From NCBI GenBank assembly GCA_043732185.1, contig JAYTHY010000046.1, positions 5,250 through 69,249 on the forward strand: 64,000 nt of DNA, given 5' to 3'. This DNA is from Fibrobacteria bacterium. GTDB taxonomy: Bacteria > Fibrobacterota > Fibrobacteria > UBA11236. A program made the translations under genes and the position numbers. Within the stretch, counting starts at the first letter, position 1, and every line of letters starts with the position of its first letter. Positions 1-64,000 of the stretch are shown piece by piece. The notes under the pieces are model-generated. The model did no database searches. It was not told where the DNA came from and worked only from the letters and a program-made list of their open reading frames with translations.

Positions 1-486
1 AAGGAAAGATGGCTGACGATTGGGAAGGACGGCACGGGCTTCGTGCCCTTCAGGCGTGACCATCCCAACGAATTAGGCCAGCCGCCCGCCGAGGTGACCC
101 CGGAACAAATCCAGCGGGCCGTTGCCACGCATCGTCGCTTGGCTGGGCAAGAAGGGTTGGTTCTTGGCGCTGCGGAACTGAATCTTTACAATCACGCGGA
201 TAGCCTGGTAAAAAGCCGCGGAGGCGAGTTGCTGCTCCTGGCGTTGCCCTCGATGGATCCGGAAATAATTGGCGAGTATTACCGCTTCGCGCATTCGGCC
301 CAATCCGGAACGTTGCGGCCCCTTCTGCTTTTCTTCGCCCAACCTGATAGCCAGCCGGATCTGTTTCGGCGCGAAAACTTCCGTGACTTCGACCATCTCT
401 ACCAAGAGTCCGCAGGCGAGATGACCCGGTTGATCGGGGCGCGTCTCGCCGATCAACTCGTGGCCGGCCGGACCCGGAGGCCGTGA
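1..486 (+). CDS. hypothetical protein, 5'-truncated at window edge (frame open from nt 1; internal GTG at 43)
   Basis: Open frame runs from position 1 to the stop at 486 and is directly followed by the MBOAT gene. No recognisable motifs. Confidence 0.35.
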   Translation, partial: KERWLTIGKDGTGFVPFRRDHPNELGQPPAEVTPEQIQRAVATHRRLAGQEGLVLGAAELNLYNHADSLVKSRGGELLLLALPSMDPEIIGEYYRFAHSAQSGTLRPLLLFFAQPDSQPDLFRRENFRDFDHLYQESAGEMTRLIGARLADQLVAGRTRRP

Positions 487-492
487 CACCCC

Positions 493-1899
493 ATGCTGTT
501 CGTTGAGGCGCGTTTCTTCGTTTTTTTCATCTTGGTTTTTGGAATTTATTGGGCGCTACCGCGCACTTCACAAAAAAAGATATTCCTCCTTGTGGCCAGC
601 GCGACCTTCTATGCGGCTTGGAACTGGCGTTTTCTCGGTCTGATGGCCGTGCACATCATTGCGGACTTCAATATTTCCCGCGGCATCGAACAGTCCCCGT
701 CGCAGCAGACCAGAAAACGCCTGGTGATCCTAAGCATTTGCCTCAACCTCGGTATTCTGGGTTTCTTCAAGTACTATAATTTCTTCATCCTTTCCCTCCA
801 TGGCCTGCTTGAAAATCTCGGCTTGCCAGCATCGTTGTCGACGCTGTCGATCATCCTTCCAGTCGGTATCAGTTTCTTTACTTTTGAATCGCTCAGCTAT
901 ACGGTGGATGTGTACAGGGGCACCCGCAAAGCCGTCCCCCGAATGCTGGATCTGGCGCTGTTCATCAGCTTTTTCCCTCATTTGGTGGCGGGCCCAATCG
1001 TGCGCGCAAACGACCTTTTGCCCCAGCTCGAGCGAGGCCCCCGGCCGTTCGCAGCCATCAATTTCCGACGGTGCCTCATCTTGTTCCTTGTGGGTTTCGT
1101 AAAAAAGGCCTGCATTTCGGATAACCTCGCGCCGGTGGTCGACGCCTATTTCGCCACCCCGGGAACCTTCAAGGTCGTTGCGGCGTGGATAGCCGTTACG
1201 TTCTACGCCATCCAGATCTATTGCGACTTCTCCGGTTACACCGACATGGCGCGGGCCTTGTCCGAGATGCTTGGATTTTCCTTGGCGGAAAACTTTCGCT
1301 CGCCTTATCTTTCAGCCAGCATCACCGATTTTTGGCGTCGCTGGCACATGAGCCTGTCTTCGTGGCTCCGCGACTACCTGTACATTTCGCTCGGCGGGAA
1401 CCGGCGGGGAACGCTGCGGACCTACCGCAACATCCTTGTCACCATGGTGCTCGGAGGGTTGTGGCATGGGGCTTCGTGGACGTTTGTGGCTTGGGGCGCT
1501 CTCCATGGCATCGCCTTGTGCGGGCACCGCTTACTTTCCCCATTCCTCACTCGCCTCCTGGGCCCTCGAACTCGCGGTGTTCTAGGCCTTCCCCTCACCT
1601 TCATTTTTGTCTGCATCGCGTGGATTTTTTTCCGCGCTCCAGATTTTGAAAACGCTCTGATGTGCCTACGCGCGTACGCCCTTTTCTCCAGCGCCGGGTC
1701 GGCCTCATTCCCGACCTGGTACTTTGCCGTCGCGCTGCTGCTCACCGTGGCACACGTGGTTGCCCACAAAATCGACCTCACGACCCTCGGAACTCGCGCC
1801 CCGGCCCACCGGTTTGCCATTGCCTATGGCGCTTGCGTGGCGCTGGTGTTTCCCTTCATGCCATTGATTTATCATCCCTTCATTTATTTCCAGTTCTGA
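493..1899 (+). CDS. MBOAT-family membrane O-acyltransferase (AlgI/DltB-like)
   Basis: 468-aa polytopic membrane protein with the MBOAT signature region FWRRWHMSLSSWLRDYLYISLGGNR, including the conserved His. Confidence 0.85.
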   Translation: MLFVEARFFVFFILVFGIYWALPRTSQKKIFLLVASATFYAAWNWRFLGLMAVHIIADFNISRGIEQSPSQQTRKRLVILSICLNLGILGFFKYYNFFILSLHGLLENLGLPASLSTLSIILPVGISFFTFESLSYTVDVYRGTRKAVPRMLDLALFISFFPHLVAGPIVRANDLLPQLERGPRPFAAINFRRCLILFLVGFVKKACISDNLAPVVDAYFATPGTFKVVAAWIAVTFYAIQIYCDFSGYTDMARALSEMLGFSLAENFRSPYLSASITDFWRRWHMSLSSWLRDYLYISLGGNRRGTLRTYRNILVTMVLGGLWHGASWTFVAWGALHGIALCGHRLLSPFLTRLLGPRTRGVLGLPLTFIFVCIAWIFFRAPDFENALMCLRAYALFSSAGSASFPTWYFAVALLLTVAHVVAHKIDLTTLGTRAPAHRFAIAYGACVALVFPFMPLIYHPFIYFQF

Positions 1900-2135
1900 A
1901 GCAATGGATGGGGCGCGAATCGGCGGTTTGAAGGCGTTTCGGTGGAGTCTTGATCGGTAATCTTGAGGTCAGATGCGACCTAAAGAAAACCAAATGTTGG
2001 AGATTGATGAATTCGATACAGTTTCTTCATAGTTGGAAATCCCGGATGCATAGTGCAATGCAAAAGTCGTAATCCAGTATCATTAATTGTCCTCGCCGTC
2101 GAATATTCTTATATTTTCGAGACCAGAAGGATAAA

Positions 2136-2621
2136 ATGCCAGGGACTATCTTAAAGTTGAAAAGACATCGGTTGCTTCCTGCAATCTCGGTTCTCACGGT
2201 TTCATTGCTTCTTACAGGTGAGTTTTTCAACTGCTGCCGCATCAACGTAGCCTTCGCGGTGGACGTCCGTCAGGTTATTCAAACTTTGGGTTTTATTACG
2301 CCGTTAAAGGCTGTGGCCTCGACTTCGGAAGACCCTGACCATCATTGCCATGGTCATGAAGTCCATTCCACCTCTCAAATAGATGGTGATGCCATCCCAG
2401 GCCTTTCCATGTTCACGCAAGTTGGAAGTTGCATATCCGATCAGTCGATAGCCAAGAAATCCATGGTGGGAAGCGAATCCTTCACATTGGAAATACCCAC
2501 GGCGGCTACTAGGTTTCTTGAAGAACCGCTCGTCGTTAAATCGTTCTCTATCGACCATCCTCGCCCCCAAAACAGGTCCAGCCCCCCCATTTATCTCCTC
2601 ACCCTTCGTATCCTCGTTTAA
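2136..2621 (+). CDS. hypothetical small exported protein with His-rich HHCHGHEVH motif (coding status uncertain)
   Basis: AGGA 5 nt upstream of the ATG, in an AT-rich promoter-like region. N-terminal hydrophobic segment and a His cluster. An overlapping minus-strand ORF (2304..2570) is also His/Met-rich, so strand assignment is ambiguous. Confidence 0.25.
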   Translation: MPGTILKLKRHRLLPAISVLTVSLLLTGEFFNCCRINVAFAVDVRQVIQTLGFITPLKAVASTSEDPDHHCHGHEVHSTSQIDGDAIPGLSMFTQVGSCISDQSIAKKSMVGSESFTLEIPTAATRFLEEPLVVKSFSIDHPRPQNRSSPPIYLLTLRILV

Positions 2622-2752
2622 ATCCCCGCTGGAAGCCGTATTTCCGGTTTCTCTATTGAGTCTTTGGCGTAAGGCTTAACCCTCCCGCCTTAGCTCATCA
2701 CCGTACTCAACATATTGACTTTTTGGGTTTTGTAAACAAGGAGATCAGTGAA

Positions 2753-3967
2753 ATGATCATTTTCAGGAAATACGAAATCATCCTGGCATTACTGACAACC
2801 GGTCAAGTATTTCCGTCCGACCTAAGCCTCGATAGCCTCGTTCATTCGGCCCTTCGAAACAATCCTGAATTGGAAGCCGCGCGTCAGGAAGCTATCGTAG
2901 CGGCACAGGATACTTTGACGGCTCAAGTTTTGGCAAACCCCATCCTAAGCCTTGAGGCCTTGCACAATATGAATGATGGGTCAAAGCCGAAAGCCGGGGT
3001 GAGGCTCTCACAGGAATTCCGACCCGGGGTCCGAAGTAAGCGACTCGAAGTCGCCAAAGCGAATTGGTCAGCGACACTTGCTCGGCAAAAAGCCAGGGAA
3101 TGGGATCTTACCACCGATATCCGCACGGCATATTTCTCTTGGCAGCTTCTCAATCAAAAACTCGCCATTCAAAAGGAAGTTAAAACGCGCTGGGAAGGCT
3201 TGGCCCGCCTGGCTACGGCCAAGGTAGCGGAAGGTCGGGTTTCCCAAGTTGAGGAAGCGCAGGCCCAATTGAACCAAGCTAAAGCCGGACAAAGGGAATT
3301 GGAATTCCAAACCGAATTGGATGCCATTGGAAAACGTCTCGACTTTATGACAGGTAAATCCGGAATCGGAGATTCCATCGCTCTTGAAAAACTGGATTCT
3401 CTTCCCTCAGTTCCGTCCGTGGATTCCCTTAAAACCTGGATAAGTGCCGCCAACCCTGACTTGAAGACTTTGGATCTGGAAACTGCGGCTGTGGATAGGC
3501 AACTTGTTTTAGAAAAGAGCCTTCGGCGGCAATCGTTCAGTCTCACCTTGGGTTTTGATCGGGAATCCGACGGCAGCAATTTAATCGGAGGCGGTATTGA
3601 ATTGCCATTGCCCCTGTTCAACCGCAATCAGGCCGGCATTGCCAAGTCCAAGGCTTCTCTCCGTGAGGCCGAGCTGCGCAGGTCAGCGGCCGGGAAAAAG
3701 ATTGAAGCTGAAATCCAGGAAATCCAAGAGAGGCTTGTCAATCTATCGACCCGTCACCGGAATTATTCGGAACATATCCGTACTCTGAGTCAAAAGCAAC
3801 TGAGCTTATCTGAAAAGGGATTTAAGCAAGGGTTACTTGGGATTTTCGACCTTTCACGTGTCCAAGAGGAGACTCTGGCACAAGACATGGAAGCACTCGA
3901 TATCGTCGATCAGTTTTATCAACAATGGAACCGCCTGGGAAGGGTGGTCGGGGGAAAATTATGGTAA
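2753..3967 (+). CDS. outer-membrane efflux factor (TolC/CzcC family) of an RND heavy-metal efflux system
   Basis: OEP-family N-terminus (LSLDSLVHSALRNNPELEAARQE). ATG at 2753 has AAGGAG at -9; the ORF track's TTG at 2723 is less likely. First gene of a C-B-A operon. Confidence 0.8.
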   Translation: MIIFRKYEIILALLTTGQVFPSDLSLDSLVHSALRNNPELEAARQEAIVAAQDTLTAQVLANPILSLEALHNMNDGSKPKAGVRLSQEFRPGVRSKRLEVAKANWSATLARQKAREWDLTTDIRTAYFSWQLLNQKLAIQKEVKTRWEGLARLATAKVAEGRVSQVEEAQAQLNQAKAGQRELEFQTELDAIGKRLDFMTGKSGIGDSIALEKLDSLPSVPSVDSLKTWISAANPDLKTLDLETAAVDRQLVLEKSLRRQSFSLTLGFDRESDGSNLIGGGIELPLPLFNRNQAGIAKSKASLREAELRRSAAGKKIEAEIQEIQERLVNLSTRHRNYSEHIRTLSQKQLSLSEKGFKQGLLGIFDLSRVQEETLAQDMEALDIVDQFYQQWNRLGRVVGGKLW

Positions 3968-4935
3968 GCATCCGTACATTCGTTCAATGTTTGGCTTTGG
4001 TTATCTTGACTGGCGCGAGCCGAACTTTCGCCCATGCCGGGCATACTGAAGCGCCCCAGGAGCAAACCGGCGCAGGAGGACCGGTCTTCCTATCGGAGGA
4101 GGCGGAAAAAAATCTAGACATCCAGACGGCGGAAGCCACCGTGCAAGCCATCGAGAAAACCATAAAAGCCTCCGGAACCGCGCAGGCCATCCCAGGCACA
4201 CGTGAAAACGTGGCCAGCAAGATTGCCGGAAGAGTGGTTGAACTCAAGGCCACGCTGGGCCAGTACAAGAAGCAAGGAGAACCCCTGCTCATTTTGGAAG
4301 CGCGTCAGCTTTCGGAAACCCCTATTCGCGTTTCCGTCCTCGCGCCCCGCAGCGGAAAAGTGGTCAAACTCAATGTGATCAAAGGCGATGCTGTGGAAAC
4401 GGGGACCTCCCTGCTTGAGATCGCCGATTATTCGGAGGTTTATGCGGTTGCGAAGGTGTACGAATCCCAGGTTGGTAGGATCACTAAAGGCATGCCCGCA
4501 CGAATCTATTCTCCTGCGCTTAAGAATAAGGAATTGGACAGCAAGGTCGATGTGATCGGATCCGAAGTGAACCCTCAGAGCCGCACCGTGGACGTATGGC
4601 TTCGGGTCAAAAACCAGAATGAACAATTGAAAATAAACATGACCGTGAGCGTCTTTTTCCTGGCCGATAAGGAAGATGAATCCATAGTCGTGCCGAAGTC
4701 GGCTTTACTAGGTTCGGGAGGCGAGCGCTTCGTTTTCGTCGTGGAAGGAAACAAGTACACCCGTACCTCCGTTGTTACGGGTATCGAGAATGACAAGTGG
4801 ATCGAGATTGTTGAAGGTCTCACGCCGGGGGATTCGGTTGTGACGCAAGGGAATTATCAATTGCAATTCGCCAAAACCAAACCGGCAACGGGTACCCCGG
4901 CAGAAGCTGGAAAACCCGGTTCCAAGGCGAAATGA
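3961..4935 (+). CDS. RND efflux periplasmic adaptor (membrane fusion protein, CzcB/CusB-like)
   Basis: Signal sequence MVSIRTFVQCLALVILTGA plus beta-barrel/lipoyl-like MFP motifs. ATGGTAA overlap with the upstream stop. Confidence 0.8.
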   Translation: MVSIRTFVQCLALVILTGASRTFAHAGHTEAPQEQTGAGGPVFLSEEAEKNLDIQTAEATVQAIEKTIKASGTAQAIPGTRENVASKIAGRVVELKATLGQYKKQGEPLLILEARQLSETPIRVSVLAPRSGKVVKLNVIKGDAVETGTSLLEIADYSEVYAVAKVYESQVGRITKGMPARIYSPALKNKELDSKVDVIGSEVNPQSRTVDVWLRVKNQNEQLKINMTVSVFFLADKEDESIVVPKSALLGSGGERFVFVVEGNKYTRTSVVTGIENDKWIEIVEGLTPGDSVVTQGNYQLQFAKTKPATGTPAEAGKPGSKAK

Positions 4936-4941
4936 GCCAAT

Positions 4942-7900
4942 ATGCTTAACTTAATCATCCGCTTTTCTCTCCGTAATCGGCTCCTTATTACGGCCCTGGC
5001 CGTCTTACTCACCGTGTACGGGACCTATGTGCTGCGCAAGCTCCCCGTGGATGTCTTTCCGGATCTTAATCGTCCCACCGTTACCATTTTCACGGAAGCC
5101 TCTGGTCTTTCCCCGGAAGAAGTGGAAGCCTTAGTCGCCTATCCCATCGAGACCGCCATGAACGGCGCCACAGGAGTCGAACGGGTTCGATCGGTCTCAA
5201 CGCCCGGTCTGGGCCTGGTGTTCGTGGAGTTCGATTGGTCCACGGATATTTATATCGACAGGCAGATCGTGGCCGAAAAACTTCAGAGCATCCGGGAAAA
5301 TCTCCCGCCTTCCGTGAATCCGGTCATGGGACCCATCACGTCCATCATGGGCGAAATCATGCTTATCAGCGTCAGCGGCGATTCTACTTCACCGATGGAT
5401 TTGCGAACCTTGTCGGACTGGACCATAAAACCCAGGCTACTCAGCATTCCCGGGGTGGCCCAAGTTATCCCCATTGGAGGCGATCTTAAACAATACCATA
5501 TCCTCGTCTCGCCGGATAAGTTACGCCAGAACGGCGTGACCCTGCGTCAGGTCGAGGAAGCGGTCAAGAAGTCCAATACCAATTCTACAGGTGGATTCCT
5601 GGTGCAGGGATATACGGAAGCCGTGGTACGCAACCTCGGACGCGTAGAGTCCCTGGATGATTTGCGGAATACTGTCGTCGCGTTCCGGGACGGGCAATCC
5701 ATCACCTTGGATCAGGTAGCGGATATCCGTTTCGGATCTCCGCAAAAAAGAGGATCCGGGGGATCGAATGCCAGGCCCGCCGTTATCCTGAGCGTTAAAA
5801 AGCAACCGGGCGCAAGCACCACCGACCTCACGGAAAAAGTCGATGCCGCCCTGAAGGATTTGCAAAAGACCCTTCCAAAGGGCGTTGAAATCAATGCCAA
5901 CCTATTCCGCCAATCCAATTTCATAACTACCGCCATCGGCAATGTCGAAGACGCCTTGCGTGACGGGAGCATCCTGGTTGTCATCGTCCTCTTTTTCTTT
6001 CTCCTGAATTTCCGGACCACCTTCATCACCTTAACGGCCATTCCGTTGTCCATTCTGATTACCGTACTGGTCTTCAAGATCTACGGCATTTCCATCAATA
6101 CCATGACCCTCGGGGGTTTGGCCGTCGCCATCGGAGAGTTGGTTGATGACGCCATCGTGGGAGTCGAGAACGTATTCCGCAGATTAAAGGAGAACAGCGC
6201 GAAACCCAATCCGGAGCCGGTCCTGGACGTCATATACATCGCATCCTCGGAGGTCAGGAATTCCATCGTCTTCGCGACCTTGATCGTAGTGCTTGTCTTT
6301 ATCCCATTGTTTTCATTGGGTGGGATAGAAGGACGCATCTTTGCCCCGCTGGGCATCTCCTATATCCTTTCGATCCTGGCGTCGCTGCTGGTTTCCCTCA
6401 CGGTCACTCCCGCATTATGCGCCTATCTGCTTCCCAATGCGAAGTTTTTGCATAAGGAAGCGGATGGGCCGTTGGTCCGCTTCCTCAAGAACTGGAATCG
6501 GAAATATCTTTTGGAACCAACCATCAGCCGACCTTGGTTGTCCCTATCCATAGCCCTGGTACTTTTGGCAGCGGCCGTCGCGTCCTTTCCATTTCTGGGA
6601 AAAGAATTCCTACCGCCATTCAACGAAGGCACGGCGACAATCAATGTCCTTTTGCCGCCGGGAACCTCGCTTCCCGAATCGGATCGCATCGGCATATTGG
6701 CTGAAAAATTAATCCTCAAAGTGCCGGAAGTCCTGTCGACTGGGAGGCGGACCGGCCGGGCTGAAGAGGATGATCATGCCGAAGGGGTCCACTCAGCGGA
6801 AATCGACGTGGATTTGAAGCCCAGTAAAAGAAAGCGGGAAGTCATACTCGGGGATATCCGCAAGAATCTCGATTTGATACCGGGTATCGCCATCAATATC
6901 GGTCAGCCCATCTCCCATCGCATCGATCATCTGTTGTCCGGTATACGCGCCCAAGTGGCCATCAAGCTCTATGGCGACGACCTGGGAACATTACGGCAAA
7001 AGGCGGATGAAATCGAAGGACAATTGAAAACCGTTCGTGGCGTAGTGGATTTATCCGTCGAAAAGCAGGTTCTCATTCCTCAGATTTCTGTAAAGCTAAA
7101 TAGGGACGAACTGAAGCGCTATGGCCTACAACCAGGTGACATAACGGAACTCATCCAAACAGCATTGGGCGGTGAAAAAGTTTCCGAGGTCCTGGAAGAC
7201 CAGAAGCGTTTTTCCATGGTCGTCCTGCTGGACAAGGATAGTCGCGCCGACATGGAAAAAATAGGCTCGATCCTGGTGGAGCTTCCGAGCGGGGATCAAA
7301 TCCCTCTGAATATGGTCGCGACAATCCTGCCTGCCGTGGGACCCAACCAGATTTTGCGTGAAAACGTCCGGCGGCGCATCGTTATCCAATGCAATACTAG
7401 CGGCCGCGATCTGGGCTCCGTCGTTAATGACATCCAGAAGGTGATAGGCGAAAAAGTCCAATTGCCGACTGGATATTTCATCGAGTACGGCGGACAATTC
7501 GAAAGTCAAAGGGAGGCCAGCCGAATGATTGGGCTTCTCAGTATTTTCTCGCTATTGGGGATGTTCCTCGTACTATTCATGCACTTCCGTTCCGTCAAGC
7601 TTGTCATGTTCATCATGCTCAACATCCCCTTCTCCATGATCGGCGCCGTACTCGCCCTTTGGCTTACGACCCGGACCTTCTCCATCGGTTCCCTGGTGGG
7701 ATTCGTCACCCTTTGCGGCATCTCCGCCCGCAATGGCATCATGATGGTCTCGCATTACCTCCATCTGCTTCGGGAGGAAGGAGAAACATGGACACCGCAT
7801 ATGATCACGCGGGGCGCTTTGGAGCGCTTGGTTCCCGTCCTCATGACGGCCTCAACCGCGGCCTTGGCTCTTATCCCTCTCATCCTGTCGCCTAGCGAAC

Positions 7901-8079
7901 CTGGTAAGGAAATCCTGTATCCGGTCGCCGTCGTCATCTTTGGCGGACTGATCAGTTCAACCTTGATGAACATTGCTTTGGTCCCAACCATGTTTTGGAA
8001 TTTTGGTCAAAAGGCCGTGGCTCACCTTCTGGAAAAAGATAAGGCTGAAGCCTCAGAAAGGAAGGGCAACACGAATTAA
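4942..8079 (+). CDS. heavy-metal efflux RND permease (CzcA/CusA family, HME-RND)
   Basis: 1045 aa. N-terminus MLNLIIRFSLRNRLLITALAVLLTVYGTYVLRKLPVDVFPDLNRPTV is typical of CusA/CzcA, with 12-TM RND architecture. Confidence 0.9.
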   Translation: MLNLIIRFSLRNRLLITALAVLLTVYGTYVLRKLPVDVFPDLNRPTVTIFTEASGLSPEEVEALVAYPIETAMNGATGVERVRSVSTPGLGLVFVEFDWSTDIYIDRQIVAEKLQSIRENLPPSVNPVMGPITSIMGEIMLISVSGDSTSPMDLRTLSDWTIKPRLLSIPGVAQVIPIGGDLKQYHILVSPDKLRQNGVTLRQVEEAVKKSNTNSTGGFLVQGYTEAVVRNLGRVESLDDLRNTVVAFRDGQSITLDQVADIRFGSPQKRGSGGSNARPAVILSVKKQPGASTTDLTEKVDAALKDLQKTLPKGVEINANLFRQSNFITTAIGNVEDALRDGSILVVIVLFFFLLNFRTTFITLTAIPLSILITVLVFKIYGISINTMTLGGLAVAIGELVDDAIVGVENVFRRLKENSAKPNPEPVLDVIYIASSEVRNSIVFATLIVVLVFIPLFSLGGIEGRIFAPLGISYILSILASLLVSLTVTPALCAYLLPNAKFLHKEADGPLVRFLKNWNRKYLLEPTISRPWLSLSIALVLLAAAVASFPFLGKEFLPPFNEGTATINVLLPPGTSLPESDRIGILAEKLILKVPEVLSTGRRTGRAEEDDHAEGVHSAEIDVDLKPSKRKREVILGDIRKNLDLIPGIAINIGQPISHRIDHLLSGIRAQVAIKLYGDDLGTLRQKADEIEGQLKTVRGVVDLSVEKQVLIPQISVKLNRDELKRYGLQPGDITELIQTALGGEKVSEVLEDQKRFSMVVLLDKDSRADMEKIGSILVELPSGDQIPLNMVATILPAVGPNQILRENVRRRIVIQCNTSGRDLGSVVNDIQKVIGEKVQLPTGYFIEYGGQFESQREASRMIGLLSIFSLLGMFLVLFMHFRSVKLVMFIMLNIPFSMIGAVLALWLTTRTFSIGSLVGFVTLCGISARNGIMMVSHYLHLLREEGETWTPHMITRGALERLVPVLMTASTAALALIPLILSPSEPGKEILYPVAVVIFGGLISSTLMNIALVPTMFWNFGQKAVAHLLEKDKAEASERKGNTN

Positions 8080-8159
8080 CCCTTGGCACCAACCTTGCTC
8101 TCTGTCTCAATGTCTCTCTGTACTGTGTATTTTCAACCATTCATCACTAGGAGTAAATT

Positions 8160-8630
8160 ATGAAGAACACGAAATTGACACTGCTGTCCACCTTCTTTGC
8201 AGCCACCCTATGTACCGTTCCCACCATTCAGGCGAACGAGAAGGGCGAGGCCGCACACGATTCGGCTATGTCTAGATCACCGGAAATGCATATCAATCCC
8301 ACCGAAGGATTGAAAAATATGCATGCCCAGCTGGATAGCGCGGACAAGTACTTGGCAGCAGGCAAACTTGATCGTATGCATGTTTTCGCCGAAGCCATCG
8401 AGGGAGCCGTCGTCGGAATCGACAAAGACACATCCCTAGATGCCATGAAGCAGAAACGTGTTTCCGGTTGCGTGAAAAATATCGCCAAGCTGGCGAAGGA
8501 GTTGGACGAAAACGGCGATGCCAACAAATTGGAGGAGACCCGTAAAACGATTAAAAAGCTAAAGGCCCAGGCAGAATTGTTGGAAAAACAGTTCAAGAGT
8601 AAAGCCGGCAAGGAAGATCACCATAAATAA
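8160..8630 (+). CDS. secreted periplasmic protein, Lys/Glu-rich helical, scattered His/Met (possible metal-binding)
   Basis: Signal peptide MKNTKLTLLSTFFAATLCTVPTIQA. AGGAG RBS. C-terminal EDHHK. Confidence 0.5.
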   Translation: MKNTKLTLLSTFFAATLCTVPTIQANEKGEAAHDSAMSRSPEMHINPTEGLKNMHAQLDSADKYLAAGKLDRMHVFAEAIEGAVVGIDKDTSLDAMKQKRVSGCVKNIAKLAKELDENGDANKLEETRKTIKKLKAQAELLEKQFKSKAGKEDHHK

Positions 8631-8766
8631 CGGAATGCGATATCACCGTAATATCATTGGGTGATTCCGAAGCTGCCGGCGATTTGAAAACCGGCGGTTT
8701 CTCCTATTTTTCATAGTAGTTCTAGAATTGAAATCAAATACACAAACGAAGAAAGCGAGGTCGAAA

Positions 8767-9831
8767 ATGGCCTTTCAAGTCCTGATTCGGGCTTTAGGTG
8801 CCATAACTCTATTGGCACTTTCTGGATGCTCAATAAAAATGAATGACGGTGCGATGGGAAATCCCTCCACGGTTGCCATACCAATAATTACCTCCGATGC
8901 GCTCTATGTCGTTAATGGAGGGAGCAATTCTTTGACGGTCATAAATACCTCTACCAACGAAGTGGCAGGAACCATTGTGCTCAAGGATGTTACCTTTCCT
9001 CACCACCTTTCTTTGAGCCCGGATCGGGGGTCCCTGTCCTTGGCCGTGCCAGGCATGGACCTCAGCGCGGGACACGATGGGGGCGGAATGGCCATGAAAA
9101 TGAAAGGCGCAATACTCAACCTCGACGCCGCCACAGGACAAACCAAGGTCAGCCGCTTGCTGGACGCACCAAATCATAATGGTGCATTTTCCCCGGATGG
9201 CAAGGAGGTGTGGACGTCACAGATGATCATGTCAGGGAATATCCTGGTATTGGATGCTGTTACGCTCACGACCATCAAGATTATCGACGTTGGTGATATG
9301 CCCGCCGAAGTCACCTTTTCCAGCGACGGCAAGTATGCCTTCGTTGCCAATGGGATGTCCAACAACGTGACGATAATCGACGTCGCCATGAAAACGGTAC
9401 TCAAGACGCTTTCGGTGGGCATGAATCCCGTCGGCGCTTGGCCAGGGCCGAACGGCATGATGTATGTCGATAATGAAAAGAGCAAAACCTTGACTGTCAT
9501 CGATGGAGCGAAGCTCGATGCCGTCAAAACCATCAATCTAGGATTCATGCCAGGCATGGCGGCCATCGCACCCAATGGAGAGCTGTGGGTGACGAATGCG
9601 GAAGACGGTAAGGTTGTCTTTTTTTCGGCCACGGATGGTTCGAAGTCAGGTGAACTGGCCACGGGAGCGAATGCCCATGGCATAGCCTTCGCCGGTGATG
9701 GGAAAACCGCTTATGTTTCCAACCAAGGGGCCGGAACCGTTAGCGTCATAGATATTCTTTCAAAAGCTTTGGTCAAAAATATTCCGGTCGGGGCGGAACC
9801 AAATGGAATGGCTTTTAGGAAAATGCCTTAG
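8767..9831 (+). CDS. YVTN-family beta-propeller repeat lipoprotein
   Basis: Lipobox LALSGC. Six or more repeats of the YVxNxxSNxhxVID type (YVVNGGSNSLTVINTST, YAFVANGMSNNVTIIDV, TAYVSNQGAGTVSVIDI). ATG 8767 has a GAGG RBS; the ORF track's start at 8728 is also possible. Confidence 0.75.
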   Translation: MAFQVLIRALGAITLLALSGCSIKMNDGAMGNPSTVAIPIITSDALYVVNGGSNSLTVINTSTNEVAGTIVLKDVTFPHHLSLSPDRGSLSLAVPGMDLSAGHDGGGMAMKMKGAILNLDAATGQTKVSRLLDAPNHNGAFSPDGKEVWTSQMIMSGNILVLDAVTLTTIKIIDVGDMPAEVTFSSDGKYAFVANGMSNNVTIIDVAMKTVLKTLSVGMNPVGAWPGPNGMMYVDNEKSKTLTVIDGAKLDAVKTINLGFMPGMAAIAPNGELWVTNAEDGKVVFFSATDGSKSGELATGANAHGIAFAGDGKTAYVSNQGAGTVSVIDILSKALVKNIPVGAEPNGMAFRKMP

Positions 9832-9880
9832 CATCAACGATGAAATTATTGAAACCAAATACCGAGGAGACGAAATAATC

Positions 9881-11047
9881 ATGGAATTAAAAAACCTTGG
9901 ATTTCTGGCTGCTATCCTCCTTTTCGTTACGGGTTGTCTGAAGCAGGAAAGTTCCCCAACCGGACCAGCTGCCAATGCCCCATTCCAATCCATTTATAAG
10001 CCCATCAAAAGGGAATACTGGATCACCACGGAAACGACATTCAAATGGGATATGGTGCCGGGGGGTGAAGCCATGATGACCAATGATGTCATTACCCCCG
10101 AACGACGCTACCTCTATAAAACCATCCGGTATGTGCAATCCGACAGTCAGTGGAATACGCTCTCCCTACCCGAATGGCAGCAGCTCTCCGGTCCCATCAT
10201 CCGGGCCACCGTAGGGGATTCCGTGCTGGTCCACTTCAAGAATGGCTCGAACACGGGAATGCCCCTGAGCATACATCCACATAATCTTTTCTATAACGAA
10301 GCCAATGAGGGTGTATGGAGGAAGGACCGGCCCAAAGATTGGCCTGAGCAAGGGACGGCGGGAGGATCCGTCCAACCCGGAGGCGAGTTCCTTTATCACT
10401 GGAAAGCCGAAGCGAAGTCCGTTGGGGTTGGCCCCTATCATAGCCACTCCTTCCACCCCGCGGAAGAACTCTCACTGGGTCTTATCGGAACGATCATTGT
10501 TGATGAGCCCCCCGATCATCCGGAATACGTGAAGTTCGATACCACAATCGCATTGATCTTTAAGACTTATCTGGCGAGGGTTTCCCCAATGGATACCACC
10601 GTGAAGGATTCCACAAAAAAGGATACCTGCACGCCGCCCCTTATACCCTGGAATGGCGGCTGCCATCCGAGAGAACACGTGCCCAAAGATCAATGGCCGG
10701 AAAATATCGTGGACTCATTGGCCCATGGGGGTGGACCGGAAGTGCATACAATCAACGGGATTGCTTATGCCAATCTTAAAGGGCTGAGTTTCAAAAAAGG
10801 CCAAAATATCAGGTTCGTCGTGGTGGCGATGGACGATGAAGGAACACAAAACCACACTATCCATTTCCACGGAGAAATGCTCCAGGAAATGACGCGGACA
10901 AATCTATACAAGGACGTGTTCGATCTTCCTTCTGCCGTGGCAATCGATTTGATAATGAAGGCCGAAAATGTGGGTAAGTGGATGCTTCATTGCCACGTCG
11001 AGCATCACGCTTCGGAAATGATGGCAACTTACGAGATCAGGGAATAA
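9881..11047 (+). CDS. multicopper-oxidase-like cupredoxin lipoprotein (probably two-domain type), paralog A
   Basis: Lipobox FVTGC. All four MCO copper-ligand motifs are present: HPHN, YHSHSFH, HTIHFHGE, HCHVEHHASEMM. GAGGAG RBS before the ATG at 9881. Confidence 0.65.
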   Translation: MELKNLGFLAAILLFVTGCLKQESSPTGPAANAPFQSIYKPIKREYWITTETTFKWDMVPGGEAMMTNDVITPERRYLYKTIRYVQSDSQWNTLSLPEWQQLSGPIIRATVGDSVLVHFKNGSNTGMPLSIHPHNLFYNEANEGVWRKDRPKDWPEQGTAGGSVQPGGEFLYHWKAEAKSVGVGPYHSHSFHPAEELSLGLIGTIIVDEPPDHPEYVKFDTTIALIFKTYLARVSPMDTTVKDSTKKDTCTPPLIPWNGGCHPREHVPKDQWPENIVDSLAHGGGPEVHTINGIAYANLKGLSFKKGQNIRFVVVAMDDEGTQNHTIHFHGEMLQEMTRTNLYKDVFDLPSAVAIDLIMKAENVGKWMLHCHVEHHASEMMATYEIRE

Positions 11048-11089
11048 GAATTTAGAAATCAACGCGTATTCAACGAGAAGGTAAATCTA

Positions 11090-11413
11090 ATGCAACTCAG
11101 AAAAATCGAAGCCTACGTCCGTAGAGAGCGGCTTTCGTTTATTCTCATGGGCCTGGACAAACTCCCCAAGTTCCCGGGAATTACGGTCCTTGACTGCCAG
11201 GGTTTCGGCAACGAGCATCAGCCAAAGACCCACGCCCGGATTGTAGAATACCTCCTTGAACCCTTTCGCCATGCCAAACTTGAAATATTCTGCCCCGAAG
11301 ATGAAATGGGTCGAATTATTGGAGTTGTTAAGGAACAATCCGGGACCAAAGAAGGAAGCCATGTTAGGATTTTCGTATCTGAATTGGGAGAGTTCGAGGA
11401 AGTTAAGAGATGA
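11090..11413 (+). CDS. PII-like (GlnB/CutA-fold) small protein, PII-NG-like
   Basis: 107 aa. KIEAYVRRERLSFILMGLDKLPKFPGITVLDCQGFGNEH is collinear with the GlnB N-terminus (KIEAIIKPFKLDDVREAL..GITGMTVTEVKGFGRQKGH). The T-loop is shortened and lacks Tyr51. Confidence 0.6.
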   Translation: MQLRKIEAYVRRERLSFILMGLDKLPKFPGITVLDCQGFGNEHQPKTHARIVEYLLEPFRHAKLEIFCPEDEMGRIIGVVKEQSGTKEGSHVRIFVSELGEFEEVKR

Positions 11414-11444
11414 CAACCTTGTTGGATAATATTTTGAACCCTAT

Positions 11445-12437
11445 TTGGCGGGGCTTCAAATAGCCCGCCTTCTATTTTTCATCCTCTTTATCTTGAATAC
11501 TATGTACGCATTCGCTGGACGCTGGGTCGTTCACGATATAAGAAACATTCCCGGCAAAGAGGTCAACGTAGTTGTCGGAGACCGGAACGGAAATAAATGG
11601 ATTGGAACAAATAAAGGCCTTGCGGAGTTGACCTTTTCCGGGGAGTGGAAGCTGTTCAACAGGAAAAACACCAATGGAAATCTGAATTCGGATTCAATCA
11701 CTTGTTTAGCCGTGGATTCCAAGAATAATATTTGGATTGGAACCAGGGGAGGAGGGGTTTCCGTCTTTGGCTATGGGTTATGGAAGAATTTCACTTCGGA
11801 AGGTACCAGCGGGTCACTTCCTGACAATTGGATTACGGCAATCGATATCGGTAGTGACGGTGATGTTTGGGTCGGCACTTACAACGGATTCGCGAAACTT
11901 CGTGGGATGAACTGGACTAGTTTTTCCGGTGATAAGATCTCCGGACACCTTCCCAGTAAAATAGTGACTGCCCTGGCGGTGGAGGGTGAGTCCAATGTGT
12001 GGATCGGAACCGCCGGCGGGCTTGTCCATTTTTACCGGTCGGAGTGGGAGATTTACAAAAAAGAAAATACCTCAGGTGGATTGCCTCACAATAGCATCAC
12101 CTCAATTTCAATATCGCCTTCGGGAACAAAATGGATTGGAACATATCGTGGAGTTGGAAGGCTTTCTGGTTCTGCGTGGAATTCTTTTCCGAATGTTAAA
12201 ATGCCAGATGAATTACGTGAGGCGCATATTTACCAGGTTAATGCGGACAAAAAAGAGGATGGTTGGGTTTCATTCAAGGGTGGAGCGGCGCATTGGAATG
12301 GAAATTCCTGGAAAATATTTACCAAAGAAAATACCGGAGGCGGGATTTCCACAGGTTATGTCTATGCCACCTATCCCGAGGAGAATGGCCAAATATGGTT
12401 TGGAACTAGGGAAGGGTTGACCCAGTATATTCCGTAG
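11445..12437 (+). CDS. secreted stand-alone 7-bladed beta-propeller (two-component-regulator propeller / Reg_prop-type repeats)
   Basis: TTG start. Signal peptide ending AFA. Seven repeats of the pattern N.WIGT..G.. (NKWIGTNKGLAEL, NIWIGTRGGGVSVF, DVWVGTYNGFAKL, NVWIGTAGGLVHF, TKWIGTYRGVGRL, QIWFGTREGLTQY). No kinase or receiver domains. Confidence 0.65.
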   Translation: MAGLQIARLLFFILFILNTMYAFAGRWVVHDIRNIPGKEVNVVVGDRNGNKWIGTNKGLAELTFSGEWKLFNRKNTNGNLNSDSITCLAVDSKNNIWIGTRGGGVSVFGYGLWKNFTSEGTSGSLPDNWITAIDIGSDGDVWVGTYNGFAKLRGMNWTSFSGDKISGHLPSKIVTALAVEGESNVWIGTAGGLVHFYRSEWEIYKKENTSGGLPHNSITSISISPSGTKWIGTYRGVGRLSGSAWNSFPNVKMPDELREAHIYQVNADKKEDGWVSFKGGAAHWNGNSWKIFTKENTGGGISTGYVYATYPEENGQIWFGTREGLTQYIP

Positions 12438-12513
12438 ACACGTTTTTTTTAAAAAAGGTGTTCAGAATGAAACCGTAGATTTTCAAAGGCACAAACGCCC
12501 AAGGAGAGTGCAA

Positions 12514-13686
12514 GTGAAACCAAACCGAATCATACGTCTTTGCCTCGCAGCCCCGTTATTTTTCCTTTCCGGCTGCCTGACCAAGGAAAGTTCAACCACC
12601 GGCCCGGATGCCTCACCCGCATTCACATCCAGCTATTCTCCCGTTAAAAGGGAGTACTGGGTCAGCACTGAAACCAAGTTCAAATGGGACATGGTGCCGG
12701 ATGGGGAGGCCATGATGACAAATGACATCATATATCCGGAAAGACGTTACTTGTATAAAACCATCCGTTACGTCCAAACGGATAGCCAGTGGAATGTACT
12801 CCCGCAACCCTCATGGCAGCAGCTTTCCGGACCTATCATACGCGCGACGGTAGGCGACTCGGTTATCGTTCACTTCAAGAATGGCGCCAATACCGGAATG
12901 CCGTTGAGCATGCATCCTCATAACCTGGTCTATGATGAAGCCAATGAAGGCGTCTGGAGAAAGGATCGACCCAAGGAATGGCCTGAAGGAGGCACCGCGG
13001 GTGGCTCAGTGAAGCCGGGTGATTCCTTTACTTATAAATGGAAGGCCGAGGAGAAGTCGGTCGGCGTAGGTCCCTACCACAGTCATTCCTTCCATCCCGC
13101 GGAAGAGATCGCCTTCGGGCTAATCGGAACAATCATCGTGGACCAGCCGCCGGATCACCCCGACTATGTGAAGTTCGACAGCACCATCGCGCTGGTTTTC
13201 AAATCCTACTTGGCAATGGTCGCTCCCATGGATTCAAGCATGAAGGACACGACCAAGAAAGACACCTGCACGCCGCCCCTCATTCCATGGAATGGAGGAT
13301 GCCATCCCAAAGAGCATGTACCCCAAGATCAATGGCCCGAAAACATCATCGACTCAATGGCACATGGAGGCGGTCCCGAGGTACATACCATAAATGGAAT
13401 CGCGTATGCCAATCTCAAAGGTCTGGTTTTTAAAAAAGGACAGAACATCCGATTCGTCGTGTTCGCAATGGATGATGAAGGAACACAGAATCACACGGGT
13501 CATTTCCACGGCGAAATGCTTCGGGAAATGTCCCGGAAGAACCTCGTTAAAGACGTATTCGATCTTCCCTCCGCAGTGGCGATGGACCTGATGATGAATG
13601 CGGAAAATGTGGGGAAGTGGATGCTGCACTGCCACGTAGAACATCATGCGTCCGAAATGATGGCCACCTATGAAATCTCAGAGTAA
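12514..13686 (+). CDS. multicopper-oxidase-like cupredoxin lipoprotein, paralog B
   Basis: Roughly 80% aa identity to 9881..11047 (by eye), with the same four Cu-ligand motifs (HPHN, YHSHSFH, HTGHFHGE, HCHVEHHASEMM). Lipobox FLSGC. GTG 12514 has AAGGAG at -7; the ORF track's GTG 12508 is an alternative. Confidence 0.65.
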   Translation: MKPNRIIRLCLAAPLFFLSGCLTKESSTTGPDASPAFTSSYSPVKREYWVSTETKFKWDMVPDGEAMMTNDIIYPERRYLYKTIRYVQTDSQWNVLPQPSWQQLSGPIIRATVGDSVIVHFKNGANTGMPLSMHPHNLVYDEANEGVWRKDRPKEWPEGGTAGGSVKPGDSFTYKWKAEEKSVGVGPYHSHSFHPAEEIAFGLIGTIIVDQPPDHPDYVKFDSTIALVFKSYLAMVAPMDSSMKDTTKKDTCTPPLIPWNGGCHPKEHVPQDQWPENIIDSMAHGGGPEVHTINGIAYANLKGLVFKKGQNIRFVVFAMDDEGTQNHTGHFHGEMLREMSRKNLVKDVFDLPSAVAMDLMMNAENVGKWMLHCHVEHHASEMMATYEISE

Positions 13687-13695
13687 GGAATCGAA

Positions 13696-14286
13696 ATGAA
13701 AAAGACAATCCCTTTCATAATTGTCGCCGGAATAGGCGTATTCGGATGCAGTCAAAAATCAGAACGCGAGAAAGAATCCACTTCTATGTCGGCCCAGGAA
13801 TCAACCAGGCCCAAACCGGCCTTTGCTGCCCCGGACTCATTCAAAGTGGGGCTCGGAAAGGTTTTTGAAGGCTATACCAATATCGAATCCGCCTTGGCGC
13901 ATGATAACTTCGCCCAGGCCAAAGATGCATTCCAATCCATGCATACCATATTGCACATTCTCCAAACCGACGGTCTGGATAGTTCCGGCAAAGTTTACTG
14001 GGATTCTCTGGATGGGGCCATTATGGGAGTTCTTCATCCCATGGCCGCTGCGGAAAACATCTCGGGAATGCGCGATCACTTCATCGATTTCACGCCGCTG
14101 ATTCTGGATGCGGTTGAGAAATTCGGAGCGTCATCCGAAATCCAAGCCTACCTATTCCATTGCCCTATGGCCAGGAATAAAAAAGGAGCAGATTGGCTTC
14201 AACGCGATACCGTGCTGTTAAACCCCTACTATGGGAATTCGATGCCCACCTGCGGGGCGCTTGTGAGAGAGGTAAAATTCCACTAG
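13696..14286 (+). CDS. lipoprotein with HCPM motif (DUF3347-like / heavy-metal-binding-motif-like)
   Basis: Lipobox VFGCS. C-terminal YLFHCPMARNKKGADWLQ resembles the YxCPMHP heavy-metal-binding motif. AAGGAA RBS. Confidence 0.5.
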   Translation: MKKTIPFIIVAGIGVFGCSQKSEREKESTSMSAQESTRPKPAFAAPDSFKVGLGKVFEGYTNIESALAHDNFAQAKDAFQSMHTILHILQTDGLDSSGKVYWDSLDGAIMGVLHPMAAAENISGMRDHFIDFTPLILDAVEKFGASSEIQAYLFHCPMARNKKGADWLQRDTVLLNPYYGNSMPTCGALVREVKFH

Positions 14287-14367
14287 CGCCCCTATTTCCA
14301 GATTTGACTAGGTATCATCTTTTAGGGTCTCTCCACCGAATTTCATTCACACGAAAGGTGTACAAAA

Positions 14368-14892
14368 ATGAATTACTCGAAAATAGTATCCAAAATATCC
14401 CTGCTCCTATTCTCTTTCATTTTGCGAAGAGCTGCATTCATCCGTATCCTCAAGAGTCTCATATTCACCGGAATTGCATTAACCAGCGCATCTCTGATAT
14501 CGTGCGCTCAATCATCACCAGGAAATCGCGACTCCGGTGAAACGAATTCTTCGACTCTGAATAATTCAGGAGAAATCCAAGGCGTTCTTCATGAGTTTCA
14601 GCTAAGGCTCGATTCAGTAAGGTCGGCGATCGACAGCAATGACCTAAACAAGATTCATGGACAGGCCGAAAACCTCATCCACTGTAAAAAAGCGATCGGG
14701 GGTCTGTATTCCTCGAAAAATGCCTGGGAACGAAATAAAGTCAAGAGCTATTTACACGACATCGATCTTAGCCTTTACTGGCTGCATCAATATGCCGATT
14801 CAAGGGATAGAGCAGCTTCAAATAAAATATTTAATTCGCTCAAATTGGAATTTGAAGCCTTACAGAATTTCTTAGCTCCAAGAATTAAATGA
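14368..14892 (+). CDS. hypothetical helical lipoprotein
   Basis: Signal/lipobox LISCAQ. No recognisable domain. Confidence 0.45.
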   Translation: MNYSKIVSKISLLLFSFILRRAAFIRILKSLIFTGIALTSASLISCAQSSPGNRDSGETNSSTLNNSGEIQGVLHEFQLRLDSVRSAIDSNDLNKIHGQAENLIHCKKAIGGLYSSKNAWERNKVKSYLHDIDLSLYWLHQYADSRDRAASNKIFNSLKLEFEALQNFLAPRIK

Positions 14893-14924
14893 ATTAGGTA
14901 TCACAAAGGGAGGACTTTTACAGC

Positions 14925-15371
14925 GTGAGACAACCTTTTCCAGGAGTGAATGTTTTGGAACCAAAGAAGCCGCGCTTGACTCCCCGCCCAATTCGACATG
15001 TCCCTGGCCCTCCCATGGAAAAGACGCAAGCAGAAGGGCAAAGCATTTTCAAATACCGCGACTATCGCGAATTCATCCGCGACTTCTACACCTCAAGAAA
15101 AGCGAAGGATCCGAAATTTTCTTTTCGCAAGATGGCAATACTCCTAAGCCTCCCCAGTCATGGCCATATTATATTCCTAATAGACGGCGCAAGAAATGCG
15201 GGCACTAAATCTTTCGCGAAAATGATTCGCGGCTTTGGTTTCTCAGGGAAAGAAATCCCTTATTTTGAAAACCTGGTAATGTTTAACCAGGCAACCTCAA
15301 ACCAGGAAAAAATGTTCTATAAAGGGCGTCTTACGGAGCTATTAGGAAAAAAGCCTTTGCGAACAAATTAA
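14925..15371 (+). CDS. TIGR02147-like (Fibrobacter paralogous family) N-terminal fragment, 148 aa, ends in an in-frame TAA
   Basis: YRDYREFIRDFYTSRKAKDPKFSFRKMA...IPYFENLVMFNQA resembles, from memory, the conserved N-terminal half of the TIGR02147 family. About half the usual family length. Confidence 0.45.
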   Translation: MRQPFPGVNVLEPKKPRLTPRPIRHVPGPPMEKTQAEGQSIFKYRDYREFIRDFYTSRKAKDPKFSFRKMAILLSLPSHGHIIFLIDGARNAGTKSFAKMIRGFGFSGKEIPYFENLVMFNQATSNQEKMFYKGRLTELLGKKPLRTN

Positions 15372-16685
15372 GTGGTAGGGTCGCACGTGCCCCCTTTCTG
15401 CTCCCGAAAGGAATTTGATTGCTATTATTGCGTCATGCCAGACCTATTCCAAAGTTTGATTTCACGATACAAGTCCGATCCCGAATCCGTATACCATACG
15501 TGGTTTCTTAATAGCGGAGAAAGACTCAAGGCTTTCCGTTCCGTTCGGCTTGGTGTCGCGCAAGTTATCTCGGACATCCAGACTGGGAAATTCGGAAATG
15601 ATTTCAAAGGCTCTTCGCTGGAGTTCGTTCTCAACTGCATTACCGAACAGAAGCAGGTTTTTGAAGGGGCCGCGCATCCATTTTATTGGAAACCGAAGTT
15701 GCGTATTCCCGATATCTATGAGAATCAACCCAACAAAATTGCGTTCGGACAATTTCTCGAAAAGTGCCTGAACGCGACCAAGGAGGAACAAATACTGAAG
15801 GAGATCGCGCACTTAGACGATCTCTCCATCAAGGGCCTGGGCCCGGCGGTCGCCAGTATCCTGTATTTTCTTCATCCAACCCTCATTCCCCCGTGTAACA
15901 CCGCCATCGTCAACGGTTTCAATACTCTATTCGGAGAAAAAAGGAAACTGGGTTCCTGGCAGGAATATTTGAAGATGCGGGAAACCATCCTAGCCAGGAA
16001 CAGCGAATGGAAATCGGAACTGTCCAACGATCTAGGCGCAATCGGTGGATTCCTGTTCGATGTAGGCGTTAAAAAAATCGTTCCCGATGAAATCCAAAAT
16101 CTCACCGCCGAAGAAAAAGAAAAAATCGATTCCCTGGTTGGAAAAAGACGGAAGGACATTCGTACGGAAAGAGAGGAAGAAGGTTTGCATTCCGAAATGC
16201 AGTACCATCTTCTCAAGATCGGCAAAGCGCTGGGATATGATGTAATTAGCGCCGTAAATGACCGCTCCCGTCAGCATCAGGGGAATCTTTTCTCCTTTGT
16301 ATCACTTCAACATTTTCCCGTTTTGCCCGTGGATGAAGATGTCTTATCCACAATCAAGCTTGTCGATGTGCTCTGGTTTGAGAAAGGAACTTCGAAAATC
16401 GTGTGCGGGTTCGAGGTAGAAAAGAGCACGTCTATATACTCCGGAATCTTACGATTGAGTGATTTATTTTTCTCCCTTCCGGACCACCAAACCAAACTTT
16501 TCCTGGTGGTTCCCAATCAAAGGGAAACCGAAGTCATAATGCAACTGGGGCGACCGTCGATTAAAATCCATGCCACCAGCATTCAATACATCCTTTTCTC
16601 AGAACTCCGGGATAATTGCGACGCCTTATGCCGGTTCGGTGAAAATCATGCGATCATGAGTAAAATTGCCAAAAAAATCACATGA
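15372..16685 (+). CDS. HhH-motif + PD-(D/E)xK restriction-endonuclease-like protein (start uncertain: GTG 15372 directly after the TAA, or ATG 15435)
   Basis: Central LSIKGLGPAVASILYFLHPTLIPPCN is helix-hairpin-helix-like. The C-terminus (EMQYHLLKIGKALGYDV ... VDVLWFEKG ... GFEVEKS) matches the E / hD / ExK order of Mrr-like nuclease cores. Same frame as 14925..15371. Confidence 0.5.
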   Translation: MVGSHVPPFCSRKEFDCYYCVMPDLFQSLISRYKSDPESVYHTWFLNSGERLKAFRSVRLGVAQVISDIQTGKFGNDFKGSSLEFVLNCITEQKQVFEGAAHPFYWKPKLRIPDIYENQPNKIAFGQFLEKCLNATKEEQILKEIAHLDDLSIKGLGPAVASILYFLHPTLIPPCNTAIVNGFNTLFGEKRKLGSWQEYLKMRETILARNSEWKSELSNDLGAIGGFLFDVGVKKIVPDEIQNLTAEEKEKIDSLVGKRRKDIRTEREEEGLHSEMQYHLLKIGKALGYDVISAVNDRSRQHQGNLFSFVSLQHFPVLPVDEDVLSTIKLVDVLWFEKGTSKIVCGFEVEKSTSIYSGILRLSDLFFSLPDHQTKLFLVVPNQRETEVIMQLGRPSIKIHATSIQYILFSELRDNCDALCRFGENHAIMSKIAKKIT

Positions 16686-16806
16686 CCTCGCTTTACGCTG
16701 AACCAATCCCGTGTGACACAAATACTCATAGCCGCTTGAGCACTTGAACCGAAGCTCCCCCTTCCAAGCATTCAATTTTTTCATGGAGACTGAAAAATAA
16801 TCCCGG

Positions 16807-16825
16807 GGTTGTCTTATAGACAACC
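16807..16825. promoter_or_regulatory. perfect 7-5-7 palindrome GGTTGTC-TTATA-GACAACC upstream of 16920 gene (candidate operator)
   Basis: Seen directly in the sequence. About 95 nt upstream of the first ATG of the 582-aa gene. Confidence 0.3.
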
Positions 16826-16919
16826 AATTTCCTGCCAACTCCGCCCTTCTTTCCGGAACAGCCATAGATTCAACTCTTGAGATCCTGCCATCCGAGGGTT
16901 TCTCCTTCGTTAACGTCTC

Positions 16920-18668
16920 ATGGCTTGCTACGAACAAGACTTGATAATGTCAAAATCCCAACTGGGAGCAAGAAAGAACAGAATGCCGGCAGCCGAAAAA
17001 ACTTTTATTGGAATGTCCCTTTTTCTCCCATCTCGGATTGACTTAGGATTTCTCTATCTGGTCCTACTTTCGACTCCAAACCCGACCTGGTCGCACGGCG
17101 CGGATGCTGCCGCTGCGGCCCATCCCGCCCATATCGGTTCAGGAGTGGATATGATGGAACCGGATGATTCATTGAAAATCGCTGTGGACATGTTCGGATA
17201 CCTCGCAAACTCCTGGACTTCCACGCTTGGAGTAGGGACGCCTCTTGGAGCGGGAGGCAAAGGCCCGCAGTATTACAATCAATGGCTTTACAAGAACGGC
17301 CCTTTTGATCGACCACATCTCGAAAAACCGGACCTTCGGCCGGGATATGAAGACTTTTCCTATGTGCCCACGTGGCAGCCGGATCAGTTGGAACTGCGGA
17401 CCCAATACCGTTTTCTTCCCCGTATGTGGGGATCGATTTCCCTCGGATATGATGCCGACCCGATCAATACCGAATCTGAAGACGCCCTCCACGCTCCGAC
17501 CCTCGAAGAGCTGCTTCTGAAGTGGGCGCCGGAAGGCACACCCGGATTGGCGTTCAGCTTCGGTCAGCAAACCATTGCCGGATCTTATAGTCCGATATTT
17601 GATCATTTCACATTGATTCACTCCGAGTTCGCCGGGCTTACGGCCACTTACGAACGCGAATCTTCCAGCGGCGTAAAAATGGAAGGGACGGCGGCCGTGG
17701 GCCAAGAAGGCGTTGGTCGATTGAAAAAGCCTGTTCAATCAAATTCAAACGATGTCGGCGATCCCGGAACCGCAATGTATACAGATGGCATCCGCTCACG
17801 CAATCATTTCCAGGCCAACATTCGGCTCACCTCTCCCGGAGGATTCTACCTGGGCTTCCTGGGCGAATACCAGAGCTTACCTGAAGACAGCACGGTCATG
17901 GTCCCTCTGGCCGCCACCTTATTCAGATACCATTGGCGTAGGAGCCGGGGTTGGCAGGCCGGCGGTGAATGCGGATATGTCGGTAAGATCTGGGAACATC
18001 ATTTTACCGTAAGTCATGGCGAAGGCGATGTGAACATGGCATGGAGCGGTCCTGACGCCATTTCCCTGCCCAGCAGGGTTCCTCCGGATGTGGAATGGAC
18101 CAGAGAGGGTAGCGCGTTATCCCAGGCTATCTATTGGGGCGGATTCCATGACGGGCGCTGGCGCATCGATGCCGGTGCTTGGACGCAGTGGCGCGACCCC
18201 GCAAAGGATGCGGGGTACTCCTACGCCACCGGAAAAACCGGACCGGACAGCATTCTGCAACTGAAAGCGCAGGACTTCCGGGCCGCGAAGCTCGCATTGG
18301 AACCCTCTTTCAAGTGGAGAGGATTCATGACGCTCGGGCTTCGTTACGATTACTTCCTTTATTTGGATCCATCAGCCCATGCCAATACCATAGAACCCCT
18401 TACCGATGCAGCGCTACGACCTGTTGAAGCCGTTTTACCAGATGGATCAACGGCCCAAATGCAGGGACCCTCACAATGGGAGCGCGAAGCTGCCAACGCG
18501 CAAATCATTTCTCCCTTTGCGCAGATGGATCTGGGCGAAGACTTCCATGCCCGTGCAGGCTGGTCCGGAGCTTGGTATAGTAAAGGTGTGAACCGCCAGG
18601 GTTCCATTGGGGAATTCCATGCCAATGCCACTTTGGCGGCTTGGTTCACTTACCGCTTTGACCAATAA
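16920..18668 (+). CDS. hypothetical W/Y/G-rich exported protein, possible outer-membrane beta-barrel
   Basis: 582 aa. Internal candidate signal peptide MSLFLPSRIDLGFLYLVLLSTPNPTWS. Aromatic-rich amphipathic segments throughout. No enzymatic motif. Confidence 0.45.
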   Translation: MACYEQDLIMSKSQLGARKNRMPAAEKTFIGMSLFLPSRIDLGFLYLVLLSTPNPTWSHGADAAAAAHPAHIGSGVDMMEPDDSLKIAVDMFGYLANSWTSTLGVGTPLGAGGKGPQYYNQWLYKNGPFDRPHLEKPDLRPGYEDFSYVPTWQPDQLELRTQYRFLPRMWGSISLGYDADPINTESEDALHAPTLEELLLKWAPEGTPGLAFSFGQQTIAGSYSPIFDHFTLIHSEFAGLTATYERESSSGVKMEGTAAVGQEGVGRLKKPVQSNSNDVGDPGTAMYTDGIRSRNHFQANIRLTSPGGFYLGFLGEYQSLPEDSTVMVPLAATLFRYHWRRSRGWQAGGECGYVGKIWEHHFTVSHGEGDVNMAWSGPDAISLPSRVPPDVEWTREGSALSQAIYWGGFHDGRWRIDAGAWTQWRDPAKDAGYSYATGKTGPDSILQLKAQDFRAAKLALEPSFKWRGFMTLGLRYDYFLYLDPSAHANTIEPLTDAALRPVEAVLPDGSTAQMQGPSQWEREAANAQIISPFAQMDLGEDFHARAGWSGAWYSKGVNRQGSIGEFHANATLAAWFTYRFDQ

Positions 18669-18810
18669 GAACCGCAACACTTCTTCGCTTCGGGCAGGTT
18701 AAATCCTTAGCGACAAAGCCATTCCAGTGGAGGGCAAGAACGGCCTTCTCAGGATCGAAAACGTTAAACCTAAAACCTGCTTAGAGTACCCGGCTAAACT
18801 AATGTTTCCT

Positions 18811-18864
18811 GGTGTCCACAAAGTGTCCACTTTTTGAGAGTAAGAGGGAGGATTTCGGAGGGTG
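18811..18864. repeat. 54-nt motif copy A: GTGTCCAC-AAA-GTGTCCAC-TTTTT-GAGAGTAAGAGGGAGGATTTCGGAGGGT, followed by hairpin 18861..18890
   Basis: About 80% identical to copy B at 19198..19250. Direct octamer repeat with 11-bp periodicity. A 9-bp-stem hairpin (GGTGAGGGA...TCCCTCACC) lies just downstream. Confidence 0.7.
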
Positions 18865-18934
18865 AGGGAAGCAAATGTGCCTCCCTCACCACCGGCCTAT
18901 CGCCAAATCCTTTCGAATTTCAGCGATTAAAAGT

Positions 18935-18980
18935 GCACCCGGCAGGATTCGAACCTGCGACCAACGGTTTAAAAATCCTA
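18935..18980 (-). pseudogene. tRNA-Lys(UUU)-like 3' half-fragment (anticodon loop TTTTAA through T-arm and 3' acceptor strand), no 5' half
   Basis: The minus-strand sequence ...GGATTTTTAAACCGTTGGTCGCAGGTTCGAATCCTGCCGGGTGCA matches the 3' half of bacterial tRNA-Lys. No complementary 5' acceptor strand (GCACCCG) or D-arm is found in several folding registers. Confidence 0.4.
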
Positions 18981-19197
18981 TTCCACCCAATGGTTGGAAT
19001 AGCGGTATTAGAACCTACAACTTTAGTTGCCTCCTCAATCCTGAACCACGAGGCATTGAAATGCAGGTTGAAGCGGCAAGTAGCTAATCAATTATTTAGG
19101 AGCAATTCCCTCCCTGCCTGACTTTGGAAAAGGTCAGCCTCCAGCCTTAAGTAAACCGAACAACCCGCCAGGGACACCCGGTTAATGTTGAACTGGG

Positions 19198-19250
19198 GGT
19201 GTCCACTTTGTGTCCACTTTTTCGGAGTAGAAGGGGGGGCTTCGTAGGGT
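19198..19250. repeat. 54-nt motif copy B: GTGTCCAC-TTT-GTGTCCAC-TTTTT-CGGAGTAGAAGGGGGGGCTTCGTAGGGT, followed by hairpin GGGTC-TGATCT-GACCC
   Basis: Direct repeat of copy A. It sits about 75 nt from the 3' end of tRNA-Gly, the same distance copy A sits from the tRNA-Lys-like fragment. Confidence 0.7.
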
Positions 19251-19326
19251 CTGATCTGACCCGAAACAAAAAGCCCCTCCGAAAATGACAGATTTCTCGC
19301 GAAATTAGGCATCCCGAAGGGGCTTA

Positions 19327-19402
19327 TGGAGCGGATTGCGGGACTCGAACCCGCGACCCTTTGCTTGGGAAGCAAAAGCTCTACCAACTGAGCTAAATCC
19401 GC
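19327..19402 (-). tRNA. tRNA-Gly (anticodon CCC), CCA encoded
   Basis: The minus strand reads GCGGATTTAGCTCAGTTGGTAGAGCTTTTGCTTCCCAAGCAAAGGGTCGCGGGTTCGAGTCCCGCAATCCGCTCCA. This folds as a canonical cloverleaf with anticodon loop TCCCAAG. Confidence 0.9.
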
Positions 19403-19640
19403 AAATCAAAACTTTTCAACAGAATCAATTTGAATGCCTAATATAGTGAGATCCAATTTCTTTGGGAAGTGTGACAGTTGCCAGCCGACATTAACAATAC
19501 CCGTGCACCTAGCGCCCATGCCGGTAAAGATATTGCACATAATAGCAGCATAAAAATCCGAGGCACCTTTCCTGCCTCTAAAATTTCCAAAAACTGGGCA
19601 AGTTATTACTATTCAGCCAAACTTAGAGTTCGGGAAAATC

Positions 19641-20084
19641 ATGGAAACTACTTTTGTAATTGTTAAACCAAATGGCGTCAAAAATGGTCTGATCGGCGAA
19701 ATTATCGGCCGCTTTGAAATGGCTCGTTTGTCCGTATCGGCCCTTAAAATCAAAACCATCACCAAGTCTGAGGCGGAAGCCTTTTATGGGGAGCATAAGG
19801 AAAGAGGTTTCTTTCCTGAATTGGTAGCCTTTATGACTTCGGGCCCTTCGGTCTTGCTGGCCCTTTCCGGTGATAAAGCCGTGGAAAAGGTCCGTACCCT
19901 AAACGGCGCTACCAATCCCGCCAATGCAAGTCCCGGTACTATTCGCCACGACTTTGCGCCCAACACCGGTGAAAATATTGTCCACTCTTCCGATTCTGTG
20001 CAAAGCGCGGAACGCGAAGTGGCTTTCTGGTTCGAAAAGACGGACCTCGTTTCCTACCCTGCGTATTCGCATATTCGTAACTAA
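19641..20084 (+). CDS. ndk: nucleoside diphosphate kinase
   Basis: ETTFVIVKPNGV...NIVHSSDS contains the active-site His motif. Full-length similarity to Ndk. Confidence 0.95.
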   Translation: METTFVIVKPNGVKNGLIGEIIGRFEMARLSVSALKIKTITKSEAEAFYGEHKERGFFPELVAFMTSGPSVLLALSGDKAVEKVRTLNGATNPANASPGTIRHDFAPNTGENIVHSSDSVQSAEREVAFWFEKTDLVSYPAYSHIRN

Positions 20085-20120
20085 AGTCCCCGCCACCTGG
20101 GGCTGATTCAAGAGGACCGC

Positions 20121-20642
20121 TTGATACTGCCATTTGGTGACACAGAACCCCAGCTAGGTGCCAGAGTTTTTGTGGCCCCTTCTGCCGACCTAATCGGTCA
20201 AGTTGTTCTCGGCGACGACGCCTCAATTTTTTTCCAATGTGTTTTGCGCGGAGACATCAATTCCATTTCGGTGGGTGCGCGGTCGAATATTCAGGACCAA
20301 ACTACCGTGCATGTGGCCAATGATCTGTCAGCCATACTCGGCGAGGATGTTTCCGTGGGACATGGGTGTATCATCCACGCCTGCACTGTTGGCAACCGTG
20401 TCCTAGTTGGCATGGGAAGCATTATTATGGATGGAACGGTAGTGGGAGAAGAGTGTTTGATTGCGGCAGGAAGCCTACTGCCTAAGGGCAAGATCTACCC
20501 GGCCGGTTCTCTGATCATGGGTAATCCGGGGCGCGTGATACGACCTTTGACACCGCAGGAAATCAGCGATATTCATAAACTGGCGGCAAAATATGTTCAC
20601 GTAAAGGACGTGTATTTAAAGACCCGTACATGGCACGTCTAA
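20121..20642 (+). CDS. gamma-carbonic-anhydrase-family / hexapeptide-repeat (left-handed beta-helix) protein
   Basis: Hexapeptide repeats and a YrdA/PaaY-like layout (VFVAPSADLIGQVVLGDDASIFFQCVLRGD...). TTG start. Confidence 0.75.
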   Translation: MILPFGDTEPQLGARVFVAPSADLIGQVVLGDDASIFFQCVLRGDINSISVGARSNIQDQTTVHVANDLSAILGEDVSVGHGCIIHACTVGNRVLVGMGSIIMDGTVVGEECLIAAGSLLPKGKIYPAGSLIMGNPGRVIRPLTPQEISDIHKLAAKYVHVKDVYLKTRTWHV

Positions 20643-21229
20643 AGGCATTCAGTATTTTCTTGTTGGTACTGGTCGTTTTGGCCTGGGTCATCAATGCCTA
20701 CATAGTGGTTAAAACCAAAGCCCACATGTTTTCGGATTTGGCCTCGATTCCCTACGTGGACGCCGTGATTGTCCCTGGAGCCAGTGTCTATCGCTCTGGG
20801 AAATTGTCCCCGGTCCTCCGCCAGCGCATGGAAGGCGCTATCAAATACCTAGCCATCCATAAAGGGACCAAACTGCTGTTGTCCGGCCATGCCGTACCAA
20901 GAGGTTACAATGAAACGGTTTCCATGTTGGAATATGCGCGTCGCAACGCGATTCCGCCGGAGGATATTCTAGTTGACGAGAAGGGACGTTCCACCTATGT
21001 TACCCTGCTCAATTGCCGCAGAAATTTTTCTTTTCGCCGCATCTTGATCGTAAGCCAAGATTACCACCTTCCTCGTTCACTGTATATAGCCCAGAACTTG
21101 GGGTTCGAGGCTTCCGGACTGATTGTTGCAGAATCAGAATCCGCCATTCCTTTTAGGGAATATCTTGTACGACTTAAAGACTTCATACTGGTACGTATCG
21201 CAAAATGGTTTAACGCCAATGCAAAATAA
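20630..21229 (+). CDS. SanA/YdcF (DUF218) family protein
   Basis: N-terminal TM segment followed by a DUF218 core (VDAVIVPGASVYRSGKLSPVLRQRMEGAIKY...LLLSGH). Confidence 0.75.
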   Translation: MARLKAFSIFLLVLVVLAWVINAYIVVKTKAHMFSDLASIPYVDAVIVPGASVYRSGKLSPVLRQRMEGAIKYLAIHKGTKLLLSGHAVPRGYNETVSMLEYARRNAIPPEDILVDEKGRSTYVTLLNCRRNFSFRRILIVSQDYHLPRSLYIAQNLGFEASGLIVAESESAIPFREYLVRLKDFILVRIAKWFNANAK

Positions 21230-22211
21230 TCGCTTGGCCATCGCTTTTTTAATCAACCCAATTTCCGGAGGAGGAATTGGCGGAATTGTCTTTCATCAGC
21301 TTCCGCAAATTATGGAATCGTTTGGGTTTCAGAGCGGGGATTGGAAAGCGGAACTCACGGATTCTAATCGTTTGGCAGAGCAGACGGATGCGCTGCTAGC
21401 GTCTGCTCAAAAAGTTATTGCGGTGGGTGGCGATGGCACTATTGGCTTTGTATTAAACAGGCTGCGCCTCATGGTCGTGGAAGATACGCAAATCGGCTTA
21501 ATACCTTTGGGAACCGGGAACGATTTGGGACGCTGTCTGGGTGTATTCAGAATTTACGATCAACGCGGACTGTTAGCCTGCGTCAAACGGCTACTCAAAG
21601 CGCAATGCACCGGGTTCGATTTATGGGAAATAAATGGAACGTTGACCATGGCCAGCTATCTTAGCCTGGGAATGGACGCTGCGGTATTGCACGATTTTGA
21701 TGTAGCCCGTAAAGGCGGAAAAATACCTAAAGGTTCCTTTTTTAATCGGCTCTATTACGTAAGCGCTTTTTTGCGCAGAACAAATTACCGTATTCAGGCC
21801 AAGTGTAAAGTGCGTTTAATGACAGGATCGAAAGAGGAAATTCTCGATCTGGGTGATACGCTCTGTTGCTTAATTGGAAATATCAATTCCTATGCGGCCG
21901 GTGCCAAGCCTTTTCCATCGGCCCGTTTTGATGATTCCAAATTGGAAGTAGTAGTTTTCGACCGACTCTGGAAATTCGCCATGCTGGTTGTCTGTTCACG
22001 GATACTCCCGCGGTTCGGCCGTTACATGAAAAAATATGTCCAGGTCTATCAAGCCAATTCAGTGGAAATTTTCGGCGCTGAAGGAGAATTCGCCCAAATC
22101 GATGGAGAAGATATTACCAGCCTTGTCAAAACCTCTGGCGTGCTTGCCGTCAAGTCCGGTCGCCAAGTACAGCTACTGGATTTACGGAGTGCCTTCTTCA
22201 GTCTTTTTTAA
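21219..22211 (+). CDS. diacylglycerol-kinase catalytic-domain lipid kinase (YegS/BmrU-like)
   Basis: AFLINPISGGG ... VIAVGGDGTIGFVLNRL ... IGLIPLGTGNDLGRCLG. The internal ATG at 21219 is preferred over the ORF track's 21123; it overlaps the SanA stop by 11 nt. Confidence 0.8.
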   Translation: MQNNRLAIAFLINPISGGGIGGIVFHQLPQIMESFGFQSGDWKAELTDSNRLAEQTDALLASAQKVIAVGGDGTIGFVLNRLRLMVVEDTQIGLIPLGTGNDLGRCLGVFRIYDQRGLLACVKRLLKAQCTGFDLWEINGTLTMASYLSLGMDAAVLHDFDVARKGGKIPKGSFFNRLYYVSAFLRRTNYRIQAKCKVRLMTGSKEEILDLGDTLCCLIGNINSYAAGAKPFPSARFDDSKLEVVVFDRLWKFAMLVVCSRILPRFGRYMKKYVQVYQANSVEIFGAEGEFAQIDGEDITSLVKTSGVLAVKSGRQVQLLDLRSAFFSLF

Positions 22212-22998
22212 GGGCCAACAAAGTCTCCACATCATCGGTAACTAATCCCATTACGCCCAGCTCACTCGCTTGGCGAAAGGGCTTCGCTCCGAAAACATCC
22301 CATATAAAAATATTTTCGGTCCTGATATTACCGGTGGTGGACAGGGTTTCATCAATTAGGCTTTGGAAAAGTCCCCAGGATATGGAATAGAATTGGATGG
22401 CATTGGCTGTCTCCGCATCTTGCGCGGTGTACACGGATCTGAATCTGGAATACGAGTCAAAGATACCGCCGAGGAGCGGATACGCGTGTTGTTTGGCAAG
22501 CCGGCAAAGCAGGTCGGTAGTAAAGCTGCCTAAAAAAGTTTGCGCATGCGGGCGAGCCGCTTGAACCATGCGGGCAGAGGTCAGACCAAGTTTGTCCTGG
22601 TAATCGTGGTCGCTGTTTTTGGATTTTGGCACCTTCAGTTCCAAGTAAAAGGCGCGGTGGCCGAATTCCGACAGAAATTCTTCCAAACTGGGAATTCGAT
22701 ACTTCGCTTGTCGTTCACCGCCATCTTTGCTGGTGTAACTGTTTTTCAATTCCATGGAAAGGTCTTGCAATTCCTTCCAGGTCAAATCAGAGGCTGCATC
22801 GGAATTTCCAACCAATCGGAGACACTCATCGTCGTGAAAAATGAATGGTATGCCGTCCCGAGAAAGCTGTACGTCAAACTCGACCATGTCACAGCCTGCC
22901 GCATAGGCGGCTCGGAAGGCTTCCATGGTATTTTCGATATGCCTGCGGTGGAATCCCCGATGGGCCACCTTGAGCGGTTCACGAAGCACGTTCGCCAT
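22198..22998 (-). CDS. glycerophosphodiester phosphodiesterase (GDPD family)
   Basis: KVAHRGFHRRHIENTMEAFRAAYAAGCDMVEFDVQLSRDGIPFIFHDD. The ATG at 22998 avoids overlap with the upstream G3P dehydrogenase gene. Confidence 0.85.
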   Translation of the reverse strand: MANVLREPLKVAHRGFHRRHIENTMEAFRAAYAAGCDMVEFDVQLSRDGIPFIFHDDECLRLVGNSDAASDLTWKELQDLSMELKNSYTSKDGGERQAKYRIPSLEEFLSEFGHRAFYLELKVPKSKNSDHDYQDKLGLTSARMVQAARPHAQTFLGSFTTDLLCRLAKQHAYPLLGGIFDSYSRFRSVYTAQDAETANAIQFYSISWGLFQSLIDETLSTTGNIRTENIFIWDVFGAKPFRQASELGVMGLVTDDVETLLALKKD

Positions 22999-23005
22999 AT
23001 AGGCG

Positions 23006-24637
23006 TTAACCTCCTGCACGATGTCGGTTCCTGATTAAAAAATTCCGGTAGTCGGCGTCTTGACCCAGTTGCGCTCCCAATAATGGCTGCTTAGTCAGAA
23101 AAAATGCCTCCACGCGTGGGAGGCTCGCCAAGCCGCCATCCCAAGTAAAATAAACATCCGTACGACGGCGATAAAAATCTTCCGGCGTTCTAGCCCATTC
23201 CCGTTCGTAGGCAAAATGAACTTCCGCCATAAGTATAGGAACCTCGCCGAGGAGGCGCTCAGTCCCACCGGATAAATTTTGGGTGAATTCCGCTAGTTCC
23301 AAGGCTCGTAGGCCGTACCGTCTCATCCAAGTTACCCGTATCTTGTCATCCACAAAAGAGAAAGTGCGCAGCTTTTTCTCAAGCGTTGCCCTGGCTCCAG
23401 CGTTCAACCATGCACCGGGTAGTAGGCGAGCCTTGATATCCTTTACCTTTTTTCCATCCCCCAAAATGAATTTGAGATATTGCTCGGCCAAGGTTCGATG
23501 CGTCGTGTACTTTCCACCGACGGCGGAGAAAACTCCGTCCTGCAGTTTATGGAATTCATGTTCGCGACTCAACGTTATGGTGCTCCCGCTAACGGCGCGC
23601 GCCAAGGGGCGCAAACCCGTAATCGTACAAATGACATCCGGCTTTTGACCGGGGAAGTAAATTTCGGTAAGGCGCAGCAATTCCGCAATTTCCTGATCCT
23701 GCGGTTGCATGGAATCAGGCGGATAGTCTCCGACTTCCGTTTCCGTGGTACCGATCAGGTGTGTCTCCTTCCAAGGCACAACGAAAAAGTAGCGCCGGGT
23801 GTTGGGCACCGGCAGGATGAAGCAGGCACTGGAAGGCAATCCTCGGACAATTAGATGGATGCCTTGACTCAGGCGAACCTGGGGAGCGGACAAGGGAAAG
23901 GCCGTCTTAGCGACTTTATCCGTCCAAGGTCCTAATGCCAAGGCAACGCTTTTGGTCCGGTAACGGGATTCCTGTCCAGAAATGCGATCCAGTACTTTGA
24001 CCTCGGTCCAACCCTCTCCCCCACTCTCTACCCCTAGAAAGCTGTGATAATTGTGGATATGGGCTCCCAGGGCTCGCGCATCCACCAGGTTTTCCAGAAC
24101 CAGACGTGCATCATCCATAACGCAGTCAGAGTATTCATAAGCCCCGCAGGCTTCTTGGGGAAGGAAATGGGGTTCTAATTTTGTGAGCTCGCCTGCACTT
24201 ACCCAGCGATGTGATTGGATACGGAGCTTACCGGCTAGGAAATCATATAACGTGAGTCCAGCCTTGATACCAGCCCGCCCATGCCGGCCTAAGGAAGTAC
24301 GCGGAAACAGAAAGCGACGCGCTTCCACCAAGTGCGGTGCAATTCCTAATAGCTGGGCGCGTTCCCGTGTCGCGTCCCGGACCAACGAGAATGCATACGT
24401 TTCCAAATAGCGGAGTCCGCCATGAAGCAATTTTGAAGTATTTGTACTTGCCCCTTGTCCAAAATCGCCGGATTCGAAAAGGGCCACCTTTAGGCCTTGA
24501 AAAGCAGCCAAGCGGGCTAAAGCCGCGCCATTGATGCCTCCACCGGCAATTATGAGATCGTATTCCAAAATATTGACCGTGCCCTTTCCTCGTTTAATTT
24601 TCCTATTTTTCGTCGTGAAGTCATATTTAAAGTTCAA
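23006..24637 (-). CDS. FAD-dependent glycerol-3-phosphate dehydrogenase (GlpD/GlpA family)
   Basis: N-terminal FAD-binding fold YDLIIAGGGINGAALARLAAFQGLKVALFESGDFGQGASTNTSKLLHGGLRYLE. Confidence 0.85.
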   Translation of the reverse strand: MNFKYDFTTKNRKIKRGKGTVNILEYDLIIAGGGINGAALARLAAFQGLKVALFESGDFGQGASTNTSKLLHGGLRYLETYAFSLVRDATRERAQLLGIAPHLVEARRFLFPRTSLGRHGRAGIKAGLTLYDFLAGKLRIQSHRWVSAGELTKLEPHFLPQEACGAYEYSDCVMDDARLVLENLVDARALGAHIHNYHSFLGVESGGEGWTEVKVLDRISGQESRYRTKSVALALGPWTDKVAKTAFPLSAPQVRLSQGIHLIVRGLPSSACFILPVPNTRRYFFVVPWKETHLIGTTETEVGDYPPDSMQPQDQEIAELLRLTEIYFPGQKPDVICTITGLRPLARAVSGSTITLSREHEFHKLQDGVFSAVGGKYTTHRTLAEQYLKFILGDGKKVKDIKARLLPGAWLNAGARATLEKKLRTFSFVDDKIRVTWMRRYGLRALELAEFTQNLSGGTERLLGEVPILMAEVHFAYEREWARTPEDFYRRRTDVYFTWDGGLASLPRVEAFFLTKQPLLGAQLGQDADYRNFLIRNRHRAGG

Positions 24638-24670
24638 AGAAATTCACAATTTCACCAGGCACCATCCTAT

Positions 24671-25798
24671 ATGTCAAAAAAATTGCAGCTCCTAGCCATG
24701 CTTTTCTGCTTAATTCGCGTCGTGGTTCCCCAGGCGCAACCGTTAGCGGCCTATGCCAACCCAGAGCCTTCCCGCAATGCCAATGAGGCTTCCGGCCAAG
24801 GCCCTTCAGAAATCCCCGGCTTAGCTACAACTTACAAGGCCGGCAAACCCACTGCCGTAGTTATTACCGTGGGCCCAAACAAAATTCGACAGAGGCAAAT
24901 TGATACCCTGGTCGATTTGATGTCCCGCGCCAAACGTACGCCTGGAACCTTGGATCCGAGAGAAAAAATATCCTTGCAACGGATGGTAGCCACCAATTTG
25001 ATTGGCCAAGAATTGCTCGCATTGGAATCACAGCGCCTTAATGTGGTTGCCCCCGACAAGGAAATCGATTCACTATCCAAAGTATTCAAAGCCAATTTTC
25101 CAGATGACGCGAGCTTCAAACAGGCCCTAGCCCAAGCTGGTGATACAGAAAAAGGATTGCGCGAAAAAATGATCCGGCAAATCAAGGCCGATAAGCTTCT
25201 CAACTCCCAACTGACACCCGTTTCAAAACCAACGAACAAGGAAATACAAGACTTCTTCACCGCTCACAAAAAAGATTTCCCTTTTAATGACTCGCTCCGC
25301 GCCTGTCAGATAGTAATGATAACCGGCAAGGATGCGTCTCCATTGGCAATCGGCAAAAAGAAAGCCGACTTGGAGCGGGTTCGTCAGGAGTTAGCCAAAG
25401 ATACTGGCGATGTCGACATGCTGCTAACCCATTTTGTAATGGCTGCGCAGCAAGTATCCGATGGGCCAGAGAAAAAAGATGGCGGAGACCTCGGGCGGTT
25501 TAACCCCGCGGATTTTCAGCCCGAATTTAAACGACAAGTCATGGGACTTAAAGTGGGTCAAATGTCCCAGATATTCAGCACTCCCCTGGGTTACCATTTG
25601 ATTCTACTTACCGAACGTTATGACGGAAAATTCGAAAGCTATCGATTGCAAATTTCCCGCATCTTGATCCAGGAAAAATCGGCCATAGCCGGCAAAAATT
25701 TGAAGAAATACTTGCAAACGCTTGCCGCGCGTTATAAGGTCAACTACCTCCAGTCAGGCTTAAAAGATACGACGGTTGCCGGAGTCTATTCCCGCTAA
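24671..25798 (+). CDS. parvulin-type peptidyl-prolyl cis-trans isomerase, SurA/PpiD-like periplasmic chaperone
   Basis: Signal peptide. C-terminal parvulin domain (GGDLGRFNPADFQPEFKRQVMGLKVGQMSQIFSTPLGYHLILL). Confidence 0.7.
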   Translation: MSKKLQLLAMLFCLIRVVVPQAQPLAAYANPEPSRNANEASGQGPSEIPGLATTYKAGKPTAVVITVGPNKIRQRQIDTLVDLMSRAKRTPGTLDPREKISLQRMVATNLIGQELLALESQRLNVVAPDKEIDSLSKVFKANFPDDASFKQALAQAGDTEKGLREKMIRQIKADKLLNSQLTPVSKPTNKEIQDFFTAHKKDFPFNDSLRACQIVMITGKDASPLAIGKKKADLERVRQELAKDTGDVDMLLTHFVMAAQQVSDGPEKKDGGDLGRFNPADFQPEFKRQVMGLKVGQMSQIFSTPLGYHLILLTERYDGKFESYRLQISRILIQEKSAIAGKNLKKYLQTLAARYKVNYLQSGLKDTTVAGVYSR

Positions 25799-25809
25799 GC
25801 CTTTTCAAT

Positions 25810-27708
25810 ATGATTGCCCAGGACGAATTAGTAGGCACGCGGTTTGAAAAATGCGTCGTTGAAAGTCTGATCGGAAGAGGTGGTTACGGCCTCACGTTCC
25901 TGGCATTTGATGAAGAGCTTCGGGAACATCGCGTCATCAAGGTTTCCCAAGATGCTGGCATGGATGAAACCATGCGCCGCCGACATCTCAAAACGTTTCT
26001 AGATGAAGGCCTGATTTTAAGTCGACTTAAACATCCGCAAATCGTTACCTTGCGCGGACAAGGTGAAAAACACGGCCATCGGTACATGATCTTGGATTTT
26101 ATTCGCGGCTTCAATATCCGGAATATTATCGATATTATCCAACAACGGCAGCAAGAGCTTGACTGCGAATGGCAAGATCTTTTGGATCCGGAAACAGCGT
26201 CGGCCCTGGTGCTATCCGCGCTGTATCCAATGGAATACGCCCATCGCGCCAATGTCCACTTGCCTGATCGCGAAATATTCGGTGTGGCCCATCGAGATAT
26301 CTCACCTGGTAATCTAATCTTAGGCGTCCAAGGCAACGAAAAAGGTCGGATTATACTCATCGACTTCGGTACGGCCAAAACCGACCTTACGGAAAGCATT
26401 ACAATAGACCAAAACCTGGTCGGTACCGTTCCCTATATGAGCAAGGCGCGGCTACAAAAAACCAACTCACCAGAAGAGATGGCGTTGCATCAGGATTTTT
26501 GGACAAGTTTCCGTGAAACCCAGCACGATATTCACGCCCTCGGTGTCCTTTATTTCCAACTGCTTACTGGCCGACTTCCTTTTTCGGGAGAGACCTCACC
26601 GCAAATCATCGTTAAAATTCTAGACCCAAAATATTATTCCCAATGTCATATGGAAATCGCCCAAAGCCATCCCTTTGCGTCCGGCATACTGCAAAAATGC
26701 CTTGTTTACCACGACCTTTCGACACCTGTAAAGGATCAGCCCTATCAGTATCCGGATGCAGGGCGCATGCTCCCAGATATGGTTAAAGTTTTTGATAAAC
26801 TTTCCCGCGGGCACTCAGCACAAGAAATTCTGGTGGAGTTGGGGAAAAAGTTAGCTCGACCCGAATTATTTATTCCCGTCCAAAACAAGGTCGCATTTAC
26901 CTTTCCCGCGACTACAAAAATGCAGGAAACGCGATTGTCTAAAAAACCGAAGCGCCTCGCCTTGAGAATGGATGGATTAAAACCGGCTGTCCGAGTAGCA
27001 GTCTATGCAGCATCACTTCTTTGCGCCATTGCTCTAGCTATAGCGGTGAGCCAATGGTTTCAATCTAAGGCCAAGAAAACCTCCACAGAAGCCACCCGTT
27101 CGCCTCCAGGCAAGTTGGAAAATCTGACCAATGGAACCGGTATCGTGGCTGCTTCCAAGCACACCAATAATGGCGAGCACACCAAAACCGAAGCGCGCAT
27201 TCCCAGCCCCATGGTCGTTGTACCAAAATCCAAAAACAGTGATCGGCCAGCAGCTGCTTTAACGCGCGGCATTAAACGCCAGGATAGCTCCTCTACTCAA
27301 GCTCGCTTTGACAAGGACGTCTTTGTCCAATTACAAGGCTTGTTTAGGGAACAGGACCCGTCCGCCTATGATCAGATCGTTTCTTGGTTGAATAAATTCC
27401 CCGAATCCGCGGATCTTCGTTTTTTGAAAATCCAATTGGTTCTGTCGGGGAATCCATTGGCAGAAGATATTCGACCGGAGCTGGTCAGCTTGCAAAATGT
27501 TCAACCAGAATTCACACATCCAAGCTTGTTTCATCAATCCGTCCAATATCTGCTTTTTGAACTTGATGCGAACGTGTTCCAGGCCCAAAAAACCCCAATA
27601 AAACGGATTAATATGCAAAAATCAGCAAATGCCTATCTTGCCGAGTACCAGGAGAATCCGGCTTTTTCTGAAAAGGTTAAGCAGATCAAAGCACTTCTTG
27701 CCAAGTAA
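25810..27708 (+). CDS. Ser/Thr protein kinase (Hanks type) with TM segment and C-terminal extracytoplasmic domain
   Basis: Gly-loop GRGGYGLTF, VIK, HRDISPGNLIL, DFGTAK. The TM helix AVRVAVYAASLLCAIALAIAV sits mid-protein. Confidence 0.85.
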   Translation: MIAQDELVGTRFEKCVVESLIGRGGYGLTFLAFDEELREHRVIKVSQDAGMDETMRRRHLKTFLDEGLILSRLKHPQIVTLRGQGEKHGHRYMILDFIRGFNIRNIIDIIQQRQQELDCEWQDLLDPETASALVLSALYPMEYAHRANVHLPDREIFGVAHRDISPGNLILGVQGNEKGRIILIDFGTAKTDLTESITIDQNLVGTVPYMSKARLQKTNSPEEMALHQDFWTSFRETQHDIHALGVLYFQLLTGRLPFSGETSPQIIVKILDPKYYSQCHMEIAQSHPFASGILQKCLVYHDLSTPVKDQPYQYPDAGRMLPDMVKVFDKLSRGHSAQEILVELGKKLARPELFIPVQNKVAFTFPATTKMQETRLSKKPKRLALRMDGLKPAVRVAVYAASLLCAIALAIAVSQWFQSKAKKTSTEATRSPPGKLENLTNGTGIVAASKHTNNGEHTKTEARIPSPMVVVPKSKNSDRPAAALTRGIKRQDSSSTQARFDKDVFVQLQGLFREQDPSAYDQIVSWLNKFPESADLRFLKIQLVLSGNPLAEDIRPELVSLQNVQPEFTHPSLFHQSVQYLLFELDANVFQAQKTPIKRINMQKSANAYLAEYQENPAFSEKVKQIKALLAK

Positions 27709-27816
27709 CGGCGTCATTTTTAGCCTTTTCCCTTTAAAATGTGGCGTGAATTTGGTAATTTAAGGCCCCAGTTTTTCCGGGTCCACTCAGGTGGAATCTG
27801 CACGTAAAGGATAGCC

Positions 27817-28263
27817 ATGTACTCAGTTATAGAATCCGGGGGTTTTCAACATAAAATCACCGTAGGTGAAACCCTGAAGCTTTCAAAAATTGAAGCCAAG
27901 GTCGGTGAAGTGTTGACTGTCTCCAACGTATTGCTCTATGCAAACGGGGAGAGCATCGTGGTTGGCAAGCCGATGGTTGCTGGCGCTTCCGTAAAGATGG
28001 AAGTACTGGATCAGGGCAAAGATGACAAAATCATTTCATTCAAGCGTAAACAACGCAAGCGGTATCGCAAAACCATCGGACACCGACAGCTCTTTACGGA
28101 AGTTTTAGTCACTGAGATGGTTTGCGGCGCAGACAAATCCAGCGTCGATGATAAAGCCAAGATTCGGGCCCGCGCCCGCGCCAAAGCCTTGGCCGCTCAA
28201 AAGGTGCAAAATGTGCCTCTCACCAAAGCCCAGAAAATTACGGCAGCGAAAGCAGGAAAGTAA
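27817..28263 (+). CDS. rplU: 50S ribosomal protein L21 with Lys/Ala-rich C-terminal extension
   Basis: [22 protein letters not shown]...[16 protein letters not shown] is the L21 core. An extra tail of about 45 aa follows ([17 protein letters not shown]...). Confidence 0.9.
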
Positions 28264-28266
28264 ACC

Positions 28267-28557
28267 ATGGCACACAAAAAAGGACTTGGTAGCACCCGTA
28301 ATGGACGTGATTCCAACCCCAAATATCGGGGCGTCAAAAAGTTCGGTGGCGAAACCGTTATCGCAGGAAACATCATTGTTCGCCAAAAGGGAACGCGTTG
28401 GCATCCGGGCCTGAACGTGGGCATGGGTCGCGACTATACCATTTACTCCGTTATTGAAGGCGTTGTCAAGTTTGAAAGACTGGGCAAAGATCGCCAGAAA
28501 ATCAGCGTATATCCCGTGGTCGCAGCGGACGCTTCCGCTGCGACTGTGGCTGCCTAA
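28267..28557 (+). CDS. rpmA: 50S ribosomal protein L27
   Basis: [29 protein letters not shown]... Confidence 0.95.
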
Positions 28558-28671
28558 AAAAGATTTTCTTTACTGGTTGGGCCCATTTTTGACCCAGCTT
28601 ATTTTCACCTAAGTATCGAAAAGGGACATCAAATGGTGTCCCTTTTTCATTTTCACGGATATTAGTGAAGT

Positions 28672-31401
28672 ATGGGCCAGGCGAATGGACTTTTATATCT
28701 TAGCTCGGCGATGACCTTGCGAAAAGACTGGTTCTGCTCTCTGGGTCTTATCGCCTTGTTGTTTGGCTGTTCCACGGACCATAAGCAACAAAATTTCAGC
28801 TACCTTCGCAGTCCGGCCTATTTTAAGGTGGACACAACTTTAAGCAATCATGCCTTCTGCGCTGATTATTCCGGCACCTTTGCTTCGCAAGCAGAGTGCA
28901 TGCAGGCAAAAAAATACCGACTAAGCTGGTTACGCCCCGAGGACACCACCAAATTCAGTGGTTACAGAATCTACGTTGATACTATACCCCCCAATACTCC
29001 CACTGGGCGCCATTGGGCTGATGTACAACGCGACCCGAAGCTAGCTAACCTGATCGTAGAAACCACATCCCCCACAGACAGTGTGATTTTTATTTTCGGG
29101 AAACGGGAATTCAAACAAGATACCTTAAGGAAAAACAATACTAAGATTTATATTATCGATACAACCAGTCGTCAGGAAACCGAATCAGGTCGACTAGTAT
29201 TTGCCCTAGTTCCCGTATATGCGGGTGACGCAACACCTGGTCAACCTCAGTATTCCTGGTTTATTGTAAACGATAAATTTCCGCCGGACATATTCAGCCC
29301 GCGAATAAAGCCTGGAGCACATGAGATCGCAATCACTTGGCAGCGCCCAACCGATCCGACCAGCTTCTTTGATGCCAATCTCGATTCCGGTCTCATTCGC
29401 ACTTACCTACTCAAGTTGACACTAGGAGGCCGCATCACGGCCGATCGAAAACAAGCTTTTGCGCCGACCATAAAATTCACACGTGGCGGGAAAGATGTCA
29501 CTGAATCGGTCCGGGACTCATTGGTACTCGACCCACCCGATGCAAGGGACAAAAGCACTTTGATCCCCAAAGGTCACATTTATTTTCTCCCCGATTCGAA
29601 TCGTGCCCACCGAGCTTCGCCCACCCTAGCAGATAGCTTGAGCGCTGTTATTACCGGGCTCACTCCGCGAGACACCTTGAACGTGCAAGTCTGGGCAATG
29701 GATAGCTCCGGAAATCAAAATGCAAATGCCATGGCAACTGTAGTTGTGCATCTCACCGACACCACCCAGCCTTCTACCCCAAAACTTTTTGTGGATAGCA
29801 GCACCATTAGTAGCAATGGCTTTGTGGTCAGGTGGAAGCCTTCCAGCGACACCTTATGGCTAGAAACCGGTTCCACTGAGGTAAAGTCCATCCCCAATTA
29901 TCATATCCAAGAATACCGCATGCGCCGCACATTACTAAGAGATTCTGGAGAAAAGGCAAGTCTACTGGACCGGATGGACACCGTCATTGAAGTGGCTAAA
30001 CCCATAGACACCTCAACCGTTTTTGTAAATACCATGCGCTTCTTGCCACCCGGCCGGACCTTTCAATTAAAGCTTAGCGCATTGGATCTGACCGGTTTTG
30101 AATCGAACGTAGACTCCATAACCGTTCAAACGCCAGCCGTTCATTTCCTAGGCAAGGATAGCGCATTGACTTGCCCCACGGGCTTTATTCCTATTCCTAG
30201 AGCGCGATTTACATTAGGTGAAATAACCAGTGGGTCGCAACCTGATGAAACGCCAACGCATATCATCAATATGGGTCCATATTGTATTGAACCCTATGAA
30301 CACAGGGACAGCTCCGGCCAATTTATATCTGGGGTTACCTGGGAAAAAGCGGATACCCTTTGCCAGGCCATGAGCAAGGATTTCAATAGTCAACTTTGCT
30401 CCGAAGCGGAATGGGAGCGGGCATGCGAGGGTCCAGGGGTTGGCCCCGACTCAGCGCTTCTGCATGGCATTCAAAGTGAACAAAAAAATGCATCCATCTT
30501 ACAATCAACCTGCAACCAAGGCACCAATGATTCCGTAATGGCGCGTGCTTTTGATAAACGCAATGCAACATGCCTGACAAGGGAAGGCGTCTATGATATG
30601 GCCGGAAACTTTTCGGAATGGGTTCGTGATGTGTATTCCGAACGGGCTTACTCACATCTCCCACCCGGCGATAGCTTGGACCATGCCTATGCCTATACCG
30701 ATTCCGGACAAGTTCATGGATTTCGTGGAGGAAATTATCTGGCCCCGCAGACGCTTCTCTCCTCCGTTGCAGTCCAAAACTTAGCCCGTTGTTCAAACCG
30801 AGATTATCCCAATCAGATAAGACCCATTTTTCGTTTGGATTGCTTGGATTCTTCCCAGCCAAAAATAGCCGTCATTTACAATTCGGGATTAGCCGGGCAC
30901 TTTTGCATGCCACTACCCGCAAGCTTACGCGATAAGAAAATAACCGACTTGATTTCTGCACCAAAGGACAGCACTAAAATTCTGGTTTTTTTATCTGGAG
31001 AGACTCATCCCGACACCATATCGCTTCTAAGGCCTGTCGGTGACACTCTTTTCCTCAAAAAGAAACCCGTGTTTGTGCGGATGACGACGCTTTCATTGGC
31101 AGTGGTACAATTTGTAAAACCAGGCGTAGATACGATAATCAAAGACACTTTGGACGCAGCCGAAATGCGCGACACCTCCCAAAGTAACCTGGCGAAAATA
31201 TTTTCCCGCGAAGCCGGGAATTCGGGATGGATGGTCAAACAAGAAGCAGGCAAGTTTGTAATTAAATACATTTACGCCTACGCAATGTCGGGCACCAAAT
31301 TACCCAAAGCTTACTATAACAATCATACTATCAGTTTTCGCTGCTGCAGTTTGGCGAAAACGTTCCCAATTCCCTTGCCCAAATCGGTACGCTCGCGCTG
31401 A
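28672..31401 (+). CDS. large lipoprotein with C-terminal FGE-sulfatase (SUMF1/formylglycine-generating-enzyme-like) domain, apparently non-catalytic
   Basis: Lipobox LLFGCS. Residues around 500 to 720 (IPRARFTLGE...TPTHIINMGPYCIEPYE...YDMAGNFSEWVRD...FRGGNY) match the FGE-sulfatase fold but lack the CxxxxC catalytic pair. The N-terminal ~480 aa form beta-rich repeats. Confidence 0.6.
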   Translation: MGQANGLLYLSSAMTLRKDWFCSLGLIALLFGCSTDHKQQNFSYLRSPAYFKVDTTLSNHAFCADYSGTFASQAECMQAKKYRLSWLRPEDTTKFSGYRIYVDTIPPNTPTGRHWADVQRDPKLANLIVETTSPTDSVIFIFGKREFKQDTLRKNNTKIYIIDTTSRQETESGRLVFALVPVYAGDATPGQPQYSWFIVNDKFPPDIFSPRIKPGAHEIAITWQRPTDPTSFFDANLDSGLIRTYLLKLTLGGRITADRKQAFAPTIKFTRGGKDVTESVRDSLVLDPPDARDKSTLIPKGHIYFLPDSNRAHRASPTLADSLSAVITGLTPRDTLNVQVWAMDSSGNQNANAMATVVVHLTDTTQPSTPKLFVDSSTISSNGFVVRWKPSSDTLWLETGSTEVKSIPNYHIQEYRMRRTLLRDSGEKASLLDRMDTVIEVAKPIDTSTVFVNTMRFLPPGRTFQLKLSALDLTGFESNVDSITVQTPAVHFLGKDSALTCPTGFIPIPRARFTLGEITSGSQPDETPTHIINMGPYCIEPYEHRDSSGQFISGVTWEKADTLCQAMSKDFNSQLCSEAEWERACEGPGVGPDSALLHGIQSEQKNASILQSTCNQGTNDSVMARAFDKRNATCLTREGVYDMAGNFSEWVRDVYSERAYSHLPPGDSLDHAYAYTDSGQVHGFRGGNYLAPQTLLSSVAVQNLARCSNRDYPNQIRPIFRLDCLDSSQPKIAVIYNSGLAGHFCMPLPASLRDKKITDLISAPKDSTKILVFLSGETHPDTISLLRPVGDTLFLKKKPVFVRMTTLSLAVVQFVKPGVDTIIKDTLDAAEMRDTSQSNLAKIFSREAGNSGWMVKQEAGKFVIKYIYAYAMSGTKLPKAYYNNHTISFRCCSLAKTFPIPLPKSVRSR

Positions 31402-31415
31402 GTGGTGCTAGCCCT

Positions 31416-32615
31416 TTAGCGCTCGCCCATTTCTTCCGACTGACTGGACATTTTCCAAATCTTTCGTGGCAAAGAACTCACTAGGATGCGGCCGAGTTCA
31501 GTTATCGGAACCCATTTAAATCCCTCTGGCAGCTCGGCTGTTTTAGGGCCTTTACTTCCCGGCTTAACTTTCGCAATGGCAACTTTAAGCTCTAATCGGT
31601 GATGGGTAATACTATGGATTACGTTATGCGGTTGCAGTGAAAAATTGGATACAACAATTTGCGGCAACAATTTATTCCATTCGATTCCAAGAGAAGTAAT
31701 TTTAGAAACCGTAAAATATGGGAAGGACCATAATCCTTTCAAAATGCCGGCAGTCTCTGACCGATGCATTAAAACCTCGTGCTCAACAAAACCGCTGTTT
31801 AGCCTATTACTCCTTCTAATCGCAATAACTGCAATTCCCGCTATGCGCAAAATAGCCTTGCGAATTTTGGCTGGAGGGAATTGTTCCTGTAAACCGCCGG
31901 CACAAGCTACGCAGAATGGCGCCAATGGGCAGGCCCCACATAAAGGTTTTTTAGGTGTACAAATAGTCGCGCCCAGTTCCATCAGTCCTTCATTTACTAA
32001 TGCGGGTTCGTTGCTTTGCACCCAAGCGCGCGCCAATCCCCAATAAACAGCCTTCGTTTCACTGGTTTTTGGAAGAAAGTCTAATCCATATCGACGACTA
32101 AAAACTCTTTCCAGGTTGCCATCCAAGATGGGCTCTGGAAGATTAAATGCCAGGCTTGCAATGGCTCCAGCTGTATATTCCCCTATACCTTTTAAGGAGA
32201 GCAAGTCCGTCCGCTGCCAGGGAAACTGACCGGAAAAATGCTCCACCACTGTGCGCGCTGTCGTAAGAATGTTGCGTACTCGAGAATAGTACCCAAGGCC
32301 TGCCCAAGCTTCCATTACTTCATCTTCGTGGGCTTTAGCCAAATCGAAAACCGTTGGGAACGTTCTCATCCAACGCGTAAAATATTCTACTACGGTCGAG
32401 ACCTGTGTTTGCTGAAGCATGATTTCCGAGATCCATGTGGCATATGGATCTCGCCTATAGGAAGTAGGGGTAACCCAGCCTGGCTCTGCTACGGAGTCGT
32501 CATCAATTGAAGAATGGGCTTCTTTTCGCCATGGCAATTCGCGGCGATTTAATCGAAACCAACTTGTTAGAGCGAGTGCTTCAACCGAAACGTCGCGGGT
32601 TTGACCGAGGTTCAA
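31416..32615 (-). CDS. mutY: A/G-specific adenine DNA glycosylase MutY
   Basis: HhH-GPD core (EIMLQQTQVSTV...GLGYYSRVRNI...LKGIGEYTAGAIASLAF), Fe-S cluster loop CTPKKPLCGACPLAPFC, C-terminal NUDIX-like domain. Confidence 0.85.
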   Translation of the reverse strand: MNLGQTRDVSVEALALTSWFRLNRRELPWRKEAHSSIDDDSVAEPGWVTPTSYRRDPYATWISEIMLQQTQVSTVVEYFTRWMRTFPTVFDLAKAHEDEVMEAWAGLGYYSRVRNILTTARTVVEHFSGQFPWQRTDLLSLKGIGEYTAGAIASLAFNLPEPILDGNLERVFSRRYGLDFLPKTSETKAVYWGLARAWVQSNEPALVNEGLMELGATICTPKKPLCGACPLAPFCVACAGGLQEQFPPAKIRKAILRIAGIAVIAIRRSNRLNSGFVEHEVLMHRSETAGILKGLWSFPYFTVSKITSLGIEWNKLLPQIVVSNFSLQPHNVIHSITHHRLELKVAIAKVKPGSKGPKTAELPEGFKWVPITELGRILVSSLPRKIWKMSSQSEEMGER

Positions 32616-33067
32616 CCGCCAGTGCCAGCCTCAGCATTGGCAGGAACTCCACCTCTTGGATCGCCATAAATTTTCTCGACTTTATCGTTTTTGAACGTGA
32701 GTCCAGTTATTAGGTTCCCTCGATTATTCACGTACTCCCAATTGGTTTCGCCTTCAGAGGTTCGGTCCGGATTGCCGAACAATTGAAATACCATTTGGCG
32801 GGGCATACCCTCAATAGGAAAGCCTTCCAGGAAAGCCTGCTTAATATTCTCAGGAATGCCAAAACCATTTTGGATAATGTAGTCCTTGCGTTCTTGGGCC
32901 GGTAGACCGCGGGAAATCAGGGGTCGAGTATAGTTCGAAGCACATCCAAATGCCATAGCCAGGGTTGCCACAACTGCGAGAACAGAAATCCATAATTTAC
33001 CATCCCAAAAATGTGTTTTCTTAACCATCGATTGAAGCATACTTTCCCTCCTATTCAAAGACTGCAA
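32612..33067 (-). CDS. BamE/SmpA-OmlA-like small lipoprotein
   Basis: Lipobox AFGCAS. GMPRQMVFQLFGNPD resembles the BamE core motif. ATGA overlap with mutY. Confidence 0.5.
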   Translation of the reverse strand: MQSLNRRESMLQSMVKKTHFWDGKLWISVLAVVATLAMAFGCASNYTRPLISRGLPAQERKDYIIQNGFGIPENIKQAFLEGFPIEGMPRQMVFQLFGNPDRTSEGETNWEYVNNRGNLITGLTFKNDKVEKIYGDPRGGVPANAEAGTGG

Positions 33068-33238
33068 TTCATTTGAATATAGGAACTAGAACGCCAGACT
33101 CAATGGGTGAGAAATCCAATTGACAATATCCAAGATTTGGGACACAATAGCTTGAACTTGCAACCAAATCTGTTTAACAGAATTGGAAGGTAAGTTGTGC
33201 CGAAGGACTTGCGGGCCAAAAAATGATTTAAATTTGCC

Positions 33239-34240
33239 GTGGCACCCTTTTTTGAGAGGCATAATAAGGCACATATGCTAACCCGTTTTTCAATTCTCGG
33301 CTGCTTTCTCAAATCCGTACTACCAGCTTGTTTAAGTTTTGCCATTTTATGCACAACCGTATGGTCTCCAAGGATTTTTGCAGATAGTGTTAAACCGCTT
33401 TCTTACGGTCCTTTTTTCATGAACCAATTAAGTTCCACTCTCAGCCCATTTGGCTACGATTATGTATTAGATAACGTGCTTTACCATTTCCAAGTCGGCT
33501 GGATGGAACCGCTTTCAGCGGGCTCACAAGGAATCTTTAGAGGAACCTATTTGGAGACGAACGGAAATTTTAGTGCATCACCATTTCTTTCAGATATTGG
33601 AACGACTTTCAATTTAAAGCCAATCCGTTATTTTGAAATCGGGTTAAGCTATAACCGATTGCTATTTCACAATTCAATGGTGACTTTCAACCGGAGTACC
33701 ACGCAAAACATACCAGCCCCTGAGGAATGGCGACCTGAAACTATTATCTCCCGCGATTTTAAAGAACCGGGTGGCGCGGATGTCTTTACCTTTCAATCCA
33801 ACTTTACTTTTGATCTAGGACCTGCCCAGCTGTACCTTTTTGGATCTCGAACACTTTGGGATATTGATGCCCAAGGCCATGACTTTGTCTATGAATATGG
33901 CACTGACATTCTCTTGCGAAAACGTGACCGAGTCAACTCCTTGCTTGCCCAATTATCATGGGACCTGCGTCCCCATTCGCTTTATTCCCAAGTATCTTTT
34001 ACTGGATTTTCGCTGCGCAATCAATATTGGTATACAACACAAACGCGATTGGAAAAAAATTTGGTGTCAGGTGGCATAACCGGTTTTCGCATTGGAAGAA
34101 ACCCGGAACATCAAAGGCGTGGCTTGGATTTAAGCTTGGGTTATTGGACCTTGCATACTCAATTACAGAGAAAAGATTGGATAAAATCCCTGGTACTCAT
34201 CGGCGATTGGAAGTGGAATATCCAATTTTTGAAAATTTAA
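33239..34240 (+). CDS. hypothetical exported protein (possible outer-membrane protein)
   Basis: An internal Met at 33275 precedes a signal-like segment (MLTRFSILGCFLKSVLPACLSFAILCTTVWSPRIFA). Aromatic-rich. Confidence 0.4.
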   Translation: MAPFFERHNKAHMLTRFSILGCFLKSVLPACLSFAILCTTVWSPRIFADSVKPLSYGPFFMNQLSSTLSPFGYDYVLDNVLYHFQVGWMEPLSAGSQGIFRGTYLETNGNFSASPFLSDIGTTFNLKPIRYFEIGLSYNRLLFHNSMVTFNRSTTQNIPAPEEWRPETIISRDFKEPGGADVFTFQSNFTFDLGPAQLYLFGSRTLWDIDAQGHDFVYEYGTDILLRKRDRVNSLLAQLSWDLRPHSLYSQVSFTGFSLRNQYWYTTQTRLEKNLVSGGITGFRIGRNPEHQRRGLDLSLGYWTLHTQLQRKDWIKSLVLIGDWKWNIQFLKI

Positions 34241-34259
34241 ATCACACGTCCTACTGCAT

Positions 34260-35144
34260 TTAGTTTTTAACACCGTCAGCACTTTCCAAATCAGTACCTT
34301 CCAAATCAGTTTCACTGGATTTTTCAGCATCTTCCCATTTACCCTGGGAATAGAGACTAAATCTCGCAGGCTTTGCTTTTGCATTCTGAGCGATAGGCAT
34401 CGGCGCAAAGGAATAATGGCGGAAACACATGCGTAAACTTGACAGGGAGTCACAATCAGAAACGGTGAGATCGGAAATCAGCCATTTGTTTTCCACCTGA
34501 TGGTACCCGACAATATTCATTGTTTTGATTTTTTGTTGGCCCTGTCCGTAAAATGTGATGGTTTTCAAGAGGACTGGGTTTTTAGTTAAAGTGACTTCCA
34601 GACGGGAATAGAACGATTGGAAAAGCGGTTTTAAGGACATGCTAAGCTGGTAGGTGCTATCCATTGCCTTAAGTCCTTTACAGGAAGAATATTCCAAAAA
34701 GAAATCTGTAGGCAATTTGAGCATATCCTCATAGGTGAGTAAGCTACCGACGAGTCCTTTTTTCCATTGACGATTAGCAATCCGGCGAATGCGATGGCTA
34801 TTGTCATCGGTAATCCATTGCTCTCTACCAAATTGCAGACTGTGGTATTCAAAAGCCTTTTTAGGACTGGCCAAAGAAATCCGTCTCTCCCCAATTTCGT
34901 CCGAAAATTCGGCCTGGCCGGAAAGGGTGTCCAAACCCAGGGGAAAGGTTTCGTTTACAATTTCCAAGGTAGCCTGATAATGGCCACGGTATTGATTTTT
35001 CAAGGCCTGGACCAATAGCTGTCTGGCCAGATCCTCATCGGCGCCAAAAATGTGCGTGGCCAACATTAATCCCACCAAGCCCAGCGCTGAAATGCGGGCT
35101 AAGTATTTAGAAGGATAAAAGTGGATGAATGGATATAAGTGCAT
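34260..35144 (-). CDS. hypothetical exported protein, LolA-like / outer-membrane-lipoprotein-sorting-like fold suspected
   Basis: Signal peptide. General resemblance to LolA-like half-barrel proteins. Low confidence. Confidence 0.4.
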   Translation of the reverse strand: MHLYPFIHFYPSKYLARISALGLVGLMLATHIFGADEDLARQLLVQALKNQYRGHYQATLEIVNETFPLGLDTLSGQAEFSDEIGERRISLASPKKAFEYHSLQFGREQWITDDNSHRIRRIANRQWKKGLVGSLLTYEDMLKLPTDFFLEYSSCKGLKAMDSTYQLSMSLKPLFQSFYSRLEVTLTKNPVLLKTITFYGQGQQKIKTMNIVGYHQVENKWLISDLTVSDCDSLSSLRMCFRHYSFAPMPIAQNAKAKPARFSLYSQGKWEDAEKSSETDLEGTDLESADGVKN

Positions 35145-35376
35145 GAAAGCCCATTGGATGGTCCTTACAAATCGGTAGGACGCACTCTAAATTATACAAT
35201 TCGGCGGGTTAAAAAAAGTGGTCTGCTAAAGGACAATAATTCCAAAAAAGCTTTAAAATTAATATTGATCTTTTTGCCGCCAGCCAGTTCCTTTATGGCC
35301 CCATTGCCCTGCAAATACAGGGCAATGGTCCGATGCCACCTCGCAATACGATTAAAGGTTCAGCTCAGCAGATAGA

Positions 35377-36495
35377 TCAGGTTTCGCCTTGAGCCGTGAT
35401 TTCAATATTGTCCCAGGACTCCTCTCCTGTGGGACCGAAGCCCTTTGTGGACTTGGCATCTGCTTGACCGGTAGCTAAGGTTTGACGAATCTTAAGTTCG
35501 ATTTCTTCCGCCAAGGACTTATTCTCTTTGAGGAAATCTCGGGCCTTTTCACGGCCTTGTCCCAGCCGCTCTTTCCCGTAGGAGAACCAGGTTCCACTCT
35601 TTTGTACGATTTCCATTTCAGTAGCCATGTCCAAAAGACTGCCTTCTCGGGAGATACCGACCCCGTAGAGAATATCGAACTCGCATTGTTTAAAGGGCGC
35701 AGCAACTTTATTCTTGACCACCTTCACCTTGGTCCGGTTTCCAATAACCTCCTCGCCTTCTTTTAAGGACGCTATTTTGCGGATGTCCAAGCGTACGGAG
35801 GCATAGAACTTGAGAGCATTGCCGCCCGTGGTGGTTTCGGGATTCCCGAACATCACGCCAATTTTCATGCGCAATTGATTGATGAAAATTAGGCAGCAAT
35901 GGGAGCGGTTGAGTATACCCGTTAATTTGCGCAAAGCCTGGGACATAAGGCGCGCTTGAAGGCCCATGTGTGAATCTCCCATTTCACCATTGATTTCCGC
36001 CTGGGGCACCAAGGCCGCAACCGAATCGACTACAATGAGATCAATGGCGTTGCTGCGCACCAGGGTCTCGACAATATCCAGGGCTTGTTCTCCCGTATCG
36101 GGTTGGGATACGAGCAAGTTGTCGATATCCACTCCCAACTTTCGTGCATAGAGTGCATCAAAGGCATGCTCTGCATCAATAAAGGCTGCTACACCACCTG
36201 CTTTTTGGCATTCGGCAATAGCATGCAGAGTCAACGTGGTCTTTCCCGATGATTCCGGGCCAAAGACCTCCACAACTCGGCCCTTGGGCAGTCCACCGAT
36301 TCCCAGGGCCATATCCAACTGGATACATCCCGTACTGATAACGGGAATATCAATTGTTTCCTGGCTCCCCAAAGTCATGATGGAACCCTTACCGTGGTTC
36401 TTCTCAATTTGGGCGACGGCAGCGTCAACGGCCCTTTTCTTATTGCTGACTTCCTCATTAGCGGCTGAGGGCGAGGTGGATTTCTTGACTGACAT
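35377..36495 (-). CDS. recA: recombinase RecA
   Basis: Walker [21 protein letters not shown]2 loop region. Near-full-length identity pattern. Confidence 0.97.
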
Positions 36496-36575
36496 AAAAG
36501 CTCCTTTGGGAGGGTGGATGTGTAAGTTTACTTTATACTGCTCATTTGTGCAAGGGCAAATTTGAATAAGTTTTT

Positions 36576-37844
36576 TTAGGCCGAATTCTCCGAGATATGC
36601 AACCTAAGTAGGTTGAGGGCCGAATAACATGACCGGGATCTCACTGTACGACGATCACCCCGAAATTGAAACTTGTGTGCCAACGCTGCTTTTTGCGAGG
36701 CGACGGCAATCCACACCGTACCCACTGGTTTTTCACTGGTTCCTCCATCCGGGCCAGCAATGCCAGTTATGGCACAGGCATATTGGGCATTGGAACGGAT
36801 TAAACAGCCCTTAACCATGGCCAAAGCGCATGCCTCAGACACTGCGCCATGTGTATTCAATAGCTCCGGATCGACGCCCAGCATTTCGCTTTTGGCGGCA
36901 TTGGAATAGGTCAGGAAGCCCTTTTGGAATATTGCTGAACTTCCGGGAAGGTCCGTCAGCAAGGCCGCTAATCCGCCACCTGTACAGGATTCTGCTACCG
37001 AGACCTGGGCTCGTTCTGCGAGGAGCTGCCTTTGGACGATCTCCACAAGATCGGCACCATGCGCATCCACAACGGCCTCGCTTGGTATAGCCGCAACCAG
37101 AGCCTTCCAAATGCCATCCAACTCAACCTGTCGGTCTTCCCTCTCCTCGGTGGCAATCAAACAGCTTAGAGAAAGCTTGACCCCTTTTTCATTGGGGAGA
37201 CTCGAAAACTGAAATGGAGGATGGATATTTACGGATCCAAAGGCTTGCCGTTGACTGCCTTCCGACCAGCCGAACACCCAAAGTGACCGTTCCAGCAACT
37301 GCTGCCTAGACGGGATAGCCGGCAACAGGTGCAAAGTGGCCATGGCCTTGAGCTCGGACGGAACTCCTGGAAATGCAAAGAGGGATATCCCGCGATATGT
37401 GGTTTTAAACCCACACGCTGTGCCCGTAGGATTGCGCAGCGGTATCGTGGACTCAGGAATAGTCGCTTGGATTCTTTGTCCAGGCGGAATTTCATCCATT
37501 GTTTTCCCGAGAAATGCACCCAGCCAATTGAGCGCATCCGCACTCTCAATAACTTTCTTATTTAAAAATGCAGCCACGGCCTCCCGCGTCAAATCATCCC
37601 GTGTCGGTCCTAATCCACCGGTCAATACCAGAACCTCGACGCGAACTTGCTCCGACCTGTACTGAGTACCTCCAGTAATCCATTCCAAAGCACCGGCCAA
37701 GTTTTTGGCATGGTCGCCAACTACAATTGCAAACACAATCTCATGACCCAAAGACGCCAACAGGCGCGAAAGCTCGAACTGATTGGTATTCAGGATTTTT
37801 CCGGACAGAAGCTCATCGCCGATATTCACAATGCCGATTCTCAT
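36576..37844 (-). CDS. cinA: competence/damage-inducible protein CinA (MoCF-binding N-domain + CinA C-domain)
   Basis: [22 protein letters not shown]...[18 protein letters not shown]. Classic cinA-recA order. Confidence 0.9.
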
Positions 37845-37949
37845 ATTTGAAATATACCACCTACATGAGGACAGTAAATGTCACCTTTGAGAATCCCGTA
37901 CGATCCTGTTGCGAGCACTTCTTGTTACTTTTCCTTACGGTATCCACAC

Positions 37950-38912
37950 ATGGCAAAAACCTTCCACTTCCCTCTGTTCGCTTGGATCGCGCTTCTTCTT
38001 TGCCCGATAAGTACTTACAGTCAAGGCCATAGCGGAATCCCGGAAATCGACACGCTTCCCCTTTATGATTGGAGCGTCGGGACCCGGCAGCTATCCTATA
38101 CCAAGGCCTTGACACTTTCAGCCTTATTGCCTGGCGGCGGACAAATATATGGCCAACATCCCGTACGAGGCGGCTTTCTTATCGGTTTGGAGACGATGTT
38201 GGTAGGCCTGGCCACGTATTCGAATCTCGTGGACATTCCAGCCTGGCGGGACGAAGCACGTAAGGCCCTGGACTCGGCCGATGTGCTTTTTGGAATGGAA
38301 GGCCGCCTAACCGTGGACAGTATTGCCCCACTGGAAAAGCGACGTTTGGATAAAGTGGCGTTTGCTCGGCAGCGCAGCCAATTGGCATCGCAGCAACAAG
38401 ATTTGACCCGGTCCCAATTCGCCTGGGCCGCAGGACTGCATGTTTATGGAATGCTCGATGCCGTTGAAATCACCTACTTGAGTAAACATCGCGATAATAA
38501 AACCCGATCCATTTCCTCCGCGCTCTATCGGGGCATGCTGTTTCCAGGCGGCGGGCAATTGTACAATCGACGCTATGGCAAATTTGGATTGTTATGGATG
38601 ACGCTAGGCGCCAGTGCGGTATCAGCCTATTCACGACAAGAAATGGTTTCACTTTTAAACCATCGACTTAGCACCGCGCGCCTCGAAACCGGAGTAGGGA
38701 GATCCTTGCAAGTGACGGAATTGGAAAAAGACAGAACCCTATACCGGAAGCGTCGCAATCAATATTTCTGGGGTATGTCTTTATTTTACGTATATGCCAT
38801 TTTGGACGGAATGGTGGATGCGGCGCTATCGGACTTTGATGCCCCTCAGCATTTTGCCCTTAGCCTGACACCTTCAGGCGCAGTCGGCGGTCAACTGTCC
38901 TTGCCCTTCTAA
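37950..38912 (+). CDS. hypothetical membrane protein with internal duplicated PGGGQ(I/L)Y motif (DUF5683-like)
   Basis: Signal/lipobox-like MAKTFHFPLFAWIALLLC. Repeats LLPGGGQIYGQHP and LFPGGGQLYNRRYGKFGLLWMTLGASAV. The ORF track's start at 37878 lacks a signal peptide. Confidence 0.5.
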   Translation: MAKTFHFPLFAWIALLLCPISTYSQGHSGIPEIDTLPLYDWSVGTRQLSYTKALTLSALLPGGGQIYGQHPVRGGFLIGLETMLVGLATYSNLVDIPAWRDEARKALDSADVLFGMEGRLTVDSIAPLEKRRLDKVAFARQRSQLASQQQDLTRSQFAWAAGLHVYGMLDAVEITYLSKHRDNKTRSISSALYRGMLFPGGGQLYNRRYGKFGLLWMTLGASAVSAYSRQEMVSLLNHRLSTARLETGVGRSLQVTELEKDRTLYRKRRNQYFWGMSLFYVYAILDGMVDAALSDFDAPQHFALSLTPSGAVGGQLSLPF

Positions 38913-38933
38913 AGTCCCTGCCCTTCTAAACTG

Positions 38934-39368
38934 CTAACCGAAACCTGATTGGCTTGGGTGGCGGTCCAGAAAGGCCTGCCATTGCTGGTTTAGGTAAGCC
39001 AAGGCTTGTGATTCCGATTCTGCATTTTCCAAATACTCTTCCAGGCATTCCACCACTGTAGGGGGTTCGATATGTTTGATCCACATGTTCAATCGGAAGT
39101 CGAAATAAATATTGCGATGATCAAAAGGAAAATCTGCCGGAACCCGCTCCGCCAATTGTATCATCTGCTCCGCTGAAAACCCTAATTCAGCTAAGGGAAG
39201 CAAAAAAAATGGAAGTTCACTTTTGTGATCCGGCTCCCTATTCGCGGTCGTAACGGAACCGGACATTTTGGACAGTGCGGATTCCAGAGCCTGGACCTGT
39301 GCAAGCGCCAATCGACCTAGCCTGGCTTCCAGATCATGATCCTTAAGCCTAAAAATACTTTGACCCAT
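38934..39368 (-). CDS. hypothetical acidic cytoplasmic protein downstream of giant lipoprotein gene
   Basis: ORF only. No motifs. Confidence 0.35.
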   Translation of the reverse strand: MGQSIFRLKDHDLEARLGRLALAQVQALESALSKMSGSVTTANREPDHKSELPFFLLPLAELGFSAEQMIQLAERVPADFPFDHRNIYFDFRLNMWIKHIEPPTVVECLEEYLENAESESQALAYLNQQWQAFLDRHPSQSGFG

Positions 39369-39526
39369 TTAGATCCTCCAACAATTCCAGAATAACATTT
39401 CTTACAAGACTTAAGCCAGAAACGAACGAGGCGTAGTGATTTTATATGCGCGGGCATGAAAATTCTGGCCAATAAAAAAGCCCCGGGCTGTGCAGGCCCA
39501 GGGCAGAAAATTCGAAAATATTTCGT

Positions 39527-42500
39527 TTACAAACCTGCGACGGGCCCCTTTTCAATAACAACGATATCATTATTGGGCGTTAGCATCGGCAACGTTGGAT
39601 CCATCTTATCACCCAAGAAGACATAAGTCTTTGTGGGGACAGCAGCATCCCTGACTGTTGCAATAATACCATCGGTCATGACTGTCGAAGCATCTACCTT
39701 GGCGTCTAGCAATCCGGTCGGAGTCATGACTTTGACCATATTTGCTTTGAAAGCCAACGCTGGGGCAATTTTATCGATAGAACCTTTATAAGGCTGGGGC
39801 TTGGTGCTGTCCGGAGGGACAGGACCACAAACTGCCTTGGTCGGGTCGCAGACTGGCGCAGGACCACAAACTGCCTTGGTCGGGTCGCAGACTGGCGCAG
39901 GACCACAGGGACCCTTGGTTGGGTCACACACTGGGGCGGGACCACAAGGACCCTTGGTTGGGTCACACACTGGGGCGGGACCACAAGGACCCTTGGTCGG
40001 GTCACAAACGGGTGCTGGGCAGGATTGCACCAACGGATCGCACACGGGTGCAGGACCGCACGGGCCCTTGGTCGGGTCGCACACTGGGGCAGGGCAAGTT
40101 CCCTTAGTGGGGTCACAGACCGGAGCCGGTCCGCATGGGCCTTTAGCCGGGTCGCAAACCGGGAGCGGGCCGATATTGGATGGGCAGGACATGGAAGTGA
40201 AATACTCCGCACTCATCAGACGCATCTCCACCACGAAAACGCTGTAGCGAATATCGCCGTAGGAATCACGTGCTTTGTCGATGCGCTGAGGCATGCCAGG
40301 CGTAAACTGATCTTCCATGAGTACGAAAATGGTACCCTTCACCATAGGCAAGGACAGGGAGTCCGATTGATGAATAAATTTGCTCGAATCGGAACCATCC
40401 CGCGGAGCCAATGTTACCGGGGTCAAGACCACCTGTCCGCATAATCCCATTTTGGCGTTTTGAACATTAATGGAGTCATACTTCACCCTATAAATGCGCC
40501 CGGCGAGCGATACATAGAAGTAATCATCCGCCTTGACCATTGCCTTTTCCAGGTAAACCTTAAAGGAAGTTGTTCCTCCCATGAAAGGTTTAGAAAAAGA
40601 AGTGCCAGGGTTGGGGTTTGGATTGGTGATACATCCCTTAGCCGGATCGCAAACTGGTGCGGGGCCACACGGTCCCTTGGTCGGATCGCAAACTGGCGTG
40701 GGATTGCATGGGCCTTTAAGGGGATCGCAAGGTGTCGGATTGGTACCGGGCTGCATGACGAATCCAGCGCCGGTCTTGTCCTGTGCAATCCATCCCTTCA
40801 TGACGCCCGTTATGCCGTCAGGGCTTGGTGTCATTTCAGCCTTGAGAGCCTTAGCATTGATCTGTCCCGGATAGCTCTTATGGATGCCGGCGGAATCAGA
40901 TTCCTGGAAGAAATGGCCATCCACGATCCAGCTATCTTTACCGTCATACAGAATCTTGCCGCCAACTTCCGAACGTTTGAAGCTGGTACCCACAGTAACC
41001 CGTTTTTCCCCCTGGAATTCAAAGCTGCCGTCCGGTTGGCTGCGGAACATGAGATTATCGACCACGGCCAACGTATCGCCGAAATCATCAACCAAGGTCA
41101 CGGTGCCTTTGGTAAAGGTGATCAAAGAACCTTCCTTGACACCAGAAGGAGGCAATCGATAACTGATCGTCATTGGTTGAGGATTATTGATAGGATTGAT
41201 AATCCCTCCGGTTACAGATCCACCGCCAGTTCCGGGAAGGAACCGGGTCACATCTTCACCACGACCGCTGGCAGCGAATTGACCAACGTAGGGACCACTG
41301 CCGAAGTTGGTGGAGGTTTTTGGAACAGCAGTAATCATGTCCACAGGACCCATCATGAGAGATTGATTAGGGTCATAATGTCCACGCAATAGCAAGGCGC
41401 GGCCGGCATCGGGACCGGTTTTGGATAAGGTGACGGGTACGCGCACTTCACCTGACATTTCATCAAAGAGTGTTCGGACGGTATCTGCTAGTGTATCCAT
41501 TCCAATAACTGCAGAATAAGTCACCCACATCAGTTTGAGTGTGTCGGTATATAGTTTGAAAGAAATGCTGTTGAGGTTGGGTCCCATCTGGAACTTACCT
41601 GCGAACACTCCCACCGGTGCGGATGCGCGGGCGCGCGTGCCGGGGTTGCTCTTGGCATCCATCGGATTGAATCCTGACATCATTTCGATTTCATCGGGGA
41701 ATCCATCGGAATCAGAATCCACCCAAATAATTCCCAGCCCAACCAGCTTAGTGATTTCTCCCTTTACACCAACAGCATCGGCCTTTTTGAAGATTAGACT
41801 GTCGGTACCTTTAGGATCCAGCATGGCTTCCAAGAAATCAGCCAAGCCATCTCCATCCGTGTCCACGCGGAAGTCAGGAACGGAATTTCTGTCATTTGGA
41901 TTGGTTTTGTACTTGATTTCCATCTGATCCGGAACACCGTCCTGATCCATATCGCCAAAGCTGCTGCCTGTATTCATGCCTGGTTGAGCGTTAACGAATT
42001 GCTGCTGATTGTTTTGTAATTGGTTAAAGGCTACATCACCCTGTGGGAAGGTCTTACAGGCAAAGTATCCTCGTACAGTGCCGAAGTCCGACTCGCCATA
42101 GAAGCGACTGGGATTGAAACCACTGGCTAAGAATTGAACAGCGCTAGTATCCTTGATGGCGATGACCTTCCAATTATAGACGCCACCAAAACCAGTGGCC
42201 ACATCCACCACCTTGGTAATGGCATTCTCGTACATGGTACGTTCCCAACCTGGCAGTTTGAGGTCTTGGGCACGACGGAGAATCATGGAAGCATTGGTAC
42301 CCTCCACGCCACCTGCAGAATTGAGCACAAAGCTCTCTGGCAGGCCGGTTTTATTGGACGCCTTCACAAAGATCAAGGCACCGTAAGGAGGACGGCCAAA
42401 GCAGAATTTAGGATCCTCGGCCAATCCGACGATGTACCCACCTACGCTGTCGTGTTTAACGCCGTTGAATTTAAAGGTGATTTTTCCGGCAGCATCCATG

Positions 42501-44710
42501 GCGTTGTCTTTAAGAGGCGCAACCAGGTTGATGGGCTGAGCTTGAACGATTCCGAAATCCTTCGTATCCACAGCCTTGTCGTAATCCGCACGATTGGTTT
42601 GTTTGGAAGGCGAAATAATGGAAGTGACCAGCCATTTGGCGCCGTCAAAAACCAAGGTGAACTTCAAAATTTGGAAGCTGGTATCGATCAATGAACCTGC
42701 ACAAGCCTGGTGCATATCCCCGAAGTTGAGGCGGTTGTATTTCCGATAATCAATCATTTTGACAGCCAGTTTTGCAGTGTCTTTGACAATGCTTACACCC
42801 GGGTCAACATGGAATTCGGATTTGTTGTCAAGCTTAACGGCTTCCAGAACCACGGTGGAAGTTTGGCGCAACATATCGCCCATAAAGCGCATGTCTCCAC
42901 GCGCAGCGTCCATGTTGACAGGACCAAAGAACTTGGTCATGTCAGGTCCAAAACCGTATTTCTTGCCTTTGTACGTGAATCGAGGTCCGGTGGGATCCCA
43001 AGTCAAGTCAGTGGCTTTGATATCGACTTTATCTAGTGTATAGGCTCGGGGCGTTTGGCCCGGGGAGACAAACGCATCTACCCAAATCTGGTCGGCCGCG
43101 AGACCACCTTCAGCACCCACCTTCCAACGATTGATATTGGCGCCATCCTTACACGCATCCGTGGAATTGTCGAAAACGGGGCCAGGGAAGCCAGCGGACA
43201 TGGCTTGACTTTCTCCCACGTCCTTGCGAATCATATCCAAAAATTCGGTTTTGGATTTCATGGTTCCATCATCCGAGTACATACGGAAATTGGCATGGAA
43301 CGCGGCGCCAAATCGGCCCACATCACCGGCTAAATAGGCATCAAAAGCACCTTCCACGGCCAGAGCCACTTGCTTGGCCCTGCCAGTATCCGCCGATGCT
43401 GCGCCTTCAAAATCCTTGACAGTAAACGAAAAGGCCTCTTCCTTGGCTAAGGCCGAACCGGCCAAATCCATGACCGTAACAGGCAGGGTAATGGTATATG
43501 TCTTGCCAACCGCCAGGGGAAGTTTATGGATGAATACAGCTCGGGCGCCGGAGACTTCAAAATAACCGGTTACCGCTGGTTCAATTTTCGCATTTTTCAA
43601 AATGGAAAAAGCTTCTACAGGCCGGCTGAAACTCACACCAGGATTCTGGATGGGCTTGATGCTACCGGAATTTTCCGGAAACGTGGATGTTACGGCAAAG
43701 GGAACTGCTGCCAAAGATGCGCTAGCTACTGTAACAAAGGTTGCTTTGTATTCCTTATCCAATGGATTTTTGGCCAAATCTTTCATGTTGACTGGAATGA
43801 TCAATCCGTATTGAACACCCGTTGCCAAAGTAGGCAGGGTCAAAGTCAGTTCTTTGCTATCCCCGCTCCAGCTCATGGCAACATCTTTGACGGTGTCGGC
43901 CAATACCATGGATGTCGACGTATTACTGGTATCAATTTTACCTATGATCACTCGCTTGGAGCTGGTAGAGTCTCGGCTCATGGGCTCGGAGAAGGTGATG
44001 TTGAGTTTGGCACCTTTATCGGCGACAGAGCCAACCAGGAAGATTCCGTCGGCATTGGCAGTAGTCGCATCATACACTCCGGATACCGAAGGCGCAGTCA
44101 CGTCTTCAATGGCAATGGCCGTATCCATTTTAAGGGCCGTGTCAGCCATGGGATTCATATTTGGAATGGAGGTCGTTACCAGTTGAAAGGTTTCCAAATC
44201 CAAATACACGGCAAAGCCGAAATACTTTCCCGCTGGAAGAACTGCCACATACGAACCGGTCGAGTCCGTGGTGAGTTTGGCATCCGGCAGGGTGGTTGGC
44301 TTCAAGGAATTGAAAACCAAAATGGTTGCGCCCGTAAGTGGGATTTCCGTCTTGGTGAGCAGCCGGCGCTCGCCGGCAGCATTACTGGCTTGCTTCAGCA
44401 AACCAGAAGCGATGGACTTGCTTTCACCAGTCAGAAAACCGGTGACCACGCCCAGGCCCTTGCCCTTATTGGCCTTGACGAGTGAATCTAGAGCCGTAGC
44501 CACAGCCTTGACTTCCGGTTTGTTGGGATCCGTGGGCACCACAATCTTTGCCTTACCACCTTTGGCCGAACAGCCAAAGAATGCCATGGACAAAGCGCAT
44601 AGCGCCATGACCAGGGTAATTTTGTTGAATCGGAATCCATTTAAATCGATTCCAGCCCTTGTAAACATTGCCTTTAAGTGATTTGATTCGAGCATTTTCG
44701 AGTTCTCCAT
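39527..44710 (-). CDS. giant cell-surface lipoprotein (1727 aa) with tandem Cys/Pro 13-aa repeats and thrombospondin-type-3-like Asp-rich Ca-binding motifs
   Basis: Lipobox FFGCS. About 10 copies of PVCDPTKGPCGPA, plus a second cluster CDPLKGPCNPTPVCDPTKGPCGPAPVCDPAKGC. DQDGVPD / DTDGDGLADF / DSDSDGFPD motifs. Confidence 0.8.
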   Translation of the reverse strand: MENSKMLESNHLKAMFTRAGIDLNGFRFNKITLVMALCALSMAFFGCSAKGGKAKIVVPTDPNKPEVKAVATALDSLVKANKGKGLGVVTGFLTGESKSIASGLLKQASNAAGERRLLTKTEIPLTGATILVFNSLKPTTLPDAKLTTDSTGSYVAVLPAGKYFGFAVYLDLETFQLVTTSIPNMNPMADTALKMDTAIAIEDVTAPSVSGVYDATTANADGIFLVGSVADKGAKLNITFSEPMSRDSTSSKRVIIGKIDTSNTSTSMVLADTVKDVAMSWSGDSKELTLTLPTLATGVQYGLIIPVNMKDLAKNPLDKEYKATFVTVASASLAAVPFAVTSTFPENSGSIKPIQNPGVSFSRPVEAFSILKNAKIEPAVTGYFEVSGARAVFIHKLPLAVGKTYTITLPVTVMDLAGSALAKEEAFSFTVKDFEGAASADTGRAKQVALAVEGAFDAYLAGDVGRFGAAFHANFRMYSDDGTMKSKTEFLDMIRKDVGESQAMSAGFPGPVFDNSTDACKDGANINRWKVGAEGGLAADQIWVDAFVSPGQTPRAYTLDKVDIKATDLTWDPTGPRFTYKGKKYGFGPDMTKFFGPVNMDAARGDMRFMGDMLRQTSTVVLEAVKLDNKSEFHVDPGVSIVKDTAKLAVKMIDYRKYNRLNFGDMHQACAGSLIDTSFQILKFTLVFDGAKWLVTSIISPSKQTNRADYDKAVDTKDFGIVQAQPINLVAPLKDNAMDAAGKITFKFNGVKHDSVGGYIVGLAEDPKFCFGRPPYGALIFVKASNKTGLPESFVLNSAGGVEGTNASMILRRAQDLKLPGWERTMYENAITKVVDVATGFGGVYNWKVIAIKDTSAVQFLASGFNPSRFYGESDFGTVRGYFACKTFPQGDVAFNQLQNNQQQFVNAQPGMNTGSSFGDMDQDGVPDQMEIKYKTNPNDRNSVPDFRVDTDGDGLADFLEAMLDPKGTDSLIFKKADAVGVKGEITKLVGLGIIWVDSDSDGFPDEIEMMSGFNPMDAKSNPGTRARASAPVGVFAGKFQMGPNLNSISFKLYTDTLKLMWVTYSAVIGMDTLADTVRTLFDEMSGEVRVPVTLSKTGPDAGRALLLRGHYDPNQSLMMGPVDMITAVPKTSTNFGSGPYVGQFAASGRGEDVTRFLPGTGGGSVTGGIINPINNPQPMTISYRLPPSGVKEGSLITFTKGTVTLVDDFGDTLAVVDNLMFRSQPDGSFEFQGEKRVTVGTSFKRSEVGGKILYDGKDSWIVDGHFFQESDSAGIHKSYPGQINAKALKAEMTPSPDGITGVMKGWIAQDKTGAGFVMQPGTNPTPCDPLKGPCNPTPVCDPTKGPCGPAPVCDPAKGCITNPNPNPGTSFSKPFMGGTTSFKVYLEKAMVKADDYFYVSLAGRIYRVKYDSINVQNAKMGLCGQVVLTPVTLAPRDGSDSSKFIHQSDSLSLPMVKGTIFVLMEDQFTPGMPQRIDKARDSYGDIRYSVFVVEMRLMSAEYFTSMSCPSNIGPLPVCDPAKGPCGPAPVCDPTKGTCPAPVCDPTKGPCGPAPVCDPLVQSCPAPVCDPTKGPCGPAPVCDPTKGPCGPAPVCDPTKGPCGPAPVCDPTKAVCGPAPVCDPTKAVCGPVPPDSTKPQPYKGSIDKIAPALAFKANMVKVMTPTGLLDAKVDASTVMTDGIIATVRDAAVPTKTYVFLGDKMDPTLPMLTPNNDIVVIEKGPVAGL
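39820..40195. repeat. in-frame tandem 39-bp repeat array (~10 units) encoding the PVCDPTKGPCGPA repeats
   Basis: Adjacent units are pairwise identical (e.g. gtcgggtcgcagactggcgcaggaccacaaactgccttg x2). This generates the shadow ORFs 39801..40247 and 39724..40212. Confidence 0.8.
40616..40750. repeat. second, shorter cluster of the same 39-bp repeat family inside the giant gene
   Basis: ccggatcgcaaactggtgcggggccacacggtcccttggtcggatcgcaaactggcgtggg... Confidence 0.5.
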
Positions 44711-45034
44711 TTAGTTGTTCCTTGACCTAGGAATCCCTAATAGCCAAATCGATTTTAGAGGGTGGTAAAAGAATCGGCAAGAATATTTCCGATTCCTTGG
44801 CGTGCCAAAGGACATACTGGCCTAGCGCAGGAAGCTATGTCGGAGTGGAATCGCAAATTACTGTTTTTACTCTTGACATCGAAAAAGCTCAAGCCCTGCA
44901 TGGACTTATATCAACTGCGGGTGGGCTTTAACGCGGTCTGGTCATTATTGCTAATTTCGATCTTGCACTTTTTTGAGACTGTCTCAGAAAAAATTGCACA
45001 CATTCATAAGTACACGGGGAAGCGGGAAAATTAG

Positions 45035-45916
45035 ATGACAGTTCAAAGTATGACCGGGTTTGGCAAAGCCGAAATCGTGGGTGAGGGCTACACGGCTACT
45101 GTAGAGCTGAAATCCGTCAACAATCGTTTTTTGGAATTCCAGGTCCGCACGTCCAAAAATATTCTTGCACTCGAATCCAAATTGAAACAGGATTTGGGAA
45201 AACACATCTCACGGGGCAGCATTTCCTGTCATATCCAATATGACAGTGTTGGTCCAGGTAGCGCCGGAGTTGCGCTCAATGAATCGGTGTTCAGCGCCTA
45301 TGCCCTGCTGATTAAAACAGCACAAAGCAGATTGGGCCCAACGGCCGTTGTTAACATTTCCGACCTGTTGAAACTCCCGGACATCATCAGCGCTTCAGAA
45401 ACGGCGGAACCTTTAGCCTTGATCTCTGAACGTATTTTTCCCGTATTCAAAAAGGCCTGCTTGGATTTGGTCGCCATGCGAGAAAAGGAAGGCCAAGTGC
45501 TTGCGGAAGATATGCGAACGCGCATCAACGCCTTTTTCCCCGGGCTTGATACGGTGAAAAGCCTGGTCCCGCAGCGCCAGAAAGAACATGTAGCCAAACT
45601 CCGCGCCCGCGTGCAAGACCTGATCGGCGGTGCGACCCTTTCCGAGGATAGGATGATTACGGAAATTGGTCTCATGGCGGAACGCCTTGACGTTACGGAG
45701 GAAATCGTCCGATTGGAAGCCCATTTACATCATTTCCTGGATACCTTGACCAGCCATAAAGGACCGGGCAAACGATTGGGCTTTTTGTTGCAGGAAATGT
45801 TACGCGAGGTAAATACCATGGGAACCAAAAGTCAATTTTCCGATATGCAGCACCTGTGCGTTTCTTGGAAAGAAGAATTGGAAATTATCCGGGAACAAAT
45901 TCAGAATATCGAATAA
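45035..45916 (+). CDS. yicC: YicC/YloC-family stress-induced protein
   Basis: MTVQSMTGFGKAEIVGEGYTATVELKSVNNRFLEFQVR is the YicC N-terminal signature. DUF1732-like C-terminus. Confidence 0.85.
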   Translation: MTVQSMTGFGKAEIVGEGYTATVELKSVNNRFLEFQVRTSKNILALESKLKQDLGKHISRGSISCHIQYDSVGPGSAGVALNESVFSAYALLIKTAQSRLGPTAVVNISDLLKLPDIISASETAEPLALISERIFPVFKKACLDLVAMREKEGQVLAEDMRTRINAFFPGLDTVKSLVPQRQKEHVAKLRARVQDLIGGATLSEDRMITEIGLMAERLDVTEEIVRLEAHLHHFLDTLTSHKGPGKRLGFLLQEMLREVNTMGTKSQFSDMQHLCVSWKEELEIIREQIQNIE

Positions 45917-45959
45917 CCCCAGCCGCTGCGACTGGACAACCCAGCAGCCGTGACGGGAA

Positions 45960-46331
45960 TTAAACGCTGGGAACGATGCTGGTTTTAATGTCCAGCGTCG
46001 TTCCGTATTCCGATTTGAGTTGCCGGTGCACTTCTTCCAATGAAAGCGGTGTGGTAATCAAATCGATTTCCAACTCTTCGGCACGCTTAATTTCCTTGGG
46101 CTTGGGCAGGTGACCATTGGAAAAAACGATGGCGGTGATATCCACTTCCTCTGCAACTTCCATCAAACGAATATGGACCAAGTTTGTGACGAGCATTATA
46201 TTGGTCAGATCATCGGTAAGTTCATTCAGTGCTGAACCGACATAAACCAAATCCACGGAATCGTGAATCAATTCTGCATTTACCAAGGTTCCCTTTATTG
46301 TGTCGATCATGGACCGCAAATCCGCTTGCAT
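45960..46331 (-). CDS. DRTGG-domain protein
   Basis: 123-aa stand-alone domain. It resembles the DRTGG domain found C-terminal to phosphotransacetylase-like proteins. Moderate confidence. Confidence 0.5.
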   Translation of the reverse strand: MQADLRSMIDTIKGTLVNAELIHDSVDLVYVGSALNELTDDLTNIMLVTNLVHIRLMEVAEEVDITAIVFSNGHLPKPKEIKRAEELEIDLITTPLSLEEVHRQLKSEYGTTLDIKTSIVPSV

Positions 46332-46567
46332 ATCGTTCAGCCTCTGCCTTTTCCTAAAATTTAAATCTCAACCCCAAAAACTAATTACACACTGTGCCTT
46401 CCGCATTCCTTTGTTGCAGGAAATTCTTAAGAACCCATAAAAAAAGCGGGTTAACTGGGATTTGCCCCGCTGCCAAATTTCGGTTACATTTCCAATTCCA
46501 TCCTTATAAACCAGCCCCTGGCTTAGGATTAGAGGATATCACGACATTTGGAATCGGGGTGCTATAG

Positions 46568-47530
46568 TTGTTCTCCATCAATCTTCCTGCCACAGACGCT
46601 GAAAAAATTGAGCTCGCCGGGGAAGGCGAGAAAAATTTCATCCACCTTGAACGCACCTACCAAGTCAAACTATTGACGCGAAATCCTGGAATAACCATCC
46701 AGGCCGAGACGGAAACAGCGGTTAGCGATGCACGCGAAGGCTTAGAAAGACTACGCAATGCCCTGCGCACCGGCCATCAGTTAACGGACTTCTATGTTCA
46801 AGAAATGCTGGGCGGCAGTTCCACCGGGGACGGCAAAAAAGGTGATTTCACACCGCATTTGGAAAAGCCGATTTTAATCGACCGGTTTGGCAATCCTGTG
46901 CAGCCTAAGACTCGCGGCCAAGCCAGATTCATCAACGTCATCAAGAAACACGATATCGTATTGGCAGGCGGACCTGCGGGCACGGGCAAGACCTTTTTGG
47001 CCGTAGCTATGGCTGTCCAGGCCCTGGAAAAGAAACTGGTTGAGCGCATTATTCTGGTGCGCCCAGCCGTTGAATCAGGTGAAAGCCTCGGATTTCTACC
47101 CGGTATGGTCAATGATAAGATTGGTCCGTACATGCGCCCTTTGTATGATTCCCTGAGCGTCATGCTCTCACCTGAGCGCCTTAAAGAATACTGGGACGGC
47201 AACTCCATTGAAATTGCGCCTTTGGCCTACATGCGGGGACGCACTTTGGGGAAAAGCTTTATCATTCTCGATGAAGCCCAGAACACCTCCATCTCGCAGA
47301 TGAAAATGTTTCTGACTCGAATTGGCTTGGGCAGCAAAGCGGTTCTCACCGGGGATGAAACTCAGGTTGACCTCGGCCAATTTGAGAAATCCGGATTCGC
47401 ACATGCTCGTAAGATTTTAACCGGTATCGAAGGAATTGGCCAAATTGAGTTGACCGTGGAAGACGTGGTTCGGCACCGCCTGGTCCGAGATATCATAAAA
47501 GCCTATGAGAAATCCGGCTTTCCAGCTTAG
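46568..47530 (+). CDS. phoH: PhoH-family ATPase (PhoH/YbeZ)
   Basis: Walker A VLAGGPAGTGKTFLAVAMAV, ILDEAQN, LTGDETQVDL. TTG start. Confidence 0.9.
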   Translation: MFSINLPATDAEKIELAGEGEKNFIHLERTYQVKLLTRNPGITIQAETETAVSDAREGLERLRNALRTGHQLTDFYVQEMLGGSSTGDGKKGDFTPHLEKPILIDRFGNPVQPKTRGQARFINVIKKHDIVLAGGPAGTGKTFLAVAMAVQALEKKLVERIILVRPAVESGESLGFLPGMVNDKIGPYMRPLYDSLSVMLSPERLKEYWDGNSIEIAPLAYMRGRTLGKSFIILDEAQNTSISQMKMFLTRIGLGSKAVLTGDETQVDLGQFEKSGFAHARKILTGIEGIGQIELTVEDVVRHRLVRDIIKAYEKSGFPA

Positions 47531-47569
47531 TGAAAAGTTTTCAGGTGAAATTGTCGGCCTAACCTTGAA

Positions 47570-47836
47570 TTGGTCACGTTTCTAACCTATTTTACCTGCT
47601 CCCTAGAAGGAAATGGACCCGGAAAAGCGTCAATGAAAGACTTTTTTAGCAATAAAAACCGAATCATCATCCTGTCTGGGGCTTTGTTGCTGATCCTTGG
47701 TTTTTACCTTTTGGGAAGAGGCCCTGCAGATAACAAAGTCGCGTTAAATATTGCGCCTTTTGTTCTTATGGTCGCTTATGCCCTAGTCCTGCCCATCGGC
47801 ATACTGATGAACAGAGACAAGGATGGGACGAAGTAA
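47570..47836 (+). CDS. small hypothetical membrane protein
   Basis: Two predicted TM helices. ORF only. Confidence 0.3.
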   Translation: MVTFLTYFTCSLEGNGPGKASMKDFFSNKNRIIILSGALLLILGFYLLGRGPADNKVALNIAPFVLMVAYALVLPIGILMNRDKDGTK

Positions 47837-47848
47837 GGCTTAGGTTTA

Positions 47849-47926
47849 GGGCGTTTAGCTCAGTTGGTTTAGAGCATCTGCTTTACACGCAGAGGGTCGG
47901 GGGTTCAAATCCCTCAACGCCCACCA
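47849..47926 (+). tRNA. tRNA-Val (anticodon TAC), CCA encoded
   Basis: GGGCGTTTAGCTCAGTTGGTTTAGAGCATCTGCTTTACACGCAGAGGGTCGGGGGTTCAAATCCCTCAACGCCCACCA folds as a cloverleaf. Acceptor pairing GGGCGTT/AACGCCC. Confidence 0.9.
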
Positions 47927-47934
47927 GCTGGCCC

Positions 47935-48011
47935 GGAGTGGTAGCTCAATTGGTTAGAGTACTAGCCTGTCACGCTAGGGGTTGCGGGTTCAAGTCCCGT
48001 CCATTCCGCCA
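47935..48011 (+). tRNA. tRNA-Asp (anticodon GTC), CCA encoded
   Basis: GGAGTGGTAGCTCAATTGGTTAGAGTACTAGCCTGTCACGCTAGGGGTTGCGGGTTCAAGTCCCGTCCATTCCGCCA. Anticodon loop CTGTCAC. Confidence 0.9.
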
Positions 48012-48027
48012 TCTTAACCAACCTGGG

Positions 48028-48057
48028 GTGGGTCTTCTCTGAAAAGGGAAGACCCAC
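48028..48057 (+). terminator. GC-rich hairpin after tRNA-Asp (GTGGGTCTTC...GAAGACCCAC). No U-tract, so may be a processing or termination element.
   Basis: 10-bp perfect stem seen in the sequence. Lies between the tRNA pair and glgB. Confidence 0.35.
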
Positions 48058-48113
48058 TGCCACGGTTGGGAATTTTTCTGGAAAATTCGTCCAAAATGAG
48101 GTAGGGTGATCCT

Positions 48114-50351
48114 GTGCCCCTAAAATGCCTGCTATCTCCTTACGAATTATCGCTACTTGAAAATTGTGCCAGCTTCGATCCCTTTCTGAATCTTGGCTAT
48201 CATCACGTAGTCCACAACAAGCAAACCATCGGAATCATCAGGGTTTTCAATCCACAATTCAAAAAGGTGGAGCTCCTTTGGGATGAAGGCACTGCCGAAT
48301 GCGGGCTTGTTTCAGGAACGGGTTGCTTCGAATGCCTATTCCCCTCCAAGCTGGAATTCTTTCCCTATCGTATCCGAGCCACTTTTCAGTCTGGCCAGAT
48401 TTACGAGTATGAGGATCCCTACTCCATCCTCCCGGTTCTGTCCGACTATGACGGCTATCTATTTGCGAAAGGAACCCATTACCAAATCTGGAAAAAAATG
48501 GGAGCCAACCCGATAACCCATCAGGGGCAGGCTGGTGTGCATTTTGCCGTTTGGGCACCAAATGCCAAAGGTGTCGCCGTTATTGGGGATTTCAATGGTT
48601 GGAATGGACGCAGCCATATGCTGCGGAAACTTTCTTCGGCCGGTATTTGGGAAATATTCATTCCAGCCTTAACTCCCGGCCCCAAATACAAATTTCTGAT
48701 TCACACTCTTGGTGGTGTCTTGGTGGAAAAGATGGATCCCTACGCCAAGGAAGCGGAGCTTCGACCTAAAACTGCCGCAATTATCACGGACCCTACCCCA
48801 TATCTATGGCATGATGACGCATGGGCTGCGGAGAGGCCAAACCTACAAAGGGACAACCAACCCATTTCCGTTTACGAAGTGCATTTGGGATCCTGGCAGA
48901 AATCACCTGGTCGGGAGTCCGGTTTTCTCGAATACCATGAATTGGCCGAAAGGCTTATTCCCTATGCCAAAGGTATGGGTTATACGCATCTCGAGTTGAT
49001 GCCTATTCAGGAACACCCACTGGATGAAAGTTGGGGCTACCAGGTCCTGGGTTACTACTCCCCCACCAAACGGTTTGGCACACCTAAAGGCTTCAAAGAC
49101 TTTGTGGACCGCTGCCATCAAGCTGGCTTAGGCGTTTTGTTGGATTGGGTTCCAGCCCACTTTCCTTCCGACGAGCACGGGCTGGATTTCTTTGACGGCA
49201 CGCAATTGTATGCGCATGAAGACCCGCGCAAAGGAAGCCATCCTCAATGGGGCACGCGCATTTTCAATTACAGTCGGCATGAGGTCAGCAATTTCCTGAT
49301 TGCCAATGCCCTGTATTGGATGGAAGAGTTTCATATCGACGGACTGCGCGTAGATGCGGTTGCTTCCATGCTTTATCTGGATTATGCTCGGGAAGACGGC
49401 GCTTGGATTCCCAATCCGGACGGCAGCAATACCAACCATGAAGCGGTAGAATTCCTTAAACATTTGAACTCGATGATTTTAAAACATTATCCCCATCGAC
49501 TTATGATCGCTGAAGAAAGTTCTGCTTTTCCAGGCGTCACGCACGACCTTGATAAAGGGGGGCTGGGATTTCACTATAAATGGAGCCTGGGCTGGATGAA
49601 CGACATCCTGGCCTATCTAGCCAAGGATCCGCTATACCGTCGCTATCATCAAAATTTGTTGACCTTTGAAATGTCCTACGCTTTTTCGGAACGCTTTGCA
49701 CTGGTCCTTTCGCATGATGAAGTGGTACATGGCAAGGGTTCCTTGCCGAATAAAATGCCCGGTGACGATTGGCAAAAATTTGCCAATGTGCGGTCGGCTT
49801 TTGCTTATCTCTTCGCGCACCCAGGTAAGAAGCTGCATTTTATGGGATTGGAATTTGGTCAATACGCGGAATGGAATCCCGGCGTGTCCCTGGACTGGCA
49901 CCTGCTCCAGCAAGACCGCCATAAAGGGCTACAGAGCTTAGTGCGGGACTTGAACACCATCTATCGGCAGGAGCCGGCGCTCTATGAACTGGACTCTTCC
50001 TATGCCGGGTTTCAATGGGTAGATTTTCAGGACCAGGAAAACAATATCGTTTCCTTTTTGCGCAAAGGTGAGCACCGTGACGGTGATGAACGTCAGGAAT
50101 TGATTTTGTGCTTATTCAATTTTAGTCCCGTCCCACGGCATAATTACCGCGTAGGCGTTCCATTAGAGGGTTTCTACCATGAAATCTTCAATAGCGATTC
50201 ATTGGTATATGGCGGTGGAAATGTGGGTAATCTGGGTGGCAAACGCACGGTGACTTCACCTATGCACAACTTTGCACACTCGCTGGAATTGACCGCTCCT
50301 CCATTGGCAGCCTGCTTTTTCAAGTTCCAGGGCGACGGTAAAGCTCCTTAG
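48114..50351 (+). CDS. glgB: 1,4-alpha-glucan branching enzyme GlgB
   Basis: GH13 catalytic motifs (GVLLDWVPAHF, GLRVDAVASMLY, MIAEESSAFPG, SHDEVVHGK). N-terminal CBM48 region HFAVWAPNAKGVAVIGDFNGWNG. Confidence 0.9.
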   Translation: MPLKCLLSPYELSLLENCASFDPFLNLGYHHVVHNKQTIGIIRVFNPQFKKVELLWDEGTAECGLVSGTGCFECLFPSKLEFFPYRIRATFQSGQIYEYEDPYSILPVLSDYDGYLFAKGTHYQIWKKMGANPITHQGQAGVHFAVWAPNAKGVAVIGDFNGWNGRSHMLRKLSSAGIWEIFIPALTPGPKYKFLIHTLGGVLVEKMDPYAKEAELRPKTAAIITDPTPYLWHDDAWAAERPNLQRDNQPISVYEVHLGSWQKSPGRESGFLEYHELAERLIPYAKGMGYTHLELMPIQEHPLDESWGYQVLGYYSPTKRFGTPKGFKDFVDRCHQAGLGVLLDWVPAHFPSDEHGLDFFDGTQLYAHEDPRKGSHPQWGTRIFNYSRHEVSNFLIANALYWMEEFHIDGLRVDAVASMLYLDYAREDGAWIPNPDGSNTNHEAVEFLKHLNSMILKHYPHRLMIAEESSAFPGVTHDLDKGGLGFHYKWSLGWMNDILAYLAKDPLYRRYHQNLLTFEMSYAFSERFALVLSHDEVVHGKGSLPNKMPGDDWQKFANVRSAFAYLFAHPGKKLHFMGLEFGQYAEWNPGVSLDWHLLQQDRHKGLQSLVRDLNTIYRQEPALYELDSSYAGFQWVDFQDQENNIVSFLRKGEHRDGDERQELILCLFNFSPVPRHNYRVGVPLEGFYHEIFNSDSLVYGGGNVGNLGGKRTVTSPMHNFAHSLELTAPPLAACFFKFQGDGKAP

Positions 50352-53089
50352 AAGCCCAGGCCCTTAAGTACTTTCTTTCCCTGCTTCTTGCCCTCATCGG
50401 TGACTTTCTTTTTCTGCTCATCGGCCTGCTGCTGTAATTTCTGTTTTTCTGCATCCAGCCTAGCCTTGGCTTCTCCTTCGAGTTTAGCCTTCTCTGCTTC
50501 CGCTCTGACTTTGAGTTCGTCCTTCTTTTTGTTAAAAGCATCCGTCAGGGCATTCTTAGCACCGGCTCCAGCTTCCGATGCCATGCGTTTGGAGTCCAGG
50601 GCAAAGCTTGGCTTGGACAACAATCCACCAATCAAAAAGTAAACAATCGCCCGACCGGCTTGATCCTTGGGAACCAAGCTGGCACCGGCTAAGGCGGGTA
50701 CTTGGGTCAGTTTAGCTACTTCCGAGGTCAGGGCATTTCCTGCGCCCATAACCGCCTGACTGAGTCCAGGCGGCAGGTGTGTTTCGAGAGCAAGGTTGAG
50801 GGAATTATCAAATCCAACCGATCCAGAAGCAGCCAACGCACCAACTACCGATTCATTAATCCGGCAATCCTTAATCAGAAGCTTGCCACCAGCGGCCTCC
50901 ATATTGGTTTTAAAATTGGAGAAGGTGAATTCATGAAAGGCCAAGGACTTGCTGACTTTGCCCAAGGCATCGGAAAGCCCTTTGACCATACCCGTCTCCA
51001 ACACCTTTCCATCCAGAATGCCAAAGTCGATTTTTCCTGTAAGATTGTCAGCCATGGTTTGGGGAAGCCCATGGGTTTTAACATCCATGTTCAGATTAAA
51101 TTTGCCAAAAATTGTGCTATCAGCCTTTGATAAGCTTTTCATAATGCGGTTGGACGTAGGCAGGCGGTCGTTCAGGCGGGAAATGAAATCATTTGCTTCC
51201 ACCCGCGCGACGTCCAATTTTAAGGCAATATCGGCATTCGTTGTATCCTTAAGGTCCGCTTTTAAAGTCGAGGAAAATCCGCCGGAATAGAGTGAACCTT
51301 TCATGACTGATGTTAAAACACCGGCCGCCAAGGTGGCATGGGAGGTAAAATCCGTCATGGCCAAATTCATCAATTGAGTCTTAGCCAGTTTTACTGTGAT
51401 ATCCGCGTCGAGTTTGGGTAGCGCAGGAAAAGCGGTCATGGGCGGGCTTTCAGCTTCCACCTTTTTGTCCCCGCCGGGAAGCAACTCATCCAAATTAAGA
51501 ACAGAGGATTGCACCATCAATTTTGCGTGTGTAGTTTGGCCAGCACTGAATTTGGGCATGAGCATAGCCAAATAGTTTATAATGGTTCCGGTAAGACTAA
51601 GATCCGATTCGCCGATATGAACGGTCAGATTTTCGCCGATCTTGTCGTTGTCAATTTTAATTTGACCATTTAACTGCACCGCTTTTGGCAGGGCTTTTGA
51701 AGCGAGGCTAACGCCTTTAAGTTCCACCTGGCCTTGCGCTTGCAAATTTTGCGGAGCCTTGGGATCAAGTGGCCCGGAGGCTTTAATCCTAGCCTGAATG
51801 AGCCCTTGACCTTTAATATCAGGTCCGGCCATGGCCAGCTTTTGGGCCAATGGAATCAGCTTGCCTAGGTCCAGCAGCATATCCAAATTAAAATCCTTGA
51901 GGACAGGAACGGGACTATGCAGAGAGGTCACCAGTGCTTCCATGCTAACTGGGTTACCACCCAAGCTAAAGGCAAACTGTCCGAGCCTAAGACTGTCGCC
52001 GGCAACTTGCAGGTCCAGATTCAGGTTCTCGATTGCAGCAGGTAAATCTCTATGTTTGATACCACCATCCTTAATGGTGAATTGAGCAGTCACTTCAGGA
52101 ACTTTTCCGGAGTCCAACCCCCCTTTGATATTCGCCTCTAGGCTGGCTATTCCACTTGCGGTGAGCTTCGGGACATCAGGCGATAAGCCGGCAGGCACTT
52201 CCTTGAGAACCGATGCCAAATGAATATTAGGAGCCGAAAGGCTTAAGTTGAATGCCGGTGGTTTGGTAATAAAATGGGTGGCATCACCTTTAATCACAGC
52301 GCGAATGTCCTGGAAACTCAATTCTAAAGTTTTGATCTGGAGCTTTTCAGCGGGAACATTAAGGTGGATATCGTGCCGAATGGTTATCCGGATATTGCCC
52401 GTATGGACGCCAGAAACAGAATCCGAAACTTTGATACCCAAGATTTCCAATTTGCCTCGGGTATTTACATTTTCAAGCCGCTGGTCCAAGTCCAAGGAAA
52501 CGGCTTGGTTGATTCGGTCCAGAATGATTTGACGTCCACTTTGTAAATCCCGAAGTCGGAATCGACCATTTTGAATCACAAAGGATTTAAGGGCAACGGC
52601 CGCCGGACTTTCAACACTTGCGGGAGCCCCGCCAGCAGCCGGATTTTTTGAAGGGTGCACTGAATCTGGTAAAGCAGACCCTGGTTCCGATTTGCCCAAG
52701 CCTTCGAAATTATTATGGCCGGTTTTGGAGACTTCGTAAAGGATTTCTGGTTCAACCAGTTTGATTTCATTAACAACCGGTGAAAACTTAAGCAGGGAAA
52801 CAAAATCAATGGATAGAGCGAGTTCACGCAATTTAATACAGGGGTCCACAGAGAAGCCCTGGGCATTAGCCACATTGACCTCCGAGACGGACAGCTTCAG
52901 GTTTGGAAAAACCCGAATGGAGACGTCCTCAACAGTTACATCCCGATGCAGGGCTTCAGTACCGTGTTTATGGATCAACTCTTTAATCTTCGCCGGGGGA
53001 AAAGCGAGTTTAATGGCAAGGTAGGCACCTAAACTCAAAATCAAAAGAAGCGCGATAGCGGCGAGAATTAGTCTTTTGGCAAGTTTCAT
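50348..53089 (-). CDS. AsmA-family outer-membrane-biogenesis protein with Lys/Glu-rich C-terminal tail
   Basis: N-terminal TM anchor and a long beta-rich periplasmic region typical of AsmA/TamB-like proteins. C-terminal KE-rich coiled tail. Its stop overlaps the glgB stop (convergent). Confidence 0.7.
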   Translation of the reverse strand: MKLAKRLILAAIALLLILSLGAYLAIKLAFPPAKIKELIHKHGTEALHRDVTVEDVSIRVFPNLKLSVSEVNVANAQGFSVDPCIKLRELALSIDFVSLLKFSPVVNEIKLVEPEILYEVSKTGHNNFEGLGKSEPGSALPDSVHPSKNPAAGGAPASVESPAAVALKSFVIQNGRFRLRDLQSGRQIILDRINQAVSLDLDQRLENVNTRGKLEILGIKVSDSVSGVHTGNIRITIRHDIHLNVPAEKLQIKTLELSFQDIRAVIKGDATHFITKPPAFNLSLSAPNIHLASVLKEVPAGLSPDVPKLTASGIASLEANIKGGLDSGKVPEVTAQFTIKDGGIKHRDLPAAIENLNLDLQVAGDSLRLGQFAFSLGGNPVSMEALVTSLHSPVPVLKDFNLDMLLDLGKLIPLAQKLAMAGPDIKGQGLIQARIKASGPLDPKAPQNLQAQGQVELKGVSLASKALPKAVQLNGQIKIDNDKIGENLTVHIGESDLSLTGTIINYLAMLMPKFSAGQTTHAKLMVQSSVLNLDELLPGGDKKVEAESPPMTAFPALPKLDADITVKLAKTQLMNLAMTDFTSHATLAAGVLTSVMKGSLYSGGFSSTLKADLKDTTNADIALKLDVARVEANDFISRLNDRLPTSNRIMKSLSKADSTIFGKFNLNMDVKTHGLPQTMADNLTGKIDFGILDGKVLETGMVKGLSDALGKVSKSLAFHEFTFSNFKTNMEAAGGKLLIKDCRINESVVGALAASGSVGFDNSLNLALETHLPPGLSQAVMGAGNALTSEVAKLTQVPALAGASLVPKDQAGRAIVYFLIGGLLSKPSFALDSKRMASEAGAGAKNALTDAFNKKKDELKVRAEAEKAKLEGEAKARLDAEKQKLQQQADEQKKKVTDEGKKQGKKVLKGLGF

Positions 53090-53197
53090 GAATGGGGCTC
53101 CTGGGCAGGGAATTGCCTTAATCTAGTTTTTTGCCATTAAAAATGAAAACGCCACCCTAAATGAGGGTGGCGTTTGAATGAGAATTTTTAAAATGAA

Positions 53198-53809
53198 TTA
53201 AATGGTGCTAAGCGAGACCATGAAACTGGCATTGGCCTTATTGTCGGTTCCGACAATGGTTCCCACAGTCACAAGACACAGCTTTCCACCACTGGTCTTG
53301 ACAATAAACTTTTCACCACCGACAATGACATTGGATGGTGACGCTGTACCGGCATCAAACGCTACCTTGGCGGCTTCTTGATCCGCAGGCATGGTGGTAA
53401 TCTTGACGACTTTAAGATCCATGATTTTGGTTACATCGTAGGTATTGGTCAGATTGATGGAATTTGCAATGCCAGCAAGTCTTGCTGCAGTGGGGTTATC
53501 CATGTGGAAGGCAGCCCCGTAAAACATAAATACCAAGTCAATGCTTGGCTGTGCAGCGTTAGCGGCTGCAGAGGTTAAAGCCACTCCTGCATCAAGGTCA
53601 AGAACGGAACCCAGGGTCGCACCTTGAGCACCAGCAGAAATGGTTTTTGCAGCAACTATTGCCGTGTGGTGTGCAGTATCAACTGTGGCGACCGTGTCTT
53701 TCTTTGAATCGGTTAAGCAACCGGTCAAGGTCGTGGTGCTGACCATCATCATGCAACCAGCGATAAATCCGCCGGCTAGAATCTTTTTCATATTACCCCA
53801 AACCATCAT
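53198..53809 (-). CDS. hypothetical lipoprotein (Thr/Ala-rich)
   Basis: Lipobox LTGCLT. ORF only. Confidence 0.4.
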   Translation of the reverse strand: MMVWGNMKKILAGGFIAGCMMMVSTTTLTGCLTDSKKDTVATVDTAHHTAIVAAKTISAGAQGATLGSVLDLDAGVALTSAAANAAQPSIDLVFMFYGAAFHMDNPTAARLAGIANSINLTNTYDVTKIMDLKVVKITTMPADQEAAKVAFDAGTASPSNVIVGGEKFIVKTSGGKLCLVTVGTIVGTDNKANASFMVSLSTI

Positions 53810-53982
53810 AGACGCTCCTTAAGGTTTTGATTCATTCAACAACATACTTACAGGGGTTAAAATATTAATAATTTGGGGTCATAGCAATAAAAATCGCAAT
53901 TTGAGACACTTTTTATGCTTACTGAAATATATTGGCTAACTTTTTTAGGACTATCGCGTGTTTTGTTTAAGTGACCCTGGGC

Positions 53983-56028
53983 TCAGCCAGCTTCAAGCTT
54001 CTGGATTTGGTCGCGAATATAGGCGGCTTTTTCAAACTCCAAATTATCGGCTGCTTCCTTCATTTTTTTCCGCAAATCCTTAAGTCGGACAGGCCCACGT
54101 TCCCCTTCACCTGTTTCACCGGCTTCTGCTCCCCCTGACCTGGTTCCTCCGGTATATGCCGCAGTATACGCCGCTTCCTCCTCGGCCACCAAAAGCGCGC
54201 GCAAATCGGTGGAATAGTCCACTTCGGGCATGAGCTGCAAATGCTGATGGATTTCCCGCTGCACGCTGCGTGGCTGCATACCAGTGCGCAGATTCGATTC
54301 CTGCTGCTTGGTGCGCCTTTTATTGGTTTCATCGATGGCGTAGCGCATGCTATCGGTCATTTTGTCCGCGTACAGCAGGACGCGACCATTCAAATGGCGA
54401 GCGGCCCGCCCGATGGTTTGGATCAGGGAACGGTTGCTTCGCAGAAAGCCTTCTTTATCGGCGTCTAGAATGATGACCAAGGAAACTTCAGGCAAATCCA
54501 GCCCTTCTCGAAGCAAATTGATCCCGACTAGAATATCGATTTCGCCTTTGCGCAATTGTTTAATGATTTCACTGCGAGCCAGGGTATCCGTATCTGAATG
54601 CATATAACTGACTTTTAGTCCGGCATTTTCCAGATACTCGGTCAAGTCCTCGGCGCTGCGCTTGGTCAGCGTGGTGATGAGGGTGCGTTCTTGCCGCTTG
54701 GTTCGCAGGGCGATTTCATTCATGATATCATCGATTTGACCCTTGGTGGGTCGGACCTCGACTTCCGGATCCAATAAGCCTGTAGGCCGAATGATCTGTT
54801 CCACCACAATGCCCCCGCTCTTGCGCAATTCATAATCCGCAGGCGTGGCCGAGACGAAAATCGTGGTGGGAATTTTGGCTTCGAATTCGGCAAATTTTAG
54901 GGGGCGATTGTCCAAGGCACAGGGCAGTCGGAAACCATAGTTGACCAGGTTTTCCTTCCGGGCCCGATCCCCGTTGTACATGGCCGATATTTGCGGAATG
55001 GTGACATGGGATTCATCGAGGATAAGCAGGTAATCCTCGCCGAAGAAATCCATCAAGGTGGACGGCGGGGTTCCCACAGCACGGTTTTCGATAATGCGGG
55101 AATAGTTTTCCACACCCGGGCAGCGGCCTACCTCTTTCAGCATTTCCATATCGTACATGGTGCGCTGATTGAGGCGTTGGGCTTCCAGCAATTTATTTTC
55201 ATTTGTGAAAGTACGTAGCGATTCATCGAGCTCAAGGCGCATGTCCCGCAATACCCGTTCCATGCCCTCCTCACTGGTCACATAATGGCGCGCAGGATAC
55301 AAGAGCACAAGCGGCAACTGTTCCTCTTCTTCACCTGTGATCAAATTGATGCGGCGGATTTTCTCTACTTCCGGACCAAAAAATTCGAAGCGATAGGCGA
55401 AATCATTGTAGGGAGGATGCACTTCCACCACGTCCCCGCGTACGCGAAAGGTCCCTCGCTTGAAATCGATATCGTTGCGGCTGTAATAGATGTCGATCAA
55501 TTTGCGTAGGAAATCACCGCGTTCAATCGAGTCGCCGACTTTGACTTCAAGCATCATTTTCCGGTACTCCACCGGGGAGCCCAATCCGTAAATGCACGAT
55601 ACGGAGGAAACGACGATCACGTCCCGCCGCGACATCAGCGAGGCCGTTGTGCGCAGGCGCAGCTTGTCGATTTCCTCGTTGATATTGGAATCCTTCTCAA
55701 TATAAGTATCGGAAGCAGGCACATACGCTTCCGGTTGGTAGTAGTCGTAATAGCTGACGAAATACTCTACCGCGTTCTTGGGAAAGAAGGATTTGAACTC
55801 CTGATAGAGTTGCGCCGCCAAGGTTTTATTATGGGAAATAATTAATGTGGGCTTGTCCAAAGCCTGTATTACATTGGCTATGGTGAAGGTTTTACCGGAA
55901 CCGGTTACTCCCAATAAGGTTTGGAATTTTTCCCCGGATTGGCAGGCAGAAACCAACTGGTGGATGGCAGCAGGTTGATCGCCATTTGGGGCGAATGGAG
56001 CTTCGAGTTTAAATCCGGCCATTCCCAA
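53983..56028 (-). CDS. uvrB: excinuclease ABC subunit B
   Basis: Walker A GVTGSGKTFTIAN. Helicase motifs. C-terminal UvrC-interaction helix LEFEKAAYIRDQIQKLE. A Gly/Glu-rich linker precedes it. Confidence 0.95.
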   Translation of the reverse strand: MGMAGFKLEAPFAPNGDQPAAIHQLVSACQSGEKFQTLLGVTGSGKTFTIANVIQALDKPTLIISHNKTLAAQLYQEFKSFFPKNAVEYFVSYYDYYQPEAYVPASDTYIEKDSNINEEIDKLRLRTTASLMSRRDVIVVSSVSCIYGLGSPVEYRKMMLEVKVGDSIERGDFLRKLIDIYYSRNDIDFKRGTFRVRGDVVEVHPPYNDFAYRFEFFGPEVEKIRRINLITGEEEEQLPLVLLYPARHYVTSEEGMERVLRDMRLELDESLRTFTNENKLLEAQRLNQRTMYDMEMLKEVGRCPGVENYSRIIENRAVGTPPSTLMDFFGEDYLLILDESHVTIPQISAMYNGDRARKENLVNYGFRLPCALDNRPLKFAEFEAKIPTTIFVSATPADYELRKSGGIVVEQIIRPTGLLDPEVEVRPTKGQIDDIMNEIALRTKRQERTLITTLTKRSAEDLTEYLENAGLKVSYMHSDTDTLARSEIIKQLRKGEIDILVGINLLREGLDLPEVSLVIILDADKEGFLRSNRSLIQTIGRAARHLNGRVLLYADKMTDSMRYAIDETNKRRTKQQESNLRTGMQPRSVQREIHQHLQLMPEVDYSTDLRALLVAEEEAAYTAAYTGGTRSGGAEAGETGEGERGPVRLKDLRKKMKEAADNLEFEKAAYIRDQIQKLEAG

Positions 56029-56099
56029 AATATAGGAAAAGGAGCAAATGGCCTCCCCTACCTTTTAAACAAGGACGGGAGAGGTTTAAATCAGTGCGG

Positions 56100-56819
56100 T
56101 TAAGGAATTTGCGCCAATAGGCGAGCAGCGTCAAAGGCTTCTTTGGATTCCGGATAGACGCGGGACAGCTTTTCTGCCGTGGCCTTTTCCTTTTCCGAAT
56201 TCTTTAATTCGCGGTAGGCTAGCGTCAATTTCCACAAAGCATTGGGAACGGCTGGACTCAAGTCCACCACTTCTTTGCCTTCCACATTTTCAGTGGGTGC
56301 ACCGGTTTTGCGCGCGAATTTGGAGACGAACTTCTCCAGATTTTCAGCGGCCAGGGCATAATCCTTTTTTTGCAAATAGCTAGAGGCTAAGCCATGCAAG
56401 GCACCGGATGAAATGAGTGCATGGGAACTGGACTGGTCCACGGAAGCAAAGGCCTTCACGGCTTCATCATATTTGCCCTTGGAGTAGTAAATCTGGCCCA
56501 ACAGAAGATTGGCTTTGTCCTGAACAAGTCGGGTGTGTCCGGTTTTGACAAAATCCAGTAGGAAGGTTTGGGCAGCATCCAATTTGTCTTCGCTATACAG
56601 GATGTAAACCGGTCCAAGCAGCTTGTTTTCGCTTGCCTGGGAGGCCACTCGATCATTATTGAACCAGACTATTCCGGATACGGCTAAAGCAATGCCAGCC
56701 AAAATATAGGATGTCAACTTTCCAAAACGCGGCCAGAACTCGATCATAAACCAATCCAACAAACTGGTTTCTTTTTCCTGGACTTTTTCCGTAACGGGTA
56801 CTTGCTTAGAAAGGTTCAT
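56100..56819 (-). CDS. TPR-repeat protein with N-terminal membrane anchor (YfgM-like architecture)
   Basis: One TM helix followed by TPR-like repeats. Confidence 0.55.
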   Translation of the reverse strand: MNLSKQVPVTEKVQEKETSLLDWFMIEFWPRFGKLTSYILAGIALAVSGIVWFNNDRVASQASENKLLGPVYILYSEDKLDAAQTFLLDFVKTGHTRLVQDKANLLLGQIYYSKGKYDEAVKAFASVDQSSSHALISSGALHGLASSYLQKKDYALAAENLEKFVSKFARKTGAPTENVEGKEVVDLSPAVPNALWKLTLAYRELKNSEKEKATAEKLSRVYPESKEAFDAARLLAQIP

Positions 56820-57033
56820 CCCATCCTCTTAGTGACGGTAAAGGTGAAGACGAGGAACCGATAGCCCTGCGGACAGATCAGCCCTGAAAAACGGCCCAGA
56901 AAGCTAACTAAGCAGCCCCTACTGGTCAAGCTATTTAGGCCCATGGCTGCTCAAAAAACGCGCCTTTGGACGAGACGAGTCCAAGAGGCTGTGGTATAAT
57001 CAATCAACTAGGACGCTTCATCCACGGGAAATC

Positions 57034-58434
57034 ATGCAAACTGAAGAAGAATCGGAAAACGCCCAGAACCAGGACATGCTCTCCAAGGAATTGGTGATGA
57101 GTTCATTGGTTCATGAAGTAACCCGGGTACTCAGCTCCGCGGCCACCTTGAATCAAGCCTTGGATGCTTTTCTGCTGGGCATCATGGAATTGACCGGGGT
57201 CCAAAATATGGCCCTGTTTGTGGTCCGGGAAGGACAATCCGATCTCATCTCTACCCATTCCTTAGGTTTGCCGGAAGCCGTTTTAGAGGGCCTGAATCCC
57301 CTGCCAAAAGCTGGCCCGATTCAAGACTGCCTCTCCTCCTTAAGACATATTCTTGTCGACGCCCTACCCGACCACGATCCATTTAAATGTACCGATGCGG
57401 GCAGCTATCTCTTGATGCCGGTAACCGCGCGCTTGGCGGAATCCGATCCGGAAAAGCCTTCGCAGATTCGTTCACTGGGAGTTCTATGGCTGGATACCAC
57501 GCCACCTGGACCGGAACTTACTGGACAAACCATATCCCACCTTTCCGGCCTCACTCAACAAGCCGGATTGATCATGGAAACCTTCCGCGCCCAGCGGGAA
57601 CTGGCTACGGCCAATGTTGAACTCAAAACCATCAACACCAAACTCAATGAAGCGTACGTCGCCTTAAGCAAAGCCCAAAAGATGATCGACGAAGATTTGG
57701 ACCGTGCCCGAATCATCCAGAATAATTTGTTGCCTTCTTTCTTTCCCAATCATTTGATCCGCCGCATCGCCTTCCGCTACATTCCCGCGGGCATGGTAGG
57801 TGGCGACTATTACGATTGCTTTGAACTCGATGCCAATAGGCTTGGCATTGTGATAGCAGACGTCTCTGGGCATGGTATTGGCGCTGCCCTAGTCATGTCC
57901 ATGTTCAAGGTGCTGCTGCGTACTTTTTCCGCAGAGGATCCGTCGCCTTGTTCGGTACTCAATCGCATCAACGCAACCTTTATGCAACAGCAATTGGGCT
58001 CCGCCAAGTTCGTCACAGCATTCTATGCCATATTCGACAAACCCGCCCGAACATTCACGTTTTGCAATGCCGGTCATGTGGCTCAATTGTTAAGGCATGA
58101 TGCCGGACTTGGGCCCCCTTGCATGATGGAACTGGCATCCAGCGGATTGGTGCTAGGCATGTTTGCAGACACTTTTCTGCAGGATGCCACTGTTGAACTG
58201 GCCCCCAAGGCGCGGGTTTTTCTTTTCACGGATGGAATCACCGAGGCGCATGGTGTGAATGGAAAAATGTTCGGGCTTGAGCCTTTAATGGAGTTGGTAC
58301 TCGGATCCAATGGAGAACATCCGGCGGCTCTGATCGATTCTTTGATGCAAACGCGGGCAGATTTTCTTGGCGGCTCGGAGCAGGCATCAGGTGAATTGGC
58401 GGACGACGCCACCCTTGTTATCCTTGACTTGTGA
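57034..58434 (+). CDS. PP2C-family Ser/Thr phosphatase (SpoIIE/RsbU-type) with N-terminal GAF-like sensor domain
   Basis: C-terminal PPM motifs (GGDYYDCF, IADVSGHGIGAALVMS, FTDGITEA, DDATLV). Confidence 0.8.
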   Translation: MQTEEESENAQNQDMLSKELVMSSLVHEVTRVLSSAATLNQALDAFLLGIMELTGVQNMALFVVREGQSDLISTHSLGLPEAVLEGLNPLPKAGPIQDCLSSLRHILVDALPDHDPFKCTDAGSYLLMPVTARLAESDPEKPSQIRSLGVLWLDTTPPGPELTGQTISHLSGLTQQAGLIMETFRAQRELATANVELKTINTKLNEAYVALSKAQKMIDEDLDRARIIQNNLLPSFFPNHLIRRIAFRYIPAGMVGGDYYDCFELDANRLGIVIADVSGHGIGAALVMSMFKVLLRTFSAEDPSPCSVLNRINATFMQQQLGSAKFVTAFYAIFDKPARTFTFCNAGHVAQLLRHDAGLGPPCMMELASSGLVLGMFADTFLQDATVELAPKARVFLFTDGITEAHGVNGKMFGLEPLMELVLGSNGEHPAALIDSLMQTRADFLGGSEQASGELADDATLVILDL

Positions 58435-59195
58435 GTCCAACCCAACCCATTATTCTCAAGCCTTTTCCGGAATGGGAAAATCGGTTCCGGGCGGGATTTA
58501 CCACTCGATTAGGCGGATTCAGTTCGGGCCGTTATGCCGGACTCAATCTTGGCTATCGTTGCGGGGATGATTTCCACACGGCAAATAAAAATTGGGATGC
58601 CGTACGATTGGAATCCGGCTTGATGGGGAAACCCCTCATGCTACCTCAGCTGGTGCATGGAGACGTCATGGCAGATGCGGATTTGACCACAACTACCGAT
58701 GAACCCATTGCGCCTTTAATCGCCGATGCCATTTACAGTCGGTCGCGTGCTGCCATTTTGGCCGTAACCATGGCGGACTGCCTAACCGCATTGATTTGTG
58801 ATCCAGAGTCTGGAACCATCGCAGCCGTGCACGCGGGTTGGCGGGGAACAAACTTGGGTATCTTAGGAAAATCGCTGCACACCCTGACTGTCAAAGGTGT
58901 TATTGTACCAGGAAATACCTGGGTGGCTTTCGGACCTTGCCTTAGGCCACAATCCATGGAAATTGGAACCGAAGTGGCTAACCAACTGGACCCTCAATTT
59001 GTGATCCAGCGAGAAAATAAGATCTATTTCGATTTGCCCGGATGCAATCAAGCGCAAGCCTTGCAGGCTGGCATTCTCCCCGAACATTTGCGGGACCTTG
59101 GGGGTGATACGCTGCAGGAGCCTGGACGTTTTTTTTCTTTCCGACGCGAGGGGCAGGCTTCCGGACGCATGGCCGCCTTTATTTCCCTAGTTTAA
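58431..59195 (+). CDS. pgeF: YfiH/PgeF (DUF152) family purine-nucleoside-phosphorylase/laccase-domain protein
   Basis: Conserved H...C...H pattern (QLVHGDVM, MADCLTALI, AVHAGWRG). 4-nt overlap with the upstream gene. Confidence 0.8.
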   Translation: MSPTQPIILKPFPEWENRFRAGFTTRLGGFSSGRYAGLNLGYRCGDDFHTANKNWDAVRLESGLMGKPLMLPQLVHGDVMADADLTTTTDEPIAPLIADAIYSRSRAAILAVTMADCLTALICDPESGTIAAVHAGWRGTNLGILGKSLHTLTVKGVIVPGNTWVAFGPCLRPQSMEIGTEVANQLDPQFVIQRENKIYFDLPGCNQAQALQAGILPEHLRDLGGDTLQEPGRFFSFRREGQASGRMAAFISLV

Positions 59196-59275
59196 TTAGC
59201 CCCTAACCTCAAATTATTGCAAATTAAGTCTGGAATACTTATTCTATTCTCGATAGTACACCCCCTGGAGAAAAC

Positions 59276-60028
59276 ATGAAAACAGCGTTGATCCGAACCC
59301 TAACTTTTTCCGCTCTTGCAGTGGTTTATTCACATGCCATTTTCGGTATCGGCGGGCAATGGGCCCCGGCTCCAAGCCTAGAGGTCAAAGCGAGCAAGGA
59401 TGTAGTTGCTGGTTCGGGTGCAACAGCGATTTCCTTGGACCAGGCCAAAGTATCTGGGCTACAGGGATTTGGGCTTAAACTTTGGGTTGATGCTCTCCCC
59501 TTTATCGACATTGAAGGTGGTAGCAATGTCCAATGGGGATATTATGATCTGTCCATACTCAGTCCAGCAGATACCGTTCCCGTCAAGTTTGACCTAAATG
59601 TGCCAGGCGTGCAAGGCAAGCCTGCCTTTGCCCGCATCGTCAGTGATGTGACTATTCTTTACCCTTTCCTAAAACTGCCTCCATTGGTGTCGATTCTAAA
59701 GCTATACGCAGGCGCAGGCCTTACGCATGTACTGGCTACTGAAGTGCTGAATGCTGAGTTCGGTAAAAAAGCGGTAGACAAGGCCTTGGCAAGCGGCAAG
59801 CCAGCCGGCACTGCTCAAGAAGTTTCAACCATTTTGGCAAAATCAATTACCGATGAAGGCCTCAAAAGTGGGATTGGATTCCATCTTGAATTTGGAGCCA
59901 AGGCCAAGGTTCCCGTCATTCCCATCGCAGTCTTCGCGGATGTCAAATACCATTTCCTGAACAGCATGCCCAAAGCAGCTGATAGCAATAGCATGACTTA
60001 TGAACTCGGCGCAGCCTTAGCTTTTTAA
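59276..60028 (+). CDS. hypothetical outer-membrane beta-barrel protein
   Basis: Signal peptide. Alternating amphipathic strands. C-terminal aromatic residue (..GAALAF). Confidence 0.45.
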   Translation: MKTALIRTLTFSALAVVYSHAIFGIGGQWAPAPSLEVKASKDVVAGSGATAISLDQAKVSGLQGFGLKLWVDALPFIDIEGGSNVQWGYYDLSILSPADTVPVKFDLNVPGVQGKPAFARIVSDVTILYPFLKLPPLVSILKLYAGAGLTHVLATEVLNAEFGKKAVDKALASGKPAGTAQEVSTILAKSITDEGLKSGIGFHLEFGAKAKVPVIPIAVFADVKYHFLNSMPKAADSNSMTYELGAALAF

Positions 60029-60114
60029 ACCCATCTGAATTGAACGCTATGATAAGGGAAACCGGCTTAACCTTCAGGTAGCCGTATAGCCAGGTAGCCG
60101 GTGCTTGAATGTAA

Positions 60115-61263
60115 TCAGGTAGCCGGTGCCTGCACTTCGATTTGCCGAGCCATTAAGACATGCGCGGGGAGGAGATTGGCCTTCCCCTTTTGACGCAGGG
60201 CCCCGATCACTTCATCCAACATTTCTTGCGTGCACAGATGCCGCCCCAGTTGCTTTGGGGTCTTTCCCCATAGGCTGATGCGAGGCTGCTCGTTCCAAAT
60301 ACTTTCCAACACCCATTCCAACTCTGGAATGGCGATCGTTGCCGTAGCCAAGTCCTGGGCCATACGGGTAAGTAGACAGGAGCTTAATTCCCATTCGTGT
60401 AGGAGGGCTGGAAAAGACCAAGACCCTTCCAATTCCTTGCCGATAAATTCTTCCCATCTAACCAGGGCTTGCAAATAATTTTCACTCGGTATGGGCATAT
60501 CCACGCAGAAATCCATCCAATGCGCATGAGACCAAATTTTCTTCTCGAGAGAAAATGCGGATAATCCATTTGGGCTCAGACGGAGACAGGTCAGACTCCT
60601 AGACCGGAGTTCATTGCCAGTGTAGTACGTGGGTGCGGTGAGCAGCACGGCTTCAGCGACATTTACATTGATGGACCGCAAGGGTGTGCGAAACACCTGC
60701 ATAAAACAGGCATCCTTGGAAGGTTTTAGCGGCGAGATCCACCAAGGCAAATGGTCATTTGGGCTGTAGAGAATTTCCTTGCCCGTTCCCAAATCGCGGC
60801 CGTAAAACCGAACGCCGTCATCGTGCATACCCATAAATTCTACCAGCGCGGTTTCAGCCTCTCCCAGACGCAATGCCAACACCTCTTCCAGCTGGGTATT
60901 GAACTCGGTTTCCTTTAGAAAAATCTCATGGATACTGCCGTCATTCTGTGGGACATCGAGCAGGTAGTAGGCCAAAAAGCGGCCGAAGGTTGCGGGATAA
61001 TCGCTGCTTGGATAAGACCAGTGGTAGCCGCGACTGTTGATGGGCCCAAGGAAAGCCGCCAGGTGTTTCTTTTCCTCAAAACGCTCTGGTTGGGACATGG
61101 CAAAAGTACAGAGCTTCTGCCATTCCAATCCGATCAAATTGGCTTGCTGGGATACTGGGAATTTATATTTCCGCTTCACAACGTCATCCTCATTCCCAGA
61201 GAGTGCAACCTGCACCGTTTCGGGTCTCTGATGAGAATACGGGGTGGCCGCCAAAACCGGCAA
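60115..61263 (-). CDS. hypothetical protein
   Basis: 382-aa ORF. No recognisable motif. Confidence 0.4.
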   Translation of the reverse strand: MPVLAATPYSHQRPETVQVALSGNEDDVVKRKYKFPVSQQANLIGLEWQKLCTFAMSQPERFEEKKHLAAFLGPINSRGYHWSYPSSDYPATFGRFLAYYLLDVPQNDGSIHEIFLKETEFNTQLEEVLALRLGEAETALVEFMGMHDDGVRFYGRDLGTGKEILYSPNDHLPWWISPLKPSKDACFMQVFRTPLRSINVNVAEAVLLTAPTYYTGNELRSRSLTCLRLSPNGLSAFSLEKKIWSHAHWMDFCVDMPIPSENYLQALVRWEEFIGKELEGSWSFPALLHEWELSSCLLTRMAQDLATATIAIPELEWVLESIWNEQPRISLWGKTPKQLGRHLCTQEMLDEVIGALRQKGKANLLPAHVLMARQIEVQAPAT

Positions 61264-61348
61264 GTTTAACAGTTAAGCATTATGAGCGAATTCGTTGCAA
61301 TTCCCGTTTTATCGGGAAGGAGAAACTAAAAAAACCCAATCCGGGAAT

Positions 61349-62818
61349 TCAGGGGAGATAGGAGTTGTAGTTGATCCGCTCCACACCGGCATCCGTGCCG
61401 ATCCAGAGTTTTCCAGCTGCTACGGAAAAGTTCAACACTTTAGAGCCGGGAATGCCATCCTGAAGTCGGAAATCGGTCCATAGTTTTTTTTGCAAATCAT
61501 ATACGGTAACGCCGGTATAGAAGGCCACAAACAATAAGTCGCCTTCGAATCGGATGCGGAAGGCTTGGTCGCGCTCAAGTAACACTTTGACCGGCTGCTT
61601 CTTGGCTTTAACCATAATGCGATTGCCGTTGATCCAGTACAAACTGGTGTCGTGATAGGCCACGGAAGGGACCGTGACCAAGGTTGCTTCCGGAACATCT
61701 TTTCCTGACACGGACTTTAGGTCTTTCCACCCACTGGCTTGATGGACAAAGAGACCCAAGCGTGTGGCCGCCCACAAATCCCGATCTTTGGAAACTAAAT
61801 CGTACACTGGCAGGCCACCTTGGTTAAGCGATTCCATTGCTTGGAAATCTCCCTGCGGATCGGTTAAATAGGCAACACCTGTTTCCGAGGCCGCGTACAG
61901 GCTTCCATCATGCACATGTAAGGAGTTGACACGCACATTTGTACCGCCCATAAAATTTTGCAACATCCGAAACTGTCCCGTTACCGGATCATGGCGGACA
62001 ACGCCTTTTTCAGTTGCCAACCAAATAAAACCCTTCCATTCCTTTATATCGTGGATGCAGCCATCCCCAAATCCCGTTTCCATCTGCGCTGGAAAAACTT
62101 TCCATCCCGTAAGGTCGGATTTGGCTGTCACTAAGGATCCATTGCTGGAACCGCCGAGACCTGACGCTGCCGATAAATCGGTGCGGCAAGCGCCAAACCA
62201 AACATTGCCCCCTTGTTGATACACAACCTGCGCGGCCGGATCCTCAAGCCCAAACCAGAAAGAGGAAACAGACTTGCGACGTATAGAGCCATAGAACGGT
62301 CCCAAGCCGGAAGTCAAAACCCAAAGGTTGTCATAGTCGAATACGGCAGCTTTTGAAACAGGGGCCCGGCGCATGTATTTGTCGCGGATGGCATCGCCCA
62401 GGAAAAAATTATTGCCATCCATTGTCAGGCCATTTAAATCTGGTACGGTGCCCGAACCATCGGCGGCGATGAAATCTTCATGCGACGCATCAGTAAGCCG
62501 GCGAAAGGTGGAGTTGTATTCCAGCACTCGCCCACCTTCAATTTGCAAGTACACCTTGGAACGGTTTTGGGAATAACGAATGGATGAGATGGGAAGACCT
62601 GGGGCGAGATTGTCCACCCAAGTCGAACGGCGATAATCGTACATGAGCACACCGCTTTCGGTGAGCATGTAGGCGTTTTTGGAATCGCCAACAATCTGGG
62701 TTGGTTTTTTGTGGGTTGAGAAGAAGAAAAGATCCTGGGTTTGTAGATTTGCCGAATGCAGGGGCAAACTAAGGGCCAGCGCCAATACGACCGTAGTGCA
62801 GGCTATGCGAATATTCAT
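61349..62818 (-). CDS. secreted beta-propeller repeat protein (Reg_prop-like blades)
   Basis: Signal peptide MNIRIACTTVVLALALSLPLHSA. Blades such as NVWFGACRTDL, FIWLATEKGVVRH, SLYAASETGVAYL, DLWAATRLGLFVH, KLWIGTDAGVERI. Confidence 0.55.
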   Translation of the reverse strand: MNIRIACTTVVLALALSLPLHSANLQTQDLFFFSTHKKPTQIVGDSKNAYMLTESGVLMYDYRRSTWVDNLAPGLPISSIRYSQNRSKVYLQIEGGRVLEYNSTFRRLTDASHEDFIAADGSGTVPDLNGLTMDGNNFFLGDAIRDKYMRRAPVSKAAVFDYDNLWVLTSGLGPFYGSIRRKSVSSFWFGLEDPAAQVVYQQGGNVWFGACRTDLSAASGLGGSSNGSLVTAKSDLTGWKVFPAQMETGFGDGCIHDIKEWKGFIWLATEKGVVRHDPVTGQFRMLQNFMGGTNVRVNSLHVHDGSLYAASETGVAYLTDPQGDFQAMESLNQGGLPVYDLVSKDRDLWAATRLGLFVHQASGWKDLKSVSGKDVPEATLVTVPSVAYHDTSLYWINGNRIMVKAKKQPVKVLLERDQAFRIRFEGDLLFVAFYTGVTVYDLQKKLWTDFRLQDGIPGSKVLNFSVAAGKLWIGTDAGVERINYNSYLP

Positions 62819-63698
62819 CAAGTATGGCTTGTAAATCAAATCCGTTAAACCTCTGACCTAGAAGATCCATATCCTGGCGCAATTTGGCAAGTTCCCGGGG
62901 ATCTTCGATGAGTAGCAGCCTCAATGCCTGGGCACGTAGGCCCGGAATATTCAAACCTAACTCGCCATAAATGGCAACCGCGCGGGAATTGGACTCCTGG
63001 GCGGCTTCACGCTGACCCAATGAAAACAGACATATAGCTTGCTGATTGAGGCAGGCGGCTACTTTGGCTAAGCGACCTTGATCGCGATAATAGATAATTG
63101 CTTGTTGCCAAAAGGGCTCAGCTACACTGAACTCCTTCCGTGCCATCGCCGCCATGGCCTGCAAACCGGACGTGCGACCTTGATCCAACCTGCCCAGGTG
63201 CTTTGCAAATGCCTCGAACTCCTGCGACCATTCACTGGGATCTCGGGATTGAATGAGGTAGCGCAGTCGGTCCAACTGCATCACCCGCTCTTTGTCGTTT
63301 TCACCCTTGGCCAGCTGCAAGGAAGAATCAACCAGTAAGAGCGCCTGCGGAAATTTTCGTTCCTGATAAGCAAGCTGCGATCGCTTCCATATGATAAGCG
63401 ATCGTAGAGAATTATCCCGTGTGGACAATCCTTCCAGAAGTCTGCCAGCTTCTCCATAATCCATTGCTTCCAGTTCTACGTCAGCAAGATTGATGGTTGC
63501 CTTGGCGATCCAATCCTCTTTGCCTTTAAGCACGGCATCCTGAAGCGCCTTATTAAAAAACAACCGCGCCAAATCGTATTTGCCCGCAGCGTAAGCCGCC
63601 ATTCCCCGTTCGGCGTATTTTGGCGAATCATCTGCCTGAGACCTTGTCGCACAAATAAGAAGAATACTTAACGCAAAACCGAAAACTAAGCGCTGCAT
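62769..63698 (-). CDS. TPR-repeat lipoprotein
   Basis: Lipobox LLICATRS. Multiple TPR-like helices. Confidence 0.55.
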   Translation of the reverse strand: MQRLVFGFALSILLICATRSQADDSPKYAERGMAAYAAGKYDLARLFFNKALQDAVLKGKEDWIAKATINLADVELEAMDYGEAGRLLEGLSTRDNSLRSLIIWKRSQLAYQERKFPQALLLVDSSLQLAKGENDKERVMQLDRLRYLIQSRDPSEWSQEFEAFAKHLGRLDQGRTSGLQAMAAMARKEFSVAEPFWQQAIIYYRDQGRLAKVAACLNQQAICLFSLGQREAAQESNSRAVAIYGELGLNIPGLRAQALRLLLIEDPRELAKLRQDMDLLGQRFNGFDLQAILDEYSHSLHYGRIGAGP

Positions 63699-64000
63699 CT
63701 AAGGACCCGTTTCATTCAGTAATACGGGGTATTCGCCTTGCTTGGCCATCTTCCCCCGGATAAACCAAAGATGGGAAACCGCGTCCATCAAATCACCGGC
63801 CTGATCGAGTTTGCCCGCCCCTTGAAGCATAATTTGATCCATGCGTCTTAAAATGGTTTCACTTTGATCGGCCAACAAATTGGCATGCACGCTGAGCTTT
63901 TCAACTTGATCGGCCGTACGCACCAGACGACTGGAAGTGGTGTCTGCGCGGGACAAAAAGCCTCCCAAGCTAGAGTGGATGGTATCTGTCAACAACTGGA
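63699..64000 (-). CDS. hypothetical protein, probably 5'-truncated at window edge
   Basis: The frame stays open to the window end. Confidence 0.3.
   Translation of the reverse strand, partial: QLLTDTIHSSLGGFLSRADTTSSRLVRTADQVEKLSVHANLLADQSETILRRMDQIMLQGAGKLDQAGDLMDAVSHLWFIRGKMAKQGEYPVLLNETGP

Follow-up and report, generated by a model that had tools for sequence, protein, structure and literature searches.

A probable copper-defence island of Fibrobacteria, enlarged in one lineage and accompanied by a histidine-lined YVTN propeller

The window, a 64-kb stretch of DNA from a Fibrobacteria bacterium, contains a tripartite HME-RND efflux pump and, behind it on the same strand, a block of genes for mostly exported proteins. 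These are listed below with the genes that flank them, and with bit scores given against the cutoff of the matching family.

2136..2621, + strand: u0, small protein upstream of the pump, outside the coordinates of the preliminary description; no Pfam or NCBIfam match
2723..3967, + strand: OEP/TolC outer-membrane factor of the tripartite pump; NCBIfam TolC, NodT and IhpA matches
3925..4935, + strand: MFP periplasmic adaptor, CzcB/CusB type; TIGR01730, 128 bits against 94.9
4942..8079, + strand: HME-RND inner-membrane pump; TIGR00914, 841 bits against 701
8160..8630, + strand: g1, secreted helical protein with His/Met-rich tails; no family match
8767..9831, + strand: g2, YVTN seven-bladed beta-propeller lipoprotein; TIGR02276, 126 bits against 27.85
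9881..11047, + strand: g3 (MCO-A), ceruloplasmin-type two-domain multicopper oxidase (2dMCO) lipoprotein; Pfam Cu-oxidase_3 and Cu-oxidase_2, above gathering scores
11090..11413, + strand: g4, PII-superfamily protein; P-II PF00543, 34.4 bits against 25
11445..12437, + strand: g5, secreted Reg_prop beta-propeller; PF07494, 81 bits against 20.4
12508..13686, + strand: g6 (MCO-B), ceruloplasmin-type 2dMCO lipoprotein; Pfam Cu-oxidase_3 and Cu-oxidase_2, above gathering scores
13696..14286, + strand: g7, DUF3347 lipoprotein with a CPM motif; PF11827, 41.5 bits against 25.5
14368..14892, + strand: g8, helical lipoprotein; no family match
15372..16685, + strand: d2, cytoplasmic NmeDI_C-like protein beyond the block described earlier, recurring beside YVTN genes
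16920..18668, + strand: d3, 582-aa protein with a His-rich N-terminus, also beyond that block; no family match

All of the genes claimed in the preliminary description are present where it placed them on the + strand, and its multicopper oxidase (MCO), PII, propeller and DUF3347 assignments are each backed by Pfam and NCBIfam searches. It spoke of six consecutive same-strand genes behind the pump; the same-strand run is real but comprises eight genes. Its statement that every product except the PII-like protein is exported agrees with the translations, in which we read lipoboxes in g2 (LSGC), g3 (VTGC), g6 (LSGC), g7 (VFGC) and g8 (LISC) and signal peptides in g1 (cleavage at ..IQA/NE) and, provided that the TTG start at 11445 applies, g5 (..AFA/G), and none in g4. 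The true start of MCO-A is the ATG at 9881 (MELKNLG...), matching the ortholog in locus L011, while g2 probably starts at 8767 rather than 8728. The gaps within the block are short, as described (9-136 nt), and a consensus scan found + strand terminators within it no more often than chance (14 found, 17 expected). Both features are compatible with a single operon, although they do not prove one.

Comparison with other Fibrobacteria metagenome-assembled genomes reveals a conserved core consisting of u0, OEP, MFP, HME-RND, g1, a 2dMCO and/or YVTN gene and then a DUF3347 lipoprotein, usually adjoined by a CopA-type ATPase. The order u0-OEP-MFP-RND-g1-MCO(-DUF3347) is found in L003, L004/L017, L005, L008, L010, L012 and L013; the OEP gene is syntenic in the related loci, MFP homologs there are 65-75% identical, and the adjoining CopA-type ATPases have HMBD/YHS domains, with a CPC motif in that of L011. 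Within the clade of MCOs at least 55% identical, an HME-RND pump is present at every locus with sufficient upstream sequence. Synteny, which the preliminary description had named as a check, thus holds for RND-g1-MCO(-DUF3347) with u0 and, separately, for YVTN-MCO or YVTN-DUF3347 pairs, and does not hold for the remainder outside this species. In the window this core is expanded by a second MCO paralog, by g8 as a diverged paralog of g1, and by the PII-like and Reg_prop pair. We propose, with a probability of about 0.6, that the block of the window is an enlarged, lineage-specific version of a copper-defence island conserved in Fibrobacteria, in which metal is exported while copper is oxidized and bound in the periplasm. 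The earlier idea of a periplasmic copper/metal-handling cluster attached to an HME-RND pump is upheld.

That all eight downstream genes, PII-like and Reg_prop included, form one co-evolved and undescribed periplasmic metal-handling module, as first suggested, we consider decidedly unlikely. The single strand, close spacing and lack of excess terminator-like sites would fit such a module, as would the enclosure of the g4-g5 pair by both MCO genes, and PII-NG proteins are said to be encoded in clusters with czc pumps (Sant'Anna 2009, cited in PMC7726332). The gene order is nevertheless not kept as a unit outside this species, the full combination being confined to L001 and L002, two same-species contigs. 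The PII-like and Reg_prop genes are missing from 16 other Fibrobacteria MCO loci, 10 genome or plasmid YVTN loci and 80 metagenome YVTN loci, and g8 is dispensable, being absent from the close relative L014. By its sequence g4 is an orphan PII-superfamily protein, predicted to be cytoplasmic, and differs from canonical PII proteins in the alignment by lacking the B-loop GDGK and the C-terminal RxR. In a search of 1.84 billion cluster representatives its relatives reach no more than 33% identity, and the sole match below 1e-10 is g4 itself; the gene occurs solely in L001 and L002. The nearest relatives of g5 do not exceed 45% identity, and the two closest that we examined lie in non-metal contexts, next to a glycosyltransferase, an RNase and unrelated genes. 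The second MCO, g8 and the PII-like and Reg_prop pair are best read, on gene content, as additions of this lineage. As g4 and g5 are enclosed by the two MCO genes at spacings of 31-70 nt, they may be co-transcribed and functionally linked in some way, but we find no evidence that either protein handles metal.

Which metal the island handles depends on the pump, the oxidases and their neighbors. By TIGR00914 the pump is assigned to the CusA/CzcA RND family, and its matches to CusA and ZneA in the PDB are close to one another (2e-147 and 8e-142, with alignment). The CusA methionine triad M573/M623/M672 is replaced by N/S/H, and the TM4 motif, AIGELVDDAIVGVEN, does not have the DFG aspartate of Czc-type pumps, which is the signature of HME1/2 divalent pumps as quoted in PMC3637150. 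With neither feature present the ion of the pump is uncertain, and the earlier label "CzcCBA-type" is not established. The two MCOs are 82% identical paralogs, and orthologs of MCO-A in L010 and L011 are 88-90% identical. Each is by sequence a single ceruloplasmin-type repeat with two domains, in that every ceruloplasmin repeat aligns with it end to end in a profile search and MCO-B matches ceruloplasmin in the PDB at 2.8e-51, compared with 1.7e-10 for the nearest bacterial 2dMCO structure (3g5w). The preliminary description had overlooked this ceruloplasmin-type nature. The T1 and trinuclear-cluster ligands of MCO-B are complete (H136/H138, H191/H193, H329/H332/H334, H374-C375-H376, H380 and M384) and invariant in alignment A1, as are the four copper motifs of the family.

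These same data leave room for a different chemistry, in which the MCOs are ferroxidases, manganese oxidases or laccases acting on iron or on lignin-derived phenolics in plant-fibre-degrading Fibrobacteria, and the substrate of the pump is a divalent cation, for instance Zn, Ni or Co. The nearest solved MCO relatives are ceruloplasmin ferroxidases, one JGI homolog is labelled a manganese oxidase, an acidic/His stretch (RAEEDDHAEGVH) occupies the CusA M623 position of a pump without the Met triad and once named Czc-type, and the ZneA score is close to that of CusA. We regard it as unlikely, in that the orthologous loci join pump and MCO with P1B ATPases (HMBD/YHS, CPC) typical of Cu(I)/Ag(I) pumps, TM4 does not carry the divalent-pump aspartate, and the YVTN-family loci described below are rich in copper genes. 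In addition, distant 2dMCO relatives (about 31% identity) are not adjacent to pumps, so the pump association is specific to the MCO clade of the window. That copper is the substrate of the proposed island we infer from these neighbors, namely CopA-type ATPases, MCO, DUF305, DUF326 and HMA proteins; Pfam and NCBIfam scans of the searched parts of the 64-kb window found neither a CopA gene nor a metal regulator in it.

The YVTN family is found in a copper/heavy-metal island setting in Fibrobacterota, Myxococcota and Bacteroidota. Among family loci of at least 8 kb in metagenomes, a copper or heavy-metal marker is present in 26/41 compared with 3/57 controls (Fisher p = 3e-10), the other 15 having none of the markers in a limited query set. 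In Myxococcaceae the family lies within copper islands, and all five of the Bacteroidota plasmid regions examined, from the six closest plasmid matches, are metal islands. The YVTN gene adjoins an MCO gene in the window and in L011, and in L094 it stands between g1 and DUF3347, where an MCO gene would otherwise be. Its loci are rich in DUF305 (which we take to be the CopM family), DUF326 "four-helix bundle copper-binding protein", HMA proteins and "copper-translocating P-type ATPase". The preliminary description stated that YVTN propellers have no assigned role in metal homeostasis, and indeed we found no published description of the link of this family to copper/heavy-metal islands, which is seen here across phyla. 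While the kind of island is known (copper efflux plus oxidation), the YVTN family within it is a promising and uncharacterized component: widespread, unstudied, lined with histidines and accompanying copper-resistance genes in several phyla.

The AF2 model of g2 (pLDDT 91.6) has a hub ring of conserved residues, H79, H80, H137, E181, H304 and N346, in which the four histidines and E181 sit where the innermost strand begins in successive blades; H103 is in a flexible, low-confidence His/Met/Gly loop (residues 96-114). Conservation across 77 independent homologs (35-69% identity) is 100% for H79, H80, H103, H304 and E181 and 97% for H137. Five conserved histidines together with E147/E181/D235/E237 and N/Q look more like an active site than a simple Met/Cys site for Cu(I), and the propeller could be an enzyme with the His/Glu hub as catalytic metal center, either a hydrolase or lactonase or else a redox enzyme, with a product of copper stress or another toxic element as substrate. 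Propeller relatives include lactonases, cd1 nitrite reductase, NirF/NirN and hydrazine synthase, DUF2911 neighbors recur in plasmid and metagenome loci, and a type-11 methyltransferase lies one gene beyond, after DUF2911 or DUF3347, on Spirosoma plasmids and in L094. Nevertheless, g2 scores below the cutoffs of known enzyme families (YncE 52 versus 400, L-NosZ 85 versus 700, lactonase families weak), the variable His/Met/Gly loop is of a type typical for the capture of metal, and the great majority of the genes near family members serve metal transport or binding, which makes an enzymatic rather than metal-transferring role quite unlikely. Most likely g2 binds metal in the periplasm as a partner of another component: it may serve the pump as a chaperone or sink, or it may help to metallate the MCO, which is exported through Sec. 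There is a precedent in AztD, a propeller protein that acts as a periplasmic zinc metallochaperone (PMC6689063).

Two conserved small proteins, u0 and g1, flank the tripartite pump and are predicted to be its accessory proteins. The u0 protein has an N-terminal membrane anchor, invariant Cys/His motifs (G..CC..N, HC.G and C.S) and the C-terminus PRPQN..PP.YL.TL..LV, and homologs of 30-68% identity hold the same place ahead of the OEP gene in L003, L004, L006, L010, L012, L013 and L094. Homologs of g1 (34-53% identity) immediately follow the RND gene in L003, L004, L005, L008, L010, L012, L013 and L094. In a single-sequence AF2 model (pLDDT about 80 in helices, 65 overall) g1 has predicted helices at 47-66, 70-88, 95-118 and 121-146 between disordered, His/Met-rich N- and C-terminal tails. 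From its hhalign match to the g1 family (probability 89.6%, E 1.9e-6, 97 columns), g8 is assigned as a divergent g1 paralog. The alignment of g7 contains an invariant C-terminal motif, CPMA..GA.WL..NP..G..M..CG, as a candidate Cu(I) site, and in L007 DUF3347 is fused onto the pump adaptor (HMBD-CusB-DUF3347).

We propose that periplasmic copper would be captured by the His/Met/Cys-rich proteins, at the tails of g1, the CPM...CG site of DUF3347 and the hub and loop of the YVTN propeller, and handed on to the adaptor and pump, which would carry it across the outer membrane. At the same time the MCO would convert Cu(I) into Cu(II), the less toxic form, in the manner of CueO and PcoA, probably as a homotrimer with three trinuclear clusters at its interfaces by analogy with other two-domain MCOs. 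The YVTN propeller would bind metal in the periplasm and serve either the pump or the metallation of the MCO, and the PII-like protein, if involved, may regulate a membrane transporter from the cytoplasm.

The island may extend further downstream. Homologs of d2 (45-62% identity) lie beside YVTN genes in L091-93, L124, L132, L166, L174, L176 and L179, at 6/41 YVTN loci compared with 0/57 controls, and d2 is possibly a further component. The d3 protein is possibly linked to the module as well, with a 39%-identical homolog encoded immediately 3' of the MCO gene in L015.

The locus comprises 12 consecutive genes on the + strand (2136-14892), in which a small Cys/His membrane protein and the three genes of a tripartite pump are followed by a block of eight genes, rather than the six counted in the preliminary description. 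These genes, with the HMM score and cutoff where a family model matched, are:

2136-2621, + strand: u0, small Cys/His membrane protein without a known family
2723-3967, + strand: OEP, pump component
3925-4935, + strand: MFP, pump component
4942-8079, + strand: RND, pump component (TIGR00914, 841 bits, cutoff 701)
8160-14892, + strand: the eight-gene block, g1 to g8, in the following order
g1, + strand: secreted helical protein, no family match in HMM searches
g2, 8767-9831, + strand: YVTN propeller (TIGR02276, 126 bits, cutoff 27.85, 5 stretches)
g3, + strand: multicopper oxidase (MCO), paralog MCO-A (Pfam Cu-oxidase_3 and Cu-oxidase_2, above gathering scores)
g4, + strand: PII-like protein (PF00543, 34.4 bits, cutoff 25)
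g5, + strand: Reg_prop propeller (PF07494, 81.4 bits, cutoff 20.4, 3 significant stretches)
g6, + strand: paralog MCO-B (the same two Pfam models, above gathering scores)
g7, + strand: DUF3347 lipoprotein (PF11827, 41.5 bits, cutoff 25.5)
g8, + strand: helical lipoprotein, no family match in HMM searches

The HMM searches uphold each domain assignment of the preliminary description, and its statement that all of the proteins but the PII-like one carry export signals also stands. Specifically, lipoboxes, defined as a signal peptide ending in [LVI][ASTVI][GAS]C and read by eye from the translations rather than by a predictor, are present in g2 (LSGC), g3 (VTGC), g6 (LSGC), g7 (VFGC) and g8 (LISC), signal peptides were read in the g1 and g5 translations, and g4 has neither. 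Start codons were corrected to 9881 for MCO-A and, probably, to 8767 for the YVTN gene, and the intergenic gaps in the block are 9-136 nt. Consensus scans for promoters and terminators gave no more sites than expected from shuffled sequence, terminator-like sites included, and are uninformative on operon structure; a terminator-like hairpin lies at 2628-2648, after u0. An Rfam scan of the window returned three tRNAs only, with no metal riboswitch or leader, and the window proteins that were scanned included no metal regulator.

Comparison of all window proteins with 16 loci that contain close MCO relatives reveals which of these genes belong together. The order u0-OEP-MFP-RND-g1-MCO is found in the collected loci L003, L004/L017, L008, L010, L012 and L013, and L005, the upstream end of which is missing, retains RND-g1-MCO-DUF3347. 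The DUF3347 gene usually comes after this core and a P1B ATPase with HMBD/YHS domains often lies before or after it, the ATPase of L011 having a CPC motif. Apart from the core, only YVTN-MCO or YVTN-DUF3347 pairs recur elsewhere. In L011 a YVTN gene (83%) precedes an MCO gene (88% identical to MCO-A), past which the genes are unrelated, and in L014 an MCO gene (95% identical to MCO-B) is followed by DUF3347 and directly by the gene that comes after g8 in the window, so that this close relative is without g8. The genes for the PII-like and Reg_prop proteins are limited to two near-identical contigs from the window species, L001 and L002. The eight-gene order, sought by exact-protein contig look-ups, a scan of genome contigs with the MCO profile and tblastn tables, was not found outside the window species. 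A single co-evolved eight-gene module would be in keeping with the shared strand and short gaps, but only the core recurs among the 16 loci, and the block as a whole is not a conserved unit. Since only the core is shared and the add-ons are confined, we read the window as an expanded version of the core, to which it adds a second MCO lineage (MCO-A and MCO-B are 82% identical and each lineage has orthologs elsewhere), the inserted pair g4-g5, and g8 as a divergent g1 paralog (hhalign probability 89.6%, E 2e-6). All MCO relatives of at least 55% identity come from Fibrobacteria MAGs. The G+C content of the cluster region (about 2000-17000) is 0.44-0.53, compared with 0.55-0.58 in the upstream flank (profile over 1-20000), as could be the case if the island had been acquired.

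The inserted pair stands apart from the rest of the block. Among 1.84 billion cluster representatives g4 has only its self-match below 1e-10, the next being at most 33% identical, and neither a match on plasmids (tblastn) nor a relative in a metagenome scan was found. Canonical PII proteins are marked by PF00543, a B-loop TGxxGDGKIF, a T-loop and a C-terminal RxR for ATP/ADP. In the alignment with PII, the B-loop of g4 reads SGTKEGSHVRIF, the C-terminal RIRTGE is missing and the T-loop is divergent; neither of the elements through which canonical PII binds nucleotides, GDGK in the B-loop and RxR at the C-terminus, is present in g4. The GlnB/GlnK equivalog models give it 21 bits (cutoffs 181-202) and DUF3240 gives 14.9 bits (cutoff 21), and the searches did not place g4 in the PII-NG clade. 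Clustering of PII-NG proteins with czc pumps has been reported (Sant'Anna 2009, cited in PMC7726332), and g4, being small, cytoplasmic, of PII fold and encoded in a heavy-metal RND cluster, resembles the PII-NG and GlnB/K proteins clustered with czcCBA. Its gene, however, is flanked by MCO genes instead of heading the pump operon, and the association is not conserved: no PII-like ORF occurs in the other metal loci collected, a phmmer search of all collected ORFs finding canonical GlnB in unrelated loci only. No relative of g5 exceeds 45% identity, and around the two closest on long contigs no metal genes were found, the neighbors being unrelated. Some 100 further loci with MCO or YVTN genes contain neither gene. 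The g4-g5 segment has a lower G+C content (0.46) and a GC skew unlike that of the flanking MCO genes, which is compatible with an insertion. Because g4 is an orphan, the two g5 relatives examined are unlinked to metal genes and both genes are absent from the other loci, we treat them as lineage-specific additions with no evidence of a metal role, although their tight spacing makes co-transcription with the block possible.

Among the small accessory proteins, u0 always lies directly 5' of the OEP gene of the pump in the Fibrobacteria loci. Its N-terminal membrane anchor is preceded by basic residues, so the C-terminal part is probably periplasmic, and it has the invariant motifs CC, HC.G, C.S and a C-terminal PRPQN..PP.YL.TL..LV. 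For g1 four helices with disordered His/Met-rich tails are predicted, the single-sequence AF2 model having a low overall pLDDT of 65. Comparisons with hhalign gave no relation between u0 and g1 and no detectable relation of g1 or g8 to DUF3347, a DUF3347-like domain in g1 having a probability of 1.6%. The C-terminal CPMA...CG motif of DUF3347 is kept in 9 sequences, including homologs on Bacteroidota plasmids, and in L007 a single protein joins a pump adaptor, an HMBD domain and DUF3347, a fusion that is evidence for g7 working with the pump. Our literature search, of incomplete coverage and hence weak evidence of novelty, found no description of DUF3347. In L011, from a related Fibrobacteria MAG, the CopA-type ATPase gene has as its neighbor a gene (6472-6915, - strand) for a secreted protein of 147 aa, which is extremely Met-rich (MxxM and MMxxM runs) and is probably a further periplasmic Cu(I) binder; it has no counterpart in the window.

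The pump itself does not fall readily into a described class. Its PDB matches to CusA (2e-147) and ZneA (8e-142) score almost equally. Against an HME4, CusA-type assignment, the positions of the Met triad, which we take to be M573/M623/M672 in E. coli CusA, align to N, S and H (phmmer against 3T51), and this replacement lies in an acidic, His-rich segment, RAEEDDHAEGVH. Against the divalent HME1/HME2 class, TM4 reads AIG-ELVDDA-IVGVEN (AIGELVDDAIVGVEN), in which the first Asp of DFG is missing from the signature DFG-DGA-VEN (as quoted in PMC3637150). With neither the DFG Asp nor the Met triad present and CusA and ZneA scoring alike, neither a CusCBA-type pump nor the CzcCBA-type one named in the preliminary description is established. 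A system in which the pump exports a divalent cation and the oxidases act on Fe, Mn or phenolics would fit the ZneA score, but not the altered TM4, and the gene context across the loci compared, with CopA-type ATPase, MCO, DUF305, DUF326 and HMA neighbors, suggests that the metal is copper.

The motifs that define an MCO (HxH, HxH, HxxHxH and HCHxxxHxxxxM, with cupredoxin domains) are all present, and the copper ligands H136/H138, H191/H193, H329/H332/H334 and H374-C375-H376-H380-M384 are invariant in 17 sequences. The two HxH motifs lie in domain 1, and HxxHxH and HCHxxxH..M in domain 2, so that the T1 ligands are in domain 2 and the ligands of the trinuclear cluster are divided between both domains. 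With two cupredoxin domains only and T1 ligands confined to domain 2, the layout is what we take to be type B in the Nakamura and Go classification. The best PDB sequence matches are to ceruloplasmin (2.8e-51 for MCO-B alone) and to factors V and VIII, and in profile searches the whole mature protein can be aligned, from one end to the other, with all three two-domain ceruloplasmin repeats (8e-60, 3e-44 and 2e-49), across profile positions 44-389. The ceruloplasmin pattern extends to the N-terminal (Y/W)xxxxxxxWDxxP signature and to the inter-domain linker. Solved bacterial two-domain MCOs match more weakly (N. europaea 3G5W, 1.7e-10; SLAC, about 1e-5). The six-domain architecture of ceruloplasmin is absent, each protein being one unit of about 370 aa. 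From the ligands and the PDB and profile matches, g3 and g6 are thus predicted to be free-standing single ceruloplasmin repeats with cluster ligands in both domains, and as these ligands are kept in both domains, a homotrimer with three clusters at its interfaces should be expected, as in other two-domain MCOs.

The likeness to the A domains of ceruloplasmin, hephaestin and factors V and VIII lies in the end-to-end repeat alignment, the N-terminal signature, WD(Y/M)xP, and the linker, and the difference in that there is one repeat rather than three fused, in a bacterial lipoprotein of a metal-efflux operon. Bacterial two-domain MCOs (Streptomyces SLAC, type B; 3G5W; mgLAC, 2ZWN) have the same two cupredoxin domains and type B ligand layout, but the window MCOs are far closer in sequence to ceruloplasmin. 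Membership of the CueO/PcoA/CopA type was rejected (copper_res_A, TIGR01480, 49 versus 479 bits; CueO, NF008205, 13.8 versus 525). It has long been suggested that six-domain ceruloplasmin, hephaestin and factors V/VIII descend from a single-repeat protein of this kind, and a free-standing single repeat with all copper sites intact could allow this model to be tested. A 2013 survey of six-domain proteins by Vasin et al. found only remote bacterial relatives (E = 2.5), because proteins under 800 aa were excluded (PMC3600357). Our own literature search found no description of a bacterial single-repeat ceruloplasmin type, which, given its incomplete coverage, is weak evidence of novelty. The wider MCO family (about 30% identity) covers 545 genome loci, including those of Nitrosospira, Methylobacter, Porticoccaceae and 'Angelobacter'. 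Only 1 of 57 long loci around the distant MCOs contains an RND gene, hence the pump association is specific to the Fibrobacteria clade. Ceruloplasmin-type two-domain MCOs also occur, not beside efflux pumps, in Nitrosovibrio, Nitrosotalea, Nitrosopumilaceae, methanotrophs and Acidobacteriota (L018-L088). The Fibrobacteria clade has a conserved C-x(11-12)-C linker with His (DTCTPPLIPWNGGCHPKEH, MCO-B residues about 250-285), which occupies the position of the ceruloplasmin inter-domain linker in the MCO alignment. Short His-rich C-terminal tails (GHSGH, GHTGHYSGAH) are present in many homologs (P0002, P0007, P0010, P0022, P0023, P0025) and absent from the window copies.

The YVTN protein g2 belongs to a family of 50-70% identity that spans Fibrobacterota, Kapabacteria, Myxococcaceae and Actinomycetota and travels with copper genes. 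In Myxococcaceae a CusCBA-like pump and two-component system are followed by YVTN and then by DUF305 and a YHS/HMBD ATPase, and L094 has the order CopA-DUF305-u0-OEP-MFP-RND-g1-YVTN-DUF3347, with YVTN in the slot that MCO holds elsewhere; DUF305 genes also accompany YVTN in L091, L099 and L176. Among the six closest plasmid matches, five regions from Bacteroidota plasmids (Fibrella, Spirosoma (two), Haliscomenobacter and Adhaeribacter) were examined, and all five are heavy-metal islands, with RND pumps, Cu-ATPases, HMA proteins, DUF3347, DUF305, a 'four-helix bundle copper-binding protein' and MCO. In an independent metagenome sample, 26 of the 41 loci that reach 8 kb or more have a marker for copper or heavy metals within 10 kb of YVTN, compared with 3 of the 57 control loci around distant MCOs (Fisher p = 3e-10), and for RND alone the counts are 15/41 and 1/57. 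A DUF2911 gene very often directly follows YVTN (L095-L098; metagenome loci L103, L143-L147, L169, L175), and a type-11 methyltransferase gene comes one gene further, after DUF2911 or DUF3347 (Spirosoma plasmids, L094), which suggests a conserved YVTN-DUF2911/methyltransferase sub-module inside metal islands.

Across 77 independent homologs (35-69% identity), H79, H80, H103, H304, E181, N138, W149, W274 and Q320 of g2 are 100% conserved and H137 is conserved in 97%. The AF2 model (pLDDT 91.6) has seven four-stranded blades, and by a reading of the predicted strand boundaries, H79/H80, H137/N138, E181, W225, H304 and N346 mark the point at which the innermost strand begins, or lie immediately ahead of it, in six of the seven blades; these residues are therefore predicted to form a ring at the propeller hub. 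H103 is in a low-confidence loop (residues 96-114, PGMDLSAGHDGGGMAMKMKG) that is His/Met/Gly-rich in all homologs (mean 52% of residues). Sequence and fold searches return generic (seven-bladed) YVTN propellers only, the top PDB fold match being the archaeal 1L0Q, and the aligned stretches displayed for 1L0Q, hydrazine synthase beta and YncE did not contain the His set of the g2 family. Membership of YncE (NF052280, 52 versus 400 bits), AztD (NF038015, 16 versus 400) and L-NosZ (NF052460, 85 versus 700) was rejected.

We put at roughly 0.4 the probability that this family is an unrecognized, widespread periplasmic copper handler, in which the hub (His79/80/137/304 and Glu181) and the His103 loop would bind copper, and which would either shuttle it to HME-RND pumps or metallate, or cooperate with, the adjacent ceruloplasmin-type oxidase. 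A rival reading is that the protein is an enzyme and not a transfer protein. Its likeness to L-NosZ and hydrazine synthase is generic YVTN-propeller similarity and far under the cutoffs. For a transfer protein there is a functional precedent in the zinc metallochaperone AztD (PMC6689063). AztD, like g2, is a beta-propeller of the periplasm or cell surface whose gene adjoins that of a metal transporter, and its metal-binding residues, like the candidate ones of g2, are conserved (PMC6689063); it differs in having 8 blades, in binding zinc on behalf of an ABC importer and in a ligand set unrelated to that of g2. The copper-handler reading, if correct, would make the g2 family a second, mechanistically distinct class of beta-propeller metallochaperone, or else a new copper enzyme. 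We know of no metal-transferring propeller other than AztD. Our literature search, again incomplete in coverage and thus weak evidence of novelty, found nothing linking the YVTN/YncE family to copper. The family travels with genes for copper resistance, both chromosomal and plasmid-borne, in three phyla or more, and a role for it would improve the annotation of metal-resistance islands, mobile ones included, and could reveal a new route of periplasmic copper handling.

Most of what is known of periplasmic copper defense comes from Proteobacteria (Cus, CueO, Pco/Cop). E. coli CusCFBA with CueO, and the plasmid PcoABCD/CopABCD systems, likewise combine a tripartite HME-RND pump, a periplasmic MCO and small metal-binding accessories, and CopA-type ATPases adjoin the pump or MCO in loci orthologous to the one studied here. 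However, the oxidase here is a two-domain, ceruloplasmin-type Sec lipoprotein rather than a three-domain Tat-exported protein such as CueO, homologs of CusF, PcoB, PcoC and PcoD are absent, with u0, g1/g8, DUF3347 and YVTN instead, and the pump is without the Met triad of CusA. Synechocystis CopBAC with CopM (DUF305) is similar in pairing an HME-RND pump that is not a classical CusA with secreted helical copper-binding accessories, although the window has no DUF305 gene. To our knowledge, the CopBAC/CopM system includes neither an MCO nor a propeller. The HME5 class contains a copper RND pump (cited in PMC7060636). The locus is hence a real, well-delimited copper or metal defense island, but as a whole it is of a known kind and not a categorically new module. 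We propose that the His/Met/Cys-rich proteins (g1/g8, DUF3347 and YVTN) would capture periplasmic copper and pass it to the adaptor and pump for export, that trimers of the lipoprotein MCOs would convert Cu(I) to Cu(II), and that YVTN would act as a chaperone or sink, or would metallate the Sec-exported oxidase. The same two arms, export and oxidation, would thus be built from different parts in another phylum. The value of the island lies in the single-repeat oxidase and the His-hub YVTN family, which, as far as could be found, are undescribed and are both experimentally tractable.

Of the genes 3' of the block, d2 and d3 may also belong to the island. A member of TIGR02147, a Fibrobacter-specific paralog family, lies just 3' of it. 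The gene d2 (15372-16685, + strand) encodes a cytoplasmic protein of 437 aa with a Pfam NmeDI_C domain and a weak PADLOC match to a type II restriction enzyme (1.8e-4). Its homologs (45-62% identity) lie within 0.1-4 kb of YVTN genes in Myxococcaceae copper islands and in six metagenome loci (6/41 loci versus 0/57 controls, p = 0.004), and d2, instead of being a restriction enzyme, may be a functional part of these islands, perhaps with a regulatory role. The gene d3 (16920-18668, + strand) encodes a protein of 582 aa with a His-rich N-terminal region and no family match; a homolog, 39% identical, lies directly 3' of the MCO gene in L015 (about 990-2700), and we speculate that d3 may be a further envelope component in a PcoB-like role. 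A tRNA gene (19330-19402, - strand) lies about 660 nt past d3.

Follow-up and report, generated by a model that had tools for sequence, protein, structure and literature searches.

The window, the whole 64,000-nucleotide stretch analyzed here (Fibrobacteria bacterium, GCA_043732185.1 JAYTHY010000046.1:5250-69249), derives from an uncultured Fibrobacteria-class lineage and contains two paralogous genes for predicted multicopper oxidases (MCOs), A and B, which lie inside a heavy-metal efflux operon. The genes of this region are as follows (L numbers denote loci of other family members):

2136..2621, plus strand: 161-aa Cys/His-rich protein (o161), the first operon gene; CC, HCHGH, and a C-terminal RPRPQN..SSPP conserved in five loci
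2723..3967, plus strand: outer-membrane efflux channel (OEP/TolC-like); Pfam OEP, E 8.9e-31
3925..4935, plus strand: CusB/CzcB-like periplasmic adaptor; Pfam HlyD_D23, TIGR01730 above cutoff
4942..8079, plus strand: CusA/CzcA-family heavy-metal efflux RND pump; TIGR00914, 841 bits (cutoff 701), and Pfam ACR_tran
8160..8630, plus strand: 156-aa secreted helical protein (o156) between pump and MCO; homologs occupy this position in L002, L003, L004, L008, and L009
8728..9831, plus strand: YVTN/YncE-type beta-propeller lipoprotein (Pfam, NCBIfam), found only in the A/B sublineage, including L001
9881..11047, plus strand: MCO paralog A, 388 aa; ORF, Pfam, ceruloplasmin match, AlphaFold model (pLDDT 86.2)
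11090..11413, plus strand: 107-aa P-II-like protein, encoded between A and B; Pfam P-II, 34.4 bits (cutoff 25)
11445..12437, plus strand: 330-aa secreted beta-propeller (Reg_prop), also encoded between A and B; Pfam Reg_prop, E 6.5e-24
12508..13686, plus strand: MCO paralog B, 392 aa; ORF, 82% identity with A, Pfam domains as in A
13696..14286, plus strand: DUF3347 lipoprotein (Pfam DUF3347) with a conserved C-terminal FHCPMA...NPYYG..M..CG

A first-pass annotation of this DNA had described tandem paralogs of ~390 aa, judged by eye to be about 80% identical in protein and 75 to 80% in DNA sequence. The two ORFs agree with this description, sharing 82% amino acid identity over 380 aa without gaps (BLASTP) and 75.0% codon-wise DNA identity, and they do occupy the same strand; they are not, however, adjacent, since the P-II-like and Reg_prop genes lie between them. 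The ORF of gene A opens at 9803, and its ATG at 9881 has an upstream GAGGAG and gives a normal signal peptide. The true start of gene B is probably the GTG at 12514, giving 390 aa; the corresponding NCBI protein (P0001, 390 aa) differs from B solely in the start codon chosen. Third codon positions account for 201 of the 285 nucleotide differences, and the likeness in DNA is confined to the ORFs, ending at their boundaries. Because synonymous sites are saturated (pS = 0.79) while dN is low (0.108), the pair represents an old duplication, as previously proposed, with both copies retained under purifying selection. This duplication arose within one Fibrobacteria sublineage, and orthologs from further genomes fall in both the A-type and the B-type clade. 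The window is matched at 100% identity by two independent assemblies, one (L014) over 10105-18963, spanning both copies, and the other (L015) over 12037-17542.

Both proteins score above the Pfam gathering cutoffs for Cu-oxidase_3 (21 bits) and Cu-oxidase_2 (20.4 bits): A at 32.7 bits (residues 101-210) and 53.7 bits (residues 291-383), and B at 39.2 and 44.2 bits, respectively. The Pfam search returned no match to the middle cupredoxin domain (PF00394) in either. The AlphaFold model of A consists of two beta-sandwich domains of cupredoxin fold, and its structural neighbors are ceruloplasmin, factors V/VIII, and trimeric two-domain oxidases, as well as the copper nitrite reductase NirK; the small, two-domain architecture suggested earlier thus emerges from both the domain search and the structure prediction that had been recommended as a check. 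Sequence motifs of A and B, with the predicted roles of their residues (numbered as in A unless noted), are located as follows:

A 9935..9937, B 12574-12576, plus strand: lipobox cysteine (A, Cys19 in VTGC; B, Cys23 in LSGC), the family-invariant alignment column C19
A 10274..10285, B 12913-12924, plus strand: HPHN; trinuclear H132 and H134, domain 1; aligns with the HxH of ceruloplasmin domain 1
A 10436..10456, B 13075-13095, plus strand: YHSHSFH; trinuclear H187 and H189, domain 1; aligns with ceruloplasmin YHSH
A 10625..10678, B 13264-13317, plus strand: core of an inter-domain insert, TCTPPLIPWNGGCHP(R/K)EH, residues 249-266; family-specific, with invariant residues
A 10853..10876, B 13492-13515, plus strand: HT(I/G)HFHGE; type 1 H325 and trinuclear H328 and H330, domain 2
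A 10988..11023, B 13627-13662, plus strand: HCHVEHHASEMM; trinuclear H370 and H372 and type 1 C371, H376, and M381

The four copper motifs, already recognized as complete, match the type 1 and trinuclear ligands of ceruloplasmin residue for residue. All 12 MCO ligands (H132, H134, H187, H189, H325, H328, H330, H370, C371, H372, H376, and M381) are kept in A and B and are invariant in a 27-sequence family alignment. HTIHFHGE of A aligns with HTVHFHG of ceruloplasmin domain 6, and HCHVEHHASEMM of A, which has canonical spacing (Cys+5 to His, His+5 to Met), aligns with ceruloplasmin LHCHVTDHIHAGM; within it, a family-invariant histidine, H375, stands where ceruloplasmin has D1025. Cysteine occurs at just four positions in A, C19 (lipobox), C250 and C261 (both in the insert), and C371 (type 1); because domain 1 is free of cysteine, there is a single type 1 site, located in the C-terminal domain. 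Two cupredoxin domains with a C-terminal type 1 site would make A and B, as predicted from sequence and model, type B two-domain MCOs. Both are also predicted lipoproteins, in line with the lipid anchor first proposed: the signal peptide of each closes with the lipobox pattern characteristic of bacterial lipoproteins ([LVI][ASTVI][GAS]C), and the lipobox cysteine is present in 27 of 27 family sequences.

The family to which A and B belong comprises about 25 clusters and is sharply bounded, with profile scores of at least 670 bits inside and at most 143 bits outside. Its genome-collection loci are all (8/8) from Fibrobacteria MAGs; the sample label of L013 (BUSI22) we take to denote a glacier-fed-stream metagenome. 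The order o161, OEP, CusB-like adaptor, RND pump, o156, MCO is repeated in L002, L003, L004, L008, L009, and L011, loci in which the pump likewise adjoins the MCO (the ORF at the o156 position of L011, of 151 aa, does not align). The o161 protein has no Pfam or NCBIfam match and hence no family assignment. A DUF3347 gene lies 3′ of the MCO in L003, L007, L008, L009, and L011 and is fused to a CusB-like adaptor in L006, and L001 has a homolog of the beta-propeller lipoprotein (83% identical) upstream of its A-type gene. P1B ATPases with HMBD occur near the MCO in L001, L009, L011, and L013, accompanied by YHS in L009 and L013; both are domains of copper-type ATPases. In L012, a three-domain MCO adjoins the family member. 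Overall, metal homeostasis genes lie at or beside the MCO in nearly every family locus examined (11/11 of those with flanking sequence), most often as a CusA/CzcA-type operon. The window's pump does not retain the Cu(I) methionine triad of Escherichia coli CusA (M573, M623, and M672 align to residues other than Met, with His at or beside the positions of M623 and M672), and the metal it exports is therefore uncertain.

On balance, we think it probable that these two paralogs are lipid-anchored two-domain oxidases of type B, trimeric and periplasmic, that oxidize Cu(I) for copper tolerance. Type B enzymes are defined as trimers with interfacial clusters, each shared between domain 1 of a subunit and domain 2 of its neighbor (PMC13151041; bioRxiv 10.64898/2026.07.28.741245). 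After export, each protein would be held in the membrane by a lipid on the lipobox cysteine, exposed to the periplasm, and would fold into two cupredoxin domains and assemble into homotrimers, by analogy with every characterized two-domain MCO; with two domains rather than six, the trinuclear cluster would have to form between subunits. On this assumed geometry, each interface would unite H132, H134, H187, and H189 of domain 1 with H328, H330, H370, and H372 of the neighbor's domain 2. The blue type 1 copper of domain 2 (H325, C371, H376, and M381) would accept single electrons from the substrate, and these would reach the cluster by way of the H370-C371-H372 bridge; there, O2 would be reduced to water, making the activity O2 dependent. 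The substrate would be periplasmic Cu(I), converted to the less toxic Cu(II). We infer Cu(I) as the most likely substrate from the metal homeostasis neighbors, which are mostly CusA/CzcA-type operons and often include copper-type P1B ATPases and DUF3347 proteins; a search of A and B for residue-level cuprous oxidase signatures (a Met-rich segment, TIGR01480) found none.

The domains are separated by a Cys/His insert of ~45 residues that was not found in the other two-domain relatives compared. Its C250, C261, H262, and H266 are invariant in the family alignment, and AlphaFold models it, with moderate confidence, as a hairpin. Conceivably, though we regard this as quite unlikely, the insert and H375 form a dedicated Cys/His copper substrate site, and the trimeric oxidase is mechanistically coupled to the HME-RND pump, such that Cu(I) is oxidized and then exported as Cu(II), a reading that also takes in the replacement of the pump's CusA methionine triad by non-Met, partly His, residues. 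If true, oxidation of Cu(I) before its export as Cu(II) would couple efflux to oxidation, by a route separate from that of Cus. In this scenario, A and B might also combine into mixed trimers.

Other substrates and functions fit the locus less well. Cultured Fibrobacteres specialize in lignocellulose, and an enzyme acting on phenolic or lignin-derived compounds would suit a plant-polymer-degrading host. The Streptomyces small laccase SLAC and CjMCO of Cellvibrio japonicus are, moreover, characterized type B two-domain laccases (PMC13151041). A laccase-type phenol oxidase is nevertheless unlikely: the 11 loci with flanks all have metal homeostasis neighbors and none has carbohydrate or aromatic catabolism genes, a membrane-anchored periplasmic enzyme is poorly placed for polymeric lignin, and the SLAC family is distant (E 1e-5 to 1e-6). 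Rather unlikely, too, is a ferroxidase that converts periplasmic Fe(II) to Fe(III), as ceruloplasmin does, in conjunction with iron or divalent-metal export. Ceruloplasmin is the top solved-structure match by both sequence and fold, and the channel and adaptor resemble the divalent-metal exporter IhpA/IhpB, but only weakly, with scores far under the cutoffs, and the neighboring ATPases carry the copper-type YHS and HMBD domains. The iron ligands of ceruloplasmin domain 6 are E272, E935, H940, and D1025 (PMC3738974). E320 occupies the E272/E971 position and H289 that of H940, yet the latter varies within the family (H, Q, or N), E935 is replaced by Gly284 (in an extended alignment), and D1025 is replaced by the invariant His375. 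Membership among six-domain ceruloplasmin-type ferroxidases was rejected on the same residues, of which E320 alone is fully kept, and on the presence of two domains.

Manganese oxidation is the function named in automatic JGI annotation of some family members (e.g., P0004, “manganese oxidase”), and MnxG, the Mn oxidase of Bacillus, resembles ceruloplasmin; the label, though, is an automatic transfer that many unrelated two-domain relatives bear alongside “hephaestin,” and with neither MnxE/F-like partners nor Mn-related neighbors seen, we hold this function to be very improbable. It is still harder to credit that one copy is decaying or noncatalytic or that the pair is artefactual: paralogs within operons are sometimes redundant, but the 12 ligands and the lipobox persist in both copies, dN is 0.108 against saturated synonymous sites, and each clade has orthologs elsewhere. 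An assembly artefact is excluded by the 100%-identical independent assemblies, of which L014 covers both copies. Finally, a NirK-like copper nitrite reductase would share the two-domain trimeric fold and suit an anaerobe, and NirK structures are among the fold matches, but its type 1 site is N-terminal, with a single type 2 copper held by three His, whereas A and B have a C-terminal type 1 site and all eight trinuclear His; with sequence scores also far weaker (E about 1e-6), such an activity is barely conceivable.

Cu(I) oxidation by lipid-anchored type B enzymes remains our preferred reading, and it invites comparison with several known systems. By sequence search, the best solved-structure match is ceruloplasmin (E 5e-52 for rat and 1.7e-47 for human), and the fold match (E 4.6e-26, TM 0.65) agrees; that ceruloplasmin, rather than SLAC or CueO, is the nearest solved relative had escaped the first-pass annotation. 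The family has in common with ceruloplasmin, hephaestin, and factors V/VIII the domain 1 histidines, counterparts in domain 2 of the type 1 and cluster ligands of ceruloplasmin domain 6, and an N-terminal REYW..E..W.W signature. It differs in having two domains (388 to 392 aa) rather than six, an identity of merely 20 to 26%, and no retention of the iron-site residues. In the tree, the three two-domain units of six-domain proteins group in one clade (82% bootstrap) that excludes the family, which is thus not a deletion derivative of such a protein. The family is a separate long branch and not the most ceruloplasmin-like bacterial form; other bacterial two-domain proteins match ceruloplasmin far better (P0152, E 2.4e-220).

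SLAC (LccED superfamily K) and CjMCO (superfamily N) have the same architecture and copper layout as the family, namely, a C-terminal type 1 site and 4+4 cluster histidines, and such enzymes are trimers (PMC13151041; bioRxiv 10.64898/2026.07.28.741245). The copper-binding His-rich region of CjMCO (PMC13151041) also resembles the His-rich C-terminal tails of several family homologs. Unlike these enzymes (CjMCO being compared by description), family members are lipid anchored, contain the insert, and usually lie beside a metal efflux operon. Membership among SLAC-like small laccases was rejected: SLAC-type sequences match the family far less well than ceruloplasmin does, and the tree places the family apart from its short/SLAC-like groups. 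CueO, PcoA, and CopA share with the family the proposed role (Cu(I) oxidation in copper tolerance) and a setting of copper or metal resistance genes, here the HME-RND operon, YHS/HMBD ATPases, DUF3347, and a three-domain MCO neighbor, but they are monomeric three-domain enzymes with Met-rich substrate regions. The family lacks these features: A, with 13 Met in total, has no Met-rich segment like that of CueO or PcoA, and membership in this group was rejected on its two domains and on a CopA model (TIGR01480) score of 50 bits (cutoff 479). The nearest two-domain relatives are 26 to 32% identical to the family, and the best per-unit scores outside it (137 to 143 bits) belong to uncharacterized two-domain ceruloplasmin-like proteins (P0087, P0084, P0082, and P0089). 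Relatives of this kind include Acidobacteriaceae and Conexibacter/Baekduia clusters. They have all 12 ligand columns in common with the family but differ in the absence of the insert and in their signal types and genomic contexts. Set against these systems, A and B form a genuine, if rather unremarkable, new branch within an established class of enzymes.

The two lipoprotein multicopper oxidases (MCOs), A (388 aa) and B (392 aa), belong to a run of genes at 2136-14286 that all lie on the + strand, with intergenic gaps of -43 to 101 bases. The order is a 161-aa protein, an outer membrane efflux protein (OEP), a CusB/CzcB-like adaptor, a CusA/CzcA pump, a 156-aa protein, a YVTN propeller, A, a P-II-like protein, a Reg_prop protein, B, and a DUF3347 protein:

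2136-2621, + strand: 161-aa Cys/His-rich protein, first gene of the operon, no Pfam or NCBIfam match
4942-8079, + strand: CusA/CzcA-family pump (TIGR00914, 841 bits versus a cutoff of 701)
8160-8630, + strand: secreted helical 156-aa protein, no family assignment
8728-9831, + strand: YVTN propeller lipoprotein
9881-11047, + strand: MCO A (from the six-frame ORF list; the ORF opens at 9803)
11090-11413, + strand: P-II-like protein, between A and B
11445-12437, + strand: secreted Reg_prop propeller, between A and B
12508-13686, + strand: MCO B (from the six-frame ORF list)
13696-14286, + strand: DUF3347 lipoprotein with an invariant C-terminal FHCPMA..GA.WLQ..NP(Y/F)YG..M..CG

Promoter and terminator sites predicted across 1900-15000 were no more numerous than in shuffled sequence and so define no operon boundaries. 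A GAGGAG lies upstream of the ATG of A at 9881, and this start yields a normal signal peptide. B most likely starts at its second GTG, 12514, since an AAGGAGA ending at 12507 is better spaced from that codon and the 390-aa NCBI product of B (P0001) begins there, two codons into the ORF.

The A and B proteins are 82% identical over 380 residues without a gap (BLASTP), and their DNA is 75.0% identical codon by codon, with 201 of the 285 differences at third positions; this DNA likeness stops at the ORF borders. By-eye estimates in the first-pass annotation (about 80% for protein, 75 to 80% for DNA) were thus accurate, as was its report of four MCO motifs in both copies, and its reading of an old duplication with both copies retained is upheld by a saturated proportion of synonymous differences (0.79) and a dN of 0.108. 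The description of the pair as tandem does not hold: the copies are not adjacent, the P-II-like and Reg_prop beta-propeller genes lying between them. This arrangement is not a chimeric assembly, because L014 (10105-18963), which spans A, P-II, Reg_prop, and B, comes from an independent assembly that is 100% identical to the window; so does L015 (12037-17542), and both derive from other sequencing runs. No third MCO copy occurs within the 64,000-nt window.

Both proteins match two Pfam families above the gathering scores, Cu-oxidase_3 lying in the N-terminal and Cu-oxidase_2 in the C-terminal half, and neither has a middle Cu-oxidase domain by Pfam. Among proteins of solved structure, ceruloplasmin of rat (E value of 5e-52) and of human (1.7e-47) comes closest in sequence, with factors V and VIII next. 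E values of only 1e-5 to 1e-11 were obtained for bacterial two-domain laccases, for three-domain laccases, for NirK, and for the blue copper oxidase of Nitrosomonas. The HPHN and YHSH motifs align with the pair of HxH motifs in ceruloplasmin domain 1, and HTIHFHG and HCHVEHH..MM align with HTVHFHG and HCHVTDHIHAGM of domain 6. In A, the type 1 ligands are H325, C371, H376, and M381, at the canonical spacing (Cys+5 to His, His+5 to Met), and the cluster ligands are H132, H134, H187, H189, H328, H330, H370, and H372 (add 4 for the residue in B). Since domain 1 contains no cysteine, the sole type 1 site is C-terminal. AlphaFold modeling from 27 close homologs reached a pLDDT of only 66.7, whereas a 64-sequence alignment gave a confident model with two beta-sandwich domains (pLDDT 86.2, pTM 0.80). 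Foldseek ranks ceruloplasmin as the top fold match (E value of 4.6e-26, TM 0.65). Behind it stand factors V and VIII and, lower still, a set of trimeric proteins with two domains, namely NirK, 3gdc, 7rab, mgLAC, the Nitrosomonas oxidase, and the small laccases (SLAC) of Streptomyces. The Pfam architecture and the model bear out the proposal of a small two-domain MCO; neither a non-cupredoxin fold nor misplaced ligands, either of which would have argued against it, was found. By the published definition (bioRxiv 10.64898/2026.07.28.741245; PMC13151041), the copper layout predicted for A and B corresponds to the type B two-domain MCO.

We judged family-specific features against other two-domain relatives. 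Where those relatives have HxHG, A, B, and their close Fibrobacteria homologs (the family) have HPHN, and the family differs further in an inter-domain insert of ~45 residues with the core TCTPPLIPWNGGCHP(R/K)EHVP.DQWPEN and in an invariant His375. Five insert residues (C250, C261, H262, H266, and W272) are invariant in the family alignment, and the insert is modeled by AlphaFold as a hairpin, with moderate confidence. Many homologs (P0002, P0006, P0008, P0011, P0016, P0022, P0023, P0025, and others) carry short His-rich C-terminal tails such as GHTGH, PGH, or NPHHH, reminiscent of the copper-binding His-rich region of CjMCO (PMC13151041); A and B in the window have no such tail.

The family has few members: only ~25 clusters, each 55 to 82% identical to A, were recovered from 5.8 billion proteins, and an exhaustive search of 1.84 billion representatives found the family as a single representative (784 bits). 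All eight loci from the genome collection are in Fibrobacteria-class MAGs. Intermediate relatives came from the exhaustive search alone, a word-indexed profile search with the 27-sequence family alignment (A1) having added none. Scored per two-domain unit, the best matches outside the family are bacterial-looking two-domain proteins (137 to 143 bits, 26 to 32% identity) that share every ligand column with it; the top ceruloplasmin-type unit reaches about 90 to 113 bits against the family profile. Among the sources of these bacterial relatives are Acidobacteriaceae and Conexibacter or Baekduia, and automatic names such as "manganese oxidase" or "hephaestin" are attached to them.

In a neighbour-joining tree, the Fibrobacteria family is monophyletic (100% bootstrap) on a long branch, and a ceruloplasmin-like group is separated from everything else at 99%. 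A ceruloplasmin that lost domains 2 to 5, so that domain 1 became joined to domain 6, was considered as the origin of the protein; this is ruled out by the tree, in which a separate clade (82% bootstrap) unites the three units of the six-domain proteins and leaves the family outside. Nor is the family the closest bacterial relative of ceruloplasmin, a place ruled out by two-domain proteins of the P0152 type, which match ceruloplasmin at an E value of 2.4e-220. Another relative, P0089, bridges toward the small laccases (1e-41 to ceruloplasmin, 1.5e-29 to SLAC-type laccases). Judged from the tree and the relatives' scores, then, the family is a lineage of its own, placed between the ceruloplasmin-like and the short/SLAC-like groups, neither a deletion derivative of a six-domain protein nor the ancestor-like form nearest ceruloplasmin. 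This placement is consistent with the published scheme deriving six-domain proteins from a two-domain ancestor (PMC3600357) and adds nothing decisive to it.

At other family loci, the same operon recurs with one MCO directly 3′ of the 156-aa gene (L002, L003, L004, L008, L009, and L011), followed by DUF3347 in L003, L008, L009, and L011; the last of these contains the most divergent family member (55% identity). The MCO lies beside P1B ATPases with HMBD in L001, L009, L011, and L013 (with YHS too in two of the four); its neighbours are, in L010, an RND pump with CusB-like fusion and, in L012, DUF3347 together with a three-domain multicopper oxidase. The L012 cluster (5177-10173), ordered OEP, 434-aa three-domain MCO, DUF3347, DUF2231, and two-domain MCO, holds two copper oxidases of different structure. 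All of the informative family loci are thus metal-homeostasis loci.

The ancestral layout is a single MCO between the 156-aa gene and DUF3347, relative to which the window lineage has a second MCO copy and three additional genes. In the family tree, A groups with L001, L002, and L005 (98 to 100% support) and B with L007 (100%); these clades are sisters at only 55 to 58% support, within a clade holding P0002, P0003, and P0004. The propeller-plus-A module is also present in L001. Interleaving of the YVTN, P-II-like, and Reg_prop genes with an MCO pair is confined to the window lineage, and these genes are missing from the single-MCO operons (L002 to L004, L008, L009, and L011).

Several operon neighbours are themselves unusual. 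The 161-aa protein, a candidate for a new metal binder or regulator, has homologs in L002, L003, L004, L008, and L009. It carries a hydrophobic segment at the N terminus, invariant CC(R)(I/V)NE, HCHGH, and SC(I/L)SE motifs, and an invariant C-terminal RPRPQN(R/K)SSPPxYLxTL. Homologs of the 156-aa protein lie between pump and MCO in L002 to L004, L008, and L009; in several of them the signal peptide is followed by a His-rich stretch, HEGEDHSK. The corresponding position in L011 is occupied by an unaligned ORF of 151 aa. In L006 (5994-7859), a DUF3347 module is fused onto the C terminus of an HMBD-CusB-like adaptor, which suggests that DUF3347 acts together with the efflux adaptor. The pump lacks the Cu(I) methionine triad of Escherichia coli CusA: M573, M623, and M672 align to non-Met residues, with His at or beside the M623 and M672 positions (EGVHSAEID and RIDHLLSG). 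Its metal specificity may, by this alignment, differ from that of Cus, and the exported species is correspondingly uncertain.

Because all informative loci are metal-homeostasis loci, a role of the MCO pair in periplasmic metal tolerance, most simply by Cu(I) oxidation, is plausible from genomic context. No Met-rich region occurs in A or B, and their match to the CopA model TIGR01480 falls far short of its cutoff. The ceruloplasmin ferroxidase site is not conserved: of the iron ligands E272, E935, H940, and D1025 (PMC3738974), only E272 has an equivalent kept family-wide (E320). E935 falls on a Gly when the alignment is extended; H289 of A and B is equivalent to H940 and is variable across the family; and an invariant His375, just before the type 1 ligand H376, occupies the D1025 position.

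By annotation, the rest of the window contains no terminal oxidase or other oxygen marker and encodes housekeeping genes, such as those for RecA, UvrB, GlgB, and a GlpD-like dehydrogenase. A gene at 14925-15371 (+) matches TIGR02147, a Fibrobacter succinogenes paralog family, which fits a Fibrobacteria host; precomputed annotation of the identical locus L014 assigns an NmeDI_C (restriction-enzyme-like) domain to the 437-aa product of its neighbour (15372-16685, +). Elsewhere lie a 1,727-aa ORF (39527-44710, -), probably a surface protein, whose sole Pfam match is the bacterial Ig-like Big_5, and a 632-aa Ser/Thr protein kinase (25810-27708, +) close to a 909-aa protein that contains an FGE-sulfatase-like domain (28672-31401, +). 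From their names, the family MAGs presumably come from glacier-fed streams and groundwater; the sample label of L013, BUSI22, we take to denote a glacier-fed-stream metagenome. The first-pass annotation considered an MCO pair unexpected if the host is a strict anaerobe; a two-domain MCO in a Fibrobacteria host is not surprising in itself, and such enzymes are known in anaerobes too, e.g., anammox bacteria (bioRxiv 10.64898/2026.07.28.741245).

The pair is real and was correctly interpreted: it represents a lineage-restricted new branch of an established kind of enzyme, with a plausible role in copper tolerance, and nothing is overturned, the enzyme class, the copper chemistry, and the link to copper tolerance all being established. 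What type B two-domain oxidases do physiologically is acknowledged to be unclear, and the near-constant placement of the family in metal-homeostasis loci, usually a heavy-metal efflux operon, offers a concrete, testable hypothesis on this. Among type B two-domain MCOs, the family forms a third deep-branching sequence lineage, in addition to the bacterial groups that are SLAC-like and ceruloplasmin-like. Its position on the branch between those two is of use in assessing the long-standing scheme that derives six-domain ceruloplasmin from a triplicated two-domain ancestor.

Follow-up and report, generated by a model that had tools for sequence, protein, structure and literature searches.

The two plus-strand open reading frames that share a frame around a single TAA at positions 15369..15371 of the window (the whole stretch of 64,000 nt analysed here) are best explained as two ordinary genes, an upstream one encoding the N-terminal part of a TIGR02147 protein and a downstream one encoding a member of the CopL family known from a copper-resistance cluster of Cupriavidus metallidurans. 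To this explanation as a whole we assign a probability of about 0.8. It removes a false lead raised by an earlier note on this DNA, as neither recoding, nor a split gene, nor an orphan restriction system needs to be invoked.

Two genes in one reading frame

The upstream mechanical ORF (14925..15371, + strand) begins with GTG, encodes 148 aa and ends with the TAA; it holds a TIGR02147 gene limited to the N-terminal part. The downstream frame is open from a GTG at 15372, directly after the TAA, to the stop at 16683-16685 (437 aa). Its first ATG lies at 15435, and the copL-like gene itself occupies 15435..16685 (+ strand, 416 aa plus stop). Between both genes lies an intergenic spacer of 63 nt (15372..15434, + strand), which is open in the frame of both by chance and translates as VVGSHVPPFCSRKEFDCYYCV. 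The layout in the earlier note, two ORFs in one frame parted by a single TAA, was thus confirmed, and the letters of the Cys-cluster stretch that it pointed out are as noted; the stretch is simply the translation of the spacer. A third of neighbouring gene pairs on the same strand are expected to be in one frame, and a spacer of 20 codons is stop-free with p = 0.38 at the base composition of this window, so that such a layout arises about once in eight cases by chance. The shared frame of the two ORFs is not above chance expectation.

The shared frame, the one stop and the stop-free spacer of 63 nt would also fit a single longer gene, a TIGR02147 domain joined to a nuclease, that was split at 15369-15371 by a nonsense mutation or a sequencing error. 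Equally, the in-frame TAA and the open spacer behind it, together with a similar spacer peptide in a related lineage (L008, GIGSIRPPAVCFRKGFDCYHCV), could indicate a programmed readthrough or recoding of the stop codon that joins both ORFs into one product. However, two independent Logan assemblies (L001 and L002) have exactly this junction, TAA and flanks included, which argues against an error or a nonsense mutation, and in a lineage ~80-85% related (L008 and L009) both genes lie in different frames (frame difference 2). There, a difference of 1 nt in a poly-A run makes the upstream gene end at a TAG, and its C-terminal tail differs along with the stop. A conserved readthrough product is therefore not possible. 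The likeness of the spacer peptides follows from a DNA identity of ~90%, and in the unambiguously aligned 3' half of the spacer three non-synonymous changes stand against one synonymous change. No structure or signal for recoding above chance was detected at the junction, and a promoter/terminator scan of the 63-nt spacer gave matches at chance level only.

The homologues of the downstream protein (6900+) are ~415 aa long and all begin at the position equivalent to the ATG; in a more distant relative (L005), the homology begins precisely at this ATG, window position 15435. A comparison of homologues for fusion, as proposed in the earlier note, found no protein fused to TIGR02147 among the 6900+ homologous proteins and 596 genome loci. 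The genes upstream of CopL homologues in six other phyla are unrelated, and the upstream piece in the window lacks TIGR02147 profile positions 107-272, so that a fusion would not have contained a complete domain. The identical junction, the different frames in L008 and L009 and the unfused homologues of ~415 aa together argue for two ordinary separate genes on the + strand, sharing their frame by chance, with the second starting at 15435, which was one of the three options of the earlier note. On the same evidence a split gene is highly improbable and a readthrough product barely conceivable.

The short TIGR02147 gene

The upstream ORF matches the NCBIfam model TIGR02147 with E-values of 1e-25 to 2.5e-25 and 89.5-90.5 bits (cut-off 50) and covers profile positions 3-106 of 272 only, while the C-terminal ~165 positions are absent. 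It had been noted as a TIGR02147 fragment of about half the family length; the assignment holds above the cut-off, and the length estimate is right, if generous. TIGR02147, a Fibrobacter succinogenes paralogous family of ~272 aa, is native to the Fibrobacterota, the phylum in which UvrB places the host MAG of this window. Although the stub scores above the cut-off, it has only the N-terminal ~40% of the full-length architecture. In a local Pfam search the upstream ORF had no match (E <= 1), and a tblastn search with the stub as query returned nothing related from the rest of the window.

The real upstream gene is probably located at 15015-15371, with an ATG start and 118 aa, a length that was called by gene callers in other assemblies (P0121). 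At least three related lineages keep the short form between the DUF3347 gene and copL, and relatives of the stub cover profile positions 2-107 or, in L011, 2-82. The stub is under some, if relaxed, purifying selection (dN/dS of 0.21 against L008, compared with 0.06-0.07 for neighbouring genes). Since selection acts on it, we favour a small protein in its own right over a dead remnant. In contrast, the frameshifted tail in L008 and the other breakpoint in L011 look like decay. The 3' end of the stub is unconstrained.

A CopL-family protein in a copper island

The downstream protein aligned over its full length with CopL of the C. metallidurans CH34 plasmid pMOL30 (416 vs 421 aa), with 45% identity and an E-value of 3e-128 for residues 1-415 vs 1-421 (BLASTP). 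By sequence, the gene is placed in the CopL family as a homologue of copL from the pMOL30 cop1 cluster (copVTMKNSRABCDIJGFOLQHEW). Both proteins share the predicted two-domain layout, the D...ExE site and the location in a copper-resistance cluster. They differ in several respects: the window protein belongs to a clade of 62-67% identity with members from Bacteroidota, Cyanobacteria and others, outside the clade of pMOL30 CopL (Proteobacteria and Actinomycetota, 44-47% identity), it has K330 where pMOL30 CopL has a His, and it is without the Cys-rich CNCC patch of Cupriavidus CopL. The neighbours in the window are CusCBA, multicopper oxidase (MCO) and DUF3347 genes, whereas those on pMOL30 are copF, copO, copQ and copH, with copL placed between copF/copO and copQ/copH. 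The CopL of Xanthomonas (copLAB), a small unrelated protein regulating copAB, has the name alone in common with pMOL30 CopL.

The pMOL30 match, RMET_RS30570 (WP_008652084.1), corresponds to Rmet_6120, which has been named copL (PMC9045368, PMC7563307, PMC11647585), and its position (180704-181969) agrees with the copL transcription start site and with Rmet_6120 in PMC9045368. The copL gene of C. metallidurans is served by a promoter of its own with a CopR-like motif, an antisense transcript induced by copper begins within the gene, and one study saw no induction of copL upon acute exposure to copper (PMC7563307). The gene is among those of the cop determinant in the table of a metal-mix challenge (PMC11647585), and proteome analysis of C. 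metallidurans did not detect the protein (PMC11647595). A review mentions copLAB (PMC10342166). CopL has figured among the products of the pMOL30 cop cluster ever since the cluster was described; in the literature searched, no function was assigned to it, the labels being only 'cys-rich cytosolic protein' or 'type II restriction enzyme', and nothing linked DUF3347 with copper or restriction enzymes with copper clusters of Bacteroidetes.

In the window, copL is part of a copper island. The genes upstream of it (2723..14286), all on the + strand and annotated with Pfam, encode OEP/CusC (2723-3967), CusB (3925-4935), CusA (4942-8079), a beta-propeller protein (8728-9831), an MCO-like protein (9803-11047), a Reg_prop protein (11445-12437), a multicopper oxidase (12508-13686) and a DUF3347 protein (13696-14286). 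The gene had been described as lying in an accessory stretch; it lies inside this island of CusCBA, two MCO-type genes and DUF3347. The accompanying observation that no methyltransferase is nearby was correct, as no DNA methyltransferase was found around copL in the window. A tRNA-Gly gene is located just past the end of the island.

The families of the window island are also found beside the CopL homologues of other genomes. Of 80 species-level loci, 64 have one or more recurrent metal-resistance families near CopL and 52 have two or more, as raw counts from flanks of up to 10 kb on each side. Counted per family over the same 80 loci, MCO was present in 40, HMBD in 37, CusB and DUF3347 in 34 each, OEP in 32, CusA in 30 and P-type ATPases in 25. 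In at least six phyla (Fibrobacterota, Bacteroidota, Proteobacteria, Firmicutes, Cyanobacteria and Actinomycetota), CopL has copper or heavy-metal genes as neighbours, and plasmids with copL flanked by such genes come from C. metallidurans, Enterococcus faecium, Listeria, Leptolyngbya, Streptomyces and Pontibacter. In Pontibacter actiniarum DSM 19842 the plasmid gene is CA264_RS21535. In total, 184 plasmid records carry copL, 85 of them conjugative. Most CopL loci thus have metal-resistance neighbours instead of a defence-island or variable accessory context. One CopL relative is located near AbiE, a neighbourhood that does not recur.

Judged by sequence identity, CopL is the most conserved gene of the copper islands, far above the neighbouring transport and oxidase genes, with a median of 64% to the 80 loci compared with 26-46% for other island proteins. 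UvrB is 56-58% identical across phyla, and CopL would even be under tighter constraint than UvrB. Among the 20 most frequent recurrent neighbour families of the 80 loci no DNA methyltransferase was present; its absence is the rule for the CopL family and not a peculiarity of the window locus. A recurrent class I SAM methyltransferase (221 aa, UbiE/Methyltransf_25-like, in 26 of the 80 loci) was considered as a cognate partner and rejected; its N6_N4_Mtase score is under the cut-off and it is absent from the window.

Predicted domains and possible role of CopL

CopL is predicted to be a cytosolic protein of two domains, a helical N-terminal domain with a helix-hairpin-helix-like element and a restriction-endonuclease-like C-terminal domain. 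In AlphaFold models (pLDDT 82.5 and 79.5), residues 1-265 (15435..16229, + strand) form the all-helical N-domain, which includes the block HPFYWKPKLRIPDIYEN at residues 81-97 (+ strand). The helix-hairpin-helix-like element (nt 15783-15872, + strand) consists of helices 117-130 and 136-146 around the motif IKGLGP, and N155 is invariant in the homologue alignment. The best PDB matches of the N-domain in Foldseek were HhH-GPD glycosylases (MjOgg, 3knt, with a probability of 0.85, MutY and OGG1) with E-values of at least 0.34. These glycosylases (MutY, OGG1 and archaeal Ogg) are thus the top structural neighbours, at TM-scores of 0.3-0.44 that are not significant, and have in common with CopL a GLGP-type hairpin in the helix-hairpin-helix and a conserved polar residue ~20 residues further on. 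What we take, unaligned, to be the position of the catalytic Asp of HhH-GPD proteins appears to be the invariant Asn (N155) in CopL. Pfam HhH or HhH-GPD matches in CopL were not found.

The C-terminal domain (residues 266-416, 16230..16682, + strand) affiliates with NmeDI_C: a protein record 100% identical to the downstream protein (P0001, 416 aa) carries the precomputed Pfam assignment PF27126. In our own searches, CopL had no local Pfam family at E <= 1, NCBIfam gave no match for the CopL proteins of the window, pMOL30 or Enterococcus, and a PDB sequence search with CopL, both single-sequence and profile, returned nothing meaningful. In the AlphaFold model, the order of secondary structure elements (DSSP) fits an alpha-beta-beta-beta-alpha-beta core, with D311 (nt 16365-16367, + strand) on strand 2 and E327 and E329 of the sequence E327-V-E329-K330 (nt 16413-16424, + strand) on strand 3. 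The C-domain is therefore modelled as a PD-(D/E)xK-like core with the variant motif D...ExE(K/H). D311 and E329 are invariant across homologues of 28-67% identity, E327 is missing in one of these, and K330 is His in several. In place of the third residue of the classical PD-(D/E)xK motif CopL has a Glu, with Lys or His one position on, and thus catalysis by CopL is not assured. Of the helix-hairpin-helix plus Mrr-like nuclease core described in the earlier note, the helix-hairpin-helix-like N-part and the restriction-endonuclease-like C-part stand; an Mrr-type domain or another defence model was not detected with Pfam and PADLOC, apart from a weak PADLOC match to REase_II (E 1.8e-4, residues 327-413 vs profile positions 237-321 of 351).

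The NmeDI_C family derives its name from R.NmeDI, a type II restriction endonuclease of Neisseria meningitidis with 351 aa, whose gene is paired with, and overlaps, a C5 methyltransferase gene and which cuts around RCCGGY (PMC2095814). In contrast to R.NmeDI, CopL has no DNA methyltransferase, a different N-terminal part of 265 residues and a copper-resistance context. The similarity does not extend over the whole protein, as only residues 327-413 align and the N-domain has no match; the comparison was made via the REase_II profile, putatively linked to R.NmeDI by its length (351). The best Foldseek matches of the whole protein, EcoT38I and BsaWI, were not significant (E >= 0.057).

A solitary restriction or defence nuclease, either a type II orphan or a modification-dependent type IV enzyme located by chance in an accessory region, would agree with the NmeDI_C domain and the REase_II match, with the annotation of homologues as 'type II restriction enzyme/endonuclease' by JGI and PGAP and with the frequent carriage on plasmids. 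However, only ~85 C-terminal residues fit the 351-position profile and the N-domain is unrelated, no Mrr-type or other defence model matches, no DNA methyltransferase recurs beside copL, and in 64 of 80 genomes the surrounding genes are those of copper or heavy-metal resistance and not of defence islands. Restriction enzymes typically turn over fast, and the identity of 62-67% across phyla with a dN/dS of 0.06 is the opposite of such turnover. This reading, put forward in the earlier note as a resemblance to a solitary type IV-like nuclease, is very unlikely for a full-length CopL homologue in a copper island with no defence context. A selfish or element-maintenance nuclease that aids the spread or retention of copper modules, homing-like or post-segregational, would explain why CopL so clearly exceeds the neighbouring cargo genes in conservation, a difference suggestive of independent transfer or separate selection. 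It would also fit the variable position of copL within the islands, the presence of several copies per genome (two in OZ245715.1, three in an Ohtaekwangia MAG), the 85 conjugative plasmids among 184, the IS elements flanking copL in Enterococcus and Listeria and the tRNA-Gly just past the island end. Yet copL is specific to metal clusters and not to mobile elements at large, it has no antitoxin or methyltransferase partner, and it is under strong purifying selection over a long divergence. Such selection is unusual for homing endonuclease genes. The CopR-like motif in the pMOL30 copL promoter (PMC7563307) likewise speaks against a selfish element, which we consider improbable.

CopL might also be a non-catalytic DNA-binding regulator or a cytosolic metal sensor with copper bound by the acidic site or by cysteines. 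Few other proteins of the copper islands are cytosolic, many Bacteroidota islands are without a classical copper regulator among their recurrent families (AraC in 17 of 80), the literature uses the label 'cys-rich' (PMC7563307), and the main clade has C395-x3-C399...H405. However, conservation of these cysteines does not extend beyond the main clade, and the window protein contains 6 Cys in 416 residues. The clusters of pMOL30, Enterococcus and Listeria already encode CopRS, CopY or two-component regulators, and copL has no fixed place beside a target promoter, all of which leaves a regulatory or sensing role rather unlikely. A copper-sensing site formed by C395-x3-C399...H405 and C111 was rejected as a family feature, its residues being unconserved in divergent homologues.

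The mechanism that we propose tentatively is that CopL acts on DNA, bound through the helix-hairpin-helix domain, and that its acidic site binds a divalent metal and then cuts or nicks the DNA. CopL would thus be a low-abundance nuclease for DNA maintenance or repair, linked to the copper regulon, and not a sequence-specific restriction enzyme. That it is an active DNA-directed enzyme of the nuclease or repair type, with helix-hairpin-helix recognition and a BamHI-like D...ExE site kept in copper clusters, is possible but doubtful. Copper toxicity in Escherichia coli is attributed mainly to damage of iron-sulfur clusters and not of DNA, which weakens the idea of a repair function. If true, such a role of CopL would represent an unrecognised DNA-protecting or DNA-processing arm of copper resistance. 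The function of CopL can be tested directly in C. metallidurans, Pontibacter actiniarum and E. faecium, all of which are tractable. The Enterococcus and Listeria plasmids with copL matter for co-selection by copper on farms and in food.

Two genes share a frame across the TAA at 15369-15371

The copL-like gene (15435-16685, + strand, 416 aa) is preceded by an ORF of 148 aa (14925-15371) that opens with GTG and closes with the TAA at 15369-15371. The GTG at 15372 continues the frame of this ORF, and the frame stays open as far as 16685 with its earliest ATG at 15435; the 63 nt between the TAA and this ATG translate as VVGSHVPPFCSRKEFDCYYCV. Two same-frame ORFs parted by one TAA are present as the earlier note had described them. 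The arrangement is ordinary, since adjacent same-strand genes share a frame in one third of cases and 20 codons at this base composition are free of stops with a probability of 0.38.

Four lines of evidence say that these are two separate genes. The junction, TAA included, has the same sequence in two independently assembled contigs from other runs (L001, SRR22198289; L002, SRR23617241). The same gene pair occurs in a related lineage (L008, L009 and L010; upstream protein ~80-85% and CopL 97% identical to the window). There the upstream gene ends in other residues and another stop, owing to a poly-A run that differs in length by 1 nt, and the two genes, whose starts are 416 nt apart, do not share a frame. 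The best 120 of more than 6900 detectable homologues of the downstream protein range from 381 to 439 aa (mostly 412-427), and their alignments begin at the position equivalent to the ATG; a 100% identical protein (P0001) was called as 416 aa. Lastly, DNA homology with the more distant relative L005 (78% nucleotide identity) starts exactly at 15435. A fusion to the TIGR02147 domain, as considered in the earlier note, was found in none of at least 596 copies in a one-genome-per-species scan. A single gene divided by a nonsense or sequencing error is therefore rejected, and so is stop-codon readthrough or recoding; the third option, two genuine genes with translation restarting at 15435, proved broadly right. 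The spacer DNA is ~90% identical between the window and L008, which accounts for the likeness of the spacer peptides, and its unambiguously aligned half carries three non-synonymous changes and one synonymous change. A promoter and terminator scan of the junction region gave results at chance level.

The downstream gene and its copper-associated relatives

The downstream protein had no match in local Pfam and NCBIfam searches. PF27126 (NmeDI_C) is a precomputed annotation on the identical protein P0001, and PADLOC gave a weak type II restriction endonuclease match at residues 327-413. A tblastn search of plasmids yielded 184 records with a homologue (Enterococcus 65, Sphingobium 15, Listeria 10, Sphingomonas 10, Hymenobacter 9, Cupriavidus 9, and others), 85 of them conjugative. 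On pMOL30 of Cupriavidus metallidurans CH34 the match is RMET_RS30570 (180704-181969), flanked by a P-type ATPase and a DUF2933 protein (copF, copO) on one side and by copQ, copH (CzcE-family) and copE on the other. RMET_RS30570 is copL (Rmet_6120), as follows from a copL transcription start given at 181983 of the minus strand, 14 bp ahead of Rmet_6120 (PMC9045368), and from the gene order copHQ; copL<->copOFGJ (PMC11647585). The window protein is 45% identical to pMOL30 CopL over the full length of both (E 3e-128), and on sequence grounds it is assigned as a new member to this already known family. CopL has been described as a "cys-rich cytosolic protein" that acute copper does not induce; the gene has a promoter of its own with a CopR-like motif and an internal copper-induced antisense transcript (PMC7563307). 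It appears among the cop-determinant genes in a metal-mix challenge table (PMC11647585), is absent from the detected proteome (PMC11647595) and is annotated as "type II restriction enzyme" (PMC12029693); no function is reported in PMC7563307, PMC11647585, PMC11647595 or PMC12029693.

Neighbourhoods were compared for 80 loci (L012-L091) from a one-genome-per-species collection, with flanks of up to 10 kb per side; all flank ORFs were clustered, recurrent clusters annotated and raw counts taken. The most frequent neighbours were multicopper oxidases (40/80), small HMBD proteins (37), CusB-type adaptors and DUF3347 proteins (34 each), outer-membrane factors (32), CusA/CzcA (30), a 221-aa class I SAM methyltransferase (26), HMA P-type ATPases (25), SnoaL-like (22), DUF2911 (21), AraC (17) and DUF305 proteins (12). 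At least one metal family occurs in 64 of the 80 loci and at least two in 52; the remaining loci are mostly short contigs or non-Bacteroidota MAGs whose genes were unable to cluster. Plasmid homologues have similar company: CopY, P-type ATPases, HMA proteins, multicopper oxidase and DUF2933 in Enterococcus faecium and Listeria; a P-type ATPase and CzcA in Leptolyngbya; a metal-sensitive regulator, HMA, MerR and DUF305 in Streptomyces mirabilis; and DUF3347, a copper ATPase, DUF305 and multicopper oxidase in Pontibacter. As with copO in pMOL30, DUF2933 small proteins adjoin or lie near CopL in Cupriavidus, Enterococcus, Listeria and a metagenome relative (L092, L093, L095 and L007). No DNA methyltransferase was found among the 20 most frequent neighbour families annotated in the 80 loci.

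The ~221-aa methyltransferase (L012-L091; also L003, L092 and L096) is a UbiE-like Methyltransf_25/11 protein, at most two genes from the CopL homologue in ~13 loci. It also occurs outside obvious copper clusters in Gammaproteobacteria and Chloracidobacterium MAGs, and likewise on pMOL30 (ubiE genes) and a Streptomyces plasmid; the window has no copy. Some genomes hold two or three CopL copies, each with its own metal cluster: OZ245715.1 (L018 and L036, ~43 kb apart), an Ohtaekwangia MAG (L063, L084, L087) and L042/L066. Many Chitinophagaceae copies share a block ...AAGGATTGCTGTAAATGATGTATTTTGCTG... ~90 nt upstream of the CopL start (L013, L015, L017, L021, L042, L052, L054, L066), which we take to resemble the Bacteroidota TTG / TAnnTTTG promoter; the window spacer has a related GATTGCTAT core.

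Domains, conservation and possible role of CopL

In an AlphaFold model (pLDDT 82.5), residues 1-265 form an N-domain made up of helices only, and the C-domain is alpha/beta, with the alpha-beta-beta-beta-alpha-beta order of the restriction-endonuclease-like core. D311 stands at the opening of strand 2 and E327-V-E329-K330 at the close of strand 3. D311 and E329 are kept in every homologue compared, the most distant at 28% identity; E327 is lost once, and K330 is replaced by His in several, pMOL30 CopL included. The D...ExE form of the PD-(D/E)xK motif is that of BamHI. Around IKGLGP in the N-domain lies a helix-hairpin-helix-like element with G134 and L135 invariant, followed by an invariant N155; the N-domain also has a strongly conserved loop of low model confidence, HPFYWKPKLRIPDIYEN. 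Its best Foldseek matches were HhH-GPD glycosylases (archaeal Ogg, MutY, OGG1), and those of the whole protein were led by EcoT38I and BsaWI; none was significant. The earlier note's proposal of a helix-hairpin-helix-like stretch joined to a PD-(D/E)xK core was broadly right. The cysteines behind the "cys-rich" label are clade-specific.

Among the island's proteins CopL stands out as by far the best conserved. Copies in Bacteroidota, Nitrospirota, Gammaproteobacteria, Acidobacteriota, Calditrichota and Cyanobacteria are 62-67% identical to the window protein, those of a Proteobacteria/Actinomycetota clade 42-47% and those of a Firmicutes clade ~40%. Its median identity to the 80 loci is 64%, against 46% for the beta-propeller, 31.5% for CusA, 28% for DUF3347 and 26% for CusB; UvrB of the window genome is 56-58% identical to other phyla, below CopL. 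Either the genes around copL do not travel with it or constraint on copL is unusually strong; probably both hold.

CopL is a cytosolic protein in which a helical domain of DNA-binding type is joined to a nuclease-type domain with its acidic metal site preserved; it is retained in copper clusters and has no DNA methyltransferase partner. Under copper stress it may act on DNA in maintenance or repair, as a nuclease that would be kept at a low level; in C. metallidurans, antisense transcription and the failure to detect the protein in the proteome would both fit a product harmful when abundant. Less probable roles are that of a selfish or element-maintenance nuclease and that of a non-catalytic regulator or metal sensor; a true orphan restriction enzyme is the least probable. 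The earlier note's reading of a solitary type IV-like defence nuclease gave way to membership of the CopL family and its copper-cluster setting.

The TIGR02147 stub and the copper island

The upstream gene matches TIGR02147 (NCBIfam) with 90 bits (cut-off 50), from residue 40 of the 148-aa ORF and over profile positions 3-106 of 272 only; gene callers elsewhere start at the ATG at 15015, giving 118 aa (15015-15371). Its sole close relatives in 5.8 billion clusters are also short (118, 140 and 162 aa), and tblastn with the stub found no paralogue elsewhere in the window. The UvrB encoded in the window shares 81-82% identity with proteins of named Fibrobacterota/Fibrobacteria MAGs, which makes TIGR02147 a family native to the phylum of the window. 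Between the window and L008, dN/dS is 0.21 for the shared part of the stub (17 synonymous and 16 non-synonymous differences) versus 0.07 for DUF3347 and 0.06 for the downstream gene. In our reading the stub is a family member cut short that has lasted in this state for some time; its 3' end is unconstrained, and it possibly works as a small protein. In one of these relatives, the 982-bp metagenome contig L011 (780-982), the stub gives way to unrelated sequence after ENLVM (window ~15281) and matches profile positions 2-82 only; the contig shows either another truncated variant or an assembly chimera. A stretch of 635 bp (14288-14922), holding a 174-aa ORF without family matches (14368-14892), is missing from L008 and L011, where DUF3347 runs straight into the stub; homology returns at 14923, two bases ahead of the GTG at 14925.

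The window copL stands at the end of a + strand copper island with the order OEP/CusC, CusB, CusA, beta-propeller, MCO-like, Reg_prop, multicopper oxidase and DUF3347. A tRNA-Gly(ccc) gene (19327-19402, - strand) lies ~660 nt past the last ORF of the island (end 18668), and G+C at 14-17 kb is 45-47%, below the flanks, which suggests a tRNA-associated genomic island. Downstream of copL, an ORF of 582 aa (16920-18668) has no Pfam or NCBIfam match; its DNA is 78-93% identical to L008, in which it is split into ORFs of 189 and 162 aa, and one version or the other may be a pseudogene. The island contains two short, two-domain multicopper-oxidase-like genes (9803-11047 and 12508-13686; 392-414 aa), whereas Bacteroidota islands have a three-domain form of ~760 aa; the two genes are homologous to each other in DNA, as seen via L008.
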